A stretch of 64,000 bases of DNA from a virus. The position numbers and the translations under genes were made by a program. The stretch lies in IMG/VR virus record IMGVR_UViG_3300044811_000031, positions 1-64,000 of that record, one strand, 5' to 3'. The notes below the pieces were generated by a model. The model was not told where the DNA came from. It searched no databases and saw only the letters and a program-made list of their open reading frames with translations. This document shows positions 1-64,000 of this stretch, in pieces (the stretch's first letter is position 1; every line of letters begins with the position of its first letter).

Positions 1-47
1 ACGGGTATGAACGCCTAGCTATGACCATCCCGAGGAGGGACGACAGC

Positions 48-248
48 ATGACGCAGGACGAGGACTTCATCACGGTGGCCGGGGCAGCCCGGCTGGCTGG
101 GGTGAGCGAGATCACCGTGCGCCGCTGGATGGACGACCCGAGCACCGGGGTCCGCAAGTACAAGGACGGTCGTGGCAGGGTGTGGGCCGACCGAAATGAC
201 ATCATCCGGCACAACACGCCGGTGGCGGTACCCTACGCGAACCAGTAA
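48..248 (+). CDS. Small helix-turn-helix DNA-binding protein (MerR/excisionase-like)
   Basis: ITVAGAARLAGVSEITVRRW HTH pattern; GAGGAGG RBS before ATG 48. Confidence 0.7.
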   Translation: MTQDEDFITVAGAARLAGVSEITVRRWMDDPSTGVRKYKDGRGRVWADRNDIIRHNTPVAVPYANQ

Positions 249-270
249 GGCCGGGAGACAGGAGAGCACA

Positions 271-717
271 GTGGCTGTCAAGGCCATCGAGACGCGTGCG
301 TACGGGTGCCGGTTCCGGTCCCGGACGGAGGCCCGCTGGGCCACGCTGTTCAACCACATGAAGTGGGGCTGGGAGTACGAGCCGCAGGGCTTCAAGCTGC
401 CCAGCGGAGGGTACCTGCCGGACTTCCGGCTGCGTATCCAGACCAGTCACGAGCCGTTCTGGTTCGAGGTCAAGCCCGGGAACAACAAGCGTGACGACCC
501 CCGCTGGCCCGAGCTGGCCGTGGCGAGCGACATGGTGATGGTGGTCGCCCGGGGGATGCACCGCACCGGAGACAACTGCTCCACGGCTCACGGGGCCCTC
601 GCGTACTCCCCCAGTGGGGCGACCGCGCTGATGGACCTGCTGTGGCAGAAGACCGTCCCGGCTGACGTCTGGGACGTCGCCAGCTCGGCCCGCTTCGAGT
701 TCGGGGAGATCGGATGA
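271..717 (+). CDS. PD-(D/E)XK nuclease-family protein
   Basis: FRSRTEARWA...WEYEPQGF...YLPDF...WFEVK motif; AGGAG before GTG 271. Confidence 0.75.
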   Translation: MAVKAIETRAYGCRFRSRTEARWATLFNHMKWGWEYEPQGFKLPSGGYLPDFRLRIQTSHEPFWFEVKPGNNKRDDPRWPELAVASDMVMVVARGMHRTGDNCSTAHGALAYSPSGATALMDLLWQKTVPADVWDVASSARFEFGEIG

Positions 718-935
718 TCGCCAAAGTGCTGACCGTGACCGGTCGGCTGCCCGACGGGACCGAGGTGGGCCTCGCGGCCGCAGCCCCGACCGAGCTGTAC
801 AACGAGCTGCGCACCGGTTCCGAGGACGCCCTGAGCTACTGGCTGCGCCGGGAGCACCCCGAGGTCGGCGCCATCACCTCGGTATGGATGGACTACGACG
901 TGCCGGAGCAGGGGGACGAGGATGACGACCACTGA
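714..935 (+). CDS. Hypothetical protein
   Basis: ATGA coupling to upstream gene; GC3-rich codons. Confidence 0.6.
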   Translation: MIAKVLTVTGRLPDGTEVGLAAAAPTELYNELRTGSEDALSYWLRREHPEVGAITSVWMDYDVPEQGDEDDDH

Positions 936-3900
936 AGATTCCCCGGCCGCCAAGGAGCTGTCGCAGGGCCATGCCGAAGAGCTGGCCCGATCGGTGATCA
1001 ACGCTGAAGCGATTACGGCTCGTGGCTACGAGACCCTGTACGGCTCGGACGAGGACAAGGCGCGGCTCAAGGCCCTGCACATCCCCCGCTGGGCCATCCG
1101 CGAGGACATGGCCTACCCGGGCATCCTCATGCCGATGTACCGCGTCACCGGTGAGGAGATCGGTGCGCAGTGGAAGCCCGCCATCCCCCAGGAGGCCCCC
1201 GGGGGCAAGCTGGAGAAGTACGCCAGCCAGGCCGGGGTGCCCAACCGGCTCGACGTCCCGCCGGGGGTGGCCGACTCCGTCCGCGACCCCAGCGACCCGC
1301 TGTGGATCACCGAAGGGATCAAGAAGGGCGACTGCCTGGCGAGCCTCGGCAAGGCCGTGGTCACGCTCACCGGCGTGTTCAACTGGCGCTCCAAGCACGG
1401 CACCCTGGGCGACTGGGAGGACATCCCGCTCCGGGGCCGGTCCGTGGTGATCTGCTTCGACTCCGATGCGCGGTCCAACCGCAACGTCATGGCGGCGATG
1501 CAGAGGCTCGGCCGGTGGCTGGGGTCCAAGGGTGCTCAGGACGTGCGGTACCTGATCGTCCCGGAGCAGGTCGACCAGACGCCGGTCAAGGGGGTGGACG
1601 ACTTCTTCGCCGCCGGGGGAACGATGGAGATCCTGGCCGGTGTGGCCATGACCGAGATCCCCAACGAGGCGCGGGACGCCACCTTCACCGACCGGGTGCT
1701 GGCCGACACGGTCTGCTCCGAGGAGCTGGACGGCCGCTTCCGCTGGGCCAGTGGGCTCGGCTGGATGCAGTGGACCGGCAAGGTGTGGAGGGAGGCCACT
1801 GAGGTCACCGTCACCGAGACCGTCAGCCGCTGGGCTCTGGAGCAGTTCCACCAGGCGGCGGACAATCACCTGCGGGGCAACGGCCGGGACGCTCAGGCAC
1901 TCATGGACGGCTGGCGCGGGGTGCTCTCGTCCGGCCGGGTGGGGGCGATCCTCAAGTTCGTGAAGGGGACGCTGGAGTGCGACCCGGACGCCTTCGACCG
2001 CGACCCGGATCTGCTCAACTGCCCGAACGGGATCGTGGACCTGCGGACGGGTCAGCTCCAGCCGCCGGACCCCGACATGCTGATGACCAAGATCACCGGT
2101 GCGGACTTCGTCAAGGACGCCGGGCACCCCGACTGGGACAAGGCTCTGGAGGCCCTGCCCGAGGACGTCAGGGACTGGTACCAGCTCCGCGTCGGGCAGG
2201 CTCTCACCGGCCACATGACCCCGGACGATCTGGTGGTCATCTGCCAGGGTGGCGGGAGTAACGGCAAGAGCACCGTGTACGACGGGTCCGCTCTCGCCGC
2301 CGGTAAGTACCACGTCCAGATCAGCGACCGGATGATGCTCGGGGCCGCGAGCGACAACCACCCCACCGAGATCATGGACCTGCTGGGGGCGCGGTACGCC
2401 GTGCTGGAGGAGACGCCGGAGTCAAGGAGGCTCGACACCAACCGGCTGAAGAAGGTCGCCGGTACCCGCGAGGTCACCGGCCGCCGCATCCGTCAGGACC
2501 CGGTGACCTTCAGCGCGACGCACAGCCTCTTCATCAACTCCAACTACAAGCCGGTGGTGGACGAGACCGACCACGGCACCTGGAGGCGCCTGGCGCTGCT
2601 GCGGTGGCCCTTCACCTTCAGGAAGGCCCAGAAGGACTGCCGGGGGCCGGAGGACCGGGTCGGTGACCCCACGCTGAGGGAGCGGATCAAGACCAACCCT
2701 CAGGCTCTGGAGGCCGCGCTCGCGTGGGCTGCGGCCGGGGCGAGGCGCTGGTACGAGCTGGAGAAGATCATGCCGGAGATGCCCGACCGGGTGATCGCCG
2801 ACACCCTCGAATGGCGCAAGGATGCCGACCTGATCCTGTCCTTCGTCGGGGAGGAGATCGAGTTCGATCTCGATGCGTACGTGGCCGGTACGGAGCTGCG
2901 CTCGGTGTTCAACAGGTGGGTCCGGGACAAGGGTCAGAAGGAGTGGGGGGACAAGACTTTCAACGCCCGTTTCGGGGGCCACGACGAGGTCTCCCAGCAC
3001 GGTGTGCAGTACCGCGTCGTGAAGGTTTCCAGCGGGCTGTCGACGCGGAAGCCGGATCCCCCCTCCGCATCGACCGTCAGGGCGTGGGTCGGTCTCAAAT
3101 TCCGAGACGAAAATGGAGGATCGGGCGAAACGGACATTTCGGTAAACGACCCGTTCACAGGCCCGGGAACAAGATCGGTTACGGCAGTTACACTTCCAGA
3201 CATAACCATTCCTGTACACCCCCGCGCGAGCGTTAATGCTGGAAGTGTAACTCCTGTAACCGATCATGAAACCGGAGCCGTAACGATCAAGGAATCTGAA
3301 ATCCAGGAGACCGGGGAAACCATGATCGAAAACCCGTTCGCGGATCTTTCCGTGGACCCCTTCGCGGACCCCGAGGAGGAGCCCCCCGCACCCCCCGTCA
3401 TCGACACCTCCGGACCGCTGGGATTCGACCTGGAGACTGCCGACGCGAAGGCCGCGTTCACGTACGGCCCGGGCTTCGTCCGGCTGCCGGGAGTGATCGA
3501 CCAGCACGGCACGATCCGCACCGGCGTGGACCCCGCCGAACTGGTCGAGATGATCAACGAGGCGCCGGAGGTCTACGGCCACAACATCCTCGGTTTCGAC
3601 GGCCCGGTGCTCGCGCACTGGCATGGGCTCGACTGGGAGGCGTTCACCGCCAAGGCTGTCGACACCGAGCCGCTCAGCCGTCAGGCCCACCCGCCGCACA
3701 GCCGCACCCACGGCTCGACCGACGAGTACGACCTCGATCACGTCGCGCTGCGCTACGGCCTGGTGGGCAAGATCACCGGGGAGGACGGCCTCCCGGCCCT
3801 CAAGCGCAAGTTCGGCGGGTACGACAAGATCCCTCTCGACAACCCGAAGTACAACGCCTACCTCGCGGGCGACCTGCGGGCCACCAAGGCGGTGCGGGAG

Positions 3901-5142
3901 ATCCTCCCCAGCGACGCGTACACCGCCCGGGAGCACGTGGTCCTGAAGCACATGGGACAGATGACCCTGAACGGGTTCAAAGTGGACGTCGCGCTCAACG
4001 AGCAGCGGATCCGGGAGGGGGAGGAGCGCAAGCAAGCCGCCCTCACGGCCCTCAGCGCCACCTACGGGCTCCCGCTGGGCCGCTCGGTACCCAGGGGGCG
4101 CGGGAAGGCGCGAGCGGCCGTCTGGGAGCCGCACAAGAGCCCGCTGGCCACCACGGAGGGCAACGCCTGGCTCCTCGACCTCTGGAAGCAGTTCGGGGTC
4201 CGGTACCCGCCGCGCACCAAGGAGGGCCACCTGAGCATGGCGGCCGACGCCCTGGAGACCGTGGCCCGGCACCCCCGCTGCGCGCCGGAGCTGAAGCAGG
4301 CTCTGGAGCTGATGGCCATCGTCACCAAGACCCGCACCGTCTACCAGACGGCGGCCACGTACCTCACCCCTGAGGGACGCGTCCACCCCAAGGTGAGCAT
4401 GCGCCAGGCATCCGGCCGGGGCTCCGTCACCGAGCCCGGGATGACCGTCTACGGCAAGCGCGACGGCAAGCACATCGAGCGGGACATCTTCATCGCGGAC
4501 GACGGCCACGTGATCATCACCTGCGACCTGAGCCAGGTCGACATGAGGGCGGTCGCGGGCCACTGCCAGGACCCGCTCTACATGGCGATGTTCGAGATCG
4601 GCAAGGACATGCACGCCGAGATCGCCGCGATGATGAACGTCACCCGCGACGGCGTCAAGCCGCTGAACCACGGCTACAACTACGGCATGGGCGCCCGCTC
4701 CATGATCGAGAAGGAGGGCCACGACCCGGGTCTGGTGCACGCCTTCTTCCAGGCGATGAGCCAGTTCACCGTCAAGGACACCTGGACCGGGAAGATCAGG
4801 GAGCAGGCGGAGGACGGCGGCCTGCTGGACAACGGCTTCGGCCGCCTGATGAGGTGCGACCCGAAGGCCGCCTACACCGTGGCGCCCGCGCTCATGGGCC
4901 AGGGCACGGCGCGCGACATCACCTGTCAGGTGCTGCTCCGGCTGCTGGACCGGCACCCCAACTACGCTCAGTATCTTAGGACTTGGGTCCACGACGAGTT
5001 TGTGTTCTCCGTCCCCGAGGACCAGGCCGAGCAGATCGGCAACGACATCAAGGAGGCGTTCACGTGGGAGTGGAAGGGCGTCCCGATCCTGTGCGAGCTG
5101 AGCAAGACGGGCCACAGCTGGGGAGAGTGCAGCGCCAAGTGA
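922..5142 (+). CDS. Fused primase (Toprim/DUF3854-like) - SF3/D5-type helicase - family A DNA polymerase with 3'-5' exonuclease
   Basis: Toprim ITEGIKKG and CFDSD; Walker A GGGSNGKST; Exo I/II/III FDLET, HNILGFD, YLAGD; Pol motifs A DLSQVDMR, B KPLNHGYNYG, C VHDE; one uninterrupted 1406-aa ORF. Confidence 0.9.
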   Translation: MTTTEDSPAAKELSQGHAEELARSVINAEAITARGYETLYGSDEDKARLKALHIPRWAIREDMAYPGILMPMYRVTGEEIGAQWKPAIPQEAPGGKLEKYASQAGVPNRLDVPPGVADSVRDPSDPLWITEGIKKGDCLASLGKAVVTLTGVFNWRSKHGTLGDWEDIPLRGRSVVICFDSDARSNRNVMAAMQRLGRWLGSKGAQDVRYLIVPEQVDQTPVKGVDDFFAAGGTMEILAGVAMTEIPNEARDATFTDRVLADTVCSEELDGRFRWASGLGWMQWTGKVWREATEVTVTETVSRWALEQFHQAADNHLRGNGRDAQALMDGWRGVLSSGRVGAILKFVKGTLECDPDAFDRDPDLLNCPNGIVDLRTGQLQPPDPDMLMTKITGADFVKDAGHPDWDKALEALPEDVRDWYQLRVGQALTGHMTPDDLVVICQGGGSNGKSTVYDGSALAAGKYHVQISDRMMLGAASDNHPTEIMDLLGARYAVLEETPESRRLDTNRLKKVAGTREVTGRRIRQDPVTFSATHSLFINSNYKPVVDETDHGTWRRLALLRWPFTFRKAQKDCRGPEDRVGDPTLRERIKTNPQALEAALAWAAAGARRWYELEKIMPEMPDRVIADTLEWRKDADLILSFVGEEIEFDLDAYVAGTELRSVFNRWVRDKGQKEWGDKTFNARFGGHDEVSQHGVQYRVVKVSSGLSTRKPDPPSASTVRAWVGLKFRDENGGSGETDISVNDPFTGPGTRSVTAVTLPDITIPVHPRASVNAGSVTPVTDHETGAVTIKESEIQETGETMIENPFADLSVDPFADPEEEPPAPPVIDTSGPLGFDLETADAKAAFTYGPGFVRLPGVIDQHGTIRTGVDPAELVEMINEAPEVYGHNILGFDGPVLAHWHGLDWEAFTAKAVDTEPLSRQAHPPHSRTHGSTDEYDLDHVALRYGLVGKITGEDGLPALKRKFGGYDKIPLDNPKYNAYLAGDLRATKAVREILPSDAYTAREHVVLKHMGQMTLNGFKVDVALNEQRIREGEERKQAALTALSATYGLPLGRSVPRGRGKARAAVWEPHKSPLATTEGNAWLLDLWKQFGVRYPPRTKEGHLSMAADALETVARHPRCAPELKQALELMAIVTKTRTVYQTAATYLTPEGRVHPKVSMRQASGRGSVTEPGMTVYGKRDGKHIERDIFIADDGHVIITCDLSQVDMRAVAGHCQDPLYMAMFEIGKDMHAEIAAMMNVTRDGVKPLNHGYNYGMGARSMIEKEGHDPGLVHAFFQAMSQFTVKDTWTGKIREQAEDGGLLDNGFGRLMRCDPKAAYTVAPALMGQGTARDITCQVLLRLLDRHPNYAQYLRTWVHDEFVFSVPEDQAEQIGNDIKEAFTWEWKGVPILCELSKTGHSWGECSAK
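3173..3265. repeat. 27-bp imperfect inverted repeat with GTTAC/GTAAC units inside the helicase-polymerase linker
   Basis: GATCGGTTACGGCAGTTACACTTCCAG (3173-3199) vs CTGGAAGTGTAACTCCTGTAACCGATC (3239-3265), 2 mismatches. Confidence 0.85.
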
Positions 5143-5312
5143 AGCACTACGAGGCAGAGGTCAGCGTCAAGATCAGCGGTCTGCCGGACCAGTACGTGGC
5201 CGACCGGCTGGTCACCTCGATCCAGGAGCTGATCACATCGCTGTACAGCGAGAGCGGCGACCTGGTACTGGGGATGTTCGTCAACGAGTACGACCCCGAG
5301 GAGGGACCGTGA
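5139..5312 (+). CDS. Hypothetical protein
   Basis: GTGA overlap with replicase stop. Confidence 0.55.
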   Translation: MKHYEAEVSVKISGLPDQYVADRLVTSIQELITSLYSESGDLVLGMFVNEYDPEEGP

Positions 5313-5839
5313 CCATCAACGAGCCGTTCCCCACCCGGCCGTGGACTGCGGCCGACTGGCGGTGGACGGACGACGAGCCCCAGCTCCAGCCGGAGCCCGG
5401 GGAGACGTTCGGCGAGGCACTGACCCGGATGTCTGCACCCCGCGCCCGTATCGAGCCGCTGAGCCCCGCTGCGAGGGAGATGATCAGGCAGCACCAGGAG
5501 ACTGAGATGACCCCGGCCGAGGCCCGGGAGTGCCTGGGGCTCCCCGACGACAACCAGGCCACCGGGCTGTGGCCCGCCATCCGGGACTTCCACCCGTTCG
5601 CCGAATCGCAGGAGGCCGCGAGGCAGGTTCTCCAGCAGTACGAAGACCTGATGCGCTACACGTACCGGGGCTCGGGGGCGTTCTCGGACGGAGAGCCCGA
5701 GACGGCCGGACCCGGGGCGACCAGCCGGTATGCCGGTTACACGTACGACTGCGGAGACGTGCCCGGGTACCGGCCTGACGGGGAACCCAGCGGGGATGCC
5801 ATGACCCGCTCCGGCGAGGACACAGGGAGCGTCTGGTGA
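5309..5839 (+). CDS. Hypothetical protein
   Basis: Coupled ORF with GGAGG RBS. Confidence 0.6.
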   Translation: MTINEPFPTRPWTAADWRWTDDEPQLQPEPGETFGEALTRMSAPRARIEPLSPAAREMIRQHQETEMTPAEARECLGLPDDNQATGLWPAIRDFHPFAESQEAARQVLQQYEDLMRYTYRGSGAFSDGEPETAGPGATSRYAGYTYDCGDVPGYRPDGEPSGDAMTRSGEDTGSVW

Positions 5840-6024
5840 GCATCGTGCAGGTCTCCACGGCGCTCCGCTGCGACGCGTACGAGGCTGCCCCCGGGTGCCT
5901 GATCATGAGCAGGCCGGTGTACGTGAGCACCGGCCCGTCCCTCGTGACCGACGGCTGGCACCAGGCCGAGGGATACCCGGTCAGGCACATCTGCCCGTGC
6001 TGCTGGGAGAGGGGCGAAAGGTGA
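5836..6024 (+). CDS. Small Cys-rich hypothetical protein
   Basis: GTGA coupling; RCD...C and HICPCC. Confidence 0.55.
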   Translation: MSIVQVSTALRCDAYEAAPGCLIMSRPVYVSTGPSLVTDGWHQAEGYPVRHICPCCWERGER

Positions 6025-6200
6025 CCTGCCACAAGACCCGGGGCTGGACCGAGCGCAAGGACGCCCGGGAGGAGCTGCTCAAGCAGTGGGCGTCCGGCCG
6101 GTACACCCTCAAAGGCACACACTGGTGCCAGGAGCACAAGGCGTACCACCTGACGAGCAAGCCCACCACCACCGGCAACAACTACAGCTACCGGGACTGA
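6021..6200 (+). CDS. Small hypothetical protein (WCxxHxxYHLTS type)
   Basis: GTGA coupling; typical small phage Zn-binding-like ending. Confidence 0.55.
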   Translation: MTCHKTRGWTERKDAREELLKQWASGRYTLKGTHWCQEHKAYHLTSKPTTTGNNYSYRD

Positions 6201-6207
6201 GGACCGC

Positions 6208-6921
6208 ATGACGACAGCCGTGTACGTGACCACCGAGGAGATCGACCTCGACGCCCTCACGCCCTTCCCGGGCAACGCCTGGCAGGGCGACCCGGAGAAG
6301 ATCGCGGAGAGCATCCGGGCCAACGGCCAGTACCGCTCCATGGTCGTCCGGCGCACCGGCGAGGGCGACGTCGTGCTCGCGGGCAACCACACCCGCCTCG
6401 CCCTGAAGCACCTGGGGCGCAGCTCCGGCCGGTGCGAGGTGATCGTGTGCGACGCCGATACCGCCGTACGCATCAACCTCGCGGACAACAAGATCCCCAC
6501 GTACGGCAGCTACGACGACAACGCCCTGCTGGAGCTGCTCAAGGTCGTGGCCGACGATATGACCGGCACCGGCTACGATCCCGACGAGCTGGACGACCTC
6601 CTGGCCGCCCTCACCCCGGACGTCACCGTGCTGCCGGAGGTGGGGCCCACGGACGCCCGCTACGCCGAGAGCGACGAGGAGGAGCAGGCGCGGCGCGACC
6701 GGGTCGAGGCATACGAGCCGCGCCACGGCGGGGGCGACGGGGACGGAGCGATGACCGAGCTGATCCTCGTCATGACCGTGGCCGACCGCACCGAGGCAGC
6801 CGAACTGATCAAGACGGTGCGCGAGCGCGACGGCGACCTGACCGCCGGGCAGATCGTGCTCTACGCCCTGCGGGTGCACGCGGCCGACGACGGGCCGGAA
6901 GAGGGCGACGAGGATGCCTGA
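6208..6921 (+). CDS. ParB-like N-terminal domain protein
   Basis: LTPFPGNA...IAESIRANGQYRSMVV...VLAGNHTRLAL...INLADNK. Confidence 0.85.
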   Translation: MTTAVYVTTEEIDLDALTPFPGNAWQGDPEKIAESIRANGQYRSMVVRRTGEGDVVLAGNHTRLALKHLGRSSGRCEVIVCDADTAVRINLADNKIPTYGSYDDNALLELLKVVADDMTGTGYDPDELDDLLAALTPDVTVLPEVGPTDARYAESDEEEQARRDRVEAYEPRHGGGDGDGAMTELILVMTVADRTEAAELIKTVRERDGDLTAGQIVLYALRVHAADDGPEEGDEDA

Positions 6922-7339
6922 GCACCACGACCTCACCGGCGTACGCCTGACCGTGTGGTCGGGCCCTCAGGACGGCGCTGAGGTCCCCGTAGGGGGCATT
7001 GTGTCCGTCAAGCTGGACCCCCGAGGAGAGGACATGGCCATGCGTGATCCCGAGACCGCGAGACTGCTCCGGGCGGTGAGCGTGGCCGTGGCCGATGCAC
7101 GGGAGGGCGGCTGCGCCGCTCGTGCCTGCATCTGGGACGCGACGGTCGCCGCTGTCGACGGGGAGTACCGCGAGCACGCCTCCCCCGAGGCACGGCGCAC
7201 CGCAGACGGCGCATGCCGCGCCGTGGATCCGCCGACCGTCAAGGCCGGGCCCCGGCCGCCGGACCCTCCCCGCCTCGCCCGCTGGCTGCTGCGCCTGGGC
7301 AACGCGCTCGCGTCCAGGAAGGCCCGGCATGGAGCTTGA
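6914..7339 (+). CDS. Hypothetical protein
   Basis: Fills gap between ParB and transferase, overlapping both. Confidence 0.5.
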   Translation: MPEHHDLTGVRLTVWSGPQDGAEVPVGGIVSVKLDPRGEDMAMRDPETARLLRAVSVAVADAREGGCAARACIWDATVAAVDGEYREHASPEARRTADGACRAVDPPTVKAGPRPPDPPRLARWLLRLGNALASRKARHGA

Positions 7340-8453
7340 GCGGGGCATGGACTTCCGCCTGCCGGAGTACCGGCGCGAGGTGTTCATCAGGTTCTTCCTG
7401 TGGACGTGCAGGCGGCGCAGCCACCCCGGCGCGGTGTACTACCTGATGCCCTGGCTGCGGGAGCACTACGGCTGGACGGCTGAGGAGGCCCTGTGGTTCG
7501 CGTTCCTCAACGGCAACACCCAGCACCCGGTGACCTCCCTCCTGCTGATGGACCGGTGCAATGACCCGAACGACGACGCCACCGTGGAGAGGATGCTGCA
7601 CTTCTACCGGCGGCAGTACCCGTGGCTGGCGTTCGACACCGACCGCCGCCACTGGAAGAAGAGCCTGCCCCAGGCCGTGGACAGCTACCGTGCCGCGCTG
7701 AAGCCCTACGGCGGAAGCCAGGCGGACATGTGGCAGGCTGCCGCCTCCGGAGGGTTCGCCGGAGTGTGGGACCAGGCCACCGCCCTGTACGGCTTCGGCC
7801 GTCTGAGCGCCTTCAGCTACGCCGAGTACCTGTGGCTGGCCGGGGTGCCGTTCACCTGTGACGACCTGATGCTCGGGGACAAGGACGGCTCCCGCTCCCA
7901 CCGCAACGGGCTGTGCATCGCCACCGGACAGGACGGCCTCGTCTGGGACCGGGCCCTCGGGACGTACGACGGCCGCTACCCGCCGAAGACCATCGCCACC
8001 CTGACCCGGGTGGCCGCGAGCATCCTTGAGGAGGCTCAGGACCGCGCCGGGGCGGCCTGGCGGGGGGACGTCAACAACTTCACCCTGGAGTCCGCCCTGT
8101 GCACGTACAAGGGCTGGCACAAGCCCAACCGCCGGTACCCCGGCGTCTACAACGACATGCTCTACACCCGGCTCAAGCGGTACGAGGAGACGTGGCCCGG
8201 CGGGGGGCAGCAGTGGACGGCCCCCTTCTGGCAGGCGCGCCACGACAGCCTCCCCGCGTGGATGCGGCTGGAGGACAGCCCGTACGACCCCGGCTGCGTC
8301 CCGGTGAAGCAGAACTGGTACCGCACCACCGGGGAGATCCCCGTCATGGGCCACGACGATCCGGTCTTCTGGTCGGGCTTCGACTCGGGGGTCGGGCGGG
8401 GCGAGTTCGGCCTGAGGAAAGATCTCCAACGGGACAGGATGGTGCTGCGGTGA
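7329..8453 (+). CDS. Amino acid:DNA transferase (aGPT-Pplase2-like, thymidine hypermodification)
   Basis: WFAFLNGNTQHP, FDTDRRH, FGRLSAFSYAEYL, GSRSHRNGL, FTLESALCTYKGWHKPNRRYP motifs; context with kinase and PLP enzyme. Confidence 0.8.
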   Translation: MELERGMDFRLPEYRREVFIRFFLWTCRRRSHPGAVYYLMPWLREHYGWTAEEALWFAFLNGNTQHPVTSLLLMDRCNDPNDDATVERMLHFYRRQYPWLAFDTDRRHWKKSLPQAVDSYRAALKPYGGSQADMWQAAASGGFAGVWDQATALYGFGRLSAFSYAEYLWLAGVPFTCDDLMLGDKDGSRSHRNGLCIATGQDGLVWDRALGTYDGRYPPKTIATLTRVAASILEEAQDRAGAAWRGDVNNFTLESALCTYKGWHKPNRRYPGVYNDMLYTRLKRYEETWPGGGQQWTAPFWQARHDSLPAWMRLEDSPYDPGCVPVKQNWYRTTGEIPVMGHDDPVFWSGFDSGVGRGEFGLRKDLQRDRMVLR

Positions 8454-9475
8454 CCACCGGCACGATCTTCCCCGACCTCGCCCCGGCCGACGTCCACTGG
8501 GGTGACCAGACCGACAAGCTCACCCCGGTCGACACCGGCGAGAGCGGCCTGATGTACAAGCGTGAAGATTTCTTCGCCCCGCTGGGGTACGGCGGCATCA
8601 ACGGCTCCAAGCTGCGCCAGCTCATCTACCTCATGGAGCCGATGCGTGGCGGCACCGCCGTGACCGCCTGCTCCGTGCTGTCCCCGCAGAGCAGCATGAC
8701 CGCTCTGGTCGGCCGTCACTTCGGGGTCGGGGTCACGGTCATCCTGGGGGCGACGCGGTACGAGAGTGCCGTCAAGCACGAGAACGTGAAGATCGCCGTG
8801 GCTGCCGGAGCCGAGCTGAAGTTCGTCAAGGTGGCCTACAACCCGGCGCTCCAGAGGGCTGTGAAGCTCCACCAGGCGGAGCACGGGAGCTACGTGGTGC
8901 CCTACGGCATCACCACCCCGCCCGAGGCCGGACCGCGCCAGGTCGCGAGCTTCCACCTGCTCGCGTCGCGTCAGGTCGTCAACATCCCCGCCCAGACCCG
9001 CACTCTGGTGATCCCCTTCGGCTCTGCCAACTCGGCCACCGGTGTGCTCACCGGGCTGGCCCGCTACGGCCCCGGAGCCATCAGCCGGGTGGTGCTCATC
9101 GGCATCGGGCCCAACCGGCTGCCCTGGCTGTGGAAGCGGCTGGAGGTGATCGAGCGGGGACTCGGGCTCGACATCCGCAGCCTGTTCACGGTGCGCAGCC
9201 ACTTCCAGGGGGCGCAGTCCTCCGCCGACGTACAGGACACCGCCGGGCCCGTGCTGCTGGAGCACTACGACCTGCACGGCACGGGGTACGTCAGATACGC
9301 CGACCGGCGCCTCTGGAGGCAGGACGGCATCGACTTCCACCCCACGTACGAGGGCAAGGTCATGCACTGGCTCGCCGACGTCCGCCCCCACTGGCACAAG
9401 CCCGCCGACGGTACCGAACTGTTCTGGATCGTCGGTTCCGAGCCCCACCTGTCCGCGATGAAGGAGCTGCTGTGA
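8450..9475 (+). CDS. PLP-dependent enzyme (fold-type II; DNA-modification decarboxylase-like)
   Basis: TPV...YKREDFFAPLGYGGINGSKLRQ (Schiff-base Lys region), PFGSANS, FHPTYEGK, LFWIVG. Confidence 0.8.
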   Translation: MTTGTIFPDLAPADVHWGDQTDKLTPVDTGESGLMYKREDFFAPLGYGGINGSKLRQLIYLMEPMRGGTAVTACSVLSPQSSMTALVGRHFGVGVTVILGATRYESAVKHENVKIAVAAGAELKFVKVAYNPALQRAVKLHQAEHGSYVVPYGITTPPEAGPRQVASFHLLASRQVVNIPAQTRTLVIPFGSANSATGVLTGLARYGPGAISRVVLIGIGPNRLPWLWKRLEVIERGLGLDIRSLFTVRSHFQGAQSSADVQDTAGPVLLEHYDLHGTGYVRYADRRLWRQDGIDFHPTYEGKVMHWLADVRPHWHKPADGTELFWIVGSEPHLSAMKELL

Positions 9476-10038
9476 ACCTGCTGTACATCGTCGGACCTCC
9501 CGGCGTCGGGAAGAGCACCCTGATGACCGCGCTCACCGCACGCTGCGAACGCCGGGCACGGGTGAGCCCCTTCGCCCATTGCCACCTGCTGCGTCGCGAC
9601 CCGACCGGCCTGCTCTCCTCCGACCCGGTGGCGGTCGAGCTGGGCAAGCACCGCGACTCCTTCAGCGGCACGGACGCCCTGAGCATGAGCGTCCAGCCGA
9701 AGGCCATGGAGTGGATCTGCTCCAAGCCCTCGCCTCTCGTGCTCGGTGAGGGGGCCCGGCTCGGCACGGTCGGCTTCCTCATGGCCGCACGCAGCGCCGG
9801 GTACCGGGTGACGCTCGTGCACCTGGAGGCCGACCAGCGCACCCTCGCTGAGCGACGGAGGGCCCGGGGCAGCCTCCAGAACGAGCAGTGGATGCGGGGT
9901 GCGGAGACCCGGGCGGCCCGGCTGGCTGAGAGGATGAGCATGGATGCCGACGTTCACGTCATCCGTGCCGACCGGCCGCCCAACCGGATGGCCGACTTCA
10001 TCATCGGCCTGGACCCTGAGCTGGAGGTGCTGCGGTGA
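9472..10038 (+). CDS. P-loop kinase, 5-hydroxymethyluracil DNA kinase-like
   Basis: GPPGVGKST Walker A; FSGTDALSMSVQP and GEGARL motifs. Confidence 0.8.
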   Translation: MNLLYIVGPPGVGKSTLMTALTARCERRARVSPFAHCHLLRRDPTGLLSSDPVAVELGKHRDSFSGTDALSMSVQPKAMEWICSKPSPLVLGEGARLGTVGFLMAARSAGYRVTLVHLEADQRTLAERRRARGSLQNEQWMRGAETRAARLAERMSMDADVHVIRADRPPNRMADFIIGLDPELEVLR

Positions 10039-10943
10039 TCGATCTGCGTCTGCGCTCGCGGGTGTCCGCCGACGAGCTGGCCACCAAGGCCGGGAAGATC
10101 CTCGGGCCCCAGGACTACAACCTGCTGCTGACTGGCCCGGCTCGTATCCGCATGCCCGACAACCGGCCGCTGGCGGTGTACCTGCCGGGTGTGCTCACCG
10201 GCTACCTGGACGAGCCCGGTGTCTACGACATCCTCCATTCGCTGCGCAGCAGCCGGACCAACAACCGTGGCCTGGCCAGTGGCAGTAAGAGGTTCCAGAC
10301 CCGCCATGGCGCAGCACAGGGCAGTGAGGACGGGCGCCGGGGCACCGGCCGCACCTACAGCCGTCAGGTGCCGTCGATGATCGCGGGTGCCGTGGACCCC
10401 CAGGGACAGAAGCAGCACTGCCGTCTGACCGCCTGGACCGGCACCCACATGCCGCAGTGGCAGGCTCTCCAGCCTCTGTTCCGGGCCGTGGCCGTGAACC
10501 AGAAGCTCTACGTGCCGGAGCGCGCCGCCGCGCAGCAGGAGCAGGCCGACAAGACCGACCCGGCGTGGGTGGTGCCCGGCACTCCGTTCAGCACGATCAC
10601 GGTCAACAACACCTACCCCACCGGCGTCCACACCGACAAGGGTGATCTCGACGCGGGCTTCAGCACCATCGCGGTGCTGCGCCGGGGGCCGTACGTAGGC
10701 GGTCACCTCGTCTTCCCGGAGTACCGGGTGGCCGTCGACCTGCACCATGGCGACCTGATCCTCATGGATGCGCACCAGTGGCACGGCAACACGGCCCTGG
10801 TCTGTGCGTGCGGCCGGGAGCCCAACGGGAGCTGCGAGGAGTGCGGTGCTGAGAGGATCAGCATCGTGTCGTACTTCCGCACAAAGATCACCGAGTGCGG
10901 CACTCCCGATCAGGAGCTGCGTAAGGCCACCGGCGTTCGCTGA
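10035..10943 (+). CDS. TET/JBP-family 2OG-Fe(II) dioxygenase
   Basis: PFSTITVN, HxD (VHTDKGD), distal His (WHGNT), ERISIVSYFR. Confidence 0.85.
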   Translation: MIDLRLRSRVSADELATKAGKILGPQDYNLLLTGPARIRMPDNRPLAVYLPGVLTGYLDEPGVYDILHSLRSSRTNNRGLASGSKRFQTRHGAAQGSEDGRRGTGRTYSRQVPSMIAGAVDPQGQKQHCRLTAWTGTHMPQWQALQPLFRAVAVNQKLYVPERAAAQQEQADKTDPAWVVPGTPFSTITVNNTYPTGVHTDKGDLDAGFSTIAVLRRGPYVGGHLVFPEYRVAVDLHHGDLILMDAHQWHGNTALVCACGREPNGSCEECGAERISIVSYFRTKITECGTPDQELRKATGVR

Positions 10944-10973
10944 GATCGTTAGTCCGAAAGGGAACGTTAGACC

Positions 10974-11489
10974 ATGACCAACTCGCCTGAGGAGATGCAC
11001 CGCGTCGAGGAGCGGCGGAAGAAGGCGGTCGCGCTGCGCCTGGCAGGCGTGGACCTGGAGACCATCTTTCAGCAGCTCAAGGGCATGGGGTACAGCTCGG
11101 CCGACCACGTCAGCATGGACCTGAAGCGTGCTCGTGAGCGCAGCCGGGCGCAGCTCGACTACTCCGTGGAGCAGCTGCGCGAGCTACAGCTCGACCGCCT
11201 TGAGCGCCTCCTCGCCGCCGCCTGGCCCAAGGCCGTGGGGGGCAACACCGCGAGCATCGACTCCGCTGCCCGGCTCATCGCCCAGATCGCCAAGCTGAAG
11301 GGTCTGGAGGCCCCGACCCAGGTCGAGCTGACCCACCGCATCGAGATGGAGTCCACCGCCGTGGCGGAGGCCGTACTTGCGGCCATCGAGATACTGGGAC
11401 TCGGACCGGAGATGCGCATGCGGGCTATGGAGGCCGCGCAAGGCCGACTGCTGGCCATCGCCGCTTCTCCCGAGGAGGCACAGACGTGA
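10974..11489 (+). CDS. Putative terminase small subunit / HTH protein
   Basis: RRKKAVALRLAG HTH start, LDRLERLLAAAWPKA, AKLKGLEAP pattern typical of actinophage TerS. Confidence 0.65.
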   Translation: MTNSPEEMHRVEERRKKAVALRLAGVDLETIFQQLKGMGYSSADHVSMDLKRARERSRAQLDYSVEQLRELQLDRLERLLAAAWPKAVGGNTASIDSAARLIAQIAKLKGLEAPTQVELTHRIEMESTAVAEAVLAAIEILGLGPEMRMRAMEAAQGRLLAIAASPEEAQT

Positions 11490-11854
11490 TCAAGGCACTC
11501 GCTACAGCGGCCGTCGGCGCGGCACTCGTACTGGGTACGGCGGGCACGGCCGCCGCCGGTCCGGCCGACCTGGACTGCTCCGACTTCTCCCACCCCGTGG
11601 TGATCAGCCAGGGGTACGACCCAGCCCATCTCGATGCTGACGGAGACGGAGTGGGCTGCGAGGGCCTGCCCGGCCCGGCCACCACCACCGACCTGTACGC
11701 CGACCTGCGCGACCCGTCGGCCACTCCGTCCCTGGCGTCCACCGGCTTCAACGATGCCGTCCGCCGCCATCCTCTCCGCATCATGGGTGCCGGGATCGTC
11801 CTGGTGTCCGCTGGTGGAGTCCTGGTGTTCGTCACCCGCCGTAAGGAGCACTGA
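11486..11854 (+). CDS. Secreted excalibur Ca-binding protein with LAXTG sortase signal
   Basis: Signal peptide; DCSDF...LDADGDGVGCE; LASTG + TM helix + RRKEH tail. Confidence 0.8.
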   Translation: MIKALATAAVGAALVLGTAGTAAAGPADLDCSDFSHPVVISQGYDPAHLDADGDGVGCEGLPGPATTTDLYADLRDPSATPSLASTGFNDAVRRHPLRIMGAGIVLVSAGGVLVFVTRRKEH

Positions 11855-11856
11855 TC

Positions 11857-11925
11857 ATGCTGAGGCTCGTCGCAGCTATCGTCGTCGCCCTGCTCATCGT
11901 CTACGTGATCGTCTCGGTGCTGTGA
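11857..11925 (+). CDS. 22-aa hydrophobic peptide
   Basis: AAGGAG RBS; MLRLVAAIVVALLIVYVIVSVL; GTGA coupling to next ORF. Confidence 0.5.
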   Translation: MLRLVAAIVVALLIVYVIVSVL

Positions 11926-12047
11926 GGCGTCGCAGCCTGCGCTGCTGGCTCGGCCTGCACGACGACGGCACGGACGTCCTCGGGGGGTTCAGCCAGCGGT
12001 GCTACCGGTGCGGCCGGTCCGTCAGCTCGTGGTTCGGCCGTGGGTAG
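11922..12047 (+). CDS. Small C/H Zn-binding phage protein
   Basis: RCWLGLH...RCYRCG; coupled start. Confidence 0.5.
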   Translation: MRRRSLRCWLGLHDDGTDVLGGFSQRCYRCGRSVSSWFGRG

Positions 12048-12300
12048 GCACTCCGGGCTCCGGCGCGGCAGGCGTACACTGCGCCGCCTGGTAGCCGACC
12101 TGGAGTGGTCGGAGGCCGACCGGGCCCGCCTGGCGGACGAGGTAGCCGAGCTGCGACGCCAGCTCAAGTCCGCCCAGGCGGAGCTGCGTTCCGAGGAGCG
12201 GACCCAGGCCGTGCCGATCATCCTGCCGGGAGGTCACCGCCTCATCACCTCCATCACCCGTTCACCGGCCCGTCACCCGGCGTGGGCCCTGTCCGACTAG
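12040..12300 (+). CDS. Hypothetical coiled-coil protein
   Basis: Overlap with upstream ORF; heptad-like LADEVAELRRQL. Confidence 0.5.
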   Translation: MGRHSGLRRGRRTLRRLVADLEWSEADRARLADEVAELRRQLKSAQAELRSEERTQAVPIILPGGHRLITSITRSPARHPAWALSD

Positions 12301-13419
<1,119 letters not shown>

Positions 13420-13585
13420 CTCAGAGCCCACCGCCGCACGGAGATCATCGGGAGCAGCCGTCAGGTGCCCTACTCTGTGCGGCGGGCGGGAGAAGGCTCT
13501 CGAAATCGCGGCTGCGCAACCGCTCCCCGCTTTGCCCCGCTGCTGCTTCGTCCGGCGACACCCGGCTTCCGCAGGCGGTATGACC

Positions 13586-13805
13586 CCAGCGTAGGTATAC
13601 GGCGCACCGGCTGTCCATACGGTTACGGTGAGCAGTTATCGGGTGAGTTACTACTACGTAGGGTAGGAAACTCCCGAGGCTGCCGTCTAAGAGCCGAACT
13701 CCGACCCGGCGGCACACGGGTAGAGCCCACCCTCTGTTCGGCATTCCGCCTGGTCAGCGCCATGATCGGTACTCCCCGGTAGGCAGGCGTCCGCTCCGGC
13801 CGTAT
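13586..13805 (-). repeat. Dispersed ~220-bp non-coding element, copy A (inverted relative to B and C)
   Basis: Identical 25-, 19- and 17-bp blocks with 37144-37343; 15-bp block with 63984-63998. Confidence 0.85.
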
Positions 13806-13859
13806 GGCTATACGGTGGCGTCGCCTACTCTTAACCCGAGCCGATCAAAGGAAGACCCC

Positions 13860-14081
13860 ATGCAGCAGGGCGATGAGCCGTACGACTTCCACATCCCGGT
13901 GTCCGAGCTGACCGGCGGGGAGTCGATCCTCACGTCGGTGGCCAGCACTCCGCCCGACCCCCGCCGGGTGGAGCTGGACGGCAACCGAGTGGAGATCGTC
14001 GGCTACACGGCCGACGAGGTCGTCAAGATCATCGGCGGTCTGGGACAGGCGTCGAGCGACGCAGTGAGGTACACCCCGTGA
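13860..14081 (+). CDS. Hypothetical protein
   Basis: AAAGGAAG RBS before ATG 13860. Confidence 0.6.
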   Translation: MQQGDEPYDFHIPVSELTGGESILTSVASTPPDPRRVELDGNRVEIVGYTADEVVKIIGGLGQASSDAVRYTP

Positions 14082-14248
14082 GCAAGATAGTGATCACCAT
14101 TGAGGGCGACGAGCTGGAGATCGGCGAGGCCACCGATCTCCTGGTCCGCCTCGCCGAGGATCTGGCAAGCCAGGGATTCGCGTCCTCCGGGTACGAGGTC
14201 GGCCCCGAGCAGGACACCCTCGCCCTCGTCGGTCGGAGCATGCAGTGA
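14078..14248 (+). CDS. Hypothetical protein
   Basis: GTGA-coupled at both ends; 56 aa. Confidence 0.55.
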   Translation: MSKIVITIEGDELEIGEATDLLVRLAEDLASQGFASSGYEVGPEQDTLALVGRSMQ

Positions 14249-15291
14249 TCAACAGAGTCCTGCTCACGGGAGCATCCGGCTTCGTCGGGGCGCACGTGCT
14301 GCGCCACCTGCTTACCCACACCGACTGGCATATCGTCTGCCCGGTAACCTTCACCCACCACGGCCTGCCCGGCCGTATCGCGTCGTCCATCTGCGACGAC
14401 GCGGAGTGGATCAATCGGGTGGACGTCGTCCACTGGGACCTGCGCTCCCCGGCGGACTCCGTCACCGTCGGCCGCATCGGCGCCATCGACTACGTGCTCA
14501 ACGTGGCGAGCGAGAGCCACGTGGACCGGTCCATCGAGCACCCGGCCGACTTCATCTCCAACAACGTCTCCCTCATGCTCAACGTGCTGGAGATGGCCGT
14601 ACAGCTCCAGCCCAAGGTCTTCCTCCAGATGAGCACGGACGAGGTCTACGGCCCGGCTCCCGAGGGCTACGACTCCCGCGAGTGGGACGTCATCGCCCCG
14701 TCCAATCCGTACAGCGCGAGCAAGGCGGCGCAAGAAGCCATCGCCTTCAGCTACTGGCGGACGTACGGCGTGCCGGTCGTCATCACCAACACGATGAACA
14801 TCGTCGGGGAGATGCAGGACCGCGAGAAGTTCATCCCGATGATCATCGGCAAGGTGCTGTCCGGCAACCCCATCACCGTGCACACCGACTCCACCGGCAA
14901 GCCGGGCAGCCGCTTCTACCTGCACGCCCGCAACCTCGCCGACGCGTGGCTCTGGCTGCTGCACGAGCGTGGCCACAGCTGGGACCTCCAGGAGTATGCC
15001 GACGGGTCCGCCCGGCCGAGCCGCTACAACATCGTCGGGGAGCGGGAGGTCGACAACATCGAGATGGTGCGGCTGGTGGCCAATGCCGTCTGGGACGCGA
15101 AGGGCATGCCCCGCACCGACCCAATGATCAACCGGGTGGACTTCCACAGCTCGCGCCCCGGGCACGACCTGCGCTACGCCCTCGACGGCAGCAAGCTCCA
15201 CGCCATCGGCTGGCAGCCGCCGGTGCCCCTGGAGTCCGCCCTCAAGAAGACCGTGGCCTGGACGCTCGACCACCCGGAGTGGCTGCGGTGA
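14245..15291 (+). CDS. NDP-sugar 4,6-dehydratase (dTDP-glucose 4,6-dehydratase/RmlB-like)
   Basis: TGASGFVG, ASESHVDRSI, STDEVYG, YSASK, RPGHDLRYALD. Confidence 0.9.
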   Translation: MINRVLLTGASGFVGAHVLRHLLTHTDWHIVCPVTFTHHGLPGRIASSICDDAEWINRVDVVHWDLRSPADSVTVGRIGAIDYVLNVASESHVDRSIEHPADFISNNVSLMLNVLEMAVQLQPKVFLQMSTDEVYGPAPEGYDSREWDVIAPSNPYSASKAAQEAIAFSYWRTYGVPVVITNTMNIVGEMQDREKFIPMIIGKVLSGNPITVHTDSTGKPGSRFYLHARNLADAWLWLLHERGHSWDLQEYADGSARPSRYNIVGEREVDNIEMVRLVANAVWDAKGMPRTDPMINRVDFHSSRPGHDLRYALDGSKLHAIGWQPPVPLESALKKTVAWTLDHPEWLR

Positions 15292-15485
15292 GCAAGCTCG
15301 TACGCGTGGTCCAGGGGCTGCCTCCCCGGCCCCCGCTGTCCATGCTCGCGGGGTGGTTCGTCTGCGGTACCGCGCTCCCCTGGGTGAGCCCCAAGCACCA
15401 CCGCTGGGTGGAGCACGCGTCCGCCGGGCTGGGTGGCACACCCATCCTCACCTGTACCCGTTGCGACAAGCAGATGGGATTCTGA
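15288..15485 (+). CDS. Small Zn-binding hypothetical protein
   Basis: Coupled; C...HRW...CTRCD. Confidence 0.5.
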   Translation: MSKLVRVVQGLPPRPPLSMLAGWFVCGTALPWVSPKHHRWVEHASAGLGGTPILTCTRCDKQMGF

Positions 15486-15859
15486 TGATCCACCGCAAGA
15501 CAGTAGACGGCACAGCCCTCGCCCACGGCAACGCCGCCCGCTCCGGCCGGGAGTACCGGGAGTGGTTCACGGGGCGCTTCATCCCCCCGGAGTTCGGGCT
15601 GCGCAGCGCCCCGGTCGAACTCAAGTGGTCCCACCGGGACGAGGGCTGGACCCGGGGCTGGTCCGGCGCGGCCGAGGGCACCAGCGTCGTCGTCCTGATC
15701 GAGGGCTCCATGGCGCTGACCTTCCGTGGCTCGGGCAAGCACACCGTCGTGCTGGACGAGCCGGGGGACTACGTCATGTGGGGGCCCGGGGAGCAGCACA
15801 ACTGCCTGGCCCTGGAGGACTGCACCGTCCTCACCGTGCGGTGGGCCGAAGAGATCTAG
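15485..15859 (+). CDS. Cupin-fold protein
   Basis: VELKWS...VVLIEGSMALTF...PGDYVMWGPGEQH. Confidence 0.65.
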   Translation: MIHRKTVDGTALAHGNAARSGREYREWFTGRFIPPEFGLRSAPVELKWSHRDEGWTRGWSGAAEGTSVVVLIEGSMALTFRGSGKHTVVLDEPGDYVMWGPGEQHNCLALEDCTVLTVRWAEEI

Positions 15860-15872
15860 CCATACTGACCCC

Positions 15873-17270
15873 ATGACCACCGACTCGCAGGAGATTGCCA
15901 AGGGCGCAGCGCAGCTGCTGCGCCTCTTCGGCGAGCAGGCCGGTAGGTGGCAGCCCCTGCCCCACCAGGTGCCTCCCGCCCCCGGCTGGTACGGCTGGCT
16001 GCTGATGGCCGGGCGTGGCGCCGGTAAGACCGACACCTGCGCCAAGTACATGGTCGATCACGTCAAGGGTCCGCCGTGCCTGCCGGGCCCTCACCCGCAC
16101 TGGATGGGCATCATCGCCCCCACCCTGGGCGACGCCGCGACCTCCTGCTTCAGCGGGCCGTCGGGCATCAGCGCCCACGACCCCACCGCCAAGATGGTCA
16201 ACACCGTCGGCGGCACGGTGATCAAGTGGGCCAACGGCAGCGAGGCGAAGCTCTTCGGCGCCCACACGGGGGAGGACGTCAACCGGCTGCGCTCCGGTGG
16301 TAACCGGTGCCTTCAATGGCTGGAGGAGCTGGCTGCCTGGCGATACCAGGACGCAGCCTGGGCTCACATGCGATTCGGTCTCCGCTCCGGCCCCCACCCC
16401 CACTGGGTCGGCAGCACGACCCCCAAGCTGCGCCCACTGATCAAGCGGCTCGACCGGGGCGACGTCGAGAACGTCGTGATCACCCGTGCCGCCATGTACG
16501 ACAACCCCCACCTTCCCGAGCACATCCGCCAGGCTCTGGAGGACGAGTACGGCGGCACCGACCTCGGCCGTCAGGAGCTGCTCGGCCAGCTGGTCGAGGA
16601 GGTCGAGGGCGCCCTGTGGAAGCACGCCACCATCGACGCCGCCCGCATCCGGCCGGAGGACATCCCCGCCCTGGCCCGTAAGGTCGTCGGGGTCGACCCG
16701 TCCGGTGGTGCCGGGGAGCAGGGCATCATCGTCGCGGGCAAGAGCGCGCTGCGCCTGCCGCTGCCGGTCATGCCGGTGGAGCAGGGCATCGTCATCCCCG
16801 TCAGCGACCGGCCGCAGTTCCAGGGCTTCGTCATCGCCGACCGCACCACCCACGTCAGCCCGTACCACTGGGGCCGCGCAGCCGTGCAGGCGGCCGTCGA
16901 CTACGAGGCAGACGAGATCCTGGTCGAGGTCAACTACGGCGGCGACATGGCCATAGAGACGATCCGCTCGGCCGCCGACAACATGGGCGTCCCCATCCCC
17001 ATCCGGAAGCTCACCGCGACGCGGGGCAAGGCCGTACGGGCGCAGCCGGTGAGCGCGATGAGCCAGCAGGGCCGGTGGCGCCATGCCGGTGTGTTCGAGG
17101 AGCTGGAAGACCAGATGTGCACCTGGACCGAAGACCTCAACTGGTCCCCCGACCGCCTTGACGGCGCCGTCTGGGACGCGCACGGCCTCAAGCTCGCCCA
17201 CCTCACCGGCGCGGGTACCGGCGCGCTCGGCGGCGGCATGTCCCGACAGATCACCAACGCGAGGCACTGA
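15873..17270 (+). CDS. Terminase large subunit
   Basis: MAGRGAGKT Walker A, WLEELAAW Walker B, VGVDPS nuclease Asp, SPDRLDG. Confidence 0.92.
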   Translation: MTTDSQEIAKGAAQLLRLFGEQAGRWQPLPHQVPPAPGWYGWLLMAGRGAGKTDTCAKYMVDHVKGPPCLPGPHPHWMGIIAPTLGDAATSCFSGPSGISAHDPTAKMVNTVGGTVIKWANGSEAKLFGAHTGEDVNRLRSGGNRCLQWLEELAAWRYQDAAWAHMRFGLRSGPHPHWVGSTTPKLRPLIKRLDRGDVENVVITRAAMYDNPHLPEHIRQALEDEYGGTDLGRQELLGQLVEEVEGALWKHATIDAARIRPEDIPALARKVVGVDPSGGAGEQGIIVAGKSALRLPLPVMPVEQGIVIPVSDRPQFQGFVIADRTTHVSPYHWGRAAVQAAVDYEADEILVEVNYGGDMAIETIRSAADNMGVPIPIRKLTATRGKAVRAQPVSAMSQQGRWRHAGVFEELEDQMCTWTEDLNWSPDRLDGAVWDAHGLKLAHLTGAGTGALGGGMSRQITNARH

Positions 17271-17452
17271 TGATCGCCCTCCCGCTCACCGCCCTGTTCA
17301 TCGTCGTCGTGGTGGCGCTCATTGCCGGTCGGCGTCACCCGTCGATCCCTATCGCGCTGTTCGCCTGCGGGGCGGGCATCCTCATCGGGGACGGGCCGTG
17401 GGGCTCTTCGATGGCACACTTCATCTCGGCCGCGTTCGCTCTGTTCAGCTAG
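17270..17452 (+). CDS. Small membrane protein
   Basis: TGATG coupling; two hydrophobic segments. Confidence 0.55.
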   Translation: MIALPLTALFIVVVVALIAGRRHPSIPIALFACGAGILIGDGPWGSSMAHFISAAFALFS

Positions 17453-17493
17453 TGCGGTACCTTCGTTCCATCGGTCCGATCAAAGGAAGCCCC

Positions 17494-17862
17494 ATGACTC
17501 GCATCTTCGGTCGGGAGCTGGCCGTCTGGCTCGCTCTCGTCGCCGCTGTGATCGGTGTCCTCACCTCGTTCGGCGTCAACGTCGACTCCCATGTCCAGGG
17601 CGTCGTCACTGCCGTCGTGGTCTTCGTGTTCGCGGTGGTCGCGGCCGTCGCCCTGCACGACGGGATCATCGCCCTCGCCACCGGTGTCGTCACCGCCGCG
17701 TTCTCCCTGTTCGCCGCCTTCGGCCTGGAGTGGCCTGCGGAGAAGCAGGGCTACCTGATCGGTGCCCTCACCGTCATCCTCGGGTTCTTCGTCCGCACCC
17801 AGGCGACCTCCCCCGTACCGGCCACCGCTTCCCCGGCGGGCAAGCTCGTGGTCCACGAGTGA
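17494..17862 (+). CDS. Multi-TM membrane protein, possible holin
   Basis: IFGRELAVW...FFVRTQATSP, about 4 TM segments. Confidence 0.6.
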   Translation: MTRIFGRELAVWLALVAAVIGVLTSFGVNVDSHVQGVVTAVVVFVFAVVAAVALHDGIIALATGVVTAAFSLFAAFGLEWPAEKQGYLIGALTVILGFFVRTQATSPVPATASPAGKLVVHE

Positions 17863-18125
17863 AGCTCCTCTCCGGCGCTCTCGCCGCCTCCGCAGTGCTG
17901 GCCCTCACGGTGGCCTGTGGGGGCGGTGGCGCGTCTTCCCCGTCCTCACCGAGTCCCTCTCCGAGCGCTTCCTGCCCCACGGCGGCCGAACTGTTCGCCA
18001 AGTACGAAGCCGCCGGTGAGCCCGATGACGGAGTCTGGTTCAGCCAGCAGACCCGCACCTGCACCAACGCCCAGCTCGACCAGCTCATGAGCGACATCGA
18101 CAAGATCGCGAGCCCCACTCCGTGA
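17859..18125 (+). CDS. Putative lipoprotein
   Basis: Signal with LTVAC lipobox followed by S/P linker. Confidence 0.65.
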   Translation: MKLLSGALAASAVLALTVACGGGGASSPSSPSPSPSASCPTAAELFAKYEAAGEPDDGVWFSQQTRTCTNAQLDQLMSDIDKIASPTP

Positions 18126-18526
18126 ACACCTGGCTCCTCCTGGTCGTGCTGTCCCTCGCCGTCTACCGGCTGACCCGTCTGGTCGTCAAGGACACGCTCC
18201 CCCCGGCGCTCTGGCTGCGCGACCGCCTGGCCGGTGGCTGGCGCAAGCCGACCGAGGACGAGTGGCGCACGATCCGCAACCCGGGCACCGAGCTGGCCAA
18301 CCCGGTCCAGAGCATCGACGGCCAGGCCCAGGTATGGATCATCAGGGCGGGCTGGTCGCCGGACTGGCTGGCCGAACTGATCACCTGCCCATGGTGCGCT
18401 AGCGGCTGGGTGTCGGGCGGGCTGGTCGGTCTGTCAGCATGGCTCTACAGCGTCCCGGCGCCGCTGCTCATGTGGCCCGCAGTGTGGGGCGCCGGGGCGC
18501 TGCTCGCGTCCCGGGAGTGGGCATGA
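18122..18526 (+). CDS. DUF1360-like membrane protein
   Basis: AVYRLTRLVVKD...LITCPWCASGW. Confidence 0.75.
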   Translation: MNTWLLLVVLSLAVYRLTRLVVKDTLPPALWLRDRLAGGWRKPTEDEWRTIRNPGTELANPVQSIDGQAQVWIIRAGWSPDWLAELITCPWCASGWVSGGLVGLSAWLYSVPAPLLMWPAVWGAGALLASREWA

Positions 18527-18624
18527 TCTGGCTGGCCGTGGGCATCGCCTGCGGGGTGGTCGCCGGGCTGGCCATCGGATACCTGATCCTGGTCTGGTAC
18601 TTCAGCGGGGGGTGGGGCCGGTGA
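18523..18624 (+). CDS. Small membrane protein
   Basis: ATGA coupling; single TM. Confidence 0.5.
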   Translation: MIWLAVGIACGVVAGLAIGYLILVWYFSGGWGR

Positions 18625-18704
18625 ACTGGGGTGCGGCCATTGTGGTCGCAGGAACGATCATCATAGGAGCCGGGATCATCAAGACCATCAGGAGGAAGAA
18701 GTGA
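18621..18704 (+). CDS. 27-aa membrane peptide
   Basis: GTGA-coupled at both ends; TM + RRKK. Confidence 0.45.
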   Translation: MNWGAAIVVAGTIIIGAGIIKTIRRKK

Positions 18705-19102
18705 AGATCCGTAAGAGGCGCATCGCCGCCCTGCTCACCCCGCTCGTCGCGCTGCTGCTGGCGTTCGCGTTCGTCAACGCGCCGTCGGCCGCCGCGAGCA
18801 CCGACATCCCCCGCTACTCGATCAACGGCTCGGCCACGTGGTTCCATGCGGCTGGAGACCACGTCTTCGTGGAGGACACCGACGCTGACGGCTACACCGC
18901 GCTGGCCCGGGTGCAGGTCGCCTACGACGGGGTCTACACCAACGTCTGGTGCCCCGGCGGATCCGGCACCACCTGCGACGGCAACTTCGACTTCACCGAG
19001 CAGAAGACCATCGGCATCGAGCCGTGCGTCGGGGTGTGGAACGGCGGCATCAATCCGGTGGTCGTGTCCTGTGCTGCGGCCTACCGGCTCGGCATCACGT
19101 GA
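18701..19102 (+). CDS. Secreted protein
   Basis: Basic N-terminus, hydrophobic core, AxA site; paired Cys. Confidence 0.65.
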   Translation: MKIRKRRIAALLTPLVALLLAFAFVNAPSAAASTDIPRYSINGSATWFHAAGDHVFVEDTDADGYTALARVQVAYDGVYTNVWCPGGSGTTCDGNFDFTEQKTIGIEPCVGVWNGGINPVVVSCAAAYRLGIT

Positions 19103-19362
19103 GCGGCCTGCCAGCGTTCGACCCGGGACACCCCTCAGTGGGGGGCGTCCCGGCCTGGCTGAGTACCGAGGTGCGCGACGCTCCGGTCGGGCAGGTGCTC
19201 ATCCTCACGATCCGCATCCCCAACGGCACCACGACCGTCGTGCTCAACAAGGCGGACGCCGAAGCCTGGGACAAGCAGATCCATGCCGAGGTGGGCAAGA
19301 TGACCGGCCTCATCATCGCTCCGGCCGGAGCCGTGAATCCTAACGGCCACCCGCTGGTCTGA
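19099..19362 (+). CDS. Hypothetical protein
   Basis: GTGA coupling. Confidence 0.55.
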   Translation: MSGLPAFDPGHPSVGGVPAWLSTEVRDAPVGQVLILTIRIPNGTTTVVLNKADAEAWDKQIHAEVGKMTGLIIAPAGAVNPNGHPLV

Positions 19363-19409
19363 CCCACTGAGCCCCCGCTGCCGCGCACGCAGTGGGGGCT
19401 CAGTGGGTC
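19361..19409. terminator. Long hairpin between convergent genes
   Basis: GACCCACTGAGCCCCC...GGGGGCTCAGTGGGTC perfect 16-bp arms. Confidence 0.75.
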
Positions 19410-19792
19410 GCGAACCAGATGGACACCACGACACCGATCGCCCCCACGATCCCGAGGATGATCGACAGCAGGCCGCTCCGGCCGAGGGTCGCTCCTGCCA
19501 GTTGGTCAGCCCGTTTGGCCAGCTCGGTGACCACCTTCTCCAGAGCTTCCAGCTGGTCGCTGGTGGCGATGCCGGTGCGCAGCTCGTTCAGCAGCTCGAA
19601 CCGCTTGTCCGCACTCAGCTCCGCCTTCAGCACGGCCTCCTTCGCCGCGAGCAGCGCCGCCTGCACTGCCCGGTCGGCCGAGGAGAGGGCTGCGTCCAGA
19701 GCCTTCTGACTGGCCTCGTAACGCTGCTCGTACCTCCGGTCCCGCTCGTCTATGACGTCGCGCAGATGAGCGATGTCCCGATCGTCTGTCAT
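19400..19792 (-). CDS. Coiled-coil protein with C-terminal TM
   Basis: Helical E/K/A-rich body, hydrophobic tail; GGAG RBS. Confidence 0.65.
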   Translation of the reverse strand: MTDDRDIAHLRDVIDERDRRYEQRYEASQKALDAALSSADRAVQAALLAAKEAVLKAELSADKRFELLNELRTGIATSDQLEALEKVVTELAKRADQLAGATLGRSGLLSIILGIVGAIGVVVSIWFATH

Positions 19793-19868
19793 CGATCTGA
19801 CCTGCTCCCGTGAGGTGTTTCCGTAGATCGACGGTACCCTGACCCCGACCGAGGGCCGGGAGGATCAC

Positions 19869-21749
19869 ATGCCGTGGTACAACGCGCTGGGTATCGGCCG
19901 TAAGCCGCAGCCCACGCAGAAGGACGTAGAGCAGAGGATCTTCGACGCCCTGACCGCTGCCGCCGCCCCCGTCCGGGGCCCGCAGAGCCAGTTCCTCCAG
20001 CACACGCAGGAGTGGCAGAACGAGGCGTGGGCCTACTACGACAGCCTGGGCGAGTTCAGCGCCGCTGCCGACTGGCTGTCCAACATGCTCAGCCGGGTCC
20101 GCCTGCGGGCAGCCGAGATCAGCCCCGACCTGGACGAGCCGACCATCACCGACAAGGGTGCGGCAGCAGAGATCATGGGCTCGCTCGCCGGGGGCGTCGG
20201 TGGCCAGGCCAGCATCATGCGTAACCTGTCCCTCCAGCTCACCGTGCCGGGCGACTGCTACCTGATCGGAGAGGGCGACGTCGGGTCCGAGCAGTGGACC
20301 ATCCGCTCGATCGATGAGGTCCGCGTCCAGAGCGGAAAGTACCAGGTCGTCACCGACCGCATCCCCAACATCACCTGGTCCGATCTGCCCTCCGGCGCGC
20401 TGCCGGTACGCGTATGGCGCCCCCACCCCCGCTACTACCACCTGGCCAACTCGACCAGCCGCGCGGCCCTCGGAGCCATGCGCGAGCTGGAACTCGCCAA
20501 CCGGAAGATCGTGGCTCAGTACCTCAGCCGCCTGGCGTCCGCCGGTGTGCTCGTGCTGCCGAACGAGGTCACCTTCCCGGTGCGCGAGGAGTTCGAGGAT
20601 GCGCCCGATCCCTTCACCGCAGAGTGGATCGAGATCGCGGCCGAGGCCATCCGCACGCCGGGCACGGCCAGCGCCGTCATCCCGATTCCGATCAAGGTCC
20701 CGGCCGAGTACGTCGACAAGATCCGCCACATCGACTTCACGCTGAAGATCGATGAGAAGGACATCGAGCGCCGCGAGAGCGCCATCGCCCGGCTGGCCAA
20801 CAAGCTCGACATCCCGGCCGAGGTGCTCACCGGCCTGGGCAAGGTGAACCACTGGACGGCCTGGCAGCTGGACGAGGGGGCCCTCAAGACCCACATCGCC
20901 CCTCTGTCGGAGATGATCTGCGACAGCCTGACGCGTGGCTACCTGCATCCCCGGCTCAAGGCTTCGGGCATGTCCGACAAGGAGGTCGCTCAGTACGCCG
21001 TCTGGTACGACATGAGCGAGCTGGCCAACCGGCCGGACAAGAGCAAGAACGCCTTCGATGCGTACGACCGCCTGGAGCTGTCGGGTGCAGCGCTCCGGCG
21101 CGAGGGCGGCTTCGATGAGGACGACGCCCCCAACGACGAGGATCTGAAGAACCAGGCCCTCAAGGTGATCATCCATACCCTGCCGTCCGGTGCCATGTCG
21201 GCCCTGGCGCAGCTGATCAACGACCCGTCTCTCCAGCCGATCGTCCCGGTCGCCCCGCAGGCTCCCGACGTCGCCCAGAAGACCCAGGAGGGCCAGACTC
21301 CCGACACGACTCCGGTCTCCGCCGAGAGCCCCGCCGCGAGCGGGTCGGCACCATCGGCCAAGGGGGAGTCGAAGCCTCCGGAGAAGGGAGCCTCGCCCGG
21401 TCCTCCCGCCAAGGGAGAGCCCCCGGCCGACCAGACCAAGGCCAAGGCCGACCGTCTGCTCCAGCAGGCCAAGGCCACCCACGCCGTGCGCTTCAGCGCT
21501 GCGCGCGGGGCGGTGCTGCTCCATCCGCCGCTCTGTGCGGTGGCCGCCTACAGCTGCCCCCACTGGCATGCCGCGACCACGAACACCCCTGGCCAGCTCG
21601 CCTCGGGGACGTACGAGTCCCGGCTCGACGCCGCCGGGCGGATCACCGTCGGCCGTCCGGCTCCCGAGCTGGACACCCGTGAGTGGATCGTCACGCCCGT
21701 CCACTCCCTGACGGCGAAGGGGGCCAAGCGTGACCTCGTCCGTAGTTGA
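19869..21749 (+). CDS. Portal protein
   Basis: Position after TerL; WQNEAWAYYD, SRLASAGVLVLP, NHWTAWQLDE actinophage portal motifs. Confidence 0.8.
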   Translation: MPWYNALGIGRKPQPTQKDVEQRIFDALTAAAAPVRGPQSQFLQHTQEWQNEAWAYYDSLGEFSAAADWLSNMLSRVRLRAAEISPDLDEPTITDKGAAAEIMGSLAGGVGGQASIMRNLSLQLTVPGDCYLIGEGDVGSEQWTIRSIDEVRVQSGKYQVVTDRIPNITWSDLPSGALPVRVWRPHPRYYHLANSTSRAALGAMRELELANRKIVAQYLSRLASAGVLVLPNEVTFPVREEFEDAPDPFTAEWIEIAAEAIRTPGTASAVIPIPIKVPAEYVDKIRHIDFTLKIDEKDIERRESAIARLANKLDIPAEVLTGLGKVNHWTAWQLDEGALKTHIAPLSEMICDSLTRGYLHPRLKASGMSDKEVAQYAVWYDMSELANRPDKSKNAFDAYDRLELSGAALRREGGFDEDDAPNDEDLKNQALKVIIHTLPSGAMSALAQLINDPSLQPIVPVAPQAPDVAQKTQEGQTPDTTPVSAESPAASGSAPSAKGESKPPEKGASPGPPAKGEPPADQTKAKADRLLQQAKATHAVRFSAARGAVLLHPPLCAVAAYSCPHWHAATTNTPGQLASGTYESRLDAAGRITVGRPAPELDTREWIVTPVHSLTAKGAKRDLVRS

Positions 21750-23718
21750 GCAGCTGCACCAGGGCGGACACCACGTGCAGAAGGCCCACGGCCGCCGGGC
21801 AACCAAGCTCGCAGCCGACGGAAGCCACCTGTCCGGCGGGATGATTGCCCTCATGCCCACGGCGGCCGACGCCAAGCGGCTCGCCGTGGGTGGTGGGGAA
21901 CAGGCGTCAGAGCTGCACCTGACGCTGTTCTTCCTCGGTGACGACATGACCCTCTGGAGCGACGACCAGAAGGCTGAGCTGATCGACCATCTGCGCGGCC
22001 TGTCAATCCTCCAGATCGAGGGCACGATCAAGGCGAACATCTTCGGCATCGCCCACTGGAACGCGGGCGGCGACAGCCCCAGCTGGGTGTGGTCCGTCGG
22101 CGACTCGCCGGACAGCACTCCTCTCCAGCGGGCCAAGTCGGTGGCGGTGGAGGCTGTCGAGACGGTCAATGATCGGCCCGAGGTGCCCGTGCAGCACACT
22201 CCCTGGGTCGCTCATATCTGTGCCGCATACACGGACGACCTCAGCCTGGCCAAGACGCTGGAGCAGCGGCTCGGGCCGGTGGAGTTCGACCGGGTCCGCG
22301 TCAGCTTCGGCGACGAGGACACAGACATCCCTCTAGTGAAGGGGTTCACCGCCTCTGGCGTGCTGCGCCGCCAGCCCAACGAGGCTGAGCAGGGCGTCGA
22401 CTTCGAGCTGCTCCAGTCGGTGTGGGCGGCCGGAGTGGACGACGTCCTCCCCAGCCTGAGCGAGGCCATGGGCAAGTGGCGGGACTCCATCACCACGCAG
22501 ATCGCGGAGGTGGTCGACGGGGGCAACCTCGGGAAGCTGGCCCGCGTCTCCGTGGACCCCGGGGAGGCTGCCAGCCTGCTGTACGAGCAGATGCGCTCCG
22601 TCGCTCAGCAGGCCGGTGAGCAGGCTCAGCGGGAGGCTGAGGCGCAGGGCGTCAAGGTCAAGAAGTGGACGCTCACCGGCCGCAAGGAGCGGCTGATGCG
22701 CCGCACGGCCGACGCCATGACCGACATCATGGCCAGCTCTATGATCATGACGGCGAAGCGGCGTGCCCTGGCCAGCTACGGGCCCGACCGGAGCGGCGTC
22801 CAAGTCGCCAAGGAGGTCGAGCAGCAGCTCACCGACCTCAGCGACGCCGTGCCCCGGGAGGCCGTGGGCGCCTCCCTGACCGCAGCCCAGAACGCCGGGC
22901 GCCGGGCCGTACTGGAGTCCGCCCCGCCGGGCGAGTACTACGCCAGCGAGATCCTCGACAAGAGCACCTGCAAGCTCTGCCGCAAGATCGACGGCCAGCA
23001 GTTCGACAGCCTCGACAAGGCGTACGCCGACTACCCCACCGGTGGCTACCGCAAGTGCTCCGGCATGCTGCGCTGCCGGGGGATGGTCGTCGGCCGGTGG
23101 CCCGCGCAGGAGGCCGAGGTCCCCGCCGGGCCCGCGCTGGGCCAGCCCGGCTACCACGCCCTCCACCCGGGCAACGTGGGCCTGGGGCTGCGCCAGCTCA
23201 ACCCTCCCCGGGGCGGCATGGTCGGCTCTCCGGGCTTCTCCGAGGACCAGCACTACGCTGCCATGGCCAACTACGTGGACGACAGCCACGACATCAACGA
23301 GTGGCTGCGCAACCGGAACCTGCCCAGCGGCCGGGACCAGCAGAGCGTCGAGCACGACATCCACGCCCTTGACGACCTGATCGCCATCCAGCCTCTGCTG
23401 ACCGAGGCCCGCGAGGTGTACCGGGGCATGAGCCCGGTCGACCTCAACATCGGCGACGAGTTCCACGATCCGGGCTTCTCCAGCGCCACGGACGAGCGGG
23501 AGATCGCAGAGATCTTCACCATGCGCTCCAAGTTCCAGGGCAAGGGCCAGGGCAAGATCCTCAACATCAATCTGCCGGTGGGTTCGCGAGCGCTGGAGAT
23601 GTACACCGTGGCCAAGCCCGGCGACGACCACGAGAGCGAGTGGATCTTCCCTCCGGGCTCGCAGTTCAAGGTCACCGGCGTGACCCCCGACGGGTACGAC
23701 GTGGAGCTGATCGTATGA
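21730..23718 (+). CDS. 2H phosphoesterase - MuF-like head protein - ADP-ribosyltransferase fusion
   Basis: LHLTL and AHICAAY (2H pair); ASEILDKSTCKLC...CSGMLRCRG (MuF-like); YRG, FSSAT, ESE (ART). Confidence 0.75.
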   Translation: MTSSVVEQLHQGGHHVQKAHGRRATKLAADGSHLSGGMIALMPTAADAKRLAVGGGEQASELHLTLFFLGDDMTLWSDDQKAELIDHLRGLSILQIEGTIKANIFGIAHWNAGGDSPSWVWSVGDSPDSTPLQRAKSVAVEAVETVNDRPEVPVQHTPWVAHICAAYTDDLSLAKTLEQRLGPVEFDRVRVSFGDEDTDIPLVKGFTASGVLRRQPNEAEQGVDFELLQSVWAAGVDDVLPSLSEAMGKWRDSITTQIAEVVDGGNLGKLARVSVDPGEAASLLYEQMRSVAQQAGEQAQREAEAQGVKVKKWTLTGRKERLMRRTADAMTDIMASSMIMTAKRRALASYGPDRSGVQVAKEVEQQLTDLSDAVPREAVGASLTAAQNAGRRAVLESAPPGEYYASEILDKSTCKLCRKIDGQQFDSLDKAYADYPTGGYRKCSGMLRCRGMVVGRWPAQEAEVPAGPALGQPGYHALHPGNVGLGLRQLNPPRGGMVGSPGFSEDQHYAAMANYVDDSHDINEWLRNRNLPSGRDQQSVEHDIHALDDLIAIQPLLTEAREVYRGMSPVDLNIGDEFHDPGFSSATDEREIAEIFTMRSKFQGKGQGKILNINLPVGSRALEMYTVAKPGDDHESEWIFPPGSQFKVTGVTPDGYDVELIV

Positions 23719-24416
23719 CCGACAAGCCGAAGGCTCGTATGGCGATCAGGGACGCCCCTCGCTTCGTCTGGCAGCCCGACGAGATCGTGATCCGCCGGGC
23801 GCCCGCTCCGGTCGCTGCCGCTGCCGAGACCGTGGATCTCCACGGCACCCGGGGCGACCCCGGGTACGGCTCCATGCACCCCGGCAATGCGGGCAAGGGC
23901 AAGGAGCGCCTGGACTCCGGCGGCATGGTCGGCAGCCCCGACTACACCGCCAAGGAGCATCAGGACGCGCTGTCCGACTACACCATCGACACGCTGGACG
24001 TCGGCACCTACCTGCGCACCGGCGAGACCAACCCCGGCGCCGACACCGAGAAGCTGAAGCGGCAGATCGACGTCCTGAGCGACCTCATCGACGTCCAGGA
24101 CCGGACCGGGGAGGACCAGACCCTCTACCGGGGCGCCAAATCCATGCCCGACCTGGTCGTGGGGGACGTCTTCCACGACCGGTCGTTCACGAGTACGTCG
24201 ACTGCGGAGCGCCAGGCCCAGAAGCACGTCAAGTCGTACAAAGGCCAGGGACAGCTCATCACGGTCCATCTCCCCGCCGGATCCAAGGGGCTCAAGGTGG
24301 CTGAGGTGGAGCCCTGGGGCGACAGCGAGAAGGAGTTCATACTCCCGGCGGGCACCAGGTTCCGGGTGACCGGCCGGTCACCCGACGGGGGTCTGCAAGT
24401 CGAGGTGATCGAATGA
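23715..24416 (+). CDS. ADP-ribosyltransferase (VIP2-like, R-S-E)
   Basis: LYRG, FTSTS, EKEFILPAGTRFRV. Confidence 0.8.
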   Translation: MTDKPKARMAIRDAPRFVWQPDEIVIRRAPAPVAAAAETVDLHGTRGDPGYGSMHPGNAGKGKERLDSGGMVGSPDYTAKEHQDALSDYTIDTLDVGTYLRTGETNPGADTEKLKRQIDVLSDLIDVQDRTGEDQTLYRGAKSMPDLVVGDVFHDRSFTSTSTAERQAQKHVKSYKGQGQLITVHLPAGSKGLKVAEVEPWGDSEKEFILPAGTRFRVTGRSPDGGLQVEVIE

Positions 24417-26128
24417 CCAGCGATGCCCAGCGGCGGATGTCCTGGCTTCCTGGGGATATCGTGCTGGAACCCGGCGCTCCCCGTAAGGAGAGCCTGTCAG
24501 CCGACCAGCAGGGAGGGCCCGTGCCCTGGCACAAGGTCCAGAACCATTCTGAGTGCTCAGCGGACAAGCCCTGGGCCGTAGTGAAGGACTCCGACGGATC
24601 CGTGGCCGGGTGCCACGCCTCCGAGGGCGATGCCGACAGTCAGCTGGCCGCTCTCTACGCCAACGAAGGGAAGGCGACCACCGTGGCCGAAGAGCTTGGC
24701 GGGAAGCCGACAGAAGGTACCAAGAAGGACAAGCGGCTGAAGCCGAACAAGATGGCTGAGGAGCCGGTGGAGACCGAAGAGACCGAGCCCCTGACCCTGG
24801 GCCAGGTGGTCGAGCAGCAGCTCGCCGCGAAGGCCGCCGCCCTGGAGGCGCCCGCCATTCCCGAGGACGCCACCACCGCCCCCTGGAAGGGACCGCTCGC
24901 CGTCGAGGGCAAGGTCACCGGGGACGGACGGGAGTTCGCCGCCGACGCCCTCACCTGGGCAGAGCCCCCGCTCCCGCTCCGCTGGAACAAGGAGGACTCC
25001 CACGGTGGAGACCCCCACACCGTGGCGGTCAACGTCGGCCGCATCGACAAGGTCTACCGCGAGAGCGGCCTGATCATGGGCGAGGGCGTGCTCAACCTGG
25101 CGGAGACCGACGGCCAGCGGGTGCACGACATGATCAAGGGCGGCTTCATCCGGGGCGTGTCCATCGACGCCGACTCGATCAGCGATGCGCAGATCGAGTA
25201 CGTCATGCCCGAGGACACCCCCACCGGCGACGACGCCGATCTGTTCGACCTGCTGATGACCCAGCCCGAGAAGATCGTCTTCCACGGTGGGCGGATCAGG
25301 GCGGCGACCCTGTGCGACATCCCCGCCTTTGCCGAGGCGTACATCGCCCTCACCGACGACGAGGGTGCCATCGTCGCCGGAGGTGCCCCGACCGACAAGG
25401 TCCAGGTCCACTCGGTCTACGCCCGCACGGTCGACGGCCTGGTCGCTGACGCCGGTGGTCCCCGCGACACCAACTGGCTCCCCCCGGCCGAGTGGTTCTC
25501 CGACCCCAAGCTGTCCGTCCCCACCGGCATCACCGTGGACGACCACGGCCGCATCTACGGCCACGCGGCCATGTGGGGGGCGTGCCACATCGGGCAGGCC
25601 GACGTGTGCATCCAGCCGCCGCACGAGGACCAGCACCCGTACTACATGACCGGCGAGGTCAAGACCCGCGAGGGTGACCGGGTCGCCGTCGGGCAGATCA
25701 CCGTCGGCACGGGTCACGCGTCCCTCAGCCTGGGGGCGCAGCCCGCTGCCGAGCACTACGAGCACACCGGCCACGCCGTGGCGGACGTCGCTGTCGGCAA
25801 CGATGCCCACGGCATCTGGGTCGCCGGGTCCATCCGGCCGGGGGCCGACCCGCTGCTCGTCCACGAGCTGCGCGCCAGCGGTCAGGTCTCCGGAGACTGG
25901 CGTCGCATCGGTGGCCAGATGCGGATGGTCGGGCTGCTCGCGGTCAACATCCCCGGCTTCCCCGTGCCCCGGGCCCGGGCCCTGGTCTCCAGCGGATCGC
26001 AGGTCGCCCTGGTGGCCGCCGGTCGGCCGACCGTCGCCCATGCCAAGTCGGAGAAGGAGATCATCCAGCAGGCGTTCCGCGTGATGATGGACGGCATGGC
26101 TGGAATCGTTCATGAAGGGAGGGACTGA
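24413..26128 (+). CDS. Capsid maturation protease / head assembly protein
   Basis: Position before capsid; TGDGREF, GVSID, ATLCDIPAFAEA, SGDWRRIGG. Confidence 0.7.
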   Translation: MTSDAQRRMSWLPGDIVLEPGAPRKESLSADQQGGPVPWHKVQNHSECSADKPWAVVKDSDGSVAGCHASEGDADSQLAALYANEGKATTVAEELGGKPTEGTKKDKRLKPNKMAEEPVETEETEPLTLGQVVEQQLAAKAAALEAPAIPEDATTAPWKGPLAVEGKVTGDGREFAADALTWAEPPLPLRWNKEDSHGGDPHTVAVNVGRIDKVYRESGLIMGEGVLNLAETDGQRVHDMIKGGFIRGVSIDADSISDAQIEYVMPEDTPTGDDADLFDLLMTQPEKIVFHGGRIRAATLCDIPAFAEAYIALTDDEGAIVAGGAPTDKVQVHSVYARTVDGLVADAGGPRDTNWLPPAEWFSDPKLSVPTGITVDDHGRIYGHAAMWGACHIGQADVCIQPPHEDQHPYYMTGEVKTREGDRVAVGQITVGTGHASLSLGAQPAAEHYEHTGHAVADVAVGNDAHGIWVAGSIRPGADPLLVHELRASGQVSGDWRRIGGQMRMVGLLAVNIPGFPVPRARALVSSGSQVALVAAGRPTVAHAKSEKEIIQQAFRVMMDGMAGIVHEGRD

Positions 26129-26129
26129 C

Positions 26130-26195
26130 ATGTGCGGCTGCAACCAACCGGCTCCCCCGCCCCCGCCCGCGCCTCCGGCGCCCGACCACACCTGA
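26130..26195 (+). CDS. 21-aa MCGCN peptide
   Basis: GGAGG RBS; CGC-start peptides commonly follow this protease type. Confidence 0.45.
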   Translation: MCGCNQPAPPPPPAPPAPDHT

Positions 26196-26198
26196 TCA

Positions 26199-26240
26199 CC
26201 AGGAGCCCCATCGTTCACCCGGTGGGGCTCCTGGCTTTCC
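26199..26240 (+). terminator. Intrinsic terminator-like hairpin
   Basis: CCAGGAGCCCCA...TGGGGCTCCTGG then CTTT. Confidence 0.65.
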
Positions 26241-26374
26241 ATGGTCCGGATGGGCCTCAGCTTTATTTTCACTGGTCGAACTAAGTATATGATCTTTGGC
26301 TCCTGGGGATTTTTGCGCTACCTTGACCCCGACCAACATCCATTACGCTCTCCGCGTCTATGCCGGAGGTCCCC

Positions 26375-28180
26375 GTGCCCGAGCCGTTCGAGCCGTCCGC
26401 ACTCTTCCCCGCCCCGGATGACCTCGTTCCGGTCTCCGACGTGGATCTGTCCAATCTGGAGACCGAGGGGATCGCGGAGTTCGACCGCGTCCACGCGATC
26501 ACCGACTACACGCCGGAGATGGTGGCCTACGCCATGACTCTCCGCGAAGACCTCGACCGCATCAAGGCCGAGCTGAGCGCCCGTAAGGTCCGCGCGGACT
26601 CGACTGCCGCCGCAGCCAAGCTGCGTGCGCAGAAGACCATGACGGAACTCCAGGAGGCCGTGCACGGACCGGCGGAGGGAACTCCGGAGGGTGCGGCTCA
26701 CGAGACTGAGATGACCGCCAAGCGTGAGGACGCCATCGCTGCCGCAGCGGCCAAGGGTGCTACCGCAGCCCTGGTCCAGGTACTGGCCGACCGGCGCAAC
26801 GGAGCGGCCCTCACCGAGTCCGGCGCCCGCGCCGTGGCCTCCCTGAGCACGACCGCCGCCACGACCCCCAAGCCGAAGGCCCCGACCGCCAAGCTGGCCA
26901 TCACCGCCAGCGCCAACGGTTCGGACATCCCGAGCATGGAGGCCCTCGCCGCCGCGTTCATGGACAAGGCGACCAACATCCCCTCGACCTCGCTCGGACG
27001 CCAGGCCCCCCGTCACAAGGTCGCCAGCATCCGCAACGAGCACGCCCACACCGTGGACGACCGCCGCAACCCCATGCAGGTCCAGGAGATCTGGCGCGAG
27101 CTGGTCAACGGTGGCGGTGACACTGCCGAGGCTCTCGTCGCCGGTGGTGGCTGGTGTGCCCCGAACGAGATCATGTACGACTTCTTCAACATCGCCGGTC
27201 AGCCGAGGACCATCGACCTCCCGACCATCGGCGTGACGCGCGGCGGCATCCAGTTCCCGACGTCGCCCGCCATCGGTGATGTGTTCTTCCAGGCCGGTGG
27301 CAGCAACCCGGCCTCCGGCTTCGGCGGCTTCGCGTTCCCGTTCAACAACGCGTCCGACCCGTGGCTGTGGTCCGAGACCGATGACATCCTCACCGTCACC
27401 GGCTCCGTCAACAAGCCGACCCTCCGGATCCCGTGCTCGTCCTTCACCAGCCAGCGCCTTGAGGCCTACGGTCTCACCGTCACCGCTGGCAACCTGACCG
27501 ACAGCGCGTACCCCGAGCAGACGCAGAACTTCATCCGGCTGCTCCGTGCGGCCTACGCCCACGCGATCAACGCGCGGCTCATCGGCCTGATGGTCACCGC
27601 CTCCGGCGGTGCCAACACCGTCGGTGCGGTCACCACTGACGCAGCCGTGCCCCGCGTCCCGAACGCGGTCGGCCTGGCAGCGACGGACTACCGGACCCGC
27701 TTCGCCATGGACGAGAACGCGGTCCTTGAGGTCGTGCTCCCGTTCTGGCTCCTGGAGGTCATGCGTGCGGACCTCGGCTACAAGCCCGGCCTGAACAACC
27801 TGGCTCTCGCCGCCGCCACGGACGCCGAGATCATCGGCCTCTTCACGGCGAAGAACGTCCGCCCGCAGTTCGTCAGCGACTGGCAGGTGCGCGGAGCCAA
27901 CCAGCTCGGCAACGCGACCGTCCAGCTCGTGTGGCCTGCCTCGGTCCAGTTCATGCTCTACGCGGCCGGGACCTTCGTCCACGGCCAGGGCATGAGCCTC
28001 GACCTCGGTGTCGTCAGGGACTCGATCCTGAACGCGGAGAACGACTTCACCGCCGCATGGGCGGAGGAGACCCACCTGATCGCTCAGGTAGGCCACGCTT
28101 CCCGCCTGTACACCTGCGCCTTCCAGGTCAGCGGCCAGGTCGGCGGCGCAGTCGCCACGCCCAACGGCGCCCACGTCTGA
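26375..28180 (+). CDS. Major capsid protein (hexamer type) with N-terminal scaffold-like region
   Basis: LVAGGGWCAPNEIMYD, DLPTIGVTRGGI, LDLGVVRDSILN; GGAGGT RBS favours GTG 26375 over ATG 26360. Confidence 0.85.
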   Translation: MPEPFEPSALFPAPDDLVPVSDVDLSNLETEGIAEFDRVHAITDYTPEMVAYAMTLREDLDRIKAELSARKVRADSTAAAAKLRAQKTMTELQEAVHGPAEGTPEGAAHETEMTAKREDAIAAAAAKGATAALVQVLADRRNGAALTESGARAVASLSTTAATTPKPKAPTAKLAITASANGSDIPSMEALAAAFMDKATNIPSTSLGRQAPRHKVASIRNEHAHTVDDRRNPMQVQEIWRELVNGGGDTAEALVAGGGWCAPNEIMYDFFNIAGQPRTIDLPTIGVTRGGIQFPTSPAIGDVFFQAGGSNPASGFGGFAFPFNNASDPWLWSETDDILTVTGSVNKPTLRIPCSSFTSQRLEAYGLTVTAGNLTDSAYPEQTQNFIRLLRAAYAHAINARLIGLMVTASGGANTVGAVTTDAAVPRVPNAVGLAATDYRTRFAMDENAVLEVVLPFWLLEVMRADLGYKPGLNNLALAAATDAEIIGLFTAKNVRPQFVSDWQVRGANQLGNATVQLVWPASVQFMLYAAGTFVHGQGMSLDLGVVRDSILNAENDFTAAWAEETHLIAQVGHASRLYTCAFQVSGQVGGAVATPNGAHV

Positions 28181-28251
28181 TCCGCCCCCACATCCGCACA
28201 GGAGGGGCAGCTACCACCGCTGCCCCTCCCGGACAGGGAAGGTGGTGACCC

Positions 28252-29169
28252 ATGGCCGGACCGCGCATCGTTGTCGACGGACCGTCCTTCACCGCGCTCC
28301 CGTACGGTCTGTGGGACGCGGTCCAGAAGCCGACGGCTCCCAACTCGCACTGGCAGAACGGCATCACCTGGGTCGACCGTTGCGGTGGCGGTGACACGCT
28401 GTACGAGGAGTGCATCGCGGTCACCGGCACCGGCGGCGCGCCCACGGGCCAGGCCGCCAAGGTGAGCAACATCACCCAGACCAACCGGGGCGCCACCAGC
28501 TTCGCGGTGTACGCCGAGTTCGACTGCTCCGCCGTTGGCCTGACCGATGCCGAGACCGTAGCGGCCGACGCTCTGGCCCGGGTCGAGCAGTACCAGGTCG
28601 AGCGTGCGTTCTGGACCGGCATCGCCGGTAAGACGTCGTCCGGCGGGGTGCCGCAGACCACTGTGTTCCCCCACCTGGCGGCCGTCACCGCGATGACCGA
28701 CCCCAACGACAGCCGCATCACCCTCCAGACCGCCGCCACTCAGATCGTCACCGGCGGTGGGGACATCGCCCACCAGCTCGGCAACCTGGAAGCCCAGCTC
28801 GCCGATTGCTACCACGGCCAGGGTGTGATCCACGTCGCTCCCGAGGTCGTGGCGACCATGGCCGCCTGGGACCTCGCCGAGGACGACGGCAACGGCGCTC
28901 TGTACACCCCCCGGGGCAACAGGATCGTCGTCGGGGACGGCTACACCGGCGGCTCCCCGGTCGGCGGCGCGGCGGCCGACCAGACGAGCTGGATCTACGC
29001 CACCGGGGCTCTGTTCGGCTACCGCAGCGACATCTTCATCCCCGGCTCGACCATCGAGCAGTTCGACCGCGTCGAGAACACGTACCGTCTGATCGCCGAG
29101 CGCACCTATGTGATCGGCTTCGAGTGCTGCCACCTCGCCACGCTCGTCAATCTGGGCGTCCCCACATAA
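28252..29169 (+). CDS. Capsid-associated protein (pentamer-type)
   Basis: Directly after MCP; PYGLWD...HWQNGITW...AERTYVIGFEC. Confidence 0.6.
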   Translation: MAGPRIVVDGPSFTALPYGLWDAVQKPTAPNSHWQNGITWVDRCGGGDTLYEECIAVTGTGGAPTGQAAKVSNITQTNRGATSFAVYAEFDCSAVGLTDAETVAADALARVEQYQVERAFWTGIAGKTSSGGVPQTTVFPHLAAVTAMTDPNDSRITLQTAATQIVTGGGDIAHQLGNLEAQLADCYHGQGVIHVAPEVVATMAAWDLAEDDGNGALYTPRGNRIVVGDGYTGGSPVGGAAADQTSWIYATGALFGYRSDIFIPGSTIEQFDRVENTYRLIAERTYVIGFECCHLATLVNLGVPT

Positions 29170-29180
29170 GGAGTTGAACC

Positions 29181-29885
29181 GTGGCCACTACGTCTAACTG
29201 TGCAGCTCCGATCAAGGGGACGCACTACCGCATGGTCAAGGTCGACGTCTGCGGTAACCCGGTTACCGGCGCGTCGTCCGTGCAGGTCATCAGCAAGGCG
29301 TTCGTCCAGGTCGTCATGGACCCGCAGTACGAGGACGGTGTCGAGTTCTTCGAGCGCACCGCCGACGGCTCGGTCTGCGTCAACCAGAAGGACGACCCGG
29401 TACTGAAGCGCTTCAACCTGACGATCGACTTCTGTGAGGTCAACGTCACCGGCGCGGCGTACATGATGAGCGCCCGAGAGCTGGCCGTCACCAACACCGG
29501 CTACGGCTTCGCCGTGGCGGAGGGTGTGCCGAGCAACCGGTACAGCCTGGAGGTCTGGCAGCAGGTCGCCGGTTCCGGCGCCTGTGACGCCTCCGGTCTC
29601 CAGCGCTACATCTACCACGCCTGGCCGAACGTCGGCGCCACCAAGATCGGCGGGTACACGATCGAGAACGGCCGGTCCACTCTCCAGCTCATGTCGGAGA
29701 CCCGCGCCGGTAGCTCGACCGCTGTCACCGGCTGGCTCGACGGTCCCGGCACCGGCACCACCTGGCTCCCGGCCGGAGCGGCGAACGCCGTCGGTGGCGG
29801 CACCGGCGCGCTCGACCACTGGATGTGGAACATCACCACCACGCCTCCGCCCACCGCCGCCTGCTCCCCGGTGACCCTGACGTGA
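29181..29885 (+). CDS. Major tail protein
   Basis: DVCGNP...YEDGVEFFERTADGSVCVN...LTIDFCEV; position. Confidence 0.7.
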   Translation: MATTSNCAAPIKGTHYRMVKVDVCGNPVTGASSVQVISKAFVQVVMDPQYEDGVEFFERTADGSVCVNQKDDPVLKRFNLTIDFCEVNVTGAAYMMSARELAVTNTGYGFAVAEGVPSNRYSLEVWQQVAGSGACDASGLQRYIYHAWPNVGATKIGGYTIENGRSTLQLMSETRAGSSTAVTGWLDGPGTGTTWLPAGAANAVGGGTGALDHWMWNITTTPPPTAACSPVTLT

Positions 29886-30187
29886 TCCCCGACCTGGGCA
29901 GGGTGGCAGTCAAGTGGTTCTGCCCGTCGTGCACCGCATACGCGGTCACGTACGGGCAGGCCAACCGCTTCCACCTGTGCCCGGGCCTGGCGGGCATCAC
30001 CGCTCCGATGCTCCCGGTCGGCTCTAAGGCTACGGTCGTAGCGCATGAGCGCGAGGACTACATCGGTAACGCCGACGTCCAGCTCGATGGCAACGGCCGC
30101 CCGATCATGAACGTTGAGACCGTCCGCGAGGACGGCACTGATCTGATCGTCTTCGCTCCAACAGTGCACATGCGAATCGAGGTGTGA
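29882..30187 (+). CDS. Hypothetical protein
   Basis: Coupled; WFCPSC...FHLCP. Confidence 0.55.
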   Translation: MIPDLGRVAVKWFCPSCTAYAVTYGQANRFHLCPGLAGITAPMLPVGSKATVVAHEREDYIGNADVQLDGNGRPIMNVETVREDGTDLIVFAPTVHMRIEV

Positions 30188-30191
30188 CCCC

Positions 30192-30704
30192 GTGGCCTGG
30201 ACCGAGAGCCGGATCTTCCAAGAGTGGCCGAAGTCGGTGTTCGGCCAGGGCCAGACTGCTGCCGTGCTCCCGGCCGCCTACGCGGGCCTGGGTGCCGACT
30301 CAGTCAAGTTCGCCCTGTTCGGGGGCAACACCCCGGACCGCACCGTGGCCATCACCGCCACCGGCTACAACGCTGCCGGATCCCAGTGGGTCGTCGCCAA
30401 CGAGAAGACCGGTGGTGGCTCGTCCGCGTGGGTGACCGCCGGGCGCGTCCTGGCGTCCAAGACTTTCACCACCCCGTCCACCGGCGTGTTCATGTTCGAT
30501 GCGGCCGACCTCACCGACGCCGCCGCGTCCACCATGTCCGGTGTTGAGGGCGGCCTCGTCTTCGATGACACGATCACCGTCGGCACCGGCGGCATCGCCA
30601 AGCAGGGTGTCTGCTACAACTGGTTCGGCGGCTCCCAGTCGGTCACGGCCGGAACTTTTTCGGTCGTTTTCAACGCCAACGGCATCCTCCGCATAACGGT
30701 CTGA
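30192..30704 (+). CDS. Virion structural protein
   Basis: G/T/A-rich, FDAAD motif; structural module. Confidence 0.6.
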   Translation: MAWTESRIFQEWPKSVFGQGQTAAVLPAAYAGLGADSVKFALFGGNTPDRTVAITATGYNAAGSQWVVANEKTGGGSSAWVTAGRVLASKTFTTPSTGVFMFDAADLTDAAASTMSGVEGGLVFDDTITVGTGGIAKQGVCYNWFGGSQSVTAGTFSVVFNANGILRITV

Positions 30705-30746
30705 CCTGGGGTTACGCCTCTTAACCGGGTACGGTAAACTGTACCC

Positions 30747-31400
30747 ATGAAGACGTGCGAGGGTTGTGGAGCAGGGCTGGTTTACAACGGGAGGGGTCGG
30801 CCTCCGAGCCGGTTCTGCTCCCGGAAGTGCAAGGACGCGGTCAAGCATCAGGAGAAGCGGGCGGCCAAGGTCGCCGAACTAGGTGAGAGGAAGTGTCCGG
30901 TCTGTGGAAACGTCATCCCGGACACTGTCACTCTCAAGGCGGTGTGCTGCTCCCGAGAATGCGGGATCGCTCACCAGAATCGGATCAGAGCCGAACGTAA
31001 GATCAAAAAGTTCGAGGCCCGGAACCCGCTCTGTGAGCGCTGCGGGCTGCCGATCCCGTCTGGCGTCGGCCGCACCAAGTTCTGCTCGTGGGAGTGCAAG
31101 CACGCCGCGATGGGTGCCCGGTACCGTGCCAGTCATCCCCGCCCGCAGCTCGTCTACAACTACGGAATCACCGAAGATCAGTATCAGGCGATGCTCGAAG
31201 ATCAGGGCAATGCGTGCGCGATCTGCGGGAGCCCCGAATGGCCTGCTGGATTGCACCCCGGCAGCCCTCACGTCGACCATGATCACGCGACGGGCGCTGT
31301 CCGGGGGCTGCTCTGTGGACACTGCAATCAAGGACTCGGGATGTTCCGTGATGACCCCGTTCGCCTCCGTGCTGCTGCTGCGTACCTCGACGGCCCGTAG
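30747..31400 (+). mobile_element. Free-standing endonuclease VII-type homing endonuclease
   Basis: YGIT...CAICG...HVDHDH...VRGLLCGHCNQGLG; N-terminal FCSxxC repeats; atypical codon usage. Confidence 0.85.
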
Positions 31401-31430
31401 TATCACCGTCTGACCGGAGGGTGGTGAGCG

Positions 31431-33575
31431 ATGGCTGTCGCCTGGCGTGCCAACGGCTCGATCACCTCCGGCAGCACCGCCAACCCCGCCGCAGCATCCA
31501 CCATCCCGGCCAGCGCGGTCGATGGGGACATGCTGGTCATGGCGGTGCTGACCCGCAACACGACGCCCCCCACCGTCACCACGCCCTCCGGCTGGAACCT
31601 GCTCGGCAGCATCCAGGGCGGCACGGGCGCCTTCGCGGCTGACGCCGGGCTGGTCCTGCTCACTCTGTTTTCGCGGATCTTCGTCACCGGCGACACCGCC
31701 CCGGCGCCCGCCCTATCGGCCGCGCCCGACAACGCCATGGTCGGGATCACCGCCTTCAGCAAGGGAGCCACCGAGACCTGGGTGACGCCCCGGCTGTCCA
31801 CGGCCTCCAGCTCCACCGGCTCCGCCAGTACGTACTCCCCCTCCACCGGCACCCCCGTGCCGACGTTCCAGCCCGGGGACATGGTCTGGTGCGTGGACGC
31901 GATCAACGGAGACATCGGCACCTGGGCTGCTCCGGCCGGTACCCTCACCGCCACCGGCGTCACCTTCGGAACCATCACCAACCGCTTCGCCACGCCTAAC
32001 GGCCTGGGCACCGGCGACAGCCGCATGGACGGCTCGTCCATGCCGTACACCAGCGGCACCGCCTCCGCCGGTCTCGTCCGCTCGGTCAGCTACACCGTGG
32101 GTGGCGCCAGCACGTGTGGCTCCTCCGGATACGTGCAGCTCTCCGTCACCGTCCAAGCCACCAGCACGGATGCGGCCAGCACCGGTGCGGCGGCCGACTC
32201 CACCGCCGGTATGGAGATGCTGCCCACGGCGGCCAACGGCGCCACCGGTGCGGCGGCCGACGCACAGGGCCAGCTGAGCACGCTGCCCACGGCGGCCAAC
32301 GGCGCCACCGGCACGGCGTACGACGCGGTCGCCCAGACGTCCTCCGGAGTCACGGCCCTGCCGGACACTCCGGGCGGCACGGGCACGGCGCAGGACATGT
32401 CCGCCGCCCTGTCCGCCCTGCCGGACGCTCCGGCCGGGACAGGTGCGGCGCAGGACATGTCCGTCGCCCTGTCCGCCCTGCCGGACACCCCGGCCGGGAC
32501 CGGCGTAGCGGCCGACGCACAGGCGCAGCTGAGCACGCTGCCCACGGCGGCCAACGGCGCCACCGGCACGGCTGCGGACATGTCCACCGCGCTGTCCGTC
32601 CTGCCGGACACTCCGTCCGGTACCGGCGTGGCTCTCGACGCCCCGCTCACGATCGCCGCTGGGGGCCTCGCCTCCGGGACAGGTACCGCGAGCGACTCCT
32701 CCGCTGGGCTGAGCGCGCTACCGGACACCCCTGCGGCCACGGGTACCAGCCTGGGGGCCACAGCCTCTCAGGAGGGAGCCTCGGGAGTTTCCACCGCCAC
32801 GGGTGCGGCGGCCGACGGACAGGCTCAGATCACTGTCCTGCCGGACACCCCGGCCGGTACCGGCACGGCTCTCGACGCGGTCGCCCAAGCGGGCAGTGGG
32901 ATCACGGCTCAGGCGGACATCGCCTCCGGCACCGGCGCCGCGCAGGACATGTCCGTCGCCCTGTCCGTCCTGCCGGACACTCCGTCCGGGACGGGCGCCG
33001 GACAGGACGCCTCCGCTGGCGCAGGTGTCCTGCCCGACACTCCGGTGGGAGCCGGTGCCGCGTCCGGTCCTGTGGCGTCCCTGGGTGCCCTGCCGGACAC
33101 GCCCTCGGGGGCCGGTGCCGCGTCCGGCCCTATGGCGCCCGAGGAAGCCCTGCCAGGCACCGGCCAGGCTACCGGCGCGGCGGCCGACGGGACAGCCGGT
33201 ATCGCCGCCCTGCCCGACGCTCCGGCCGGTACCGGCACGGCCCACGACGCGACCGCGCAGACCATCACCGGGACCGTCGCCAACGCGGGGACCGCGAGCG
33301 CCACCGGCGCGGCAGCCGACGACTTCACGGCCATCATGGTCAACGCGGGCTTCCCCACCGCCGTGGCGGACGCCTTCGGCATCGGCGTCCCGGTCACCGG
33401 CAGCGAGGACGTCTCCGGCCGGGAGCCGGTGGGCGCCGTGTCCGGCCGCCGCAGCGACGTCAACTCCGCGACCGGCCGGGAGCCCGGCGGGACATTCGGC
33501 TCAGCGACGGTAACCTCAGCTCAGGGCCGGGAGCCCTCACCATCCGCTTCAGGCCGGGAGGCTGGTCATCAGTGA
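31431..33575 (+). CDS. Virion fibre-like protein with ~20-aa tandem repeats
   Basis: Repeated LPDTPxGTGxAxD units; C-terminal GREP repeats; N-domain resembles that of 41779. Confidence 0.7.
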   Translation: MAVAWRANGSITSGSTANPAAASTIPASAVDGDMLVMAVLTRNTTPPTVTTPSGWNLLGSIQGGTGAFAADAGLVLLTLFSRIFVTGDTAPAPALSAAPDNAMVGITAFSKGATETWVTPRLSTASSSTGSASTYSPSTGTPVPTFQPGDMVWCVDAINGDIGTWAAPAGTLTATGVTFGTITNRFATPNGLGTGDSRMDGSSMPYTSGTASAGLVRSVSYTVGGASTCGSSGYVQLSVTVQATSTDAASTGAAADSTAGMEMLPTAANGATGAAADAQGQLSTLPTAANGATGTAYDAVAQTSSGVTALPDTPGGTGTAQDMSAALSALPDAPAGTGAAQDMSVALSALPDTPAGTGVAADAQAQLSTLPTAANGATGTAADMSTALSVLPDTPSGTGVALDAPLTIAAGGLASGTGTASDSSAGLSALPDTPAATGTSLGATASQEGASGVSTATGAAADGQAQITVLPDTPAGTGTALDAVAQAGSGITAQADIASGTGAAQDMSVALSVLPDTPSGTGAGQDASAGAGVLPDTPVGAGAASGPVASLGALPDTPSGAGAASGPMAPEEALPGTGQATGAAADGTAGIAALPDAPAGTGTAHDATAQTITGTVANAGTASATGAAADDFTAIMVNAGFPTAVADAFGIGVPVTGSEDVSGREPVGAVSGRRSDVNSATGREPGGTFGSATVTSAQGREPSPSASGREAGHQ

Positions 33576-33910
33576 GTACCGACAGTGCGGTGATCGGTCC
33601 CTACAAGACCGGCGAGAAGCCGCTCCCCCTGACCTACACCTTCCAGGACAACGGCGGGGTGGCTATCAACCTCACCGGCTTCACGGCGAAGGTCAACGTC
33701 CGGGAGAAGTACGGCGCGGCCACCCAGTACAACGCCACGGTGAGCACCCCGCTGTCGGGCATCGTCACCTACGCCTGGACCGGTGCGGAGTTCCCGACCC
33801 CCGGCCAGTACCAGGCCGAGTTCTGGGTCGGCAACGGCGTGGCGAGGTACGACTCCATCCTGCTCAAGTTCGATGTCCGCGCGGCCGTCGGGCCCGTCCC
33901 GGCGATCTGA
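33572..33910 (+). CDS. Small structural protein (BppU N-terminal-like)
   Basis: INLTGFTAKV...GIVTYAW...PGQYQAEFWV. Confidence 0.6.
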   Translation: MSTDSAVIGPYKTGEKPLPLTYTFQDNGGVAINLTGFTAKVNVREKYGAATQYNATVSTPLSGIVTYAWTGAEFPTPGQYQAEFWVGNGVARYDSILLKFDVRAAVGPVPAI

Positions 33911-33917
33911 GGGGATC

Positions 33918-34724
33918 ATGACTGCCAACGCATTCGGCCCGTGCTCGGCCTGGACCCCCATCTGGACCTGCGACGTTTCGGCCAAGTCGCCCACCGCCAC
34001 CGGCTACGCCGCGCAGGCCGCGACCGAGGTCATCTGGGCGCTGTCCGGCCGCCAGTTCGGCCTGTGCCAGGTGACGCTACGGCCCTGCCGCCGCAGCTGC
34101 TACGACGACAGCTGGTGGTCCACGTACGGTGGTCCCTGGCAGGCCGGGTGGTGCTCCCCGGGCTTCAACGTGCAGTACGGCTTCGGCTTCTGGTTCGACC
34201 TCACCTGCGGGTCCTGCTCCGGCGGGTGCTCCTGCTCGGAGGTTCCGGAGGTCGTGCTCCCGGCGCCGGTCAGCTCCATCGTCAACGTCAAGATGGACGG
34301 CACCCCGATGGCCACCGGCGCTTACCGCGTCGACAACAACCGGCTGCTCGTCCGCACCGACGGCCAGCGCTGGCCACGCTGCAACAACATGGTCAAGGAC
34401 GACACCCAGCCGGGCACCTGGTCGGTCACCGCCCTGTACGGCCAGGACGTACCGGTCGCCGGACAGCTCGCCGTCGGGGAGATGGCCTGCGAGATCCTGC
34501 GCGCCATGGGTGGCGAGGACTGCCGCCTCCCGGCCGGGGTCCAGTCACTCATCCGGCAGGGCGTGACGATCGACTTCCCCCAGGTGGGGCAGCTCATCCG
34601 CGACGGCATCACCGGTCTGTACCTGGTGGACCAGTTCGTCGCGTCGGTCAACCCGTCCAGGCTCCCGGCCCGCAGCCGGGTCTACAGCGTGGACACCAAA
34701 CCCCATCGAAGGGCAGGCACGTGA
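33918..34724 (+). CDS. Head-to-tail adaptor
   Basis: WALSGRQFGLC.VTLRPC, CRLPAGVQSLIRQGVT. Confidence 0.7.
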   Translation: MTANAFGPCSAWTPIWTCDVSAKSPTATGYAAQAATEVIWALSGRQFGLCQVTLRPCRRSCYDDSWWSTYGGPWQAGWCSPGFNVQYGFGFWFDLTCGSCSGGCSCSEVPEVVLPAPVSSIVNVKMDGTPMATGAYRVDNNRLLVRTDGQRWPRCNNMVKDDTQPGTWSVTALYGQDVPVAGQLAVGEMACEILRAMGGEDCRLPAGVQSLIRQGVTIDFPQVGQLIRDGITGLYLVDQFVASVNPSRLPARSRVYSVDTKPHRRAGT

Positions 34725-36175
34725 GCGTAGAGGTTCCGACCATGACCGAGTTCGACGCGGTGACCGCGCGGGTGGATGCCCTCACCACGGCGGTCACCGG
34801 TATGGGCGCCCCCGCTCCCGACCTGACCGAGACCGTGTCCGCCCTGTCCTCCGCCGTGACCGGCCTGACCGAGGTGGTCGACGGCCACGGGGTCCTGCTG
34901 GGTACGGCCGTGGACGAGATCAACGACCTGGACGACCGCGTCACCGTCCTGGAGGGTGCAGCGAGCCCGGCCCCCACCGGCGTCGCCCCCAAGACCTGGG
35001 AGGTGGTGGTCAACGGCTACACGGACGCCGCCGTCCAGGCTGCCATCACCACGGCTCTGTCCGGTCGGATCGGCAACGTCGTCCAGCGCAAGGTGATCTT
35101 CCCGCCGGGCGTCTACAACCTGACGCAGCCGATCATCGACAGCGACACCGCCAACCACACCATGATCGAGGGTCTGACCCTGGAGGGCATGGGCTTCCGC
35201 TCCACCCGGATCAACTGGAACCCGGCGACCCCCGGCCCGGTCATCCGCGCCATCCGGCGGCTGCGCTTCTTCCGCATGGAGGGGTTCACGGTCAGCTCGT
35301 CCAACGCGGCCAACGAGTTCGTCTACGCGGTGAGCGACACCTCCGGTGGCTACAACCAGGCGTGGACCTTCCGCCACATGGAGTGGCAGGGCAGCTGGCT
35401 CCGGGTCGTCGGGCTCGACGGCGACGCCACCGCCAACCTCAACAGCGAGATGCTCTTCGACCGCTGCTCGACCGCGAGTGACTCGGTCTTCGCTGACGCG
35501 TTCTTCCGCTCCGGCGGCATCAGCGGCACCTTCAACCAGCAGAACCAGTTCCTCAACTACACGGTGCGGGACTGCTTCTTCACGGTGAAGAGCGGCACGA
35601 TGTTCCGCTTCGACAAGGGCGGCTCGATCACCGTCCAGGGCGGCAGCTGGTCGGCCGCGAGCAGCGCCTCCGGACCGATCACCTGGTTCCTGATGCCGAA
35701 CGACGGGGCCAACAACCGCTCCGCCTGCCAGCTCCACGTCGACCGGGTCCGTTTCGAGCCGAAGGCCAGCAACCACCTGATCATCGACTGCGGGTGGGGC
35801 ACCGGCTCCGTCGAGTTCAGCAACTGCTGCGATCTCTCCAGCCTCCAGCAGCCCGACCCCACCACGGTGAACACCTACAGCCTGCACCGCTACACCGCCC
35901 GCATCCCCTGGGGCTCCGGCGTGGGCGGCACCCTGCCGAGCGTGCGCTACGTCAACCATCAGGGCGTCGGCCATCACGCCGTGGTGGGGGTCACCAGCCC
36001 CGTCGGCCGGGGCGGCATCGTGTACGAGGGCTGCTACTTCTGGCGCGGCACCGGCGGCCAGAAGGCACCGGCGGCCGACGGCACTGCGGGCGCGGCCCTC
36101 ACCTGGACCGGGACGCAGCCTCGGTACGAGTTCATCCACTGCGACAACGTCGATGCGGCGAAGTCGTGGGTGTGA
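34721..36175 (+). CDS. Tail spike / beta-helix (pectate-lyase-like) protein
   Basis: N-terminal coiled coil then AAVQAAI...VIFPPGVYNL...LEGMG; alternative start 34742. Confidence 0.6.
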   Translation: MSVEVPTMTEFDAVTARVDALTTAVTGMGAPAPDLTETVSALSSAVTGLTEVVDGHGVLLGTAVDEINDLDDRVTVLEGAASPAPTGVAPKTWEVVVNGYTDAAVQAAITTALSGRIGNVVQRKVIFPPGVYNLTQPIIDSDTANHTMIEGLTLEGMGFRSTRINWNPATPGPVIRAIRRLRFFRMEGFTVSSSNAANEFVYAVSDTSGGYNQAWTFRHMEWQGSWLRVVGLDGDATANLNSEMLFDRCSTASDSVFADAFFRSGGISGTFNQQNQFLNYTVRDCFFTVKSGTMFRFDKGGSITVQGGSWSAASSASGPITWFLMPNDGANNRSACQLHVDRVRFEPKASNHLIIDCGWGTGSVEFSNCCDLSSLQQPDPTTVNTYSLHRYTARIPWGSGVGGTLPSVRYVNHQGVGHHAVVGVTSPVGRGGIVYEGCYFWRGTGGQKAPAADGTAGAALTWTGTQPRYEFIHCDNVDAAKSWV

Positions 36176-36254
36176 TCGCCTACCTCTGGCATGGGATCCT
36201 GGACGGCACATGGGCCTGTCCCTGCGCCCACAGCCGCTGGCTGCGGAGGTACTC

Positions 36255-36758
36255 GTGACCACCACCGGACCGCTCAAGTTCTACACCGTGGCGGAAGCCG
36301 TCCGCGTCGCGGTCGACGCCGCACTGACCTACTCCGTGCAGCGGTCCGGTGTGGTGCCGGGGGCCATCGCCTGGGACGAGTGCGACTGCGGCCTGCTCGC
36401 GGTGTCCACCGGCCGGGCGTACCTGAGCGACAACTTCCCCGAGGAGGAGACCACCCGGATCGGCCAGTGTGAAGCAGCATGGGAAGTGATCGAGATCGTG
36501 GTGCAGATCATCCGCTGCGCCCCCGGCCCGCAGGGTGAGAGCCAGCTCGCCCCGACCGTGGCCGCTCTGGACGCGTCGGCGCAGATCATGATGACCGACC
36601 TCCAGCAGGCCCTGGCCGCCATCGCCCTGTGGATCTGCACCAGCAAGGACTCCGGTCTGATCGTTGACGGTATGATCATGCCGTCCGATCCGCAGGGCCC
36701 CGAGGGCGACTGCGTCGGCTCCGAACTCCACGCCGTAGTCGCGCTGCCGAGGGGATGA
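36255..36758 (+). CDS. Tail terminator / neck protein
   Basis: VVPGAIAWDECDCG...IIRCAP...GPEGDCVG; GGAGGT RBS. Confidence 0.6.
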   Translation: MTTTGPLKFYTVAEAVRVAVDAALTYSVQRSGVVPGAIAWDECDCGLLAVSTGRAYLSDNFPEEETTRIGQCEAAWEVIEIVVQIIRCAPGPQGESQLAPTVAALDASAQIMMTDLQQALAAIALWICTSKDSGLIVDGMIMPSDPQGPEGDCVGSELHAVVALPRG

Positions 36759-37138
36759 TCTCCGTGGCCCAGATGAGGATCAACATCGACCAGACCGCCG
36801 TCAAGCGGATGCTCGATGAGCCCGGCGGTCCGGTGGCCTGGAACATGGACCGCCGGGCGAAGCGCGTCGCCACCCGGGCGCGGCAGCTCGCTCCCGGCAG
36901 CATGAAGCGCAAGATCACTACGTCAACCGCGAGCGGCCACGTCCGGGTCGAGTGCAGCCACCCGGCCGTGCTGTACGTCATCCAGGGCACCCGGCCGCAC
37001 ATCATCCGGCCGAACCGGCGCAAGGCTCTGCGGTGGTCCTCCGGGGGCAGGTTCGTCTTCGCCAAGCTGGTCCACCACCCCGGGAACAGGGCCAACAACT
37101 TCCTGCTCAAGGCCATGCGAGAGGCGTCCGGCCGCTGA
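36755..37138 (+). CDS. HK97 gp10-like neck/tail completion protein
   Basis: YVIQGTRPHIIRP...VHHPGNRANNFL. Confidence 0.65.
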   Translation: MISVAQMRINIDQTAVKRMLDEPGGPVAWNMDRRAKRVATRARQLAPGSMKRKITTSTASGHVRVECSHPAVLYVIQGTRPHIIRPNRRKALRWSSGGRFVFAKLVHHPGNRANNFLLKAMREASGR

Positions 37139-37143
37139 GGAGT

Positions 37144-37343
37144 TATACGGCCGTCGGGTGCCGCCTTGTTACCGGCTCGTACTGATCATGTCTTGACCAG
37201 GCGGAATGCCGAGCAGAAGAGGCTGGCCCGCTCGTACCAGGGTCTCCGGGAGAGGCCGGGAGAAGGGAACCTCCGGACTTTCCTACCCTACGTAGTAGTA
37301 ACTTCCCTGATAACTACGGATAGCTACCGTATACCTACGCTGG
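37144..37343 (+). repeat. Dispersed ~220-bp non-coding element, copy B
   Basis: Shares identical blocks with copy A; collinear similarity with copy C. Confidence 0.85.
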
Positions 37344-37412
37344 CCGCCGTATAGCGACGCCTCGGATCGAGTCCGGAAAGATCATGGTTTTCGACCGCCT
37401 ACGGTGATCGGC

Positions 37413-37835
37413 ATGAAGGACTTCACCCGGGAACGCAAGAAGATCGAATTCAAGATCGATGACGACGTCTTCACCGCCAAGTCGCCGATCCCCGCGCAGA
37501 CGCTGATGGACTTCGCGTCCGCGTTCTCCTCCATGAACGAGGACTCCGCAGTGGAGGATCAGCTGGCCGCCTTTCAGGGCGTGCTGGATCTCGTGCTCAT
37601 GCCCCAGTCGCTGGAGAGGTTCAAGCAGCGCATGTCCGATGCCGACGAGCCGGTCAGCGTCGAGCAGGTCGAAGAGATCGTCAGTTGGCTCTTCGAGGAG
37701 TACGGGCTCCGCCCTACTCAGCCGTCAGAGCCCTCTGTACCTGGGCCTCCCGCCCCGGACTCTGGCATGAGCTTGACGGGGAACACGCCAGTCGTGGTAT
37801 CGACCTCCTCGGACTCCCCTGCGATCAGTTCCTGA
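37413..37835 (+). CDS. Tail assembly chaperone (G)
   Basis: Upstream of TMP; WLFEEYGLRPT followed by S/P-rich tail. Confidence 0.7.
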   Translation: MKDFTRERKKIEFKIDDDVFTAKSPIPAQTLMDFASAFSSMNEDSAVEDQLAAFQGVLDLVLMPQSLERFKQRMSDADEPVSVEQVEEIVSWLFEEYGLRPTQPSEPSVPGPPAPDSGMSLTGNTPVVVSTSSDSPAISS

Positions 37836-38071
37836 ACGTGATCTATTACGCCATGACCCAGCGCATCGGCCCCAAGGACGAGAACGACAAGCGGACCGAC
37901 AAGCAGATCCGCGACGAGCTGGACAACGGCCTCGGAGTGGTGCGGTGGATCACGCCCGGCGGGGGCACGGCCCCCGAGCCGGACGAGCAGGAAGAAGGCG
38001 CACCGCTGTGGTGGGCCGGTGAGGAGGAGGCTTCGCAGAGCTTCCTCGGGAGCATGGGGGTGATCCTCTAA
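37710..38071 (+). CDS. Tail assembly chaperone extension (G-T), -1 frame, probably reached by frameshift
   Basis: Overlapping open -1 frame WHELDG...IDLLGLPCDQFLNVIYY ending just before a TMP-like start. Confidence 0.55.
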
Positions 38072-38077
38072 ATGGCA

Positions 38078-38560
38078 CTAGCGCAGACCGGCACGCTTCG
38101 CTCGGGCGAACTCTCGTCCGCGCTTACGGATGCATGCGCGGCACCCTCGGCTGCCGTCCGGCCGGTCGTAAGTATTGATGTCGTCGTACGCGTGCCCGGC
38201 CGGGCAGCGAGTCTTGGCTCGCTGCCATGCCCCGTTAACCACGGAGCCGAGACCGCGTGCGAGGTTCACAGCCCGGGTGACAGGCTCTGTATGCCAGGGG
38301 TTCCAACAGGCTCTGTTCCGGCAGAGGTGGTCGAGGTCGAGCCCCTCGGGGATCTCGTCTCGCAGCTCCGCGTACGCCACTCGGTGCATGGACAGGAAGC
38401 GCCGGGTGCCGTCCGTCCGGCTACCGACCATGGCAATTCCGTAGCCCTTGCTGAGGTTTCCGGTCCACACCCAGCACAGCGGGTGGAGCCCTTTGATCAG
38501 GCACGGGACTTCTTTGGACCGAGCCACGATGCGGTCCATCACCGGAGTAACCTTGCGCAT
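38078..38560 (-). mobile_element. HNH homing endonuclease (antisense insertion)
   Basis: CWVWTG...HRVAY...LDHLCRNRACWNPWHTEPVTRAVN...CPAGH; own RBS and TAAAAT at 38613-38618. Confidence 0.85.
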
Positions 38561-38642
38561 GTCGTCTCCTCTACAGACGGCGTGAGGTGTGCCCCTGGCC
38601 GGGCACACCTCTATTTTACGTTCACGGGTGGGGTGATCTGAA

Positions 38643-41600
38643 ATGGCTCTCGGATCGCTTGTGGGACGTGGATTTGTGAGAATAGATGCGGACACCAAGC
38701 CCGCCAAGAAGGCCATCATGGCGCTGGGAGCGATCGGCTCCCAGGGTGGGCTGATGGCGATCAGCAGCGCGCTGTCCAGCGTCGCTGTCCCGGCCATCGC
38801 CGCCGTCACCACCGCTACCTTCGCCATGGCCAACAGCTTCGCCGCCGCCGGTGCGGCGGCCGGTATCTTTGCCCTCGCGGTCAAGCCTCAGTTCGCCGAC
38901 ATCAGCAAGGCCATGAAGGGCCAGGCAATCGCGGAGGACGCGAAGACCAAGGCTGCCGTCCAGGCGTCGCTCGCGCAGGACATCGCGACCAAGAACGGCT
39001 ACAAGTACGGCACCCAGGTCAAGATCACATCCAAGATGACCGCTGCCGCCAAGGACAAGGCGACGGAGTACAACCGGGCGCTGGCCGCCTCCGGCAGCGC
39101 GAGCAAGACCGCCACCAAGGCGCAGGCCCTGTACAAGCAGGAGCTGGACGCCATGCCCCCGGCCACCCGCAAGACGGCCGAGGCGATGCAGAACTTGAAG
39201 GACGACACCAACTCCTGGAGCCGGTCGCTGGCCGCGACCACGATGCCGATCTTCACCCGGGGGATCAACATCATCCGGGGGCTGCTGCCCAAGCTGACCC
39301 CGATCGTCCATCTGGCATCCGAGCAGATCACCCAGTTCATGGACAACTTCCGGGGGGACCGGGGCGGGCTCTTCGTCAAGTTCGGCAAGAACATGCAGCT
39401 CCTCGCCGGTGGCTCGCTGGGTGTGCTGCTCCGCTCTCTGAAGAACATCGCCCTCGGCTTCGTCGGGGTGATGAACGCCTTCGCCCCCATGGCCATGGGG
39501 ATGGGGCTGGGCTTCGAGAGCCTGACCAAGAAGTTCGCCACCTTCGGCATCAAGCTCCAGTACAGCAAGGGCTTCAAGTCGTTCATCGCGCAGGCCCGCT
39601 CCCTCAAGCAGACCAACCTGCTGAAAACCATCGGGGACCTGGCCAAGATCGCCATCACGGCGGTGCAGGCGATGGGCCCCCTCGCCGGGGTCAGCCTCAA
39701 GATCGCTCAGGCGTTCGCGTCCATGCTCGCGGCCCTGCCGCCCGCCGTACTGACCAAGCTCGTCCAGGCCATCGTGCTGGCCAACGTGGCGTTCAAGGCG
39801 TACGCCATCTACACCGCCGCCGCCGCCGGGGTCACCTGGCTCTTCAGCACGGCCAACGGCGCCAGCCGTGTACAGATGGCCCTCACCCGGATCGAGCTCT
39901 ACGCCTGGAACATCCAGCTCCGGCTGATGGCCATGCAGCAGGGCATCGCCGCTGCCGCGACCTGGGCCTGGAACGCCGCGCTCACCGCGTCCACCGCCGT
40001 GGTCAACTTCTTCCGGCTGGCCAACCTGCGCGCCGTGGCGTCGGTCATCGCCACCCGCATCCAGATCATCGCCCTGGCCGTGGCACAGCGAGCGGCAGCC
40101 GTGGCGAGCGCCGTCGTCACCGCCGCCACGTGGGCGTGGTCGGTCGCGATGAACTCCACCGGCATTCCGCTGCTGATCATCGCCATCGCCGCCCTGGTCG
40201 CAGCGATCATCTGGATCGCAGTGAAGACCACCTGGTTCCAGACCGGCTGGAAGTACACCTGGAACGCGATCAAGGTCGCGGCGTTCTACGTCTGGCATGC
40301 GCTGGAAGCCGTCTGGCACGGCATCACCGTCGGCTACGAGGCGATCCTGTCCGCCGCGCAGGCCGTGTGGCGCTGGCTGAAGTCCAACTGGCCATATCTG
40401 GTCGGCATCCTCGGTGGGCCGTTCGGCCTCGCCGTTGCGTACATCACCAAGCACTGGGGCCAGGTCAGGGACTTCCTCATCTCCGGCTGGCACTCGATCT
40501 ACAACAACGTCGTCTCCCCGATCATCCACTTCTTCACCGTGTCGATCCCCAACGCGGCCGGGCACATGAGGGACTTCGTCAAGTCGGCCTTCCGGAGCAT
40601 GGTGCTGTTCATCCTCGACCGCTTCGGGGATGTGCTCCACGGCGCGGCGCGGCTCTTCGGCTGGGTGCCAGGAGTCGGCGGGAAGCTCAAGTCGGCCGAG
40701 CGCTCGTTCCAGAAGTTCCGGGACAACGTCAACAAGGCCCTGGGCGGGGTCAACGGCCACACCGTCAAGGTGCCGGTGAGCTTCCGGACCATCGGCGGGA
40801 CGAAGGTCTTCACCCGGGCCAGCGGTGGCGCGATCGACGGTGTCGGCACGGAGACGTCCGACTCCAACCTCGCCCTGGTGTCCAAGAACGAGCACGTCTG
40901 GAGTGCCAAGGAGGTCCGGGGCGCCGGTGGCCACGGGGCGATGGTCAGCATGCGCAGGGCCGCCAAGGAGGGCAAGCTCCCCGCCTTCGCCCAGGGCGGC
41001 ACGCTCGGTGTGACGACCTCGGCCCCGAACTACAAGAGCGTCAGTTCCGCGATGTCCCGGGCGATCATGGCGGAGATCAACCTGCACAAGAAGGCCCTGT
41101 TCAACACGCTGCCCATGGCGATGCTCGCGGGCGGCTTCGCCGGAGGGGGCAAGGCCCCGGTCGGCGGCGCGAACCACTGGCGTGGCCTCGTCATCACGAT
41201 GCTCAAGATGGTCGGCCAGTCGACCGGGCTGGTCAACACGGTGCTCCGGCGCATGCAGCAGGAGTCCGGGGGCAACCCGAACATCGTCAACAAGTGGGAC
41301 AGCAACTGGAAGGCCGGGCACCCCTCCGTCGGCCTGATGCAGGTCATCGGACCGACCTTCCGGGCGCACGCCGGTAAGTACCTGCACACGGGGCCGTTCC
41401 TCTACGGCACGTCGGTCAACCCGGCGGCCAACATCTACGCGTCCTTCCGCTACGCCCTCGGCCGGTACGGATCCCTGGCCAACGCCTTCAACCGCAAGGG
41501 CGGATACGACCTGGGTGGCGTGGCCAGCGGCACCGGCCTCTTCCCGAAGATGACCAGCGCGCCGGAGCGGGTCCTGTCCCCCCGGCAGACGGCCGCCTTC

Positions 41601-41774
41601 GAGAAGTCGATGAGCGGTGGCTTCGGCCAGGGCGGCCAGATGGTCGTCCACATCCACCTGGAGAACCACGGGGTCATCGGCAGCCGGGCAGAGCTGGAGC
41701 AGTGGCTGGTGGACTCCCTGGACTCCATCGGCCGCAAGCACCGCGTGCCTGCCTCGTTCGTGAAGAACGGGTGA
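38643..41774 (+). CDS. Tape measure protein with C-terminal lytic transglycosylase
   Basis: 1043 aa, Ala-rich helical, W-periodic segment; QQESGGNP...GLMQVI SLT motif. Confidence 0.9.
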   Translation: MALGSLVGRGFVRIDADTKPAKKAIMALGAIGSQGGLMAISSALSSVAVPAIAAVTTATFAMANSFAAAGAAAGIFALAVKPQFADISKAMKGQAIAEDAKTKAAVQASLAQDIATKNGYKYGTQVKITSKMTAAAKDKATEYNRALAASGSASKTATKAQALYKQELDAMPPATRKTAEAMQNLKDDTNSWSRSLAATTMPIFTRGINIIRGLLPKLTPIVHLASEQITQFMDNFRGDRGGLFVKFGKNMQLLAGGSLGVLLRSLKNIALGFVGVMNAFAPMAMGMGLGFESLTKKFATFGIKLQYSKGFKSFIAQARSLKQTNLLKTIGDLAKIAITAVQAMGPLAGVSLKIAQAFASMLAALPPAVLTKLVQAIVLANVAFKAYAIYTAAAAGVTWLFSTANGASRVQMALTRIELYAWNIQLRLMAMQQGIAAAATWAWNAALTASTAVVNFFRLANLRAVASVIATRIQIIALAVAQRAAAVASAVVTAATWAWSVAMNSTGIPLLIIAIAALVAAIIWIAVKTTWFQTGWKYTWNAIKVAAFYVWHALEAVWHGITVGYEAILSAAQAVWRWLKSNWPYLVGILGGPFGLAVAYITKHWGQVRDFLISGWHSIYNNVVSPIIHFFTVSIPNAAGHMRDFVKSAFRSMVLFILDRFGDVLHGAARLFGWVPGVGGKLKSAERSFQKFRDNVNKALGGVNGHTVKVPVSFRTIGGTKVFTRASGGAIDGVGTETSDSNLALVSKNEHVWSAKEVRGAGGHGAMVSMRRAAKEGKLPAFAQGGTLGVTTSAPNYKSVSSAMSRAIMAEINLHKKALFNTLPMAMLAGGFAGGGKAPVGGANHWRGLVITMLKMVGQSTGLVNTVLRRMQQESGGNPNIVNKWDSNWKAGHPSVGLMQVIGPTFRAHAGKYLHTGPFLYGTSVNPAANIYASFRYALGRYGSLANAFNRKGGYDLGGVASGTGLFPKMTSAPERVLSPRQTAAFEKSMSGGFGQGGQMVVHIHLENHGVIGSRAELEQWLVDSLDSIGRKHRVPASFVKNG

Positions 41775-41778
41775 CGCC

Positions 41779-44142
41779 GTGGCCATCGCCTTCCGCGCCG
41801 CAGGCGCCCGCACCAAGGTCGACATCGGCAACAGCGGCTCCCCGCAGAACGTCGGCCTCCCGGCCGGTCACCTCTCGGGGGACCTGCTGTTCATGGTCGT
41901 CCTCACCGACGACAACAACGGCCCCACCACCCCGTCCGGCTGGTCGAGCCTGTTCGGCTCCCAGCCCGGCAGCTCGCAGGCGTCGCCCTACATCGCCCGG
42001 CCGAGGATGCACGTCTTCTACCGCATAGACAACGGCTCCCTGGGCGCCAACGTCAGCGTCACCTTCAACACGTCCAGCTGGCCCACCGGCGACCCGTTCG
42101 TCGTCGCGTGCACCCTGGCGTACACCGGCTGCGACACCACGAGCCCTATCGGCCAGTGGCAGCAGAGCAACAACCAGAGCACCACGGCCGCGCAGGCCCA
42201 CCCGCAGATCACCGAGTCCCTCGCCAACTGCTGGCTGCTGACCTTCCGGGGCGTCAGCACCGACAGCCCTGCCGCCACCTTCACCAACTCGGTCGGCACG
42301 GATGCCGAGCGGGTGGACGACTCCGACGGCTTCAACGAGCTGGCCTTCGGCCTGTACGACTCCAACGTCGCCCTCGTGGCGGGTACCTACACCCAGCGCA
42401 CCACGACGGCCAGCCGCGCCACCACCTACGGCAACGTCCTCGCGAGCATCGCCATCCGCCCGGCGGCCGTGGCTGGGGCCGTGGTCGCCATCGCCGGTAC
42501 GGCGGAGGCCACCGGCACAGCCAACAACGTGACCGCGACCGCCCTGTCCGGCCCGTGGGACAACTGCGCCGTGCTGCCCTCCTACTCGTGGGCGATCGAC
42601 TGGGACGGCAACGGCGTCTTCACCGACCCGGGGGAGGACGTCCGGCCGGACATCCTGTCCGGTGGGGTGACGATCGAGTACGGCCGGGACCAGAGCCGAC
42701 AGCTCAGCCCGACCAAGATCGGCAGCATCGGGTTCTCGGTCAACAACACCACCCGCAAGTACAGCCCCGAGTACGCATCGGGCGTCCTGTTCGGGGACCT
42801 GGACCCGGCCCGGGAGATGAAGGGCTCGGTCGTCTTCTCCGGCACGACGTACCCCCTGGGCTTCGCCCGGATCGATGACTACAACATCCATGCCGACCGG
42901 GACAACCGGACCGTCGACTTCACCTTCCTCGACGGGCTCAAGCTGCTCGACGGCTTCCCCCTGTCCACGCCGGTGCTGTCGTCCATGCGCACCGGAGACC
43001 TGATCAGCTACATCCTCGATCAGGCCGGTTGGACCGGCACCCGGGACATCGACCCCGGCGCGACGATCGTCCCCTTCTGGTGGGTGGAGGGCCCCAGCGC
43101 GCTGTCCGCCATCCAGGATCTCGTCCGCTCCGAGGGCCCGCCCTCGATCGCCTACGTGGACCTGAACAACAACTTCATCTTCCGCGACCGGCACCACCGG
43201 CTGCTGCGGTCGTCCTCGATCAACGTCCAGGCGTCCTTCGCGGCGAAGGCCCTGGGCGACTGCACCGCCCCGGCGGTCACCGGGCTGAGCTTCACGGCGC
43301 CTTTCGACTACGCGCACGGCTGGCGGGACATCGTCAACTCGGTCAGCTTCGATGTGGACGAGCGCTCCCCCGATGCCGAGTACACCGTCGTGTGGAACTC
43401 GGACAGCTCGTACTCCCTGGCCATCGGCGAGAGCCAGACGATCGACATCTCCGGGTCCGACCCGTTCATCAACGCGCAGGATCTCACCCTCGGAACCGAC
43501 TACACCGTGACCGGCGCCGGGACGGTCACCACCACGGTCTCCCGCGACTCCGGCCAGTCGGTGCGGATCACCCTGCTGGCCATCGGCGGCTCCGTCGTCA
43601 TCTCCAACCTCCAGCTGAGGGGCAGGGCCATCCCTGTCCGGCGGACCATCAAGGTCTCCCAGACGGACGCCGCCTCGATCACGTCCCACGGTGAGCGGTC
43701 GTATCCGGACAGCGCCCCCTGGTCCAACGTCCAGGACGCCTACGCCATAGCGACGATGATCCTGCTCCACTACGCGCACCGACGCCCCACCGTCTCGCTG
43801 CGCCTGGCGGCCTCCGACCCGGAGCACTACCAGCAGATCCTGTCCCGGATGATCTCCGACCGGATCCACATCGTCAACGCCGAGATGGGCATCAACGACG
43901 ACTTCTTCGTGGAGACGATCACCCACAAGATCGACCGGATGAACCAGACCGGGAAGCCGCCGCTGCACTCGGTCGTCCTCGGCTGCGAGAAGCAGCTGAC
44001 CCTGAACACCAACCCGTTCCGCTTCGATGTGCGTGGCTCCGGGTTCGACCAGGGCGTGTTCGACCCGATCACCTCCGACGACCCGACCACCGTGTTCGTC
44101 TTCGACCAGGGCATGTTCGACACCGATCTGTACGGGACGTGA
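41779..44142 (+). CDS. Minor tail protein (distal tail/hub-like with N-terminal accessory domain)
   Basis: Directly after TMP; IDWDGNG, FIFRDRHHR. Confidence 0.7.
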   Translation: MAIAFRAAGARTKVDIGNSGSPQNVGLPAGHLSGDLLFMVVLTDDNNGPTTPSGWSSLFGSQPGSSQASPYIARPRMHVFYRIDNGSLGANVSVTFNTSSWPTGDPFVVACTLAYTGCDTTSPIGQWQQSNNQSTTAAQAHPQITESLANCWLLTFRGVSTDSPAATFTNSVGTDAERVDDSDGFNELAFGLYDSNVALVAGTYTQRTTTASRATTYGNVLASIAIRPAAVAGAVVAIAGTAEATGTANNVTATALSGPWDNCAVLPSYSWAIDWDGNGVFTDPGEDVRPDILSGGVTIEYGRDQSRQLSPTKIGSIGFSVNNTTRKYSPEYASGVLFGDLDPAREMKGSVVFSGTTYPLGFARIDDYNIHADRDNRTVDFTFLDGLKLLDGFPLSTPVLSSMRTGDLISYILDQAGWTGTRDIDPGATIVPFWWVEGPSALSAIQDLVRSEGPPSIAYVDLNNNFIFRDRHHRLLRSSSINVQASFAAKALGDCTAPAVTGLSFTAPFDYAHGWRDIVNSVSFDVDERSPDAEYTVVWNSDSSYSLAIGESQTIDISGSDPFINAQDLTLGTDYTVTGAGTVTTTVSRDSGQSVRITLLAIGGSVVISNLQLRGRAIPVRRTIKVSQTDAASITSHGERSYPDSAPWSNVQDAYAIATMILLHYAHRRPTVSLRLAASDPEHYQQILSRMISDRIHIVNAEMGINDDFFVETITHKIDRMNQTGKPPLHSVVLGCEKQLTLNTNPFRFDVRGSGFDQGVFDPITSDDPTTVFVFDQGMFDTDLYGT

Positions 44143-44149
44143 GAGAGAA

Positions 44150-44512
44150 ATGAGCCAGCTGCTGCTGCCCAGTTCGCAGGCGTACATCTACTGCGGCGAG
44201 TGGGTGGGCGACTGCCCCCGCGAGGGCTGCGCCAACGTCGAGTTCCTCTGGATGCCGCTGGTGCCCAACGGCCCCCGGGTCCAGCCCAAGCCGATGTATG
44301 TCTGCTCGTACTGCGGCATGCAGGCGGTCATCGAGTGGCCGGACAGCGAGTTCATGGTCGGGGCGATGGCCGTGCTCATGCAGCGGCCGGTGCCCGACAA
44401 CCGGAACTGGTACCCGGCCGACCACGACGTCGCCACCCGGTTCCGCATCCCCCACGGGCAGACGCTCGATGACCTGAGGGCCGAGAACGAAGCTCACGGA
44501 GTGGAGGTGTGA
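44150..44512 (+). CDS. Zn-binding tail-associated protein
   Basis: WVGDCPREGC...CSYCG...RNWYP. Confidence 0.6.
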   Translation: MSQLLLPSSQAYIYCGEWVGDCPREGCANVEFLWMPLVPNGPRVQPKPMYVCSYCGMQAVIEWPDSEFMVGAMAVLMQRPVPDNRNWYPADHDVATRFRIPHGQTLDDLRAENEAHGVEV

Positions 44513-44513
44513 C

Positions 44514-45053
44514 ATGGCGTGGTCCAGCCCTATGACGGCAGTAGCCGGGGCGACGTTCACGGCTGCCCAGTTCAACCAGTACGTCCGGGACAACCTGAAC
44601 GAATGCCCGACGGCCAAGGCCACCGTGGCGTCGCAGATGTTCATCAGCACCGGGGCCAACGCCCTCGTCGCCCGGGCGCCGGGCACGGCCACCGTGGTCA
44701 CCAACCAGACCACGGCGTCGACCTCCTACGTCGACCTCACCACGGTCGGCCCGGCGTTCACGGTGAACACCGGCACCATCGCCATCGTCTCGTTCTCCGC
44801 CTCGGTGGCCAACAACGTGGCCAACAGCGCGGCCAACGTCTCCGTGGCGGTGTCCGGAGCGTCGTCCGTCGCCGCGAGCGACAACTGGTGCCTGCTGTTC
44901 GACGGCAACGCGGCAGGCAACTTCAGCCGGGCCGGGAACACCCACGTCTTCTCCGGCCTGACCCCCGGGTCCAACACCTTCACCACGAAGTACAAGGTCG
45001 GCTCCAACACCGGCAGCTTCCAGTTCCGCGAGATCAACGTCATCCCCCTGTGA
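44514..45053 (+). CDS. Short tail fibre / receptor-binding-like protein, paralog 1
   Basis: MAWxxPxTAVxG...AAQFNxxxRDNL N-terminus shared by three paralogs. Confidence 0.65.
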   Translation: MAWSSPMTAVAGATFTAAQFNQYVRDNLNECPTAKATVASQMFISTGANALVARAPGTATVVTNQTTASTSYVDLTTVGPAFTVNTGTIAIVSFSASVANNVANSAANVSVAVSGASSVAASDNWCLLFDGNAAGNFSRAGNTHVFSGLTPGSNTFTTKYKVGSNTGSFQFREINVIPL

Positions 45054-45066
45054 GAGGAGGGTCCGC

Positions 45067-45363
45067 ATGGCCACCATCCGCGCCTACGTCAACCAGCTCT
45101 GGGACGCTCAGCAGTTCATCGCCAGGCAGCTCGGGTCCGACCTCGCCCGGGGGCCGCTGGAGCAGCGGGCGGCCGTCCTGTCCATCGATCTGACCACGGC
45201 CGTGATCCTCAAGACCCTCGTGGACGCCGGGGTCACCACCGACGTCGCCCTCCAGGCGACCATGACCAGCGTGCGGAACGCCATTTACAAGCGGCAGCCC
45301 GGCTTCGTCCCGGCCCCCGGGGACAACGACGAAGGCGTCACCCCGCAGCCGGATCTGGGGTGA
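45067..45363 (+). CDS. Hypothetical protein
   Basis: GAGGAGG RBS. Confidence 0.6.
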   Translation: MATIRAYVNQLWDAQQFIARQLGSDLARGPLEQRAAVLSIDLTTAVILKTLVDAGVTTDVALQATMTSVRNAIYKRQPGFVPAPGDNDEGVTPQPDLG

Positions 45364-45369
45364 CTGAAC

Positions 45370-45921
45370 ATGGCATGGACTGCTCCCATGACAGCGGTGT
45401 CCGGCAGCGTCTACACGGCTGCCCAGTTCAACACCCACGTCCGGGACAACCTGAACGAGACGGCCGTGGCCCACGCTGCCAACCTGGGCGGGTACTTCGT
45501 CACCGCCGGGACCAACCAGATCGTGGAGAGGCTGATCGGGCAGTCGACCCTGAACGCCTCCAGTGTGACGTCGTCCACCAGCTACACCGATCTGGACGAC
45601 GGGATCCCCGGCCCGACCGTCACCCTGACCACCGGCAGCACGGCCCTGGTCACCGTCGGCGGGCGCATCGGCCCCAACACGGTCGCCACCCCGAGCACGA
45701 AGATGAGCTGGGAGGTATCCGGCGCGTCCTCCGTCACGGCGGCCGACGACTGGGCAGCCGGGCAGGTCAACTCCGGCACGACCACCATGGTCGTCTACAC
45801 CTGCCGCACGTACCTGGCCACCGGCCTGACTCCCGGCGTGAACACCTTCACCGCGAAGTACTGCGTCAGCTCGGGCACCGGCACCTACAGCGTCCGCAAC
45901 ATCAACGTTCTGCCGTTCTGA
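45370..45921 (+). CDS. Short tail fibre / receptor-binding-like protein, paralog 2
   Basis: Same architecture as 44514. Confidence 0.65.
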   Translation: MAWTAPMTAVSGSVYTAAQFNTHVRDNLNETAVAHAANLGGYFVTAGTNQIVERLIGQSTLNASSVTSSTSYTDLDDGIPGPTVTLTTGSTALVTVGGRIGPNTVATPSTKMSWEVSGASSVTAADDWAAGQVNSGTTTMVVYTCRTYLATGLTPGVNTFTAKYCVSSGTGTYSVRNINVLPF

Positions 45922-45934
45922 GGGAGGTGATCGT

Positions 45935-46480
45935 ATGGCCTGGACCGCCGTCCCCACGGCCGTGGCCGGGTCCGTGGTGTCCGCCGCGCAGTTCAACACC
46001 TACATCCGGGACAACCTCCTCGCCTCGGAGGCTGCCGCCTGCCTGACGCCGGGCAGCTTCCCGGTCACCTCCGGAGCCAACGCCGTGGTCGAGAGGATCC
46101 CGGCCACGGCCATCGTCGCCGCCGGTGAGACCGTGACGTCAGCTACGTACGCCGACTGTGCGACCCCCGGCCCGTCGGTGACGTGCGCTACCGGCACCAT
46201 CGCTCTGGTCATCGTCGGCGGCCGTATCGGCCCGAACACGGTCGCCACCCCGAGCACGAAGATGAGCTGGGAGGTCAGCGGGGCGACGACCATCGCGGCA
46301 TCGGACACGTGGGCGGCCGGTATGGTCAACCCCGGTACCACCACCTTCGCCATCTACACATCCCGGTGGTTCCGGACCACGGCCCTCACCCCGGGCAACA
46401 ACACCTTCAAAGCCAAGTACGCGGCCAGCTCGGGTACGGCCACCTACACCTTCCGCTCCATCCACGTCATTCCGTTCTGA
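45935..46480 (+). CDS. Short tail fibre / receptor-binding-like protein, paralog 3
   Basis: Same architecture; GGAGGT RBS. Confidence 0.65.
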   Translation: MAWTAVPTAVAGSVVSAAQFNTYIRDNLLASEAAACLTPGSFPVTSGANAVVERIPATAIVAAGETVTSATYADCATPGPSVTCATGTIALVIVGGRIGPNTVATPSTKMSWEVSGATTIAASDTWAAGMVNPGTTTFAIYTSRWFRTTALTPGNNTFKAKYAASSGTATYTFRSIHVIPF

Positions 46481-46487
46481 GGAGATC

Positions 46488-46802
46488 ATGGACTTCAGCC
46501 GGTTCCTCAGCCCGGACGTCGGTGCCGTCGGCATCCTCGTCCTCGTCGTCCTGCTCATCCTCTGGGGACTGCTGCTCCCCCGGTCGACGGTCAAGGCCCT
46601 GCTCGACGCCAAGGACGAGCAGGTGGAGCTGTACCGGTCCGCCTACCGGGACGCCATGGAGACCGTCGGGATCAAGGACCGGCAGATAGGCCAGCTGATG
46701 GAGATGGCCCGCACCACCACCCACGTGATCGAAGCCCTTCCGGGAGCGATCGGCCGGGACGGGGGTGACACCCATGCGCTGGACCCTGCGAAGGAAGGTT
46801 GA
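46488..46802 (+). CDS. Membrane protein (lysis cassette)
   Basis: N-terminal TM then coiled coil. Confidence 0.6.
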   Translation: MDFSRFLSPDVGAVGILVLVVLLILWGLLLPRSTVKALLDAKDEQVELYRSAYRDAMETVGIKDRQIGQLMEMARTTTHVIEALPGAIGRDGGDTHALDPAKEG

Positions 46803-46803
46803 C

Positions 46804-46989
46804 ATGATCAAGAGCGAAGACACCGAGGCTCGTCATGCAGCTCAGCACGCCAAGGCAGTCCGGAACAAGGCCCTCGAAGACACCGGGGAGATCGCCGCCC
46901 TGAGCAACAGGCTCCGCACCCTGCGGGAGACCAACCACTTCGCCGACCTGATCCGGGCGGCCCTGAACGGTGAGGCCCACAGACCGTGA
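46804..46989 (+). CDS. Small protein (lysis cassette)
   Basis: LRETNHFADLIRAAL motif; RBS. Confidence 0.55.
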   Translation: MIKSEDTEARHAAQHAKAVRNKALEDTGEIAALSNRLRTLRETNHFADLIRAALNGEAHRP

Positions 46990-47294
46990 ACACCTACGAG
47001 ACGATCAACTACTGGGCGAGCATGTACGCCTCCATCGCCTGCATCGCCTTCGTGATCGCCTACTCGGTCCTGGCACCATGGTGGAAGACCTCCACCGGGC
47101 GCATGATCATGATGCTGGTCGGCGGGCTGGCCGGGCTGGCGATACTGAGCATCGCCTTCTACCAGGTCCGGGACGCGGACACCGTCCGGGCCATCCGCTC
47201 CGTCCTGGTGATCCTCGTCGGCACCGCCCTGTGGTGGCAGGCCGGAGCCGTGGTCAGGGTCCAGATACAGCGCAGACGGGAGAAGCGGCGATGA
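46986..47294 (+). CDS. Putative holin
   Basis: Three TM segments, APWWKTSTGR, basic C-terminus, directly before endolysin. Confidence 0.65.
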   Translation: MNTYETINYWASMYASIACIAFVIAYSVLAPWWKTSTGRMIMMLVGGLAGLAILSIAFYQVRDADTVRAIRSVLVILVGTALWWQAGAVVRVQIQRRREKRR

Positions 47295-48517
47295 GTAAGA
47301 TCACCATCTGGCAGGCTCTGGCCCGCTGCGCGCTGACCACCCACTGGGCCGTCAACATGTGCGACAACTTCTGCGCCAACATGTACGGCTACGCCTTCTC
47401 CGGCTACACCGACGCCGTGGCCCACTGGAACCACCTGCCCGCTGCCGACAAGCATCCCGGGGACGACACCGTCCCGCCGGGCATGCTGGCCTTCTGGGGT
47501 GGGGGCCACGGCCACGTCGCCGTCTCCGACGGTACGGGGTACGTCTGGTCCACGGACATCTCCGGCGCGGGTACCGTGAGCCGTGTGCCCCTCGGCCTGG
47601 TCGCCTCCCGCTGGGGCAAGCCCTACCTGGGCTGGGGGGAGCCGATGTTCCAGGGCATAGCTTGGAGTGAGACCGTGCCACGAGTGATGAGGGACAGCAC
47701 CAACCCCGCCGACATCCCCCTGGCCGGGACGGACCTGGTCGCCGGATACCTGAACGGCAGCTACGCGTGGTCGGCCGCCGGGTGGGCCCGCTTCCCCGAC
47801 GCCGGGCACGTGACGATCGACGTCAACGGCACCCGGCCGGATGCCGACGTGCTCGACGTGGAGCCCGGCGACGCCACCGTGGCGGGCGGCGTGCGCTGGC
47901 TGCCCAAGGCCCTGGCCGTCAGCCGTGACTTCGTCCCGGTGATCTACTGCAACCGCAGCAACCGCACGGCCTTCGTCACCGCCGCGAAGACGGCCGGGTT
48001 CAGCATCAACACCCACTACAAGTTCTGGGTCGCGACGCTGGACGGCACCCGCACCCTGAGCGACATGACCGGCGTCGCGGCCATCCAGTGGGCGGGTGCC
48101 GGGCAGACCGGCCACCACTACGATCAGTCCGACGTGTTCGATGACACCTGGAAGGCGACCGACATGCCGCTCACCACGGCCGACAAGGCCTGGATCTCCG
48201 CCGAGTTCGTCAAGCAGCTGAAGGCCGTGGTCTACGGCCAGGTCTGGGACCAGGACAAGATGCCCGCTCCCGACACCGCGCCCGACAAGGCGACCAACGC
48301 CAACCAGCTCCCGCGCAACGTCGTGCGCAGCACGTACGACCTCGCCAACACCACCGAGCAGACCGCCCGCGCCGTTCTCGCGCAGGCCGAGACCATCGGC
48401 GTCTCGCTCAGCGAGATCAAGGCGACGCTCGCGGCTCTCGATCTCTCCCAGCTCCCGGCGGAGATCGCCGCCCGGCTGGAGACCCTCAAGCTCAACGTCA
48501 CCGTGTCGGAGGTCTGA
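47291..48517 (+). CDS. Endolysin (CHAP/NlpC-like peptidase + glycoside hydrolase-like domain)
   Basis: MCDNFC...GHGHVAVS; VLDVEPGD...PVIYC...AAIQW. Confidence 0.75.
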   Translation: MSKITIWQALARCALTTHWAVNMCDNFCANMYGYAFSGYTDAVAHWNHLPAADKHPGDDTVPPGMLAFWGGGHGHVAVSDGTGYVWSTDISGAGTVSRVPLGLVASRWGKPYLGWGEPMFQGIAWSETVPRVMRDSTNPADIPLAGTDLVAGYLNGSYAWSAAGWARFPDAGHVTIDVNGTRPDADVLDVEPGDATVAGGVRWLPKALAVSRDFVPVIYCNRSNRTAFVTAAKTAGFSINTHYKFWVATLDGTRTLSDMTGVAAIQWAGAGQTGHHYDQSDVFDDTWKATDMPLTTADKAWISAEFVKQLKAVVYGQVWDQDKMPAPDTAPDKATNANQLPRNVVRSTYDLANTTEQTARAVLAQAETIGVSLSEIKATLAALDLSQLPAEIAARLETLKLNVTVSEV

Positions 48518-48519
48518 TC

Positions 48520-48747
48520 ATGTCGCAGTTCGCACAGCTCGAAGAGACCGCGCGGGCGGCTGCCGTCGCCGTACTGCGGGAGGCCCTGGAGCGTATCGAG
48601 ACCCTGGAGAAGAAGGTCGAAGACCTCCTGTCCGCCCCCGCCCCCAAGGCGCCGCCCGCCCCCGCCGCTGCTCCGGCCGCCAAGGGGTCGTCCACGACCG
48701 CGCGGGCGCAGAGCGCCACCGCCAAGGGAACGTCAGGGAACAAGTGA
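48520..48747 (+). CDS. Hypothetical protein
   Basis: GGAGGT RBS; coiled coil plus P/A-rich tail. Confidence 0.55.
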   Translation: MSQFAQLEETARAAAVAVLREALERIETLEKKVEDLLSAPAPKAPPAPAAAPAAKGSSTTARAQSATAKGTSGNK

Positions 48748-49826
48748 AGATCAAGGTCTACCCGGCGGACGTCTTCGGGTGTGGGCACTTCCGGCTCATC
48801 TGGGCCTGCGAGTTCCTGATGGCGGCCGGGCACGACATCGAGCTGGTGCCCCCCGGGGAGCGCCAGCTCGAACTCCGTGTCAGCGGGAACGAGGTGACCG
48901 ACGTCGTCCTGGGCGACGAGGACGTGATCGTGTTCCAGCGGGTGACGCACGCCTTCCTCGCTCAGGCCGTGCCGATCATCCGGGCCAAGGGCGTGGCGGT
49001 CGTGGTCGACATAGACGACGACCTGTCCGCCATCCACCCGAGCAACCCGGCCTACGCCGCGATGCACCCGCGCAACGAGATGCGCCTGGAGCCCGGCCGC
49101 CGGGAGCCCCGCCGTCACAGCTGGCACCACCTGGCCACGGCCTGCCGCGAGGCGACCCTGGTGACGACCTCGACGCCGGGGCTCATCGAGCGCTACGCCC
49201 GCCACGGCCGGGGACAGGTCATCTACAACTACCTGCCGGAGATCTACTACGGCGTCCCCCACGAGGACAGTGACCTCATCGGCTGGCCTGCCGCGCTCGT
49301 CTCCCACCCGGATGACCCGTCGGCCGTAGGTGGTGCGCTCGCACGCCTGACGGGGGCAGGAGCGGCCTTCCAGGTCGTGGGTGACCCAACGGGCGCCGGA
49401 CGGGCCTTCGGGCTCTCAGAGGACCCTCAGGGGATTCTCGGGGTCGACGTCCACCAGTGGCCCGCAGAGGTCGCCAGGCTCGGCATCGGCATCGCCCCGC
49501 TGGCCGACACGAAGTTCAACCGCAGCAAGAGCTGGCTCAAGCCGCTAGAGATGAGCGCTCTCGGTGTGCCGTGGGTGGCCAGCCCGAGCGCGGAGTACGC
49601 GCGCCTGCACCGCATGGGCGTCGGGGTGCTGGCCGACCGGCCGCGTCAGTGGTACCGCCACCTGGACCTGATCCGGCGGGACGCCGGGCTGCGCAACGAC
49701 CTCGCCGGGCAGGGCTACGAGGTCGCCGCCGGGCTCCGGCTACGCGACCACGCGTGGCGGTGGGCCGAGGCCTGGAGCAACGCTCTGGAGCTGCAACGTG
49801 GGAGTGTCGGCGCCGGGGTCCAGTAG
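48744..49826 (+). CDS. Glycosyltransferase (GT-B fold)
   Basis: VFQR, VVDIDDD, LVTTST, IGIAPLADTKFNRSKSWLKPLE...PWVAS. Confidence 0.8.
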   Translation: MKIKVYPADVFGCGHFRLIWACEFLMAAGHDIELVPPGERQLELRVSGNEVTDVVLGDEDVIVFQRVTHAFLAQAVPIIRAKGVAVVVDIDDDLSAIHPSNPAYAAMHPRNEMRLEPGRREPRRHSWHHLATACREATLVTTSTPGLIERYARHGRGQVIYNYLPEIYYGVPHEDSDLIGWPAALVSHPDDPSAVGGALARLTGAGAAFQVVGDPTGAGRAFGLSEDPQGILGVDVHQWPAEVARLGIGIAPLADTKFNRSKSWLKPLEMSALGVPWVASPSAEYARLHRMGVGVLADRPRQWYRHLDLIRRDAGLRNDLAGQGYEVAAGLRLRDHAWRWAEAWSNALELQRGSVGAGVQ

Positions 49827-50003
49827 GTCGCACTGCCGGGAGAGCTGCTCGATCCGCCCGGCCAGGGCGTCGATCTGTACGGTCAGGGAGGCCCGGCAGC
49901 GGGGGCTCAGGTCGGTGGCGTCCTGGATCTGACGCCGTTTGGCCTCCAGCAGGCCGGTCATGTCGGCGGCGTGGGCGGCCAGCTCCTGCAAGGTCATCAT
50001 CAT
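49740..50003 (-). CDS. Hypothetical protein
   Basis: ATGA coupling to WhiB stop; overlaps GT 3' end. Confidence 0.45.
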   Translation of the reverse strand: MMMTLQELAAHAADMTGLLEAKRRQIQDATDLSPRCRASLTVQIDALAGRIEQLSRQCDLLDPGADTPTLQLQSVAPGLGPPPRVVA

Positions 50004-50401
50004 GTGGTGGCGGCTTCCGGCTGGTGCTTCCCGGTGGGACGGCTCTCCGCCCTCCACGATGCGCCGCACCGGGTGCAGACCTCGTACTCGTCCACCGCCA
50101 CCAGGTCGACGCTCAGGCACAGCGGGCACTTGGCCCGGCTGCGCGTACGGGACATGGCCTGGCGCATGGCCCGGGTGGTCCCGGCCCACAGCCCCCAGTC
50201 CTTGTTGATCACTGCCGAGTTCAGGCACTTGCCCCGGACCGGGCAGATGTTGCAGTAGGTGCTCTGCACGAAGGCCAGAGCCACCGCGTCGTTCTCGTCG
50301 GCGGGGTAGAAGACCGCGTCGAATTCATTGAGGTCTACGCCCTTGCACCGGGCGTACTCGTGCCAGTCGGGCTTGATGGAAGCCCACACGCTGTCTGCCA
50401 T
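50000..50401 (-). CDS. whiB: WhiB-family regulator with C-terminal Zn ribbon
   Basis: WHEYARC...FYP...CNICPVRGKC...WGLWAG; extra CPLC...CTRC. Confidence 0.8.
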   Translation of the reverse strand: MADSVWASIKPDWHEYARCKGVDLNEFDAVFYPADENDAVALAFVQSTYCNICPVRGKCLNSAVINKDWGLWAGTTRAMRQAMSRTRSRAKCPLCLSVDLVAVDEYEVCTRCGASWRAESRPTGKHQPEAATT

Positions 50402-50446
50402 GCCGAGCCTCGATTCTTTCGCCTCCCATAGTCCGCCTGTGTGGAG

Positions 50447-50486
50447 AAATAGAAAAGGCCCAGCACCCGGGGTGGGTGCTGGGCCT
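50447..50486 (-). terminator. Intrinsic terminator
   Basis: 13-bp stem AGGCCCAGCACCC followed by a T-rich tract on the minus strand. Confidence 0.75.
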
Positions 50487-50493
50487 CTCGGTC

Positions 50494-51237
50494 CTAGCCT
50501 TGCCGTTCTCCCATGGGCGGATACCCGGCACCGCGCGCCGGTGCCCGCAGGTGCCACGGGATGTCCAGATCGGGGGAGGCGACGGACGCCTGCATGCTGA
50601 AGGCGTCGCCCTGTAGCTCCCAGTCCTCCCGGAACCCGGCCGTACGCGACTCGCGGTCGAGCACCGGCGGAGGAGGCAGTATCCCGCCGGGGTGGTACCC
50701 GCCGCCGCGCTGGCTGCTCGGCCGCACCGGGTACCGGTCGTCGTCCATGCCACCGGTGCGTCGTCCGCCCCCGGCCGGGATGGTCCGGCGCCCCCGCTCC
50801 GGGAAGGTCGAGCCGACGTAGTCCGTGTCCCGCCAGGCGTTCTTGACGACGTACTGGTGGGAGCCGGTCGTCGGGCTGTAGCCGATGTCGGGGACGACCC
50901 GCTGGCCGTCGGCCGTGATCCACGCGATGGGGGTCTGGTAGCTGTAGACCACGTACTCCGCGTCGCGGGCCTCGTCCTGGTACTCGGTCGGCAGGTGGCC
51001 CATCTCGGCCGCCCCACCGATCACGCCGCGCATCGACCCGGTGCCGATGCGGAACGCCTTCAACTGGGTGATGCGCGGTCCGGCCTGATCGATCGTGACG
51101 ACCATGCGCCGGTCGGTGTAGTGGCGGTGGCCGTCGACCATGTGGTCGCAGGTGCCGCACTTCCGGCCCATTCCCTCGGTGTACTGCTCGCAGCCGCACC
51201 AGCGGTTGGCGCACTCGTGCGGGGTTGCCCGGTTCAC
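50494..51237 (-). CDS. Hypothetical protein (YVVYSYxTPI family)
   Basis: Paralogous to 52352-52828; N-terminal Cys/His cluster. Confidence 0.6.
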   Translation of the reverse strand: MNRATPHECANRWCGCEQYTEGMGRKCGTCDHMVDGHRHYTDRRMVVTIDQAGPRITQLKAFRIGTGSMRGVIGGAAEMGHLPTEYQDEARDAEYVVYSYQTPIAWITADGQRVVPDIGYSPTTGSHQYVVKNAWRDTDYVGSTFPERGRRTIPAGGGRRTGGMDDDRYPVRPSSQRGGGYHPGGILPPPPVLDRESRTAGFREDWELQGDAFSMQASVASPDLDIPWHLRAPARGAGYPPMGERQG

Positions 51238-51353
51238 TTCTTCTTGCCTCCCTTGTCGCCCGGCTTCTGGCCGGTGGCGATGTACTTGAGCGTCGCTTTG
51301 ATGCCCCCGTAACCGGCCATTCCCAGCCCGGCCTCGATCACCCAGATCCACAT
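51234..51353 (-). CDS. 39-aa peptide
   Basis: GAGGAGG RBS; coupled to the next gene. Confidence 0.5.
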   Translation of the reverse strand: MWIWVIEAGLGMAGYGGIKATLKYIATGQKPGDKGGKKK

Positions 51354-51362
51354 GGCGCCTCC

Positions 51363-51719
51363 TCAGAGGGTGACGGTGAGCAGGTAGACGGCGCCCACCA
51401 GCTCGGCTGCGTTGACGGCCAGCTCGACCACCAGACGGCCGGGGCTCCACTCGCCGGTGTCCCGGCCGACCTTCAGGCTCATCCGGATGAGCGAGACGAA
51501 CAGGGCGGAACCCATCAGGCCCACCACCAGCAGGACCCCGGGCTCGGGGTGGCCGATGGCCAGCGACGCCAGAATGCAGCTCATCGCCAGAGCCACGAAG
51601 GCTCCGGCACCGGCGGCCTGCTGAGTGACCATCGGCCGCTTGCCGGTGCCCCGGGACGCTTCAGTGGTCAGGCCGATTGCGTAGAGAGCGGCCAGGATGA
51701 CGGCTATAGCAGTGTTCAT
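51363..51719 (-). CDS. Membrane protein
   Basis: AGGAGAGATCATG start; about 4 TM. Confidence 0.65.
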   Translation of the reverse strand: MNTAIAVILAALYAIGLTTEASRGTGKRPMVTQQAAGAGAFVALAMSCILASLAIGHPEPGVLLVVGLMGSALFVSLIRMSLKVGRDTGEWSPGRLVVELAVNAAELVGAVYLLTVTL

Positions 51720-51746
51720 GATCTCTCCTGTCTCGTTGGTCTTACG

Positions 51747-51821
51747 TGCACCCGGCAGGACTCGAACCTGCGCCACGCGGCTTCGTAGGCCGCTGCTCTG
51801 TCCGGACTGAGCTACGGGTGC
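51747..51821 (-). tRNA. tRNA-Arg(ACG)
   Basis: Full cloverleaf; GCGGC-CTACGAA-GCCGC; TTCGAGT T-loop. Confidence 0.9.
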
Positions 51822-51899
51822 TCGGTGGCCGCCGCTGGCCCTCAGTGGACCGGCGGCGGCCGGGGTGGTGCTACCTCCTTGGTCGGGCCCGGCGAGCCC

Positions 51900-52352
51900 T
51901 CAGCGGGCTGTTCGGGCGCGGTCCCGCTGGCTGATGAAGCCGTGCTCCTTCGGTGCCAGCGGCAGCTCCTCCTCGCGGTGGGCGACGACCCAGCTGTCCG
52001 CGTCGCCGTCGCCGTCCGCCAGGGTGATCCGGCAGGCGACCCACAGCCCCGGGGTCTCCCGGATGTGGTCCTCCAGGTTGCCCCCGATGTACTCGGAGGA
52101 GTGCAGCCCCACGCCGCTGTAGCCGTACTGCCCAGTCCAGCCGGACAGCAGGCTCCAGCCCTGGCGCCGGACCGCGCGGATCATGTCGGCCTCGTGCTCC
52201 TTGAGGATCGAGCCGTCGTCCGTCGTCTCGGTCTCGACCTCCGGCGCCCGGACGTCCGGCACGGCCTCGACCGTGCCGTCATCCCGGACCCGGACGACCT
52301 GGCCGAACTCCATCAGGTCGCGCAGCTCCCGGCTGCGTCGTCCCCAGCCCAT
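51900..52352 (-). CDS. Hypothetical protein
   Basis: TAATG coupling. Confidence 0.6.
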   Translation of the reverse strand: MGWGRRSRELRDLMEFGQVVRVRDDGTVEAVPDVRAPEVETETTDDGSILKEHEADMIRAVRRQGWSLLSGWTGQYGYSGVGLHSSEYIGGNLEDHIRETPGLWVACRITLADGDGDADSWVVAHREEELPLAPKEHGFISQRDRARTAR

Positions 52353-52828
52353 TACGGCTTCCACTGCGATCCGCCGAAGTGCGGGTCACGCTTCATGGCC
52401 CGGGTGTAGTCGGTACCGGCCGCCACCATCGCGTCCGGGCCCGGCTCGTCCGGGTCCAGGCCGCGCTGCTTGAGCCATGCCTTACGGCCCTTGGCGGTGC
52501 CGTCGTGGTAGCTCCCCCACGCCTCGATCAGGACGGCACGGTGGGCGTTGGTCGTGGTGGAGTGGTTGACCGCCGGGATGACCCGCTCCAGCAGGCCGGT
52601 CTGCTCGTCTTCGAGGGCCCAGCCGATCGGGGTGTCGTAGCTGTAGACCACGTACACCGCCTCATGCAGGCTGGCCTTCAGCTCGGCCGCGTTGCTCTCG
52701 CTGCTCAGCCAGCCGAGGTCGCGCCCGGCGCCGGGTACGCCGCGCAGGTTGCCGGTGGACAGCTCCCACTTGCGGTGGTTGTCGAACGCGCTGATCGCCT
52801 TACGCCGTGCTTCCTGTCCCATGGCCAT
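52352..52828 (-). CDS. Hypothetical protein (YVVYSYxTPI family)
   Basis: AGGAG RBS; paralog of 50494-51237. Confidence 0.65.
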   Translation of the reverse strand: MAMGQEARRKAISAFDNHRKWELSTGNLRGVPGAGRDLGWLSSESNAAELKASLHEAVYVVYSYDTPIGWALEDEQTGLLERVIPAVNHSTTTNAHRAVLIEAWGSYHDGTAKGRKAWLKQRGLDPDEPGPDAMVAAGTDYTRAMKRDPHFGGSQWKP

Positions 52829-52848
52829 GGGTGTCTCCTGTCTCGGGG

Positions 52849-52863
52849 GATTTAATTAAACCA
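52849..52863 (-). promoter_or_regulatory. TGGTTTAATTAAATC motif (extended -10 or operator)
   Basis: 14/15 identical to 58641-58655; both follow a hairpin and precede an RBS. Confidence 0.55.
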
Positions 52864-52893
52864 CTCGGAGCCCCCCGGAGGGGGCTCCGGCGA

Positions 52894-53154
52894 CTACACC
52901 TCGCGGCTGGCCGCCCACAGCCGCCGGGTGGCGGCGAACACGGCGACCCGCTTCCTCGTCTTCAGGTCGGACCCGGTGACGAAGTAGGCCGGGATGTACT
53001 CGCCCCGGTACAGGATCTCCGCCAGGGCGACCTGGTGGACCAGCACCTGGCGGGTGATGACGGCCGGGCCGTCGTCCTTGACGTACTCGGTGAACACGTC
53101 GCCACCCTTCAGCTGCGGGCTGCGGACGATGAACTCGGTGAGCTTGCTCTGCAT
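52894..53154 (-). CDS. Hypothetical protein
   Basis: AGGAGATCGATCATG start. Confidence 0.6.
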   Translation of the reverse strand: MQSKLTEFIVRSPQLKGGDVFTEYVKDDGPAVITRQVLVHQVALAEILYRGEYIPAYFVTGSDLKTRKRVAVFAATRRLWAASREV

Positions 53155-53193
53155 GATCGATCTCCTGGGCTTGCTGTGCGGTGGACGGGCGGG

Positions 53194-53538
53194 TCAGCGG
53201 CTGGACCGCTTCTTGAACGTCACCGGCGCGTCGTCCGTGTAGACGGCGTCCCGGATCTTGGGGGCCCAGCGGAACATCGGCTTGGTCCGGGCGGGGGCCA
53301 GCCAGGTCTCCCCGTTCTGCGGGTTGCGGCGCACCCGGGGCGCCTCGACCTTCGGGTACCAGGTACCGAAGTTGGTGACGTTGACCGGGTGACCGGCCAC
53401 CACGTTGCGGGGGATGACGTCGAACGTCGCCCGCAGTACCCGCTCCACGATCTCGCGGCTGACGCCGGACTCGGCCGCGACGGCCTCGGCCAGGGCCATG
53501 TGGTTCAGGCGGCCGGTGGGGATGTGTCGTGCGCTCAT
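53194..53538 (-). CDS. HU/IHF-family DNA-binding protein
   Basis: LAEAVAAESGVSR...VNVTNFGTW...RRNPQNGE...PMFRWAPKIRDAV. Confidence 0.85.
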   Translation of the reverse strand: MSARHIPTGRLNHMALAEAVAAESGVSREIVERVLRATFDVIPRNVVAGHPVNVTNFGTWYPKVEAPRVRRNPQNGETWLAPARTKPMFRWAPKIRDAVYTDDAPVTFKKRSSR

Positions 53539-53545
53539 GATCTCC

Positions 53546-53998
53546 TCAATCCTTGACGACCGGCCACGGGACCGGCTTGCCGTCGCTCTTGCGGACCCAC
53601 TGTCCGCCGGATGTCTTCTCGAAGGGGTCGATCAGGTCGGCCGCGAACTCCATGCCGTCCAGACCGTGGGGCGTCCAGGTGCCGAGGCGCCTGACCCGCG
53701 CCTTGCGGATCTTCTCCGCGTCGTAGTGCTGGATCATGTCCGGCAGCCACGAGACGAACTTGCACAGGGTCTCCAGCTCGGAGTCGTCACCCTCCCAGTC
53801 GTCCGGCTGGTCCATGTCGTAGGTGACCTTGTGGACCGCGTCGGCCAGCGTGCGGTACGCCGCGTGATCGCTGTCCTCCAGCGCTCCGGCGGCGACCTTG
53901 TCGTGGAACTGCTGGATGTACTTGCTCCCGCTGTCCCACGTCCAGCCGTGAGCGATCATCGCCCCCAGGAGGACGGCCCGCTCGGTCTCTCCGTGCAT
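53546..53998 (-). CDS. Hypothetical protein
   Basis: TGATG coupling; GGAGG RBS. Confidence 0.6.
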   Translation of the reverse strand: MHGETERAVLLGAMIAHGWTWDSGSKYIQQFHDKVAAGALEDSDHAAYRTLADAVHKVTYDMDQPDDWEGDDSELETLCKFVSWLPDMIQHYDAEKIRKARVRRLGTWTPHGLDGMEFAADLIDPFEKTSGGQWVRKSDGKPVPWPVVKD

Positions 53999-54171
53999 CA
54001 CGATGCCTCCGTCCGGGCGAGGAACCACGCGGCGGACCGGGACGTCCTCCGTGCCCTGCTGGAGGCCCGTGAGCCCCTGGCCCGGTCGGTGGTGCCGGAC
54101 CGGTCCTGTTCGGCCGCCCTGCGCCCGTCTGTGGACGCCTTGCGGGTCTTCTGCACCTGCTCCTGCTTCAT
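53998..54171 (-). CDS. Small basic protein
   Basis: AGGAG RBS; Arg-rich. Confidence 0.45.
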   Translation of the reverse strand: MKQEQVQKTRKASTDGRRAAEQDRSGTTDRARGSRASSRARRTSRSAAWFLARTEAS

Positions 54172-54192
54172 AACCGATCTCCTCTCACTGCG

Positions 54193-54265
54193 AGCCCCCG
54201 GCACGATTCGAACGTGCAACCTGCTCATTACGAAAGAGCTGCTCTGGCCGTTGAGCTACGGGGGC
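54193..54265 (-). tRNA. tRNA-Thr(CGT)
   Basis: Cloverleaf GCCCCCG/CGGGGGC; loop TTCGTAA; TTCGAAT T-loop. Confidence 0.85.
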
Positions 54266-54291
54266 TGGCCCGGCCGGAGCCGGGGTTGTGC

Positions 54292-54573
54292 TCACTTCCT
54301 TCGTCCACCGCACCAGGACTCCAGCGCTCCGTCGATCACCTGCTTGTTGCTGGTGGTCTCGGCTTCGTCCTCGTCCGCGAAATCGAACCACACCGAGTGC
54401 AGCCACTCGGAGAACGGCTTGGCGCTCTCGGGCGGCAGCTCGCGGGTGTCCAGGACGTACTGGTAGATCATCCCGGCGTCGACACCGCGCTGGACGCCCG
54501 GCCTGACGTCCTCCGGCCGGGCCCCCTGCTCGTCGTACTGCTCGGCCAGGGCTTTGGGGTCCAGGGCGGTCAT
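54292..54573 (-). CDS. Hypothetical protein
   Basis: ATGA coupling. Confidence 0.55.
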   Translation of the reverse strand: MTALDPKALAEQYDEQGARPEDVRPGVQRGVDAGMIYQYVLDTRELPPESAKPFSEWLHSVWFDFADEDEAETTSNKQVIDGALESWCGGRRK

Positions 54574-54890
54574 CGGGGCACCTCTACTTCGGCGCTCTCG
54601 ATGGCCGTGGTGTGGACTCCGTAGACCCCGGCCTTGCTGGCTGTGATGAGGTACATGCCGACAGCTTTGGACGGGTCCTTGAAAGCCTGGCCCCACGAGA
54701 GGTCGAGCTGCTGGACGAACAGGTCGCGCTGGAAGCCGACGACCCGGTACGGGTCGCCATGCCAGACGTCCTGGCGGCCGATCATGCCCTGCTCGTCTGC
54801 GAAGAACGGGTACGGGAGCTTGGTCAGCTCCTGTCCGTCGTCGGTGATCTGATCGGTGAACGCTGCGGGTTGCAGCCGGATGATGGTCAT
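54570..54890 (-). CDS. Hypothetical protein
   Basis: Coupled ORF. Confidence 0.6.
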   Translation of the reverse strand: MTIIRLQPAAFTDQITDDGQELTKLPYPFFADEQGMIGRQDVWHGDPYRVVGFQRDLFVQQLDLSWGQAFKDPSKAVGMYLITASKAGVYGVHTTAIESAEVEVPR

Positions 54891-55276
54891 AGCGGGTCCA
54901 GCCCTTCGTGCTCACGGATCAGGTTGGCGAGGGTGACCATGTCGTCGGCCCACCGCTTGCTGCTGTGGACCTCGATGCCGAGCCCCCGCAGGTACTCGCG
55001 GGCGGCGGACTCACGCCTGTCCCAGGCGAGCTGCTCGGGGGTGCGGATACGCGCCGGGCTGCCGATGCCCTTGCCCGGCGGGTAGACGGTCTTGGTCCCC
55101 ATGTGGAAGCGGTCGTCCCGGATGTACCCGCCGTCTATCGGCTTGACGGTCAGCCATACCCGGCCGACCGAGACGACCTCGACCGGGGTCTCCCGGGTGC
55201 CACGGTTCAGCGTTTCGGTGATCATCAGTTCGTCGCCGACGGCCAGCGGACCCAGCTCCGGGCGCTTGTGGTTCAT
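54887..55276 (-). CDS. Hypothetical protein (small beta-barrel-like)
   Basis: LAVGDELMI...VEVVSVGRVWLTV. Confidence 0.6.
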   Translation of the reverse strand: MNHKRPELGPLAVGDELMITETLNRGTRETPVEVVSVGRVWLTVKPIDGGYIRDDRFHMGTKTVYPPGKGIGSPARIRTPEQLAWDRRESAAREYLRGLGIEVHSSKRWADDMVTLANLIREHEGLDPL

Positions 55277-55428
55277 CGCCACAGCGAGTCCCCCTCCTCG
55301 TCCACGGCCTCGCCGTCGATGCCCTGGCCGACGATCGTCCACTTCTCGGGGAGGTCGTCGTACGCCTGGATGATCGCGGCCTTGGGGTCGTCGGACTCGA
55401 TCTCGATGAAGATCTGTACGTGTGCCAT
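55273..55428 (-). CDS. Small acidic protein
   Basis: GAGGAG RBS; ATGA coupling. Confidence 0.5.
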   Translation of the reverse strand: MAHVQIFIEIESDDPKAAIIQAYDDLPEKWTIVGQGIDGEAVDEEGDSLWR

Positions 55429-55508
55429 CTGCTCTCCTCTCCACTGTGCTGGGTGAACCGTACCCCGGGGCTGACTGGGTCAACCCCGGGGCAGGCTACA
55501 CGGGTTGG

Positions 55509-56228
55509 TCAGCGGTAGCCCTTCGCGGTCGTCCGGAAGGTCGATTTGGTGCCGGTCTTCCACCAGCGGCCCTGACTGAGCGGCGTGGCGCAGAACTCCA
55601 CGACGTGGAGCACCCCGGCCATCTCGTTGACGTAGTCCCGCCACTCCTCGTAGGACATGTCCTCCGGACCCTTGAAGTACAGCGTGTCGTCGCCGTCGGC
55701 CAGGTAGCCGGTGTCCCGGTCGATGATGACGTTGAGCGCCCAGTCGGCCAGGTGCGGGGGGACCTCCTTGAGCTGCTCCCGGCGGCGGCCGGACTTCCAG
55801 CCGGTCCAGCCGTTGGCCAGCTTGTCGTCCATCCACGCCATCAGGTCGAGCACCTGGCTGGTGGCCATGCGGAACGACCCGGCGACTTGGTGGGGGGTGC
55901 TGTTCCAGAACGTGGTGAAGTGCACTCCCGCGTCCGGCAGCCGCTTGGCCTGCATCGTGTTCTGTCCACCGGCGTTGGTCCAGACGTCGCCCATGCGGGA
56001 GCGGTGCAGCCACCCGGCCAGCCGCTCGAAGTCGGCCTGCTCCAGCAGGGTCGAGTCCGAGTGGGAGCTGTGCATCGGGTAGAGCGCGAGCACGGTGGTG
56101 TCGTCCAGGGGGCGCCAGTAGCGCGGTCCCATCTGGAAGCTCGATGACTTGTTCTGCTCGCCCTTGCCCGCTACCTGGTACAGCGCGGCTTCGTACGCCT
56201 GCTGCTCTTCCCTCGTGCGCCTAGGCAT
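55509..56228 (-). CDS. Hypothetical protein
   Basis: GAGGAGG RBS; 239 aa with good codon bias. Confidence 0.65.
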   Translation of the reverse strand: MPRRTREEQQAYEAALYQVAGKGEQNKSSSFQMGPRYWRPLDDTTVLALYPMHSSHSDSTLLEQADFERLAGWLHRSRMGDVWTNAGGQNTMQAKRLPDAGVHFTTFWNSTPHQVAGSFRMATSQVLDLMAWMDDKLANGWTGWKSGRRREQLKEVPPHLADWALNVIIDRDTGYLADGDDTLYFKGPEDMSYEEWRDYVNEMAGVLHVVEFCATPLSQGRWWKTGTKSTFRTTAKGYR

Positions 56229-56466
56229 TGTGTGTTCCTCCTCGTCCCTGCCAGCGGAGGCCGTGGCGCCTCAACCGGGTGATCTTGTTCTTGCTCTCGT
56301 GGTCCATCAGCTTGGCGGTGGTGGAGACGATCTCCCGGTAGCCGCAGGCCAAGCAGACCAGCGCCGGGTGCTTGCCCCGGCTGCGGTCCAGCTCGAACAC
56401 CTTCTGCTCCTCCGCCGCGTCGACCAGGCGGCGGAGGAGGTCGGAGCGGAAGCGGATCTTGCTCAT
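56221..56466 (-). CDS. HicA-like (dsRBD-fold) protein
   Basis: RGKHPAL...IVSTT...D...N...LRRHG pattern. Confidence 0.5.
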   Translation of the reverse strand: MSKIRFRSDLLRRLVDAAEEQKVFELDRSRGKHPALVCLACGYREIVSTTAKLMDHESKNKITRLRRHGLRWQGRGGTHNA

Positions 56467-57005
56467 CAGTCGGTGCACTGCGGGGTGTTGTGCACCCGGC
56501 CGACGTAGCCGCACGGGCACGGCTTCAGATAGGTGGCGTCGGCCGCCTTGGCCGCCCTGGCGGCGGCGGCCAGCTCCCGTCCGCAGGAGCAGAGGTGGCC
56601 CGTCCCCTTCCACCGGGGGCAGCCCTGGCAGCCGGGGAGCCCGGAGGCGCGGGCTGCCCTGACGGCTTCCTCCACGATGCCCTCCAGGTTGCGGAGGGTG
56701 TAGTCGGTGCCGCCCTCGACCCCACCACCGCGCCGGGCCTCCGCCACGACGCTGTACAGCTGGTCGGTCAGGTCGTCGCCGAGCTTGACCTCGTCCTCGG
56801 CCAGCAGCTCGTCCAGCGTGACGGAGTCGTCCTTCCGGCCGTCAGTCCACCCCTTCTGGTAACCGATAATCGACGCCTGGCCAAGGAAGCCTGCGAGGGT
56901 CCGCTTCGCGTCCTCTCGCTGCCGGGGCGGTACGTTCACCAGGAGGACCGCGTACGCCTCCTGATAGACGTCGTTGAGCGTCCTCTCGGGCTTGCTCTGT
57001 GACAT
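56466..57005 (-). CDS. Hypothetical protein with Cys/His-rich C-terminus
   Basis: GAGGAG RBS; CQGC, HLCSCG, CPCG. Confidence 0.6.
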   Translation of the reverse strand: MSQSKPERTLNDVYQEAYAVLLVNVPPRQREDAKRTLAGFLGQASIIGYQKGWTDGRKDDSVTLDELLAEDEVKLGDDLTDQLYSVVAEARRGGGVEGGTDYTLRNLEGIVEEAVRAARASGLPGCQGCPRWKGTGHLCSCGRELAAAARAAKAADATYLKPCPCGYVGRVHNTPQCTD

Positions 57006-57026
57006 CGTGCTCTCCTCTCGTTTGAG

Positions 57027-57096
57027 TGTCCTCAACAGGATTCGAACCTGTGGACTCCGGCACTAGCAACCGGCGCGCAACCGATGCGCTGAGGAC
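57027..57096 (-). tRNA. Atypical tRNA-like RNA, CUA centred in anticodon loop
   Basis: Acceptor GTCCTCA/TGAGGAC, canonical T-arm, stem CCGGT/GCCGG with loop TGCTAGT; no U8, short D-arm. Confidence 0.6.
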
Positions 57097-57226
57097 GTGC
57101 ACGGGATTACGGCTCCCGGCGGCCGGTCGGGCGTCCTCAGCGAGGAACGCGGGGGAGAGACGGGGAGTGGATCTCCCGGGGGTCCTTGGGTGTCGGCTTG
57201 GGACCGGGCTGGCTGACTGCCATTCT

Positions 57227-57496
57227 TCACTCCTCGTTCAGGAACGCTATAGCGATCCGTGCGGCACCCGCGTGGGTGACCGGGTGGCTGGCCGGGGTGA
57301 CCAGATCGTCGGCCTCCAGCAGGTACTGCGGTCCACGGGCGCGGGTCACCTTGTCCGCCCGCAGGCGGACGATCCACTTGCCGTGGTAGCGGGGGCCGAC
57401 GCGCCCGCCGCCCGCCTTGGCGACCTGCGCCCGGATGGTCGTGCCGGGCATCACCTTGTCGAACTCGAAGTCCTCGTCCGTGTACGGATCACTCAT
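57227..57496 (-). CDS. Hypothetical protein
   Basis: Overlap-coupled ORF. Confidence 0.55.
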   Translation of the reverse strand: MSDPYTDEDFEFDKVMPGTTIRAQVAKAGGGRVGPRYHGKWIVRLRADKVTRARGPQYLLEADDLVTPASHPVTHAGAARIAIAFLNEE

Positions 57497-57962
57497 CGTC
57501 TTCCTCCGGGAACATCAGGTCGAAGCAGGGACCGCAGGTGCCGGTCTTGACCAGCTCGCGCTCGTCGGCGTTCAGGTACGGCAGCGCGTTCTGGATGAAC
57601 ATGCCGCCACGCCAGTCGGCGAGGTCGGACTCGCTGACCTCCAGCGTGGTGGCCGTGCCGCACACCCGGCAGGTGTAGTCGCGGGGCAGCCGGGCCGACG
57701 ACAGGAAGATCGTCTGCGTCTCGCAGACGCGGGTGTCGGGGCTGCCTCCGGGGGCCTCGCTCAGCCAGCCGGAGATGCCGCCGGAGCTGACCGCACCGCT
57801 CACGCCGTACTCGGTCTTCATGACCTGCGCGGCCTCGCGCACCAGCTTGGTGTGCTCGGCCGCCGGGCCGTAGCTGTAGATCGCCACGATGCCGTGGCCC
57901 CGGTCCTCCGCCTCGTGACGGTAGACGTACCGGGGGTTCTCCAGGGGCTTCCTGTCAGTCAT
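57489..57962 (-). CDS. Hypothetical protein with C-terminal Zn-binding domain
   Basis: CRVCG...IQNALPYLNADERELVKTGTCGPCFD. Confidence 0.65.
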   Translation of the reverse strand: MTDRKPLENPRYVYRHEAEDRGHGIVAIYSYGPAAEHTKLVREAAQVMKTEYGVSGAVSSGGISGWLSEAPGGSPDTRVCETQTIFLSSARLPRDYTCRVCGTATTLEVSESDLADWRGGMFIQNALPYLNADERELVKTGTCGPCFDLMFPEEDDE

Positions 57963-57972
57963 GCTGTCCCTC

Positions 57973-58203
57973 CTAGTTGAACTGGGATATGGCGTGCTGC
58001 TGGTCGATGTCCCAGTGGGACGCCGAAGCGGCGATCTCGCCCTCGGGGCAGAGATCCTGGATCAGGCCGGAGCCGAGAGCCATCACGTGGGAGCAGTGCT
58101 GGCAGTCGGACATGTGCTCGATCCACATGGTGTAGCTCGACCAGTACGGGAGCGACGCCAGCCGGTGTACGGCTGGCGCCACGAACTCGTTGGGGAGGTC
58201 CAT
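57973..58203 (-). CDS. Small hypothetical protein
   Basis: TGATG coupling; HMSDCQHC...CPEG. Confidence 0.55.
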   Translation of the reverse strand: MDLPNEFVAPAVHRLASLPYWSSYTMWIEHMSDCQHCSHVMALGSGLIQDLCPEGEIAASASHWDIDQQHAISQFN

Positions 58204-58601
58204 CACGCCACGGCCAGTACGGCGGCGGCGTGCATGCGGCGCTGGATGTCGGCCCACTCGTTCTGGGCGGCGGTGTCGGCCTCCGCCATGCGGGCGGCGG
58301 CGGCGCGGCTGGCGTCGCTGCGGGGCTCCGGAACGGTGAGCCGGAAGGCGTCGCCCAGGCCGTACGCGGTGACGCGGTCGAGCCGGAAGGTCCGGGTCTC
58401 CCCGGACTGCCGGTCCATCGCCCGGACGTAGCGGTCGCCCTCTGCGTTGCGGGTGATGGCGTACGGCTCGATGGTGCGGACGGTGCCGGAGCTGTTGGCC
58501 CGGGTGTAGACGATGGCCAGCGAGCGGTGCTCGCGCATCGCTCGGGTGACCGTCCGGTACAGGCTGTGCAGACGGACGTTGGTGCAGAGCTGAACTCGCA
58601 T
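58203..58601 (-). CDS. Stand-alone WYL-domain protein
   Basis: IVYTRANS...RTIEPY...YVRAMDRQSGETRTFRLDRV. Confidence 0.8.
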   Translation of the reverse strand: MRVQLCTNVRLHSLYRTVTRAMREHRSLAIVYTRANSSGTVRTIEPYAITRNAEGDRYVRAMDRQSGETRTFRLDRVTAYGLGDAFRLTVPEPRSDASRAAAARMAEADTAAQNEWADIQRRMHAAAVLAVA

Positions 58602-58640
58602 GATCTTTCTCCTGCTCTCCTGGTCCTGCTGGGGTGGTGC

Positions 58641-58655
58641 GATTTAAGTAAACCA
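58641..58655 (-). promoter_or_regulatory. TGGTTTACTTAAATC motif (extended -10 or operator)
   Basis: Near-identical to 52849-52863. Confidence 0.55.
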
Positions 58656-58707
58656 TCAAGGGTCCGGCCGGGGACCAACCACGACGAAAATACCCGGCCG
58701 GACCTTG

Positions 58708-58788
58708 CTCACGGAGTGGGGCCCGAACCCACGTCTGCCCCCCGGGGTGCGGCCCCGGCGGCGCTCTGCCATGTTGAGCTATCCGTGA
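58708..58788 (-). ncRNA. tRNA-like RNA with extended GC anticodon arm and no canonical anticodon loop
   Basis: Acceptor TCACGGA/TCCGTGA, TAGCTCAA...GAGC D-arm, GTGGG-TTCGGGC-CCCAC T-arm. Confidence 0.65.
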
Positions 58789-58912
58789 TCGGCTCCCCGG
58801 TACCCCGGGGAGCCTTCGAGGCTTTCTTTGGGTTGCCCCTCAGACGGACCACCGGCCACGACACTCCGGGTGTCCCCGGCGCGACCGTCCTGGTACCTCT
58901 CCGTCCCTCATG

Positions 58913-58984
58913 TACTCCCACCCGGTCATGATCCGGGACCTGCACCTTGAGAGGGTGCCGGGCATCCATTGCCACCATGGGAGC
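58913..58984 (-). tRNA. tRNA-Glu(CTC)-like with non-canonical T-loop
   Basis: GCTCCCA/TGGGAGT acceptor; GCACC-CTCTCAA-GGTGC; T-arm CCCGG-ATCATGA-CCGGG. Confidence 0.6.
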
Positions 58985-59013
58985 TGGCCCGGCCGGAGCC
59001 GGGGTTGTACGTG

Positions 59014-59508
59014 TCAGTGCCCGCACAGGGAGCGGTGCCCCTCGTCCATGCCGCAGTGATCACCATTCGAATCGTAGCCCGAGCACTGCCGGTGCGGATG
59101 GGCCAGCTGGCAGTCAGGCCCGAACTGGCAGGTGGTGTCGACCGAGGCTCGGGGGGTCATCGTCTGGGTACGCCGCAGCCAGTCGTGGGGGTCGACCAGC
59201 GTGCCCTCGACTTTCCGGGGGAGCGCGGCACCGAACCCGGCGCGCCGTCCCTCCTCCTCGGTCAGCCCATAGTCCGCACCCCGGTTGACGCTCTGGACCT
59301 GCTCCAGGGTCGCGGGCGGGGACACCGTGTGCCTGGCCAGGATGTCCCCGGCCGAGTACGTCTCGGCCTGCTCGTCCAGTGCGGCGAAGACGCCCGCGTT
59401 GTCGAGCGTGTTGATCAGCCAGGCGACCTTCCCGCTCATGCCCACCTGCCCCAGAGCCATGCCCCGGAGTTCGGCCAGGGCCTGGATCGTCTCGTCGCTG
59501 TAGTTCAT
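59014..59508 (-). CDS. Hypothetical protein
   Basis: AGGAGAGATCATG start. Confidence 0.6.
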   Translation of the reverse strand: MNYSDETIQALAELRGMALGQVGMSGKVAWLINTLDNAGVFAALDEQAETYSAGDILARHTVSPPATLEQVQSVNRGADYGLTEEEGRRAGFGAALPRKVEGTLVDPHDWLRRTQTMTPRASVDTTCQFGPDCQLAHPHRQCSGYDSNGDHCGMDEGHRSLCGH

Positions 59509-59530
59509 GATCTCTCCTCGATCGCTGGGA

Positions 59531-59728
59531 CTAGCTGACCTCTACGGTGTCCAGGGCGAGGCTGAGCACCTCGTCGTACGACGTTGCGTTGTGCGCGGCC
59601 GTGGTGAAATCCTCGGCAGCCTCGCGGTGACCGGCGCGCCGGAGGGCCTGGGCGACCTTGGCGATGATGCCGAAGACGTTGCCGTCCTGGCCGGTGAGCT
59701 GGACCTCGACGTCGGGGTAGTTGGGCAT
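59531..59728 (-). CDS. Conserved small phage protein
   Basis: VQLTGQDGNVFGIIAKVAQALRRAG...SYDEVL. Confidence 0.7.
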   Translation of the reverse strand: MPNYPDVEVQLTGQDGNVFGIIAKVAQALRRAGHREAAEDFTTAAHNATSYDEVLSLALDTVEVS

Positions 59729-59760
59729 GATCTCTCCTCGCTCGATCTTGTGGTGCTGAG

Positions 59761-59833
59761 TGGACCCGACAGGACTTGAACCTGCCACCCCCTGTGTGCG
59801 AAACAGGTGCTCTACCAGATGAGCTACGGGCCC
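59761..59833 (-). tRNA. tRNA-Ala(CGC)
   Basis: Cloverleaf; loop TTCGCAC; G3:U70 alanine identity pair. Confidence 0.9.
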
Positions 59834-59868
59834 GTGACGACCCCCGCAGACGGGGGCCGGTAGAAGGA

Positions 59869-59967
59869 TCAGCAGGGAGAGCCGCACTTGGTGCAGCGCC
59901 CCGCCCATTCGCCCGAGCTGCCCCGGGTGTGCTCGCCGCCCGCCGGGCAGCTACCGTAAACGATCAT
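59869..59967 (-). CDS. 32-aa Cys/His peptide
   Basis: GGAGAGGAG RBS; CPAGGEH...CTKCG. Confidence 0.45.
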   Translation of the reverse strand: MIVYGSCPAGGEHTRGSSGEWAGRCTKCGSPC

Positions 59968-60034
59968 CTATGCTCTCCTCTCCGTGGTGTCTGCACGTGC
60001 CCCCGGCCGGACGCCCTTTGGCAGCTCGGTCGGG

Positions 60035-60469
60035 TCAGTTGTCGGTCCCGTCGGACCCGGTCTTGCGGACCAGCTCCCAGCCGCGCTCGTAGGTGGCCTC
60101 TACGGACAGATCGACCTTGAGGACGTACCGCGTACCGGCCTGGCCGTGGAAGCCGCTCCTGATGCCGTCTCCGGCTTCCTCGGGGGTCTGGTACTGGGTG
60201 GGGTCGAAGCCCCGGGAGCCGTCGTCCGACACGACCCGGTCGTTCTCGGTCGAGACGATGTAGTGGGTGTCTGTGCGGTGGGAGCCGGTGCTCTGGCTAC
60301 GGTCCAGGTCGCGGTCCAGGTCGCGCATGTCGCGGACTCCCATGTCGTACGCCCGGACCAGGTAGGCGTCCAGGGCGGCACGCTCGCTGCCGAAGCCACC
60401 GAAGCCACCGGCGTGAATCGCCCGGAGGGCCTCGTCCTGGAGCTGCTGGAGCGGAGTGCGGTCAGTCAT
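60035..60469 (-). CDS. Hypothetical protein
   Basis: GGAGGT RBS. Confidence 0.6.
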   Translation of the reverse strand: MTDRTPLQQLQDEALRAIHAGGFGGFGSERAALDAYLVRAYDMGVRDMRDLDRDLDRSQSTGSHRTDTHYIVSTENDRVVSDDGSRGFDPTQYQTPEEAGDGIRSGFHGQAGTRYVLKVDLSVEATYERGWELVRKTGSDGTDN

Positions 60470-60475
60470 GATCGG

Positions 60476-60679
60476 TTACCTCCCCGCCGCATGGCGGATC
60501 ATCGCAGCGGCACGGGCTTTGGGGTGCTCGCGATTCAGGGCTGACGCCTTGACCACGATCATCGTCTCGGAGTTGATGAACCGGACGTTGATCATCCCGC
60601 CGTCCAGCACCTCATCGACCATGACCATCTCCGGTCCGTCGAAACGGTCCCACCAGACATACTCACCGTGTGCGAACAT
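60476..60679 (-). CDS. Small hypothetical protein
   Basis: AGGAG RBS before MFAHGEYVWW. Confidence 0.55.
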   Translation of the reverse strand: MFAHGEYVWWDRFDGPEMVMVDEVLDGGMINVRFINSETMIVVKASALNREHPKARAAAMIRHAAGR

Positions 60680-60709
60680 CGTTTGCTCCTGCTCTGCTGT
60701 GAGGCTGAA

Positions 60710-60764
60710 TTGCCCCCGCCAACGGCCGGGCCCCGGGTAGGCGGACCGGCCGCTCGCAGCGAAC
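60710..60764 (-). repeat. Intergenic stem-loop repeat, copy 1
   Basis: Shares TTGCCCCCGCCAACGGCCGG and CTCGCAGCGAAC with 62547-62599. Confidence 0.8.
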
Positions 60765-61250
60765 TCAGGCTTCATCGATCGCCTTCTTGACGGCTTCCTT
60801 GAGGTCGAAGCGGTGGGCCGCCTCCCACGCGTGGAGCGCCCGCCGGGCTTCCTGCTCGGCCTTGGCCAGCTGGACGTACTCGACCCGCTCTTCCTGGGCC
60901 AGGGGAGCGACCCGCAGGAGGTGCTCGGTGAGCTGGGTGCGGCTGCCGTCGGACCAGGTGACCAGAATGTTGCCGTTGGCCGCGTGGAAGCCAGTGGCCG
61001 TACCCGAACGGGCGTAGGGCTTGGCCGGGTAGCCGTAGCCACCGCCGGACACACCCAGCTCGGTGAAGGCCACCGCTACCTTGACGACGGCCTGCTTGGT
61101 CGCGGTGGCGATCTTGTCGATCAGCTTGGCCTTGGTCTCAGCCGAGAGGACGTTGCTCGCGACCTTCGCGCCCCAGTTGCCGAACTCGGTGACGTGGATG
61201 TCGACGGTCTGGCCGTTCTTCTCGACCTGCCCGGCCGGGTACTCGATCAT
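60765..61250 (-). CDS. Hypothetical protein
   Basis: AGGAGAAATCATG start. Confidence 0.65.
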   Translation of the reverse strand: MIEYPAGQVEKNGQTVDIHVTEFGNWGAKVASNVLSAETKAKLIDKIATATKQAVVKVAVAFTELGVSGGGYGYPAKPYARSGTATGFHAANGNILVTWSDGSRTQLTEHLLRVAPLAQEERVEYVQLAKAEQEARRALHAWEAAHRFDLKEAVKKAIDEA

Positions 61251-61278
61251 GATTTCTCCTGTCTGGCTGTGAGCCCTG

Positions 61279-61323
61279 TTGCCCGCAGAACGGCCGGGCC
61301 CCCGTAGGGTACCGGCCGCTCGC
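61279..61323 (-). repeat. Intergenic stem-loop repeat, copy 2
   Basis: TTGCCC...AACGGCCGG...CCGGCCGCTCGC. Confidence 0.7.
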
Positions 61324-61335
61324 CGTGCTAGGGGA

Positions 61336-62514
61336 TCACTTACCGGTCACGCCCACCAGGCCCACGGCCGCGAGCGCGTCGGCGTTCATGGCGTACGCCT
61401 TGTCCGCGTCGGCGACCGTCTGGCTGAACGACGTGATCGCGTTGAACAGCCCGCCGGTTGTGGTGTCGCCACCCTTGATGAAGTGCTCCAGGATGCCGTC
61501 CGTGTCCTCCTTGGAGAATGCGTCCCGCTTGACCAGAGCCTTGACCACGTCCTGCGGCTTGCCGGTGACGGGGCGGTCGGAGCCGGACTCGATGCGCTCG
61601 ATGACCCGCTCCATGTAGTCCGTGTCCAGGAACGTCTTGACCGCGTCCCGGGTCTGGAGGGTGATCAGCTCCAGGTTCTTGGCGGCGGTCTCCTCGCTGT
61701 AGCGGACGACGCCCTCCTCCTCCAGCCGGGAGCCGAGGTGGCGGCGGCTGACCGCGTCCTGGGTGATGGTCATGCCGTTGGTGCAGACCTCGATCTCCAG
61801 GCTCGGGGTGATGCTGAAGGCACCGCCGCCGGTCTCGGAGTTGGAAAGGACGAACCCGGCGAACACGGTCGGGTTGTCCGCGCCACGGTTACCGCTGAAG
61901 GGGCTGCGGTAGTCGCGGAGCAGCTTGGGCGCGAGCGCCTGGACCTCGGGGACGACCACCTTGACGTACATGCGGCGGTCGGTCAGGTCGGCCTGACGGA
62001 CGACGTGGGCGTCGAGCCCGGCGGACTTCATGCCGGACAGGGTCGCCATCAGGACGTCCCAGTTGTCGATCGTCTTGTAGCTGTCGGACAGCAGCGCCCG
62101 GGCGTAGCCGTTACCACCGTCCTGGCCCTTGAAGGTCCGGACGAGGAACTTGCGGGGGTCGGTCTCACGGACCAGCGTGCCGTCGTTCTTGGTGAAGCCG
62201 TGGAGCTGGCCGTTGATGTTGGAGTCGATCAGGTCGAGCTTGTTGGTGTCCCGCAGCTCCCGGACGTATGCCCGGGGGACGCGGAGCTTGGCGGCCACGC
62301 CCTCGTCGTACACGGGGGACGGCGCGTAGTGCGCGACCGGGGTGGTGACGCCGGTGTCGGTCACGGCGGCCTCTCCGGCGCCCCGGATGACGACGTTGCC
62401 CTGGTGCGACCACAGGTCGCGGGCGGGGACGATCAGGTCTTCCTTGCGGTCCCGCTGCTCGGTCAGCTCGGTGACGAGCCCCTGAAGCGAAGCGTTGCGA
62501 AGGTTGAGCTGCAT
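61336..62514 (-). CDS. DUF932-like phage/plasmid protein
   Basis: RALLSDSYKTIDN, SNSETGGGAFSITP, VCTNGM, RRHLG. Confidence 0.75.
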   Translation of the reverse strand: MQLNLRNASLQGLVTELTEQRDRKEDLIVPARDLWSHQGNVVIRGAGEAAVTDTGVTTPVAHYAPSPVYDEGVAAKLRVPRAYVRELRDTNKLDLIDSNINGQLHGFTKNDGTLVRETDPRKFLVRTFKGQDGGNGYARALLSDSYKTIDNWDVLMATLSGMKSAGLDAHVVRQADLTDRRMYVKVVVPEVQALAPKLLRDYRSPFSGNRGADNPTVFAGFVLSNSETGGGAFSITPSLEIEVCTNGMTITQDAVSRRHLGSRLEEEGVVRYSEETAAKNLELITLQTRDAVKTFLDTDYMERVIERIESGSDRPVTGKPQDVVKALVKRDAFSKEDTDGILEHFIKGGDTTTGGLFNAITSFSQTVADADKAYAMNADALAAVGLVGVTGK

Positions 62515-62546
62515 GGTGATCTCCTGAGTGTGCAGTTGAGGCCCTG

Positions 62547-62599
62547 TTGCCCCCGCCAACGGCCGGACCCGTGAAGGCGCCCGGCCACTCGCAGCGAAC
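62547..62599 (-). repeat. Intergenic stem-loop repeat, copy 3
   Basis: See copy 1. Confidence 0.8.
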
Positions 62600-62603
62600 A
62601 GGA

Positions 62604-62834
62604 TCAGTTGGTGGCGTGGCCCCGGAGTTCCGAGAGGATCATGATGCACTCGGTCCGGGTCAGGCCCGAGGTGTCGTACTCGGGGTCGCCGTGCTCCTCC
62701 TTGAGCATCTCGTACAGCCTCGCCAACGACACCTTGTCGTACGACGCCTGCACCATCTCGAAGGCCTGGAAGGTGGTCTCGTACTGGCCGTGCCCGGCGA
62801 TCTCCGCCCGGATGGTTCCGTGTCGCTGGCTCAT
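62604..62834 (-). CDS. Hypothetical protein
   Basis: ATGA coupling; GGAG RBS. Confidence 0.55.
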   Translation of the reverse strand: MSQRHGTIRAEIAGHGQYETTFQAFEMVQASYDKVSLARLYEMLKEEHGDPEYDTSGLTRTECIMILSELRGHATN

Positions 62835-63148
62835 GATCGGCACTCCCTTGCAGCGTGCAGCGAGCGGAAGACGATGTTCATGTAGGCGTCGTACTCGTCC
62901 CGGCCGAAGCTGGCGTCGTACTTGGCGTGCATCTTGCAGAGGCCGCGTGCGACCTCCGCCACGCGGCAGGCGCCGTCGTTGGTGTCCGACCGGTCGTAGG
63001 CCGCGAGGATCATCTCGGCCTCTTCGGTGTACTTGTCCGCCAAGGTGACGCTCCGGGGGAGCTTGGCGATGCGGGCCATCAGCTCGGGCTGCGCGGAGTA
63101 CGCGCTGTCGTCGTAGGCGATGTCGTCGCCCCACTCGTTGTCGCTCAT
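62831..63148 (-). CDS. Hypothetical protein, first gene of leftward operon
   Basis: AGGAGAGATCATG start. Confidence 0.65.
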   Translation of the reverse strand: MSDNEWGDDIAYDDSAYSAQPELMARIAKLPRSVTLADKYTEEAEMILAAYDRSDTNDGACRVAEVARGLCKMHAKYDASFGRDEYDAYMNIVFRSLHAARECRS

Positions 63149-63714
63149 GATCTCTCCTGGTGTCGCTGGGGTGGTCCGTGCGGGGCGCCGGGTTGCGACC
63201 CCGGCCGTCGTGGTGACCGGCCGGTCGATCCGGGGATCTCGTCCCCGGCGTCCCAGTGCGCGGTAAGGGTCTGACCCCCGACCGTGCCTGGCGGATTGTG
63301 GCTCCGCCGGGCCGTGTGGTGCTTGTGCCTGGCCGTGCTCGCCGGTCTGGCCGGTCGAGTCGTTCCGCAGGCGATCGTGCTCGTGTATAGGTGACGCTCT
63401 CGATGTCGCGGCTAAGTACCGTCCGGGGCGGTCCGTGAGGATCACCGCTGGGTGGCTCGCTCGATCGTTTCGTGCTGGCGCTCGATCCCTCGCGCTTACC
63501 CCGCCCGGATGTGTCCGACGTGATCAGTCAGTGCCGTATGTCCTCGGCTGATCACCGGCCGTCCCCGGGCAGCGTTTCCGCTGCTGGATCTTGCTTCCGT
63601 TTTCTTGGGGAGGGTCGGTGCCCTGTCGCCGGTCGCGCTTCCGCTTTTAGGCCCTCCCCGGTTCCCCGGGGGCTCTGCCTGGGACTTGCCGCTTGCCCCT
63701 GCCCTACAACCACA

Positions 63715-63743
63715 AATATACGGGCGGTAGTGAGTTATGTAAA
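63715..63743 (-). promoter_or_regulatory. Sigma70/HrdB-type promoter for the leftward arm
   Basis: TTTACA-N17-TATATT on the minus strand in an AT-rich patch. Confidence 0.65.
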
Positions 63744-63861
63744 GTCTCACTTAAGCCTCTGACCTGGGGCTTTCAAACTCGTAGGTAAAGTGTTGGTAAA
63801 GTGATCAAGGCTTCGGGGGCCCTCAACCCCCATACGAATGAGGCAAGTTCACTGACCTGGG

Positions 63862-64000
63862 GTTATACGAAAACTATGCGAGGCCACCGGCCCGGAAGTT
63901 ACCGCGCCGTAGTGATCAAGCTCTGACCAGGGGAAATCCCTAGCAGAAAGAGCTGGCCCACTCGTACCGGGCCAGCTCCGAAAGGCTCTTAGACGGCAAC
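63862..64000 (+). repeat. Dispersed non-coding element, copy C (truncated by window end)
   Basis: GTTATACG...GTTACCG...TGATCA...TGACCAGG...GCAGAA...GCTGGCCC.CTCGTACC as in B; GGCTCTTAGACGGCA as in A. Confidence 0.8.

Follow-up and report, generated by a model that had tools for sequence, protein, structure and literature searches.

The window, a 64,000-nucleotide stretch of DNA from an uncultured soil actinophage (∼69% GC), carries a gene cassette that quite likely directs the post-replicative hypermodification of thymine, in which the base would be oxidized in finished DNA, phosphorylated, aminoacylated, and decarboxylated to an aminoethoxymethyl-uracil-type base. Cassettes of this type have already been published; the gene set found here is real. 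In the proposed mechanism, a TET/JBP dioxygenase, aided by a ParB-like protein lacking a DNA-binding domain, would hydroxylate the methyl group of thymine in double-stranded phage DNA, yielding 5hmU at a fraction of thymines chosen by sequence, a step suggested by homology and context. A P-loop kinase would phosphorylate the new hydroxyl to give 5-phosphomethyl-dU, a role assigned from context only. The amino acid:DNA transferase (AADT), for which the assignment comes from homology and the presence of a catalytic Cys and Glu, would then attack C6, expel the phosphate, and attach a free amino acid, with L-serine, joined via its hydroxyl, as the most likely one. A PLP enzyme, judged by its identity to the gp226 protein of phage ViI and by a conserved lysine, would finally decarboxylate the appended amino acid, yielding 5-(2-aminoethoxy)methyl-dU or a closely similar nucleoside. 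Packaging of the modified DNA would follow, with protection against restriction as the presumed benefit. That thymine is oxidized on the DNA itself and then hypermodified, at selected positions only, had been proposed in a preliminary description; every computational test that was run supports it, and the core inference appears well supported by homology.

Organization of the gene cassette

All five activities are encoded on the + strand between positions 6208 and 10943 of the window, in the following order.

6208..6921, + strand: ParB-like protein, 237 aa (phrog_723 at 6.6e-40; ParB CTPase fold by AF2 and Foldseek)
6914..7339, + strand: small unannotated ORF, function unknown, 141 aa (8-nt overlap with the ParB stop, 11-nt overlap with the AADT start)
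7329..8453, + strand: AADT (formerly aGPT-Pplase clade 2), 374 aa, long ViI-like form (PF18724 at 3.1e-15; phrog_3271 at 6.6e-68)
8450..9475, + strand: fold-type II PLP enzyme, 341 aa, ViI gp226 homologue (PF00291 at 3.9e-8; phrog_3650 at 4.5e-84)
9472..10038, + strand: P-loop kinase, 188 aa (PF18751 at 1e-33)
10035..10943, + strand: TET/JBP-family Fe(II)/2-oxoglutarate dioxygenase, 302 aa (PF12851 at 4.2e-16)

Domain matches and conserved catalytic residues were found enzyme by enzyme, which bears out the earlier claim of intact motifs for all five activities. The genes had also been described as overlapping and translationally coupled. This holds for three junctions (AADT/PLP enzyme, PLP enzyme/kinase, and kinase/TET), each of which is a 4-nt GTGA overlap, but the ParB-like and AADT genes are bridged only if the 141-aa ORF is real. 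Between positions 5000 and 12500 no promoter-like sites were found on either strand and no terminator-like sites on the + strand. The cassette is probably a six-ORF co-translated operon.

The genome measures 87,791 bp, is 100% complete according to CheckV, and contains each cassette gene in a single copy. Terminase and head genes lie immediately downstream of the cassette. At least 76 relatives are present in IMG/VR, and assemblies of Streptomyces, Actinomadura, and Haloechinothrix contain relatives. Chance does not account for the arrangement of the cassette: ∼27 of the 76 related IMG/VR loci show an identical gene order.

The amino acid:DNA transferase and the PLP enzyme

The AADT matches PF18724 with a score of 57 bits (Pfam cut-off 26.2) and shows 26% identity to the Ser:DNA transferase ViI gp247 (E 9e-17); BLAST gave no match to M6 gp51. 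Residues E254 and C258 are invariant among 20 AADTs, ViI gp247 and M6 gp51 included, and probably correspond to a conserved Cys and a Glu close to it, both essential in those two enzymes (Lee 2021, PMC8989533). In the AADT tree, the window protein lies with ViI gp247 (Ser) across a 100/100 split from M6 gp51 (Gly). Both reference branches are very long, however, and with 26% identity to a serine transferase the amino acid that would be transferred is a guess.

The PLP enzyme is 37% identical to ViI gp226 over nearly its entire length (E 1e-69; alignment over query residues 15-338 of 341) and 26% identical to M6 gp52. Its PF00291 score of 33.4 bits falls just under the cut-off of 35, and ViI gp226 itself scores 30.7. 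The GINGSKLRQ motif is retained, and K54 aligns with K92 of gp226, the proposed Schiff-base lysine of that O-serinyl-thymidine decarboxylase (PMC8989533).

With a PLP enzyme homologous to gp226, its lysine kept, and an AADT that groups with ViI gp247, our best guess for the product is 5-NeOmdU. A radical SAM isomerase is needed to expose the amine on an N-linked glycine (PMC8989533), and no radical SAM gene occurs in the complete 87.8-kb genome. Its absence, taken together with the ViI-side AADT and the gp226-like PLP enzyme, counts for a serine-type route over one through N-linked glycine. Aminoethoxymethyl-uracil, given as an example in the preliminary description, is the best-supported product.

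The same pathway logic could lead to a different final base if the AADT used Thr, homoserine, Cys, or Gly in place of serine, or if the PLP chemistry were non-decarboxylating; the base so formed would differ from 5-NeOmdU and might be one not described before. The low identity of the AADT to gp247 allows for this, as does the exchange of modules among close relatives, which carry a short AADT with an FAD oxidoreductase, a radical SAM/SPASM gene, or an LMW phosphatase-like gene and so reveal chemical diversification in the lineage. Moreover, ∼17 relatives share a conserved gene for an NAD-dependent sugar-nucleotide epimerase/dehydratase, situated 1-3 kb downstream of TET. We nevertheless regard such an outcome as rather unlikely, given a full-length homologue of the proven O-SerT decarboxylase, the covariation of long AADTs with the gp226-like PLP enzyme across the examined loci, and the lack of a radical SAM enzyme, which would leave an N-linked amino acid with no free amine for PLP chemistry (PMC8989533).

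The P-loop kinase and the ParB-like protein

The kinase displays the Walker A sequence GPPGVGKST (G8-K14), and residues G8, P10, G13, K14, T67, D68, E93, G94, R96, and R132 are invariant in 24 homologues. The preliminary description had called it a 5hmU kinase. A P-loop kinase with a Walker A motif is indeed present, but its Pfam matches are restricted to PF18751 and generic AAA families, and the Pfam scan places it outside the families of the proven 5-hmdU DNA kinases, namely PF18748 (HMUDK_HMUD1) for M6 gp54 and PF18747 (HMUD2) for ViI gp243. An hhalign comparison with M6 gp54 covers only 25 P-loop columns (probability 69%). As judged from its context only, the PF18751 kinase probably works like a 5-HMUDK and makes 5-phosphomethyl-dU. 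The pyrophosphorylation of 5hmU that had been suggested does not agree with the product of the proven kinases, which is the monophosphate 5-PmdU (PMC8989533). In most loci showing both genes, the kinase gene lies directly upstream of TET, with stop and start codons mostly overlapping. This adjacency persists in most relatives regardless of the tailoring module, even after exchange of the AADT and PLP genes.

The ParB-like protein gave no Pfam match at 0.01. It consists of an N-terminal ParB/Srx nucleotide-binding domain, a linker, and a small C-terminal domain; an HTH DNA-binding domain is lacking. In the AF2 model (pLDDT 87.6) the NBD spans residues 1-135 and the CTD residues ∼186-227, and a helix (156-168) lies between them. 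The best Foldseek matches are B. subtilis ParB-CDP (6sdk), M. xanthus ParB (7bnr/7bnk), and C. crescentus ParB (7bm8). Note that the R of the GNARRGD motif is replaced by W25.

With a profile built from an alignment, a ParB-like ORF was identified in 71 of 88 loci. Fifteen of the remaining 17 have at most 4 kb of sequence upstream of TET, and the other two are an Aliarcobacter MAG contig and Glutamicibacter phage Montesquieu. In the 13-kb locus of the latter, where a hydroxymethylase takes the place of TET, no ParB-like ORF was found. ParB therefore tracks TET rather than the tailoring enzymes. By architecture and context, the protein is probably an activator of the cassette dioxygenase. It had been listed earlier simply as part of the cassette; it is present and has a ParB fold, but it is more than a neighbor, in that it matches the activators of ParB-dependent T-dioxygenases (PMC13229309).

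It might be argued that partition or packaging is the function of the ParB-like and P-loop proteins, which would then be mere neighbors of an incomplete or inactive modification set. Their PHROG labels read "partition protein" and "terminase small subunit." PF18751 genes occur at the extreme left end beside terminase in many actinophages, and in hundreds of cluster B mycobacteriophages gene 1 is a PF18751 member annotated as adenylate kinase or small terminase. The cassette here likewise precedes packaging genes, and in Streptomyces assemblies some relatives make up entire contigs, which makes a prophage maintained like a plasmid conceivable. We consider this reading highly improbable, however, for the ParB-like protein has no DNA-binding domain, no neighboring ParA gene was apparent among the ORFs listed, and it tracks TET, to which the kinase is translationally coupled in most relatives. 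The kinase also carries nucleotide-kinase-type motifs, and an AADT requires a phosphorylated substrate (PMC8989533).

The dioxygenase and the proposed origin of 5hmU

The TET/JBP protein, which we propose to be a putative DNA thymine-to-5hmU dioxygenase, scores 59 bits against PF12851 (cut-off 34.9). Its H199-x-D201, H247/H250, and R274-x-S276 residues, covering the HxD...H ligands to Fe(II) and the 2-oxoglutarate Arg, are invariant in 27 homologues. The AF2 model (pLDDT 87.5, pTM 0.85) has a double-stranded beta-helix fold and is most similar by Foldseek to CcTet, human TET2, NgTET1, and CMD1 (E 1e-12 to 1e-9). The segment at about 75-140 is poorly conserved and of low pLDDT. Among the homologues aligned here C288 is invariant; 14 residues lie beyond it, and a helix is predicted at 291-301. 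The ParB-dependent T-dioxygenase subclass is described as having a C-terminal extension past the last conserved Cys and a variable insert of its own (PMC13229309).

The preliminary description had noted that the window contains no dUMP hydroxymethylase, thymidylate synthase, or cytosine methyltransferase. A search of the rest of the genome extends this to all 87,791 bp: ThyA-like hydroxymethylase (PF00303), ThyX (PF02511), and C5-methyltransferase (PF00145) were all without a match, and the control genomes were positive for each. The ThyA-homologue dUMP hydroxymethylase that supplies 5hmdUTP in ViI- and M6-type phages is thus lacking here. PF00303 is absent from four complete relatives (79-96 kb) as well, and therefore 5hmU cannot derive from the nucleotide pool. 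Likewise, in a genome devoid of a C5-methyltransferase any 5mC is not phage-made.

It is extremely improbable that the dioxygenase targets host-installed 5-methylcytosine and that the cassette hypermodifies cytosine: phage TET/JBP enzymes of clades A/B do oxidize 5mC, P-loop kinases occur in some C5-methyltransferase/TET contigs (PMC8256090), and the characterized phage T-dioxygenases also oxidize 5mC in vitro (PMC13229309), but the two complete relatives with a C5-methyltransferase carry it tens of kb away from the cassette, the window genome has none, AADTs and gp226-like PLP enzymes are known from thymidine pathways only (PMC8989533), and ParB-associated 5mYOXs are T-dioxygenases in vivo (PMC13229309).

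Comparison with known systems

For the post-replicative thymine pathway proposed here, a close precedent for the first step is provided by O'Toole et al. (PNAS 2026), in which ParB-dependent phage 5mYOXs converted up to 25-35% of T into 5hmU, only with the cognate ParB present and with an NTR sequence preference (PMC13229309). Many of the ParB-dependent homologues gave less than 5% 5hmU in E. coli, and these enzymes are "consistently linked" with P-loop kinases and AADTs (PMC13229309). Clade C1 (5mYOX176/ParB176) resembles the window system in having a co-located ParB with an NBD and CTD and no DNA-binding domain, no adjacent C5-methyltransferase, and a P-loop kinase and AADT in the neighborhood; the resemblance is one of gene neighborhood and ParB architecture. 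The best structural matches of the window ParB include MxParB and CcParB, as for the 5mYOX-associated ParBs (PMC13229309). In contrast to the Clade C1 systems, W25 substitutes for the GNARRGD arginine and the ParB-like and TET genes are separated by the whole tailoring module (ParB-x-AADT-PLP-kinase-TET). The published work on Clade C1 ends at 5hmU, and later steps were not followed there.

The tailoring steps resemble the 5-NeOmdU pathway of Salmonella phage ViI (Lee et al. 2018; 2021, PMC8989533), with which the window phage shares a clade 2 AADT containing Glu and Cys, a gp226-like fold-type II PLP decarboxylase (37%), the absence of a radical SAM enzyme, and the predicted chemistry 5hmU -> 5-PmdU -> O-SerT -> 5-NeOmdU. 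In ViI, however, 5hmU is made before replication by a dUMP hydroxymethylase, for which TET and ParB are the proposed substitutes here. ViI employs two kinases, gp67 and gp243 (the latter a member of PF18747, as opposed to PF18751 for the window kinase), and two AADT paralogues, whereas the window phage has one copy of each, and its genes form one operon rather than being scattered.

Metavirome contigs with TET_JBP beside kinase and AADT genes, and with no hydroxymethylase, were presented as sequences 22-25 in Figure 2 of Lee et al. 2021 (PMC8989533) and read as forming 5hmU in situ for subsequent hypermodification; they were drawn only, not reconstituted. Among cultured actinobacterial phages, Gordonia phage Wooper and Rhodococcus phage Tonitrus have ParB, TET, AADT, and PF18751 kinase genes beside terminase, annotated as ParB / Tet-like / aGPT-Pplase2 / 5-hmU DNA kinase (PMC11955845 for Tonitrus). 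No chemical analysis of the products of these two cassettes has been reported. The Wooper kinase and ParB are 41% and 32% identical to the window proteins, whereas its TET is only 23% identical; its AADT is of the short M6-like form, a gp226-like PLP enzyme is absent, and the order is ParB-TET-AADT-kinase. Phage Montesquieu contains a collinear AADT2, PLP (ACC-deaminase-like), and PF18751 kinase set (39%, 32%, and 28-33% identity). It also encodes a thymidylate synthase/hydroxymethylase and has a gene of aGPT-Pplase clade 1, and its 13-kb locus contains neither TET nor ParB. The Montesquieu genes represent this tailoring module in its pre-replicative form.

In light of these systems, the earlier statement that the combination had no biochemical characterization is outdated: work from 2025-26 reconstituted the TET/ParB step both in vitro and in vivo (PMC13229309), the neighborhood was drawn in 2021 (PMC8989533), and annotated actinophages exist. 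Our literature search returned no nucleoside analysis of virion DNA for a T pathway that begins with TET, no end-to-end product for such a cassette, and no experiment on this phage or on any phage with the exact gene set.

The small ORF at 6914-7339

Pfam and PHROG searches with the 141-aa ORF gave no match, and its GC3 of 0.78-0.88 is ambiguous relative to the neighboring frame. A homologue with 58% identity occurs in one related locus (L005, 4005-4442), where it lies upstream of ParB, and in the closest relative (L002) the equivalent position is occupied by an unrelated ORF of 96 aa. The ORF is not a conserved component of the cassette. An ESM Atlas entry of low-confidence fold matches it from residue 41 onward. 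A shorter form may begin at M41, position 7034.

Genome and cassette architecture

The genome, derived from soil metagenomes, is 87,791 bp in length with a GC content of about 69% and is rated as 100% complete by CheckV; the window corresponds to its first 64 kb. Genes for a terminase, a portal protein, a major head protein, a tape measure protein, and an Rpf/NlpC-P60/LysM lysin are seen. A search of sequencing runs placed the stretch in several runs from soil metagenomes; none of the runs listed as containing it was from RNA. The five-activity cassette of the preliminary description is indeed present at 6208-10943 on the + strand, with family matches to PF18724, PF18751, and PF12851 accompanied by a ParB-like protein and a PLP enzyme.

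Genes of the cassette and its upstream neighbor (window positions)
Directly upstream of the cassette, +, primase-helicase-PolA fusion, 1406 aa
6208-6921, +, ParB-like gene
6914-7339, +, unannotated 141-aa ORF
7329-8453, +, amino acid:DNA transferase (AADT), PF18724
8450-9475, +, PLP enzyme
9472-10038, +, P-loop kinase, PF18751
10035-10943, +, TET/JBP dioxygenase, PF12851

Of the overlaps originally described, those at the AADT/PLP, PLP/kinase, and kinase/TET junctions are GTGA overlaps. Within 5000-12500 there are no promoter-like sites on either strand and no terminator-like sites on the + strand. All five cassette genes occur just once in the genome, and a GC3 frame plot backs the five enzyme frames. 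The small ORF is ambiguous in the same plot, and the ESM Atlas provided no usable lead for it. ATG 7095 was rejected as the AADT start, since the matches to homologues and to the PHROG profile start only at about 7329.

Genes absent from the genome

HMM searches of the whole genome, for which the control genomes were positive, revealed no match to Thymidylat_synt (the dUMP/dCMP hydroxymethylase family), ThyX, C5 DNA methylase, or radical SAM. The lack of a hydroxymethylase, thymidylate synthase, or cytosine methyltransferase, noted initially for the window, thus extends to all 87,791 bp. PF00303 is likewise missing from four complete relatives of 79-96 kb, of which three have terminal repeats. 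Two of these four carry a C5 methyltransferase gene far from the cassette, at 65.7-67.3 kb in G002 and at 75.0-75.9 kb in G003.

The dioxygenase and the ParB-like protein

The residues H199-x-D201, H247/H250, and R274-x-S276 are invariant in 27 TET homologues. The AF2 model of the dioxygenase (pLDDT 87.5, pTM 0.85) matches the structures of CcTet, TET2, NgTET1, and CMD1. Note that a CxC...CxxC cluster (C257, C259, C267, and C270; window 10803-10844) lies between the distal histidine and the 2OG-binding arginine, and may represent a zinc-binding insert. It occurs in most homologues ordered ParB-module-kinase-TET and is missing where ParB directly adjoins TET (loci L051, L054, L056, L069, and L070).

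Many phage TET/JBP dioxygenases (5mYOXs) are post-replicative T-dioxygenases, and one subclass requires a cognate ParB with an NBD and a CTD but without a DNA-binding domain (O'Toole et al., PMC13229309). Conversion by the ParB-dependent enzymes attains about 25-35% of T and favors NTR contexts (PMC13229309). The model of the window ParB displays this same architecture, and its best structural matches, BsParB, MxParB, and CcParB, are those of the ParBs in PMC13229309. With a ParB profile, a ParB-like ORF was located in 71 of 88 loci; in 15 of the 17 misses there is 4 kb or less of sequence upstream of TET, the other two being an Aliarcobacter MAG contig and phage Montesquieu, the latter without TET. 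The AADT-PLP-kinase module of the window recurs in Glutamicibacter phage Montesquieu, which, however, encodes a hydroxymethylase and shows neither TET nor ParB in the 13-kb locus examined; ParB thus tracks the dioxygenase rather than the tailoring enzymes.

A second ORF, at genome positions 78212-79120 on the - strand and outside the window, gives a weak ParB_N match (E 0.013, below the cut-off). It was rejected as a paralogue of the cassette ParB, as the profile built from TET-linked ParBs does not detect it.

The AADT and the PLP enzyme

Glu 254 and Cys 258 of the AADT are invariant in 20 such proteins, including the proven ViI gp247 and M6 gp51, which transfer serine and glycine, respectively. 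A conserved cysteine and a nearby glutamate are essential in AADTs (Lee et al., PMC8989533), and we take E254/C258 to be the equivalent pair on the basis of the alignment. The window AADT falls on the ViI gp247 side of a 100/100 tree split, with M6 gp51 and the short FAD-paired AADTs on the other. Over its full length, the PLP enzyme shows 37% identity (E 1e-69) to the O-serinyl-thymidine decarboxylase ViI gp226; the GINGSKLRQ motif is retained, and K54 aligns with K92 of gp226. In Mycobacterium phage Fortunato (L078), the annotated 522-residue AADT, gp02 (L078:1258-2826), begins with an Arg-rich stretch of ~165 residues that aligns with nothing, and its annotated start is probably too far upstream.

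The PF18751 kinase

The kinase contains a Walker A motif, a conserved GTD, and an EGxR motif. It belongs to PF18751, whereas M6 gp54 and ViI gp243, the proven 5-hmdU DNA kinases, are members of PF18748 and PF18747, respectively; indeed, in a profile comparison with M6 gp54 the P-loop alone aligns. Its role as a 5hmU kinase is suggested by context, namely its tight coupling to TET across the relatives and the need of the AADT for a phosphorylated substrate.

Homologues of PF18751 in cultured phages are almost all from actinophages, 376 mycobacteriophage records among them, and many of the matches listed are gene 1 with an adenylate kinase or small terminase label. Hundreds of cluster B mycobacteriophages possess a PF18751 kinase, often as gene 1, under the name "adenylate kinase" or "terminase small subunit". 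The PF18751 kinase of Fortunato lies at L078:2863-3462. Coopervirus phages carry ParB, AADT, and the PF18751 kinase at the left end, and tblastn with the window TET found no TET in them.

Predicted pathway

The proven order of reactions is phosphorylation by the kinase to 5-phosphomethyl-dU (5-PmdU), addition of Ser (ViI) or Gly (M6) by the AADT, and decarboxylation by the PLP enzyme, whereas N-linked Gly first requires a radical SAM isomerase (Lee et al., PMC8989533). The proven kinase product is a monophosphate (PMC8989533), not the pyrophosphate assumed earlier. The most economical prediction, in which we infer all of the functions, is that a subset of thymines would be oxidized to 5hmU, which would be converted to 5-PmdU, then to O-serinyl-thymidine, and finally to 5-(2-aminoethoxy)methyl-dU (5-NeOmdU). 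The ViI route is favored by the 37% identity of the PLP enzyme to gp226, the grouping of the AADT with gp247, and the lack of a radical SAM gene. The weakest link is which amino acid is transferred, as the AADT shares only 26% identity with gp247 and the two reference branches of its tree are long. T-context statistics of the genome gave no interpretable signal.

Relatives and exchanged modules

Compared by megablast with 50,697 phage records, the cassette had no match, and tblastn with TET gave only distant marine or Caulobacter phage matches and no actinophage; actinophage TETs such as Wooper gp2 share just 23% identity with that of the window. In IMG/VR, 76 loci were found with TET (44-85% identity). 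The enzyme also matches contigs of Streptomyces, Actinomadura, and Haloechinothrix assemblies, thus indicating actinomycete hosts. The order ParB-AADT-PLP-kinase-TET is kept in about 27 loci, often behind the same replicase, and the closest relative, L002, is 74-85% identical protein by protein.

In the close relatives L003, L004, L005, L009, L017, L021, L031, L036, L038, L041, and L042, ParB and kinase-TET are retained and the AADT and PLP genes are exchanged. The replacement is a short AADT with an FAD oxidoreductase (PaMx11-like); an AADT, an unknown gene, an LMW-phosphatase-like gene, and an FAD oxidoreductase; or an unknown gene with a radical SAM/SPASM gene. ParB...kinase-TET can be seen as a scaffold that accepts modules for different thymine derivatives.

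A broader proposal, which as a whole we consider unlikely, would combine three elements: PF18751 as a third 5hmU DNA kinase family for TET-initiated actinophage pathways; a fixed ParB...kinase-TET scaffold with swapped tailoring modules (AADT + PLP, AADT + FAD enzyme, or radical SAM); and an undescribed thymine derivative placed only at ParB/TET-selected contexts, serving as a packaging-linked, site-specific mark rather than as bulk anti-restriction armor.

Relation to previous work

Through DNA hypermodification, phages evade restriction enzymes and certain CRISPR systems, and the pathways involved supply enzymes for labeling and sequencing technology. A fully post-replicative route calls for no rewiring of the nucleotide pool and could therefore be transferred into new hosts in the form of a small operon, and the resulting modification would be sequence-selective rather than global.

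That TET_JBP adjoins T-hypermodification genes in contigs without a hydroxymethylase was stated explicitly by Lee et al. 2021 (PMC8989533; Fig. 2, sequences 22-25), and Iyer et al. 2013 is cited by both that paper and PMC13229309. Rhodococcus phage Tonitrus, a cultured actinophage, has an annotated ParB / Tet-like / aGPT-Pplase2 / 5-hmU kinase cassette (PMC11955845), and Gordonia phage Wooper, also cultured, is annotated likewise. The preliminary description knew of no biochemical characterization of the combination. This holds for the end product, for which a literature search found no report in any TET-initiated thymine pathway, but the neighborhood is published (PMC8989533) and the first step, the T-dioxygenase, has been reconstituted (PMC13229309). 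With the concept in print since 2013-2021 and that step reconstituted, the find is useful but not surprising to a specialist. What the genome contributes is a clean and complete example in a single operon, its tailoring pair resembling that of ViI, and it draws attention to the function of the PF18751 kinase and to the end product of TET-initiated thymine pathways.

Additional genes

Two further loci were noted.

Window 14245-15291, +, NAD-dependent sugar-nucleotide epimerase/dehydratase (PF01370 1.7e-43; GDP-mannose 4,6-dehydratase-like PF16363 1.2e-40)
Genome 70808-72015, outside the window (L083:6808-8012), -, TOD1/MUCI70 glycosyltransferase-like gene (PF04765 4.5e-8), then a small class I SAM methyltransferase-like gene

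Positioned between the lysin gene and that of the large terminase, the epimerase/dehydratase gene occurs in about 17 relatives (58-66% identity), 1-3 kb downstream of TET and with either tailoring module, and is missing from L002. Its product might supply sugars for decorating DNA or the virion; in two relatives, a scan of a few neighboring ORFs turned up no glycosyltransferase. Either 5hmU, as in base J formation, or virion proteins, as known from some mycobacteriophages, could be the substrate of the TOD1/MUCI70-like and methyltransferase-like products.

Finally, the leftward early region (window 51746-63255) contains seven tRNA genes according to ARAGORN. One of these (57026-57096), called tRNA-Pyl, has a CTA anticodon and could be an amber suppressor-like tRNA.

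Follow-up and report, generated by a model that had tools for sequence, protein, structure and literature searches.

A phage head-module protein joining a 2H phosphoesterase fold, a MuF-like region and an R-S-ExE ADP-ribosyltransferase

Results

In a stretch of viral DNA of 64,000 nucleotides (the window; positions 1 to 64,000 of IMG/VR record IMGVR_UViG_3300044811_000031), an open frame on the plus strand encodes a 662-aa protein of three folded domains: a 2H phosphoesterase, a MuF-like middle region and an ADP-ribosyltransferase (ART). This protein is a real, intact example of a described class of phage effectors that are probably injected. The reading we favour, with reasonable though far from full confidence, is that it is a minor head protein of the MuF/SPP1 gp7 type with two enzymes as cargo, packaged into the particle and injected into the host; we infer packaging, processing, ejection and both substrates from domain content and gene position.

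The frame follows the portal gene within the head module

The genes of the locus are as follows.

19869-21749, plus strand: portal gene, directly upstream of the 2H-MuF-ART gene (phrog_776, 2e-123)
21730-23718, plus strand: whole gene for the 2H-MuF-ART head protein, 662 aa (open frame; full-length AF2 model)
23715-24416, plus strand: second ART gene, a stand-alone paralogue of 233 aa (PF03496 at E 1e-11, above cut-off; YRG, STS and EKE motifs)
24413-26128, plus strand: 571-aa head gene, probable prohead protease with a C-terminal domain (phrog_859, 1e-86; phrog_18402, 'head maturation protease')
26360-28180, plus strand: major head protein gene, downstream (phrog_777, 1e-102)

The order portal gene, 2H-MuF-ART gene, capsid gene places the frame in the head module. 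Its GTG start at 21730 is preceded by a Shine-Dalgarno-like run, AAGGGGG, and residue conservation among relatives begins at about position 3-7; the database gene call begins 15 codons further in and gives a product of 647 aa. The full-length AF2 model has a pLDDT of 86.5, with low-confidence linkers at residues 206-209 and 461-484. Relatives of the protein are common in metagenomes (40-50% identity, 94-99% of the length aligned). Megablast against phage genomes gave no match, and phmmer with the single protein against PDB sequences returned nothing useful. The source record is 87.8 kb long with a CheckV completeness of 100%, and neither a tyrosine nor a serine integrase (PF00589, PF00239) was found in it. 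The carrier is probably a lytic, high-GC soil actinophage of roughly 88 kb.

The N-terminal domain has a 2H fold of LigT type

21817-22344, plus strand: 2H phosphoesterase domain, residues 30-205 (phrog_2659, AF2 fold, Foldseek)
21916-21924, plus strand: first 2H motif, H63-L-T65 (invariant; aligns to HLTL of T. thermophilus LigT)
22213-22221, plus strand: second 2H motif, H162-I-C164 (aligns to HITL of T. thermophilus LigT)

The first-pass annotation, made from the sequence of the window, had read a 2H fold from HLT and HIC motifs about 100 aa apart, and both motifs were recovered, 99 aa apart. The N-terminal domain matched phrog_2659 at 3.8e-28 and, at E≤1e-3, the representatives of 1036 clusters (50% identity), well above what chance would give. 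Its AF2 model has a pLDDT of 90, and all 50 Foldseek matches at E≤0.001 were 2H enzymes, so that the modelled structure confirms the superfamily fold. The best structural matches were LigT, Deinococcus CPDase and Usb1 (Z 13-15), with VIA Z scores of 14.9 to 1iuh (159 aa, rmsd 3.2), 14.5 to 5h7e and 13.6 to 5ldi; Acb1, the poxvirus cGAMP phosphodiesterase and rotavirus VP3 matched at Z 10-12. Among PDB entries, the family profile matched LigT-type chains only. Stand-alone versions of the domain (180-260 aa) are common; PF13563 was matched by 25 of 27 such homologues, whose Pfam matches are 2'-5' RNA ligase families.

These comparisons bear on the earlier proposal that the domain is related to Acb1 (PF23474; PDB 7T26), a nuclease with proven anti-CBASS function. 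Acb1 shares the 2H fold and the two catalytic His and aligns over 130 aa at Z 10.1, but because housekeeping enzymes of LigT/CPDase type score higher (Z 14.9-13.6), the link holds at the superfamily level only. PF23474 did not match the 662-aa protein at E≤1 and matched 2 of 27 homologues weakly (E 4e-4). The architectures differ as well, as Acb1 is produced once infection is under way, as a small protein of its own with no capsid fusion.

The superfamily is marked by two catalytic His in H-hydrophobic-T/S-hydrophobic motifs that stem from an internal duplication. The second motif departs from the superfamily criterion of a Thr or Ser two residues past each His: T65 fits, C164 does not. We know of no characterised 2H enzyme in which Cys replaces the Thr/Ser after the second His, and the first-pass annotation had doubted activity for this reason. 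Conservation largely removes that doubt. H63 and T65 are invariant in 120/120 close relatives and in 143/143 cluster representatives, which share 50% identity or less with one another, and H162 is kept in 119/120 and 141/143, respectively. Position 164 is Cys in all 120 close relatives, while in the wider family it is Cys in 79, Thr in 56, Ala in 5 and Ser in 2 of the 143 representatives, and the Cys and Thr variants both occur in every architecture. Because both His are near-invariant while Cys and Thr swap across representatives, HxC is, judged by conservation, a family variant and not decay, and the catalytic set for phosphodiesterase activity looks intact. Relatives are annotated 'capsid maturation protease', which raised the idea of H162 and C164 as a protease dyad; this was rejected, as Thr replaces Cys in 56 of the 143 representatives and the protease-like region lies in the separate 571-aa gene.

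A Cys-rich, MuF-like region follows the 2H domain

22387-23109, plus strand: MuF-like (SPP1 gp7-type) minor capsid domain, residues 220-460 (sub-threshold HMM matches, gene position, viral fold matches)
22969-23076, plus strand: four-Cys cluster C414, C417, C443 and C449, possible metal site (conservation)

PF04233 matched the 662-aa protein at E 1.8e-4 with 22.6 bits (below its cut-off of 29.6) and TIGR01641 at E 2.9e-3 with a score of 18 (below its cut-off of 39.65); PF04233 was also matched by 10 of 43 relatives (E≤0.01). The best BFVD match, at E 2.8e-14, was a 'Head morphogenesis protein'; several entries named 'Minor capsid protein' ranked next, and TM scores were low (about 0.2) because the whole three-domain model served as query. 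Together with the gene position after the portal, these matches suggest a MuF identity, in line with the earlier reading of a Cys-rich MuF-like middle. The four Cys are invariant in 43 full-length relatives and are retained in protease-fused relatives, a pattern that would be compatible with a metal site.

The C-terminal domain is an R-S-ExE ART with a paralogue in the next gene

23110-23181, plus strand: flexible linker between MuF and ART, residues 461-484 (pLDDT <50)
23182-23715, plus strand: R-S-ExE ADP-ribosyltransferase domain, residues 485-662 (family profile, paralogue identity, motifs)
23422-23424, plus strand: ART catalytic Arg, R565 (YRG), invariant in 43 full-length relatives
23482-23484, plus strand: ART Ser, S585 (STS-type motif, here S-A-T), invariant in the same 43 relatives
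23632-23640, plus strand: ART E635-S-E637 (ExE), E637 invariant and E635 present in at least 90% of the 43 relatives

The R-S-E assignment of the first-pass annotation is borne out by motifs and homology, and this catalytic set, too, looks intact. Against the PDB, the family profile matched the Vis toxin (4.8e-11), ExoT (1.3e-10) and VIP2 (2.9e-8), and also SpvB and C3, and PF03496 was matched by 39 of 43 relatives (best 1.5e-18). A Pfam search with the 662-aa protein alone gave no ART match; its own domain is too diverged for Pfam and has S-A-T where S-T-S is typical. The domain is 39% identical (E 5e-39) to the product of the downstream ART gene, the start of which overlaps the stop of the 2H-MuF-ART gene as ATGA. 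The two share a leader (...PGY..HPGN...) that begins at the 3' end of the MuF-ART linker. This second ART gene went unmentioned in the first-pass finding.

2H-MuF is a constant core and ART a movable cassette

In about 58 of 80 IMG/VR relatives no stop separates the 2H-MuF ORF from a homologue of the 571-aa gene, and the two read as one frame. As 2H-MuF and the next head-assembly gene thus form one polypeptide in most of these relatives, the 2H domain is physically tied to procapsid assembly. Searches of the 571-aa product against Pfam, NCBIfam and PDB sequences gave no significant family; an Atlas likeness to Peptidase_S78 of 0.92 and a match to Peptidase_S77 (E 0.008) in 2 of 18 members are leads that point to a probable prohead protease.

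The ART domain is distributed differently. Even very close relatives differ in having it or not, and the 2H-MuF tree requires 7 changes for 7 ART-bearing rows; 2H-MuF is the constant core and ART a sporadic, movable cassette at the junction of 2H-MuF with the head gene. A possible second class of ART-like C-terminal domains, longer and seen so far as a lead, occupies the same position in relatives of 766-825 aa. Other C-terminal toxins proposed for relatives of 780-1150 aa were mostly rejected, the forms of 930-1150 aa being fusions to the next head gene.

Homologous 2H domains are also carried by cultured Streptomyces, Gordonia and Mycobacterium phages, and in the Bixzunavirus mycobacteriophages, which have a stand-alone homologue (gp92), they adjoin portal genes. 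In the Streptomyces phages TurkishDelight (gp15) and Mischief19 (gp12) the homologous domain again follows the portal gene, with identities of 56% and 38%, respectively, over about 180-210 aa (tblastn). At 1147 and 1279 aa, both products greatly exceed the 662-aa protein in length, and their 2H domain is internal; tblastn matched the 2H region of the query only. Their annotation, 'capsid maturation protease and MuF-like fusion protein', does not reflect the 2H domain.

Discussion

The first-pass annotation had proposed a virion-delivered anti-defence protein with two warheads. Its observations are confirmed; its interpretation is partly supported, and the two-warhead idea is not new (PMC5512222, PMC9503650, PMC7302621). 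Fusions of 2H and of ART with MuF, injected against nucleotide signalling, were predicted by Iyer et al. 2017 and 2022 (PMC5512222, PMC9503650). The polyvalent, head-packaged effectors outlined there likewise combine 2H, MuF and an Alt/VIP2-type ART in one polypeptide of a late or head operon, with the same proposed role: packaged and injected, 2H would act against nucleotide signalling and ART would modify host proteins (PMC5512222, PMC9503650). Polyvalent proteins have at least two effector domains on a single chain whose gene accompanies virion or transfer genes; the present locus fits this pattern, with 2H and ART effectors in one ORF of a head operon. The Iyer papers are computational surveys; to what their available parts contain, we add that the second 2H motif has a Cys variant, that 2H-MuF is fused to the protease gene in most relatives and that the ART occurs sporadically.

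Among cultured actinophages, MuF-VIP2 fusions of the Microbacterium phages Percival, Goodman and Johann are predicted virion components (PMC7302621). ART presence varies between close relatives there too, a Floof homologue being without VIP2, but no N-terminal 2H domain was reported (PMC7302621); the locus described here further adds a separate second ART gene. T4 Alt is an ART of the R-S-E type that travels in the phage head and enters the cell with the DNA (PMC5512222). The likeness to the 662-aa protein is drawn by domain type and lies in an R-S-E ART that would here, too, be carried in the head. T4 Alt reaches the head via its own signal, without a MuF fusion, whereas here a MuF fusion is present. 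For the ART, 'anti-defence' is one option only; Alt-like host takeover fits equally well. No virion mass spectrometry of MuF-ART proteins came up in a search of the literature.

In the mechanism we favour, the MuF-like region would bring the protein close to the portal in the interior of the procapsid, and the flexible linkers would be open to cleavage by the probable prohead protease, whose gene is the second one downstream. Whole or in pieces, the protein would exit the capsid along with the DNA. In the host, the R-S-ExE domain would ADP-ribosylate host proteins, with arginine as the likely acceptor, as for T4 Alt, and the LigT-like domain would cleave a phosphodiester of the 2',3'-cyclic, 2'-5' or 3'-5' kind, either at an RNA end or within a small nucleotide. 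For this domain, immune signals that are cyclic oligonucleotides or 2'-5'-linked would be the most attractive substrates. That the 2H domain with its unusual His-x-Cys motif is packaged beforehand and degrades the nucleotide signals of host immunity (CBASS, type III CRISPR or Thoeris) is a tentative idea to which we give limited credence; such a nuclease, delivered with the genome, would act before any phage gene is expressed.

An alternative that keeps MuF packaging and the ART as above, and that we likewise hold to be rather unlikely, sees in the 2H domain an RNA-end or RNA-cutting enzyme and no degrader of immune signals. Two roles come into question: healing of the 2',3'-cyclic phosphate ends that host anticodon nucleases or toxins leave behind, or cleavage of host RNA as a Usb1-like RNase, the RNase option being the one that Iyer et al. 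name first. The best structural matches and the 2'-5' RNA ligase families matched by the homologues speak for such an enzyme. Fold likeness at Z 13-15 leaves the substrate unfixed, however; Acb1, the poxvirus phosphodiesterase and rotavirus VP3 follow at Z 10-12. The complete record contains neither an RNA ligase (PF09414) nor RtcB, so that a healing-and-sealing pathway is missing.

Two further explanations dispense with part of this scheme, and we consider both highly improbable. If the 2H domain were a structural or chaperone module of a MuF-protease polyprotein, serving head assembly and removed by the protease before DNA packaging, this would explain why most relatives have it as a fixed N-terminal section of their head-morphogenesis polyprotein, and why a flexible linker comes directly after it. 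Yet both His and the Thr of the first motif are essentially invariant in the 143 representatives, the pattern expected of selection for catalysis and not of a scaffold, and stand-alone 2H versions are common. The protein could instead belong with the MuF polymorphic toxins as Jamet et al. 2017 define them, its ART acting against competing bacteria after release from, or delivery by, the particle, while a cognate immunity gene protects the producer. The position of MuF N-terminal to a variable ART, the changes in ART content among very close relatives and the second class of ART-like domains at the same site are in keeping with this. Against it stand the absence of an integrase, and with it of a temperate setting, from the CheckV-complete record, and the identity of the next gene, which is another ART; no Macro domain was found, although immunity proteins are diverse and one could be missed. 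Furthermore, most relatives carry no toxin and are fused to the protease gene instead.

The locus brings no new principle and serves as a clean, intact exemplar of an already described class. In it the HxC variant is seen to be under selection, 2H to form a conserved core and ART to be a mobile accessory. Proof of packaging and activity would make this family the first biochemical case of a capsid-carried, signal- or RNA-cutting 2H enzyme beside an Alt-like ART, and would put the 2017 prediction to the test, which is practical because cultured phages carry homologous 2H domains. Should the 2H domain indeed degrade immune signals, virion-borne signal degradation would be a widespread strategy, since the domain is constant in the MuF-protease head protein of a very large actinophage group (1036 clusters).

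Gene order and start codon

The IMG/VR record is 87.8 kb long (the window being its first 64 kb) and was rated complete by CheckV; GC content is approximately 68%. The gene under study, encoding a head protein with 2H phosphoesterase, MuF-type minor capsid and ADP-ribosyltransferase (ART) domains, directly follows the portal gene:

15726-17270, large terminase
19869-21749, + strand, portal (phrog_776, 2e-123)
21730-23718, + strand, 2H-MuF-ART gene (662 aa)
23715-24416, + strand, stand-alone ART gene (233 aa)
24413-26128, + strand, 571-aa head gene
26360-28180, + strand, major head protein
29181-29885, major tail protein

The database gene call places the start of the 2H-MuF-ART protein 15 codons downstream of the GTG at 21730. 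We retained the longer form because an AAGGGGG run lies immediately 5' of this GTG and conservation among relatives begins at approximately residue 3-7 of the 662-aa protein. A lysis gene occupies 17083-17862, an odd position for such a gene. Neither a tyrosine or serine integrase nor an RNA ligase, RtcB or Macro domain was found in the 87.8-kb record, which makes it probable that the phage is lytic and has no RNA-repair pathway.

The N-terminal 2H domain

The N-terminal domain matched phrog_2659 (3.8e-28), a family labelled 'RNA ligase' that is really LigT-like. With residues 25-215 as query, HMMER retrieved from the whole library 1036 cluster representatives (E<=1e-3), 759 of which reached E<=1e-10; in these the domain stands alone (180-260 aa) or lies N-terminally, internally or C-terminally within larger proteins. 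Among 27 homologues, 25 matched PF13563, 12 matched PF02834 and two matched Acb1 weakly; the corresponding profile found only LigT-type chains among PDB sequences, with both His motifs aligned. The AlphaFold model (pLDDT 90, pTM 0.85) gave 50 Foldseek matches at E<=0.001, all 50 of them 2H enzymes. By VIA-align it was closest to the T. thermophilus LigT-like protein 1iuh (Z 14.9; 159 aa, rmsd 3.2) and Deinococcus CPDase (Z 14.5), followed by E. coli LigT and human Usb1 (Z approximately 13), the rotavirus VP3 phosphodiesterase (Z 11.7) and a Burkholderia phage phosphodiesterase (Z 11.2), whereas phage Acb1 scored lower (Z 10.1). From these profile, Pfam and structural comparisons, the N-terminal domain has the 2H fold, as the first-pass annotation had proposed, with its nearest kin of the LigT/CPDase type rather than Acb1.

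Activity had been doubted since the second motif reads HxC. Among 120 close relatives, H63 and T65 were invariant, H162 was kept in 119 and C164 in all. In a wider set of 143 representatives the first His was present in 143 and the second in 141, while the residue two positions after the latter was Cys in 79, Thr in 56, Ala in five and Ser in two; both Cys and Thr occurred in every 2H architecture. That Cys and the canonical Thr replace each other freely while both His residues stay fixed argues for a working active site, and the doubt loses most of its ground, although to our knowledge none of the characterised 2H enzymes has Cys in the Thr/Ser position. The same interchange opposes reading H162 and C164 as a His/Cys protease dyad.

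The MuF-like middle and the C-terminal ART

The full-length model (pLDDT 86.5) comprises three domains (30-205, 220-460 and 485-662) joined by disordered linkers (206-209 and 461-484). In the middle one, first described as Cys-rich and MuF-like, Cys 414, 417, 443 and 449 are invariant in 43 full-length relatives. A BFVD search with the full-length model returned a 'Head morphogenesis protein' as best match, then several 'Minor capsid protein' entries. Curated thresholds were missed, however, by both PF04233 (Phage_Mu_F; 22.6 bits, cut-off 29.6) and TIGR01641 (SPP1 gp7; 18 bits, cut-off 39.65); PF04233 was matched by 10 of the 43 relatives. A MuF assignment is reasonable, with matches under the curated thresholds.

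Searched alone, the 662-aa protein had no Pfam ART match. PF03496 was matched by 39 of the 43 relatives, and their profile found in the PDB the Vis toxin (4.8e-11) and ExoT (1.3e-10), as well as VIP2, SpvB, ExoS and C3-type chains. The downstream ART (23715-24416), which exceeds the PF03496 cut-off, is 39% identical to the fused one (E 5e-39). On these grounds the C-terminal domain is by sequence an R-S-E ART, as first annotated: R565, S585 and E637 are invariant in the 43 relatives and E635 is present in at least 90%. In R-S-E ARTs the ExE form is associated with arginine as acceptor, and by analogy suggests arginine here. The second ART gene, also R-S-ExE, overlaps the 2H-MuF-ART stop as ATGA, and both ARTs have the leader ...PGY..HPGN...GGMVGSP in common.

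A constant 2H core and a mobile ART

Proteins of 2H-MuF-ART architecture (637-721 aa) are common in metagenomes, with 40-50% identity across 94-99% of their length. We inspected 80 IMG/VR loci, six of which run off the contig. In approximately 58 no stop separates the 2H-MuF ORF from the homologue of the 571-aa gene, and cultured Streptomyces phages have the counterpart of this form in their 'capsid maturation protease and MuF-like fusion protein'. In eight, MuF is followed by an ART and the 571-aa homologue is separate; one of these (L004) is alone among the 80 in having a second ART, like the window. The ORF ends right after MuF in seven, and in one (L021) a 315-aa extension follows MuF, with the 571-aa homologue as its own gene. 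In a tree built from the 2H-MuF part, seven changes are required to account for the seven ART-bearing rows, at least six of these changes being forced by well-supported branches (L021 being scored as fused despite its ART-like extension), and the sister of the window's protein (L006, 60% identity) lacks an ART. Because ART presence is thus scattered, on the tree and among loci, the 2H domain is the conserved core of the head protein, with the ART as a cassette gained and lost at the MuF/protease junction. Each of the two 'warheads' has its own history.

The 315-aa C-terminal domain (L021, 7387-8331; also P0052, P0076, P0093 and other proteins of 766-825 aa) had no match in a Pfam search. It has in common with the ARTs above an FHGTKGQPGY..LHG leader and LYRGS and SFTDG motifs, scores 0.94 against ADPrib_exo_Tox clusters (Atlas), and probably represents another ART-like class, further diverged, that occupies this junction.

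The 571-aa gene matched no curated family. Its product has a Peptidase_S78 likeness of 0.92 (Atlas), and two of 18 family members matched Peptidase_S77 at E 0.008. Residues S196-H197 are invariant, and residues 124-330 resemble HK97-type prohead proteases in the Atlas; both offer a lead, and only a lead, that the gene encodes a maturation protease with a conserved C-terminal domain. Residues 38-85 (window 24524-24667) form a mini-domain of approximately 50 aa, PWHKV.NHSEC...KPWAVVKDSDGSV.GCH...QLAALYA, which recurs at the MuF/protease junction in five relatives' loci (L020, L027, L047, L081, L031) and at the C-terminus of a stand-alone 2H protein (P0182); the mini-domain resembles a small Cys/His module that is mobile.

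Proposed delivery, candidate substrates and standing

A homologous 2H domain adjoins the portal gene also in Bixzunavirus mycobacteriophages (Catera gp92). From this recurrent position beside portal genes, the MuF homology, the way it is fused to genes for head assembly, the example set by T4 Alt, and a record without RNA ligase, RtcB, Macro domain or integrase, we infer that the protein is packaged in the virion and ejected into the host. Nucleotide signals (cyclic or 2'-5') and RNA ends are both candidate substrates of the 2H domain, the modelled fold fitting either.

Fusions of the 2H-MuF, 2H-portal and ART-MuF types were described by Iyer et al. 2017 (PMC5512222) and 2022 (PMC9503650), who propose their injection against nucleotide-activated defences. 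MuF-VIP2 fusions, variably present between close relatives, and MuF-protease fusions were reported in Microbacterium phages by Jacobs-Sera et al. 2020 (PMC7302621). The protein is a well-preserved member of a class already known from computational prediction. The three-domain observation stands; of the two-warhead anti-defence reading the domains survive, but Acb1 is not the nearest kin and the class had already been predicted. Added here are the interchange of Cys and Thr in the second 2H motif, a 2H core that is constant set against an ART cassette that is mobile, the fusion to a probable protease gene in the majority of relatives, and the second ART gene downstream. We consider it rather unlikely that immune signals are degraded by this head-borne and very widespread 2H enzyme; if true, it would be of clear interest.
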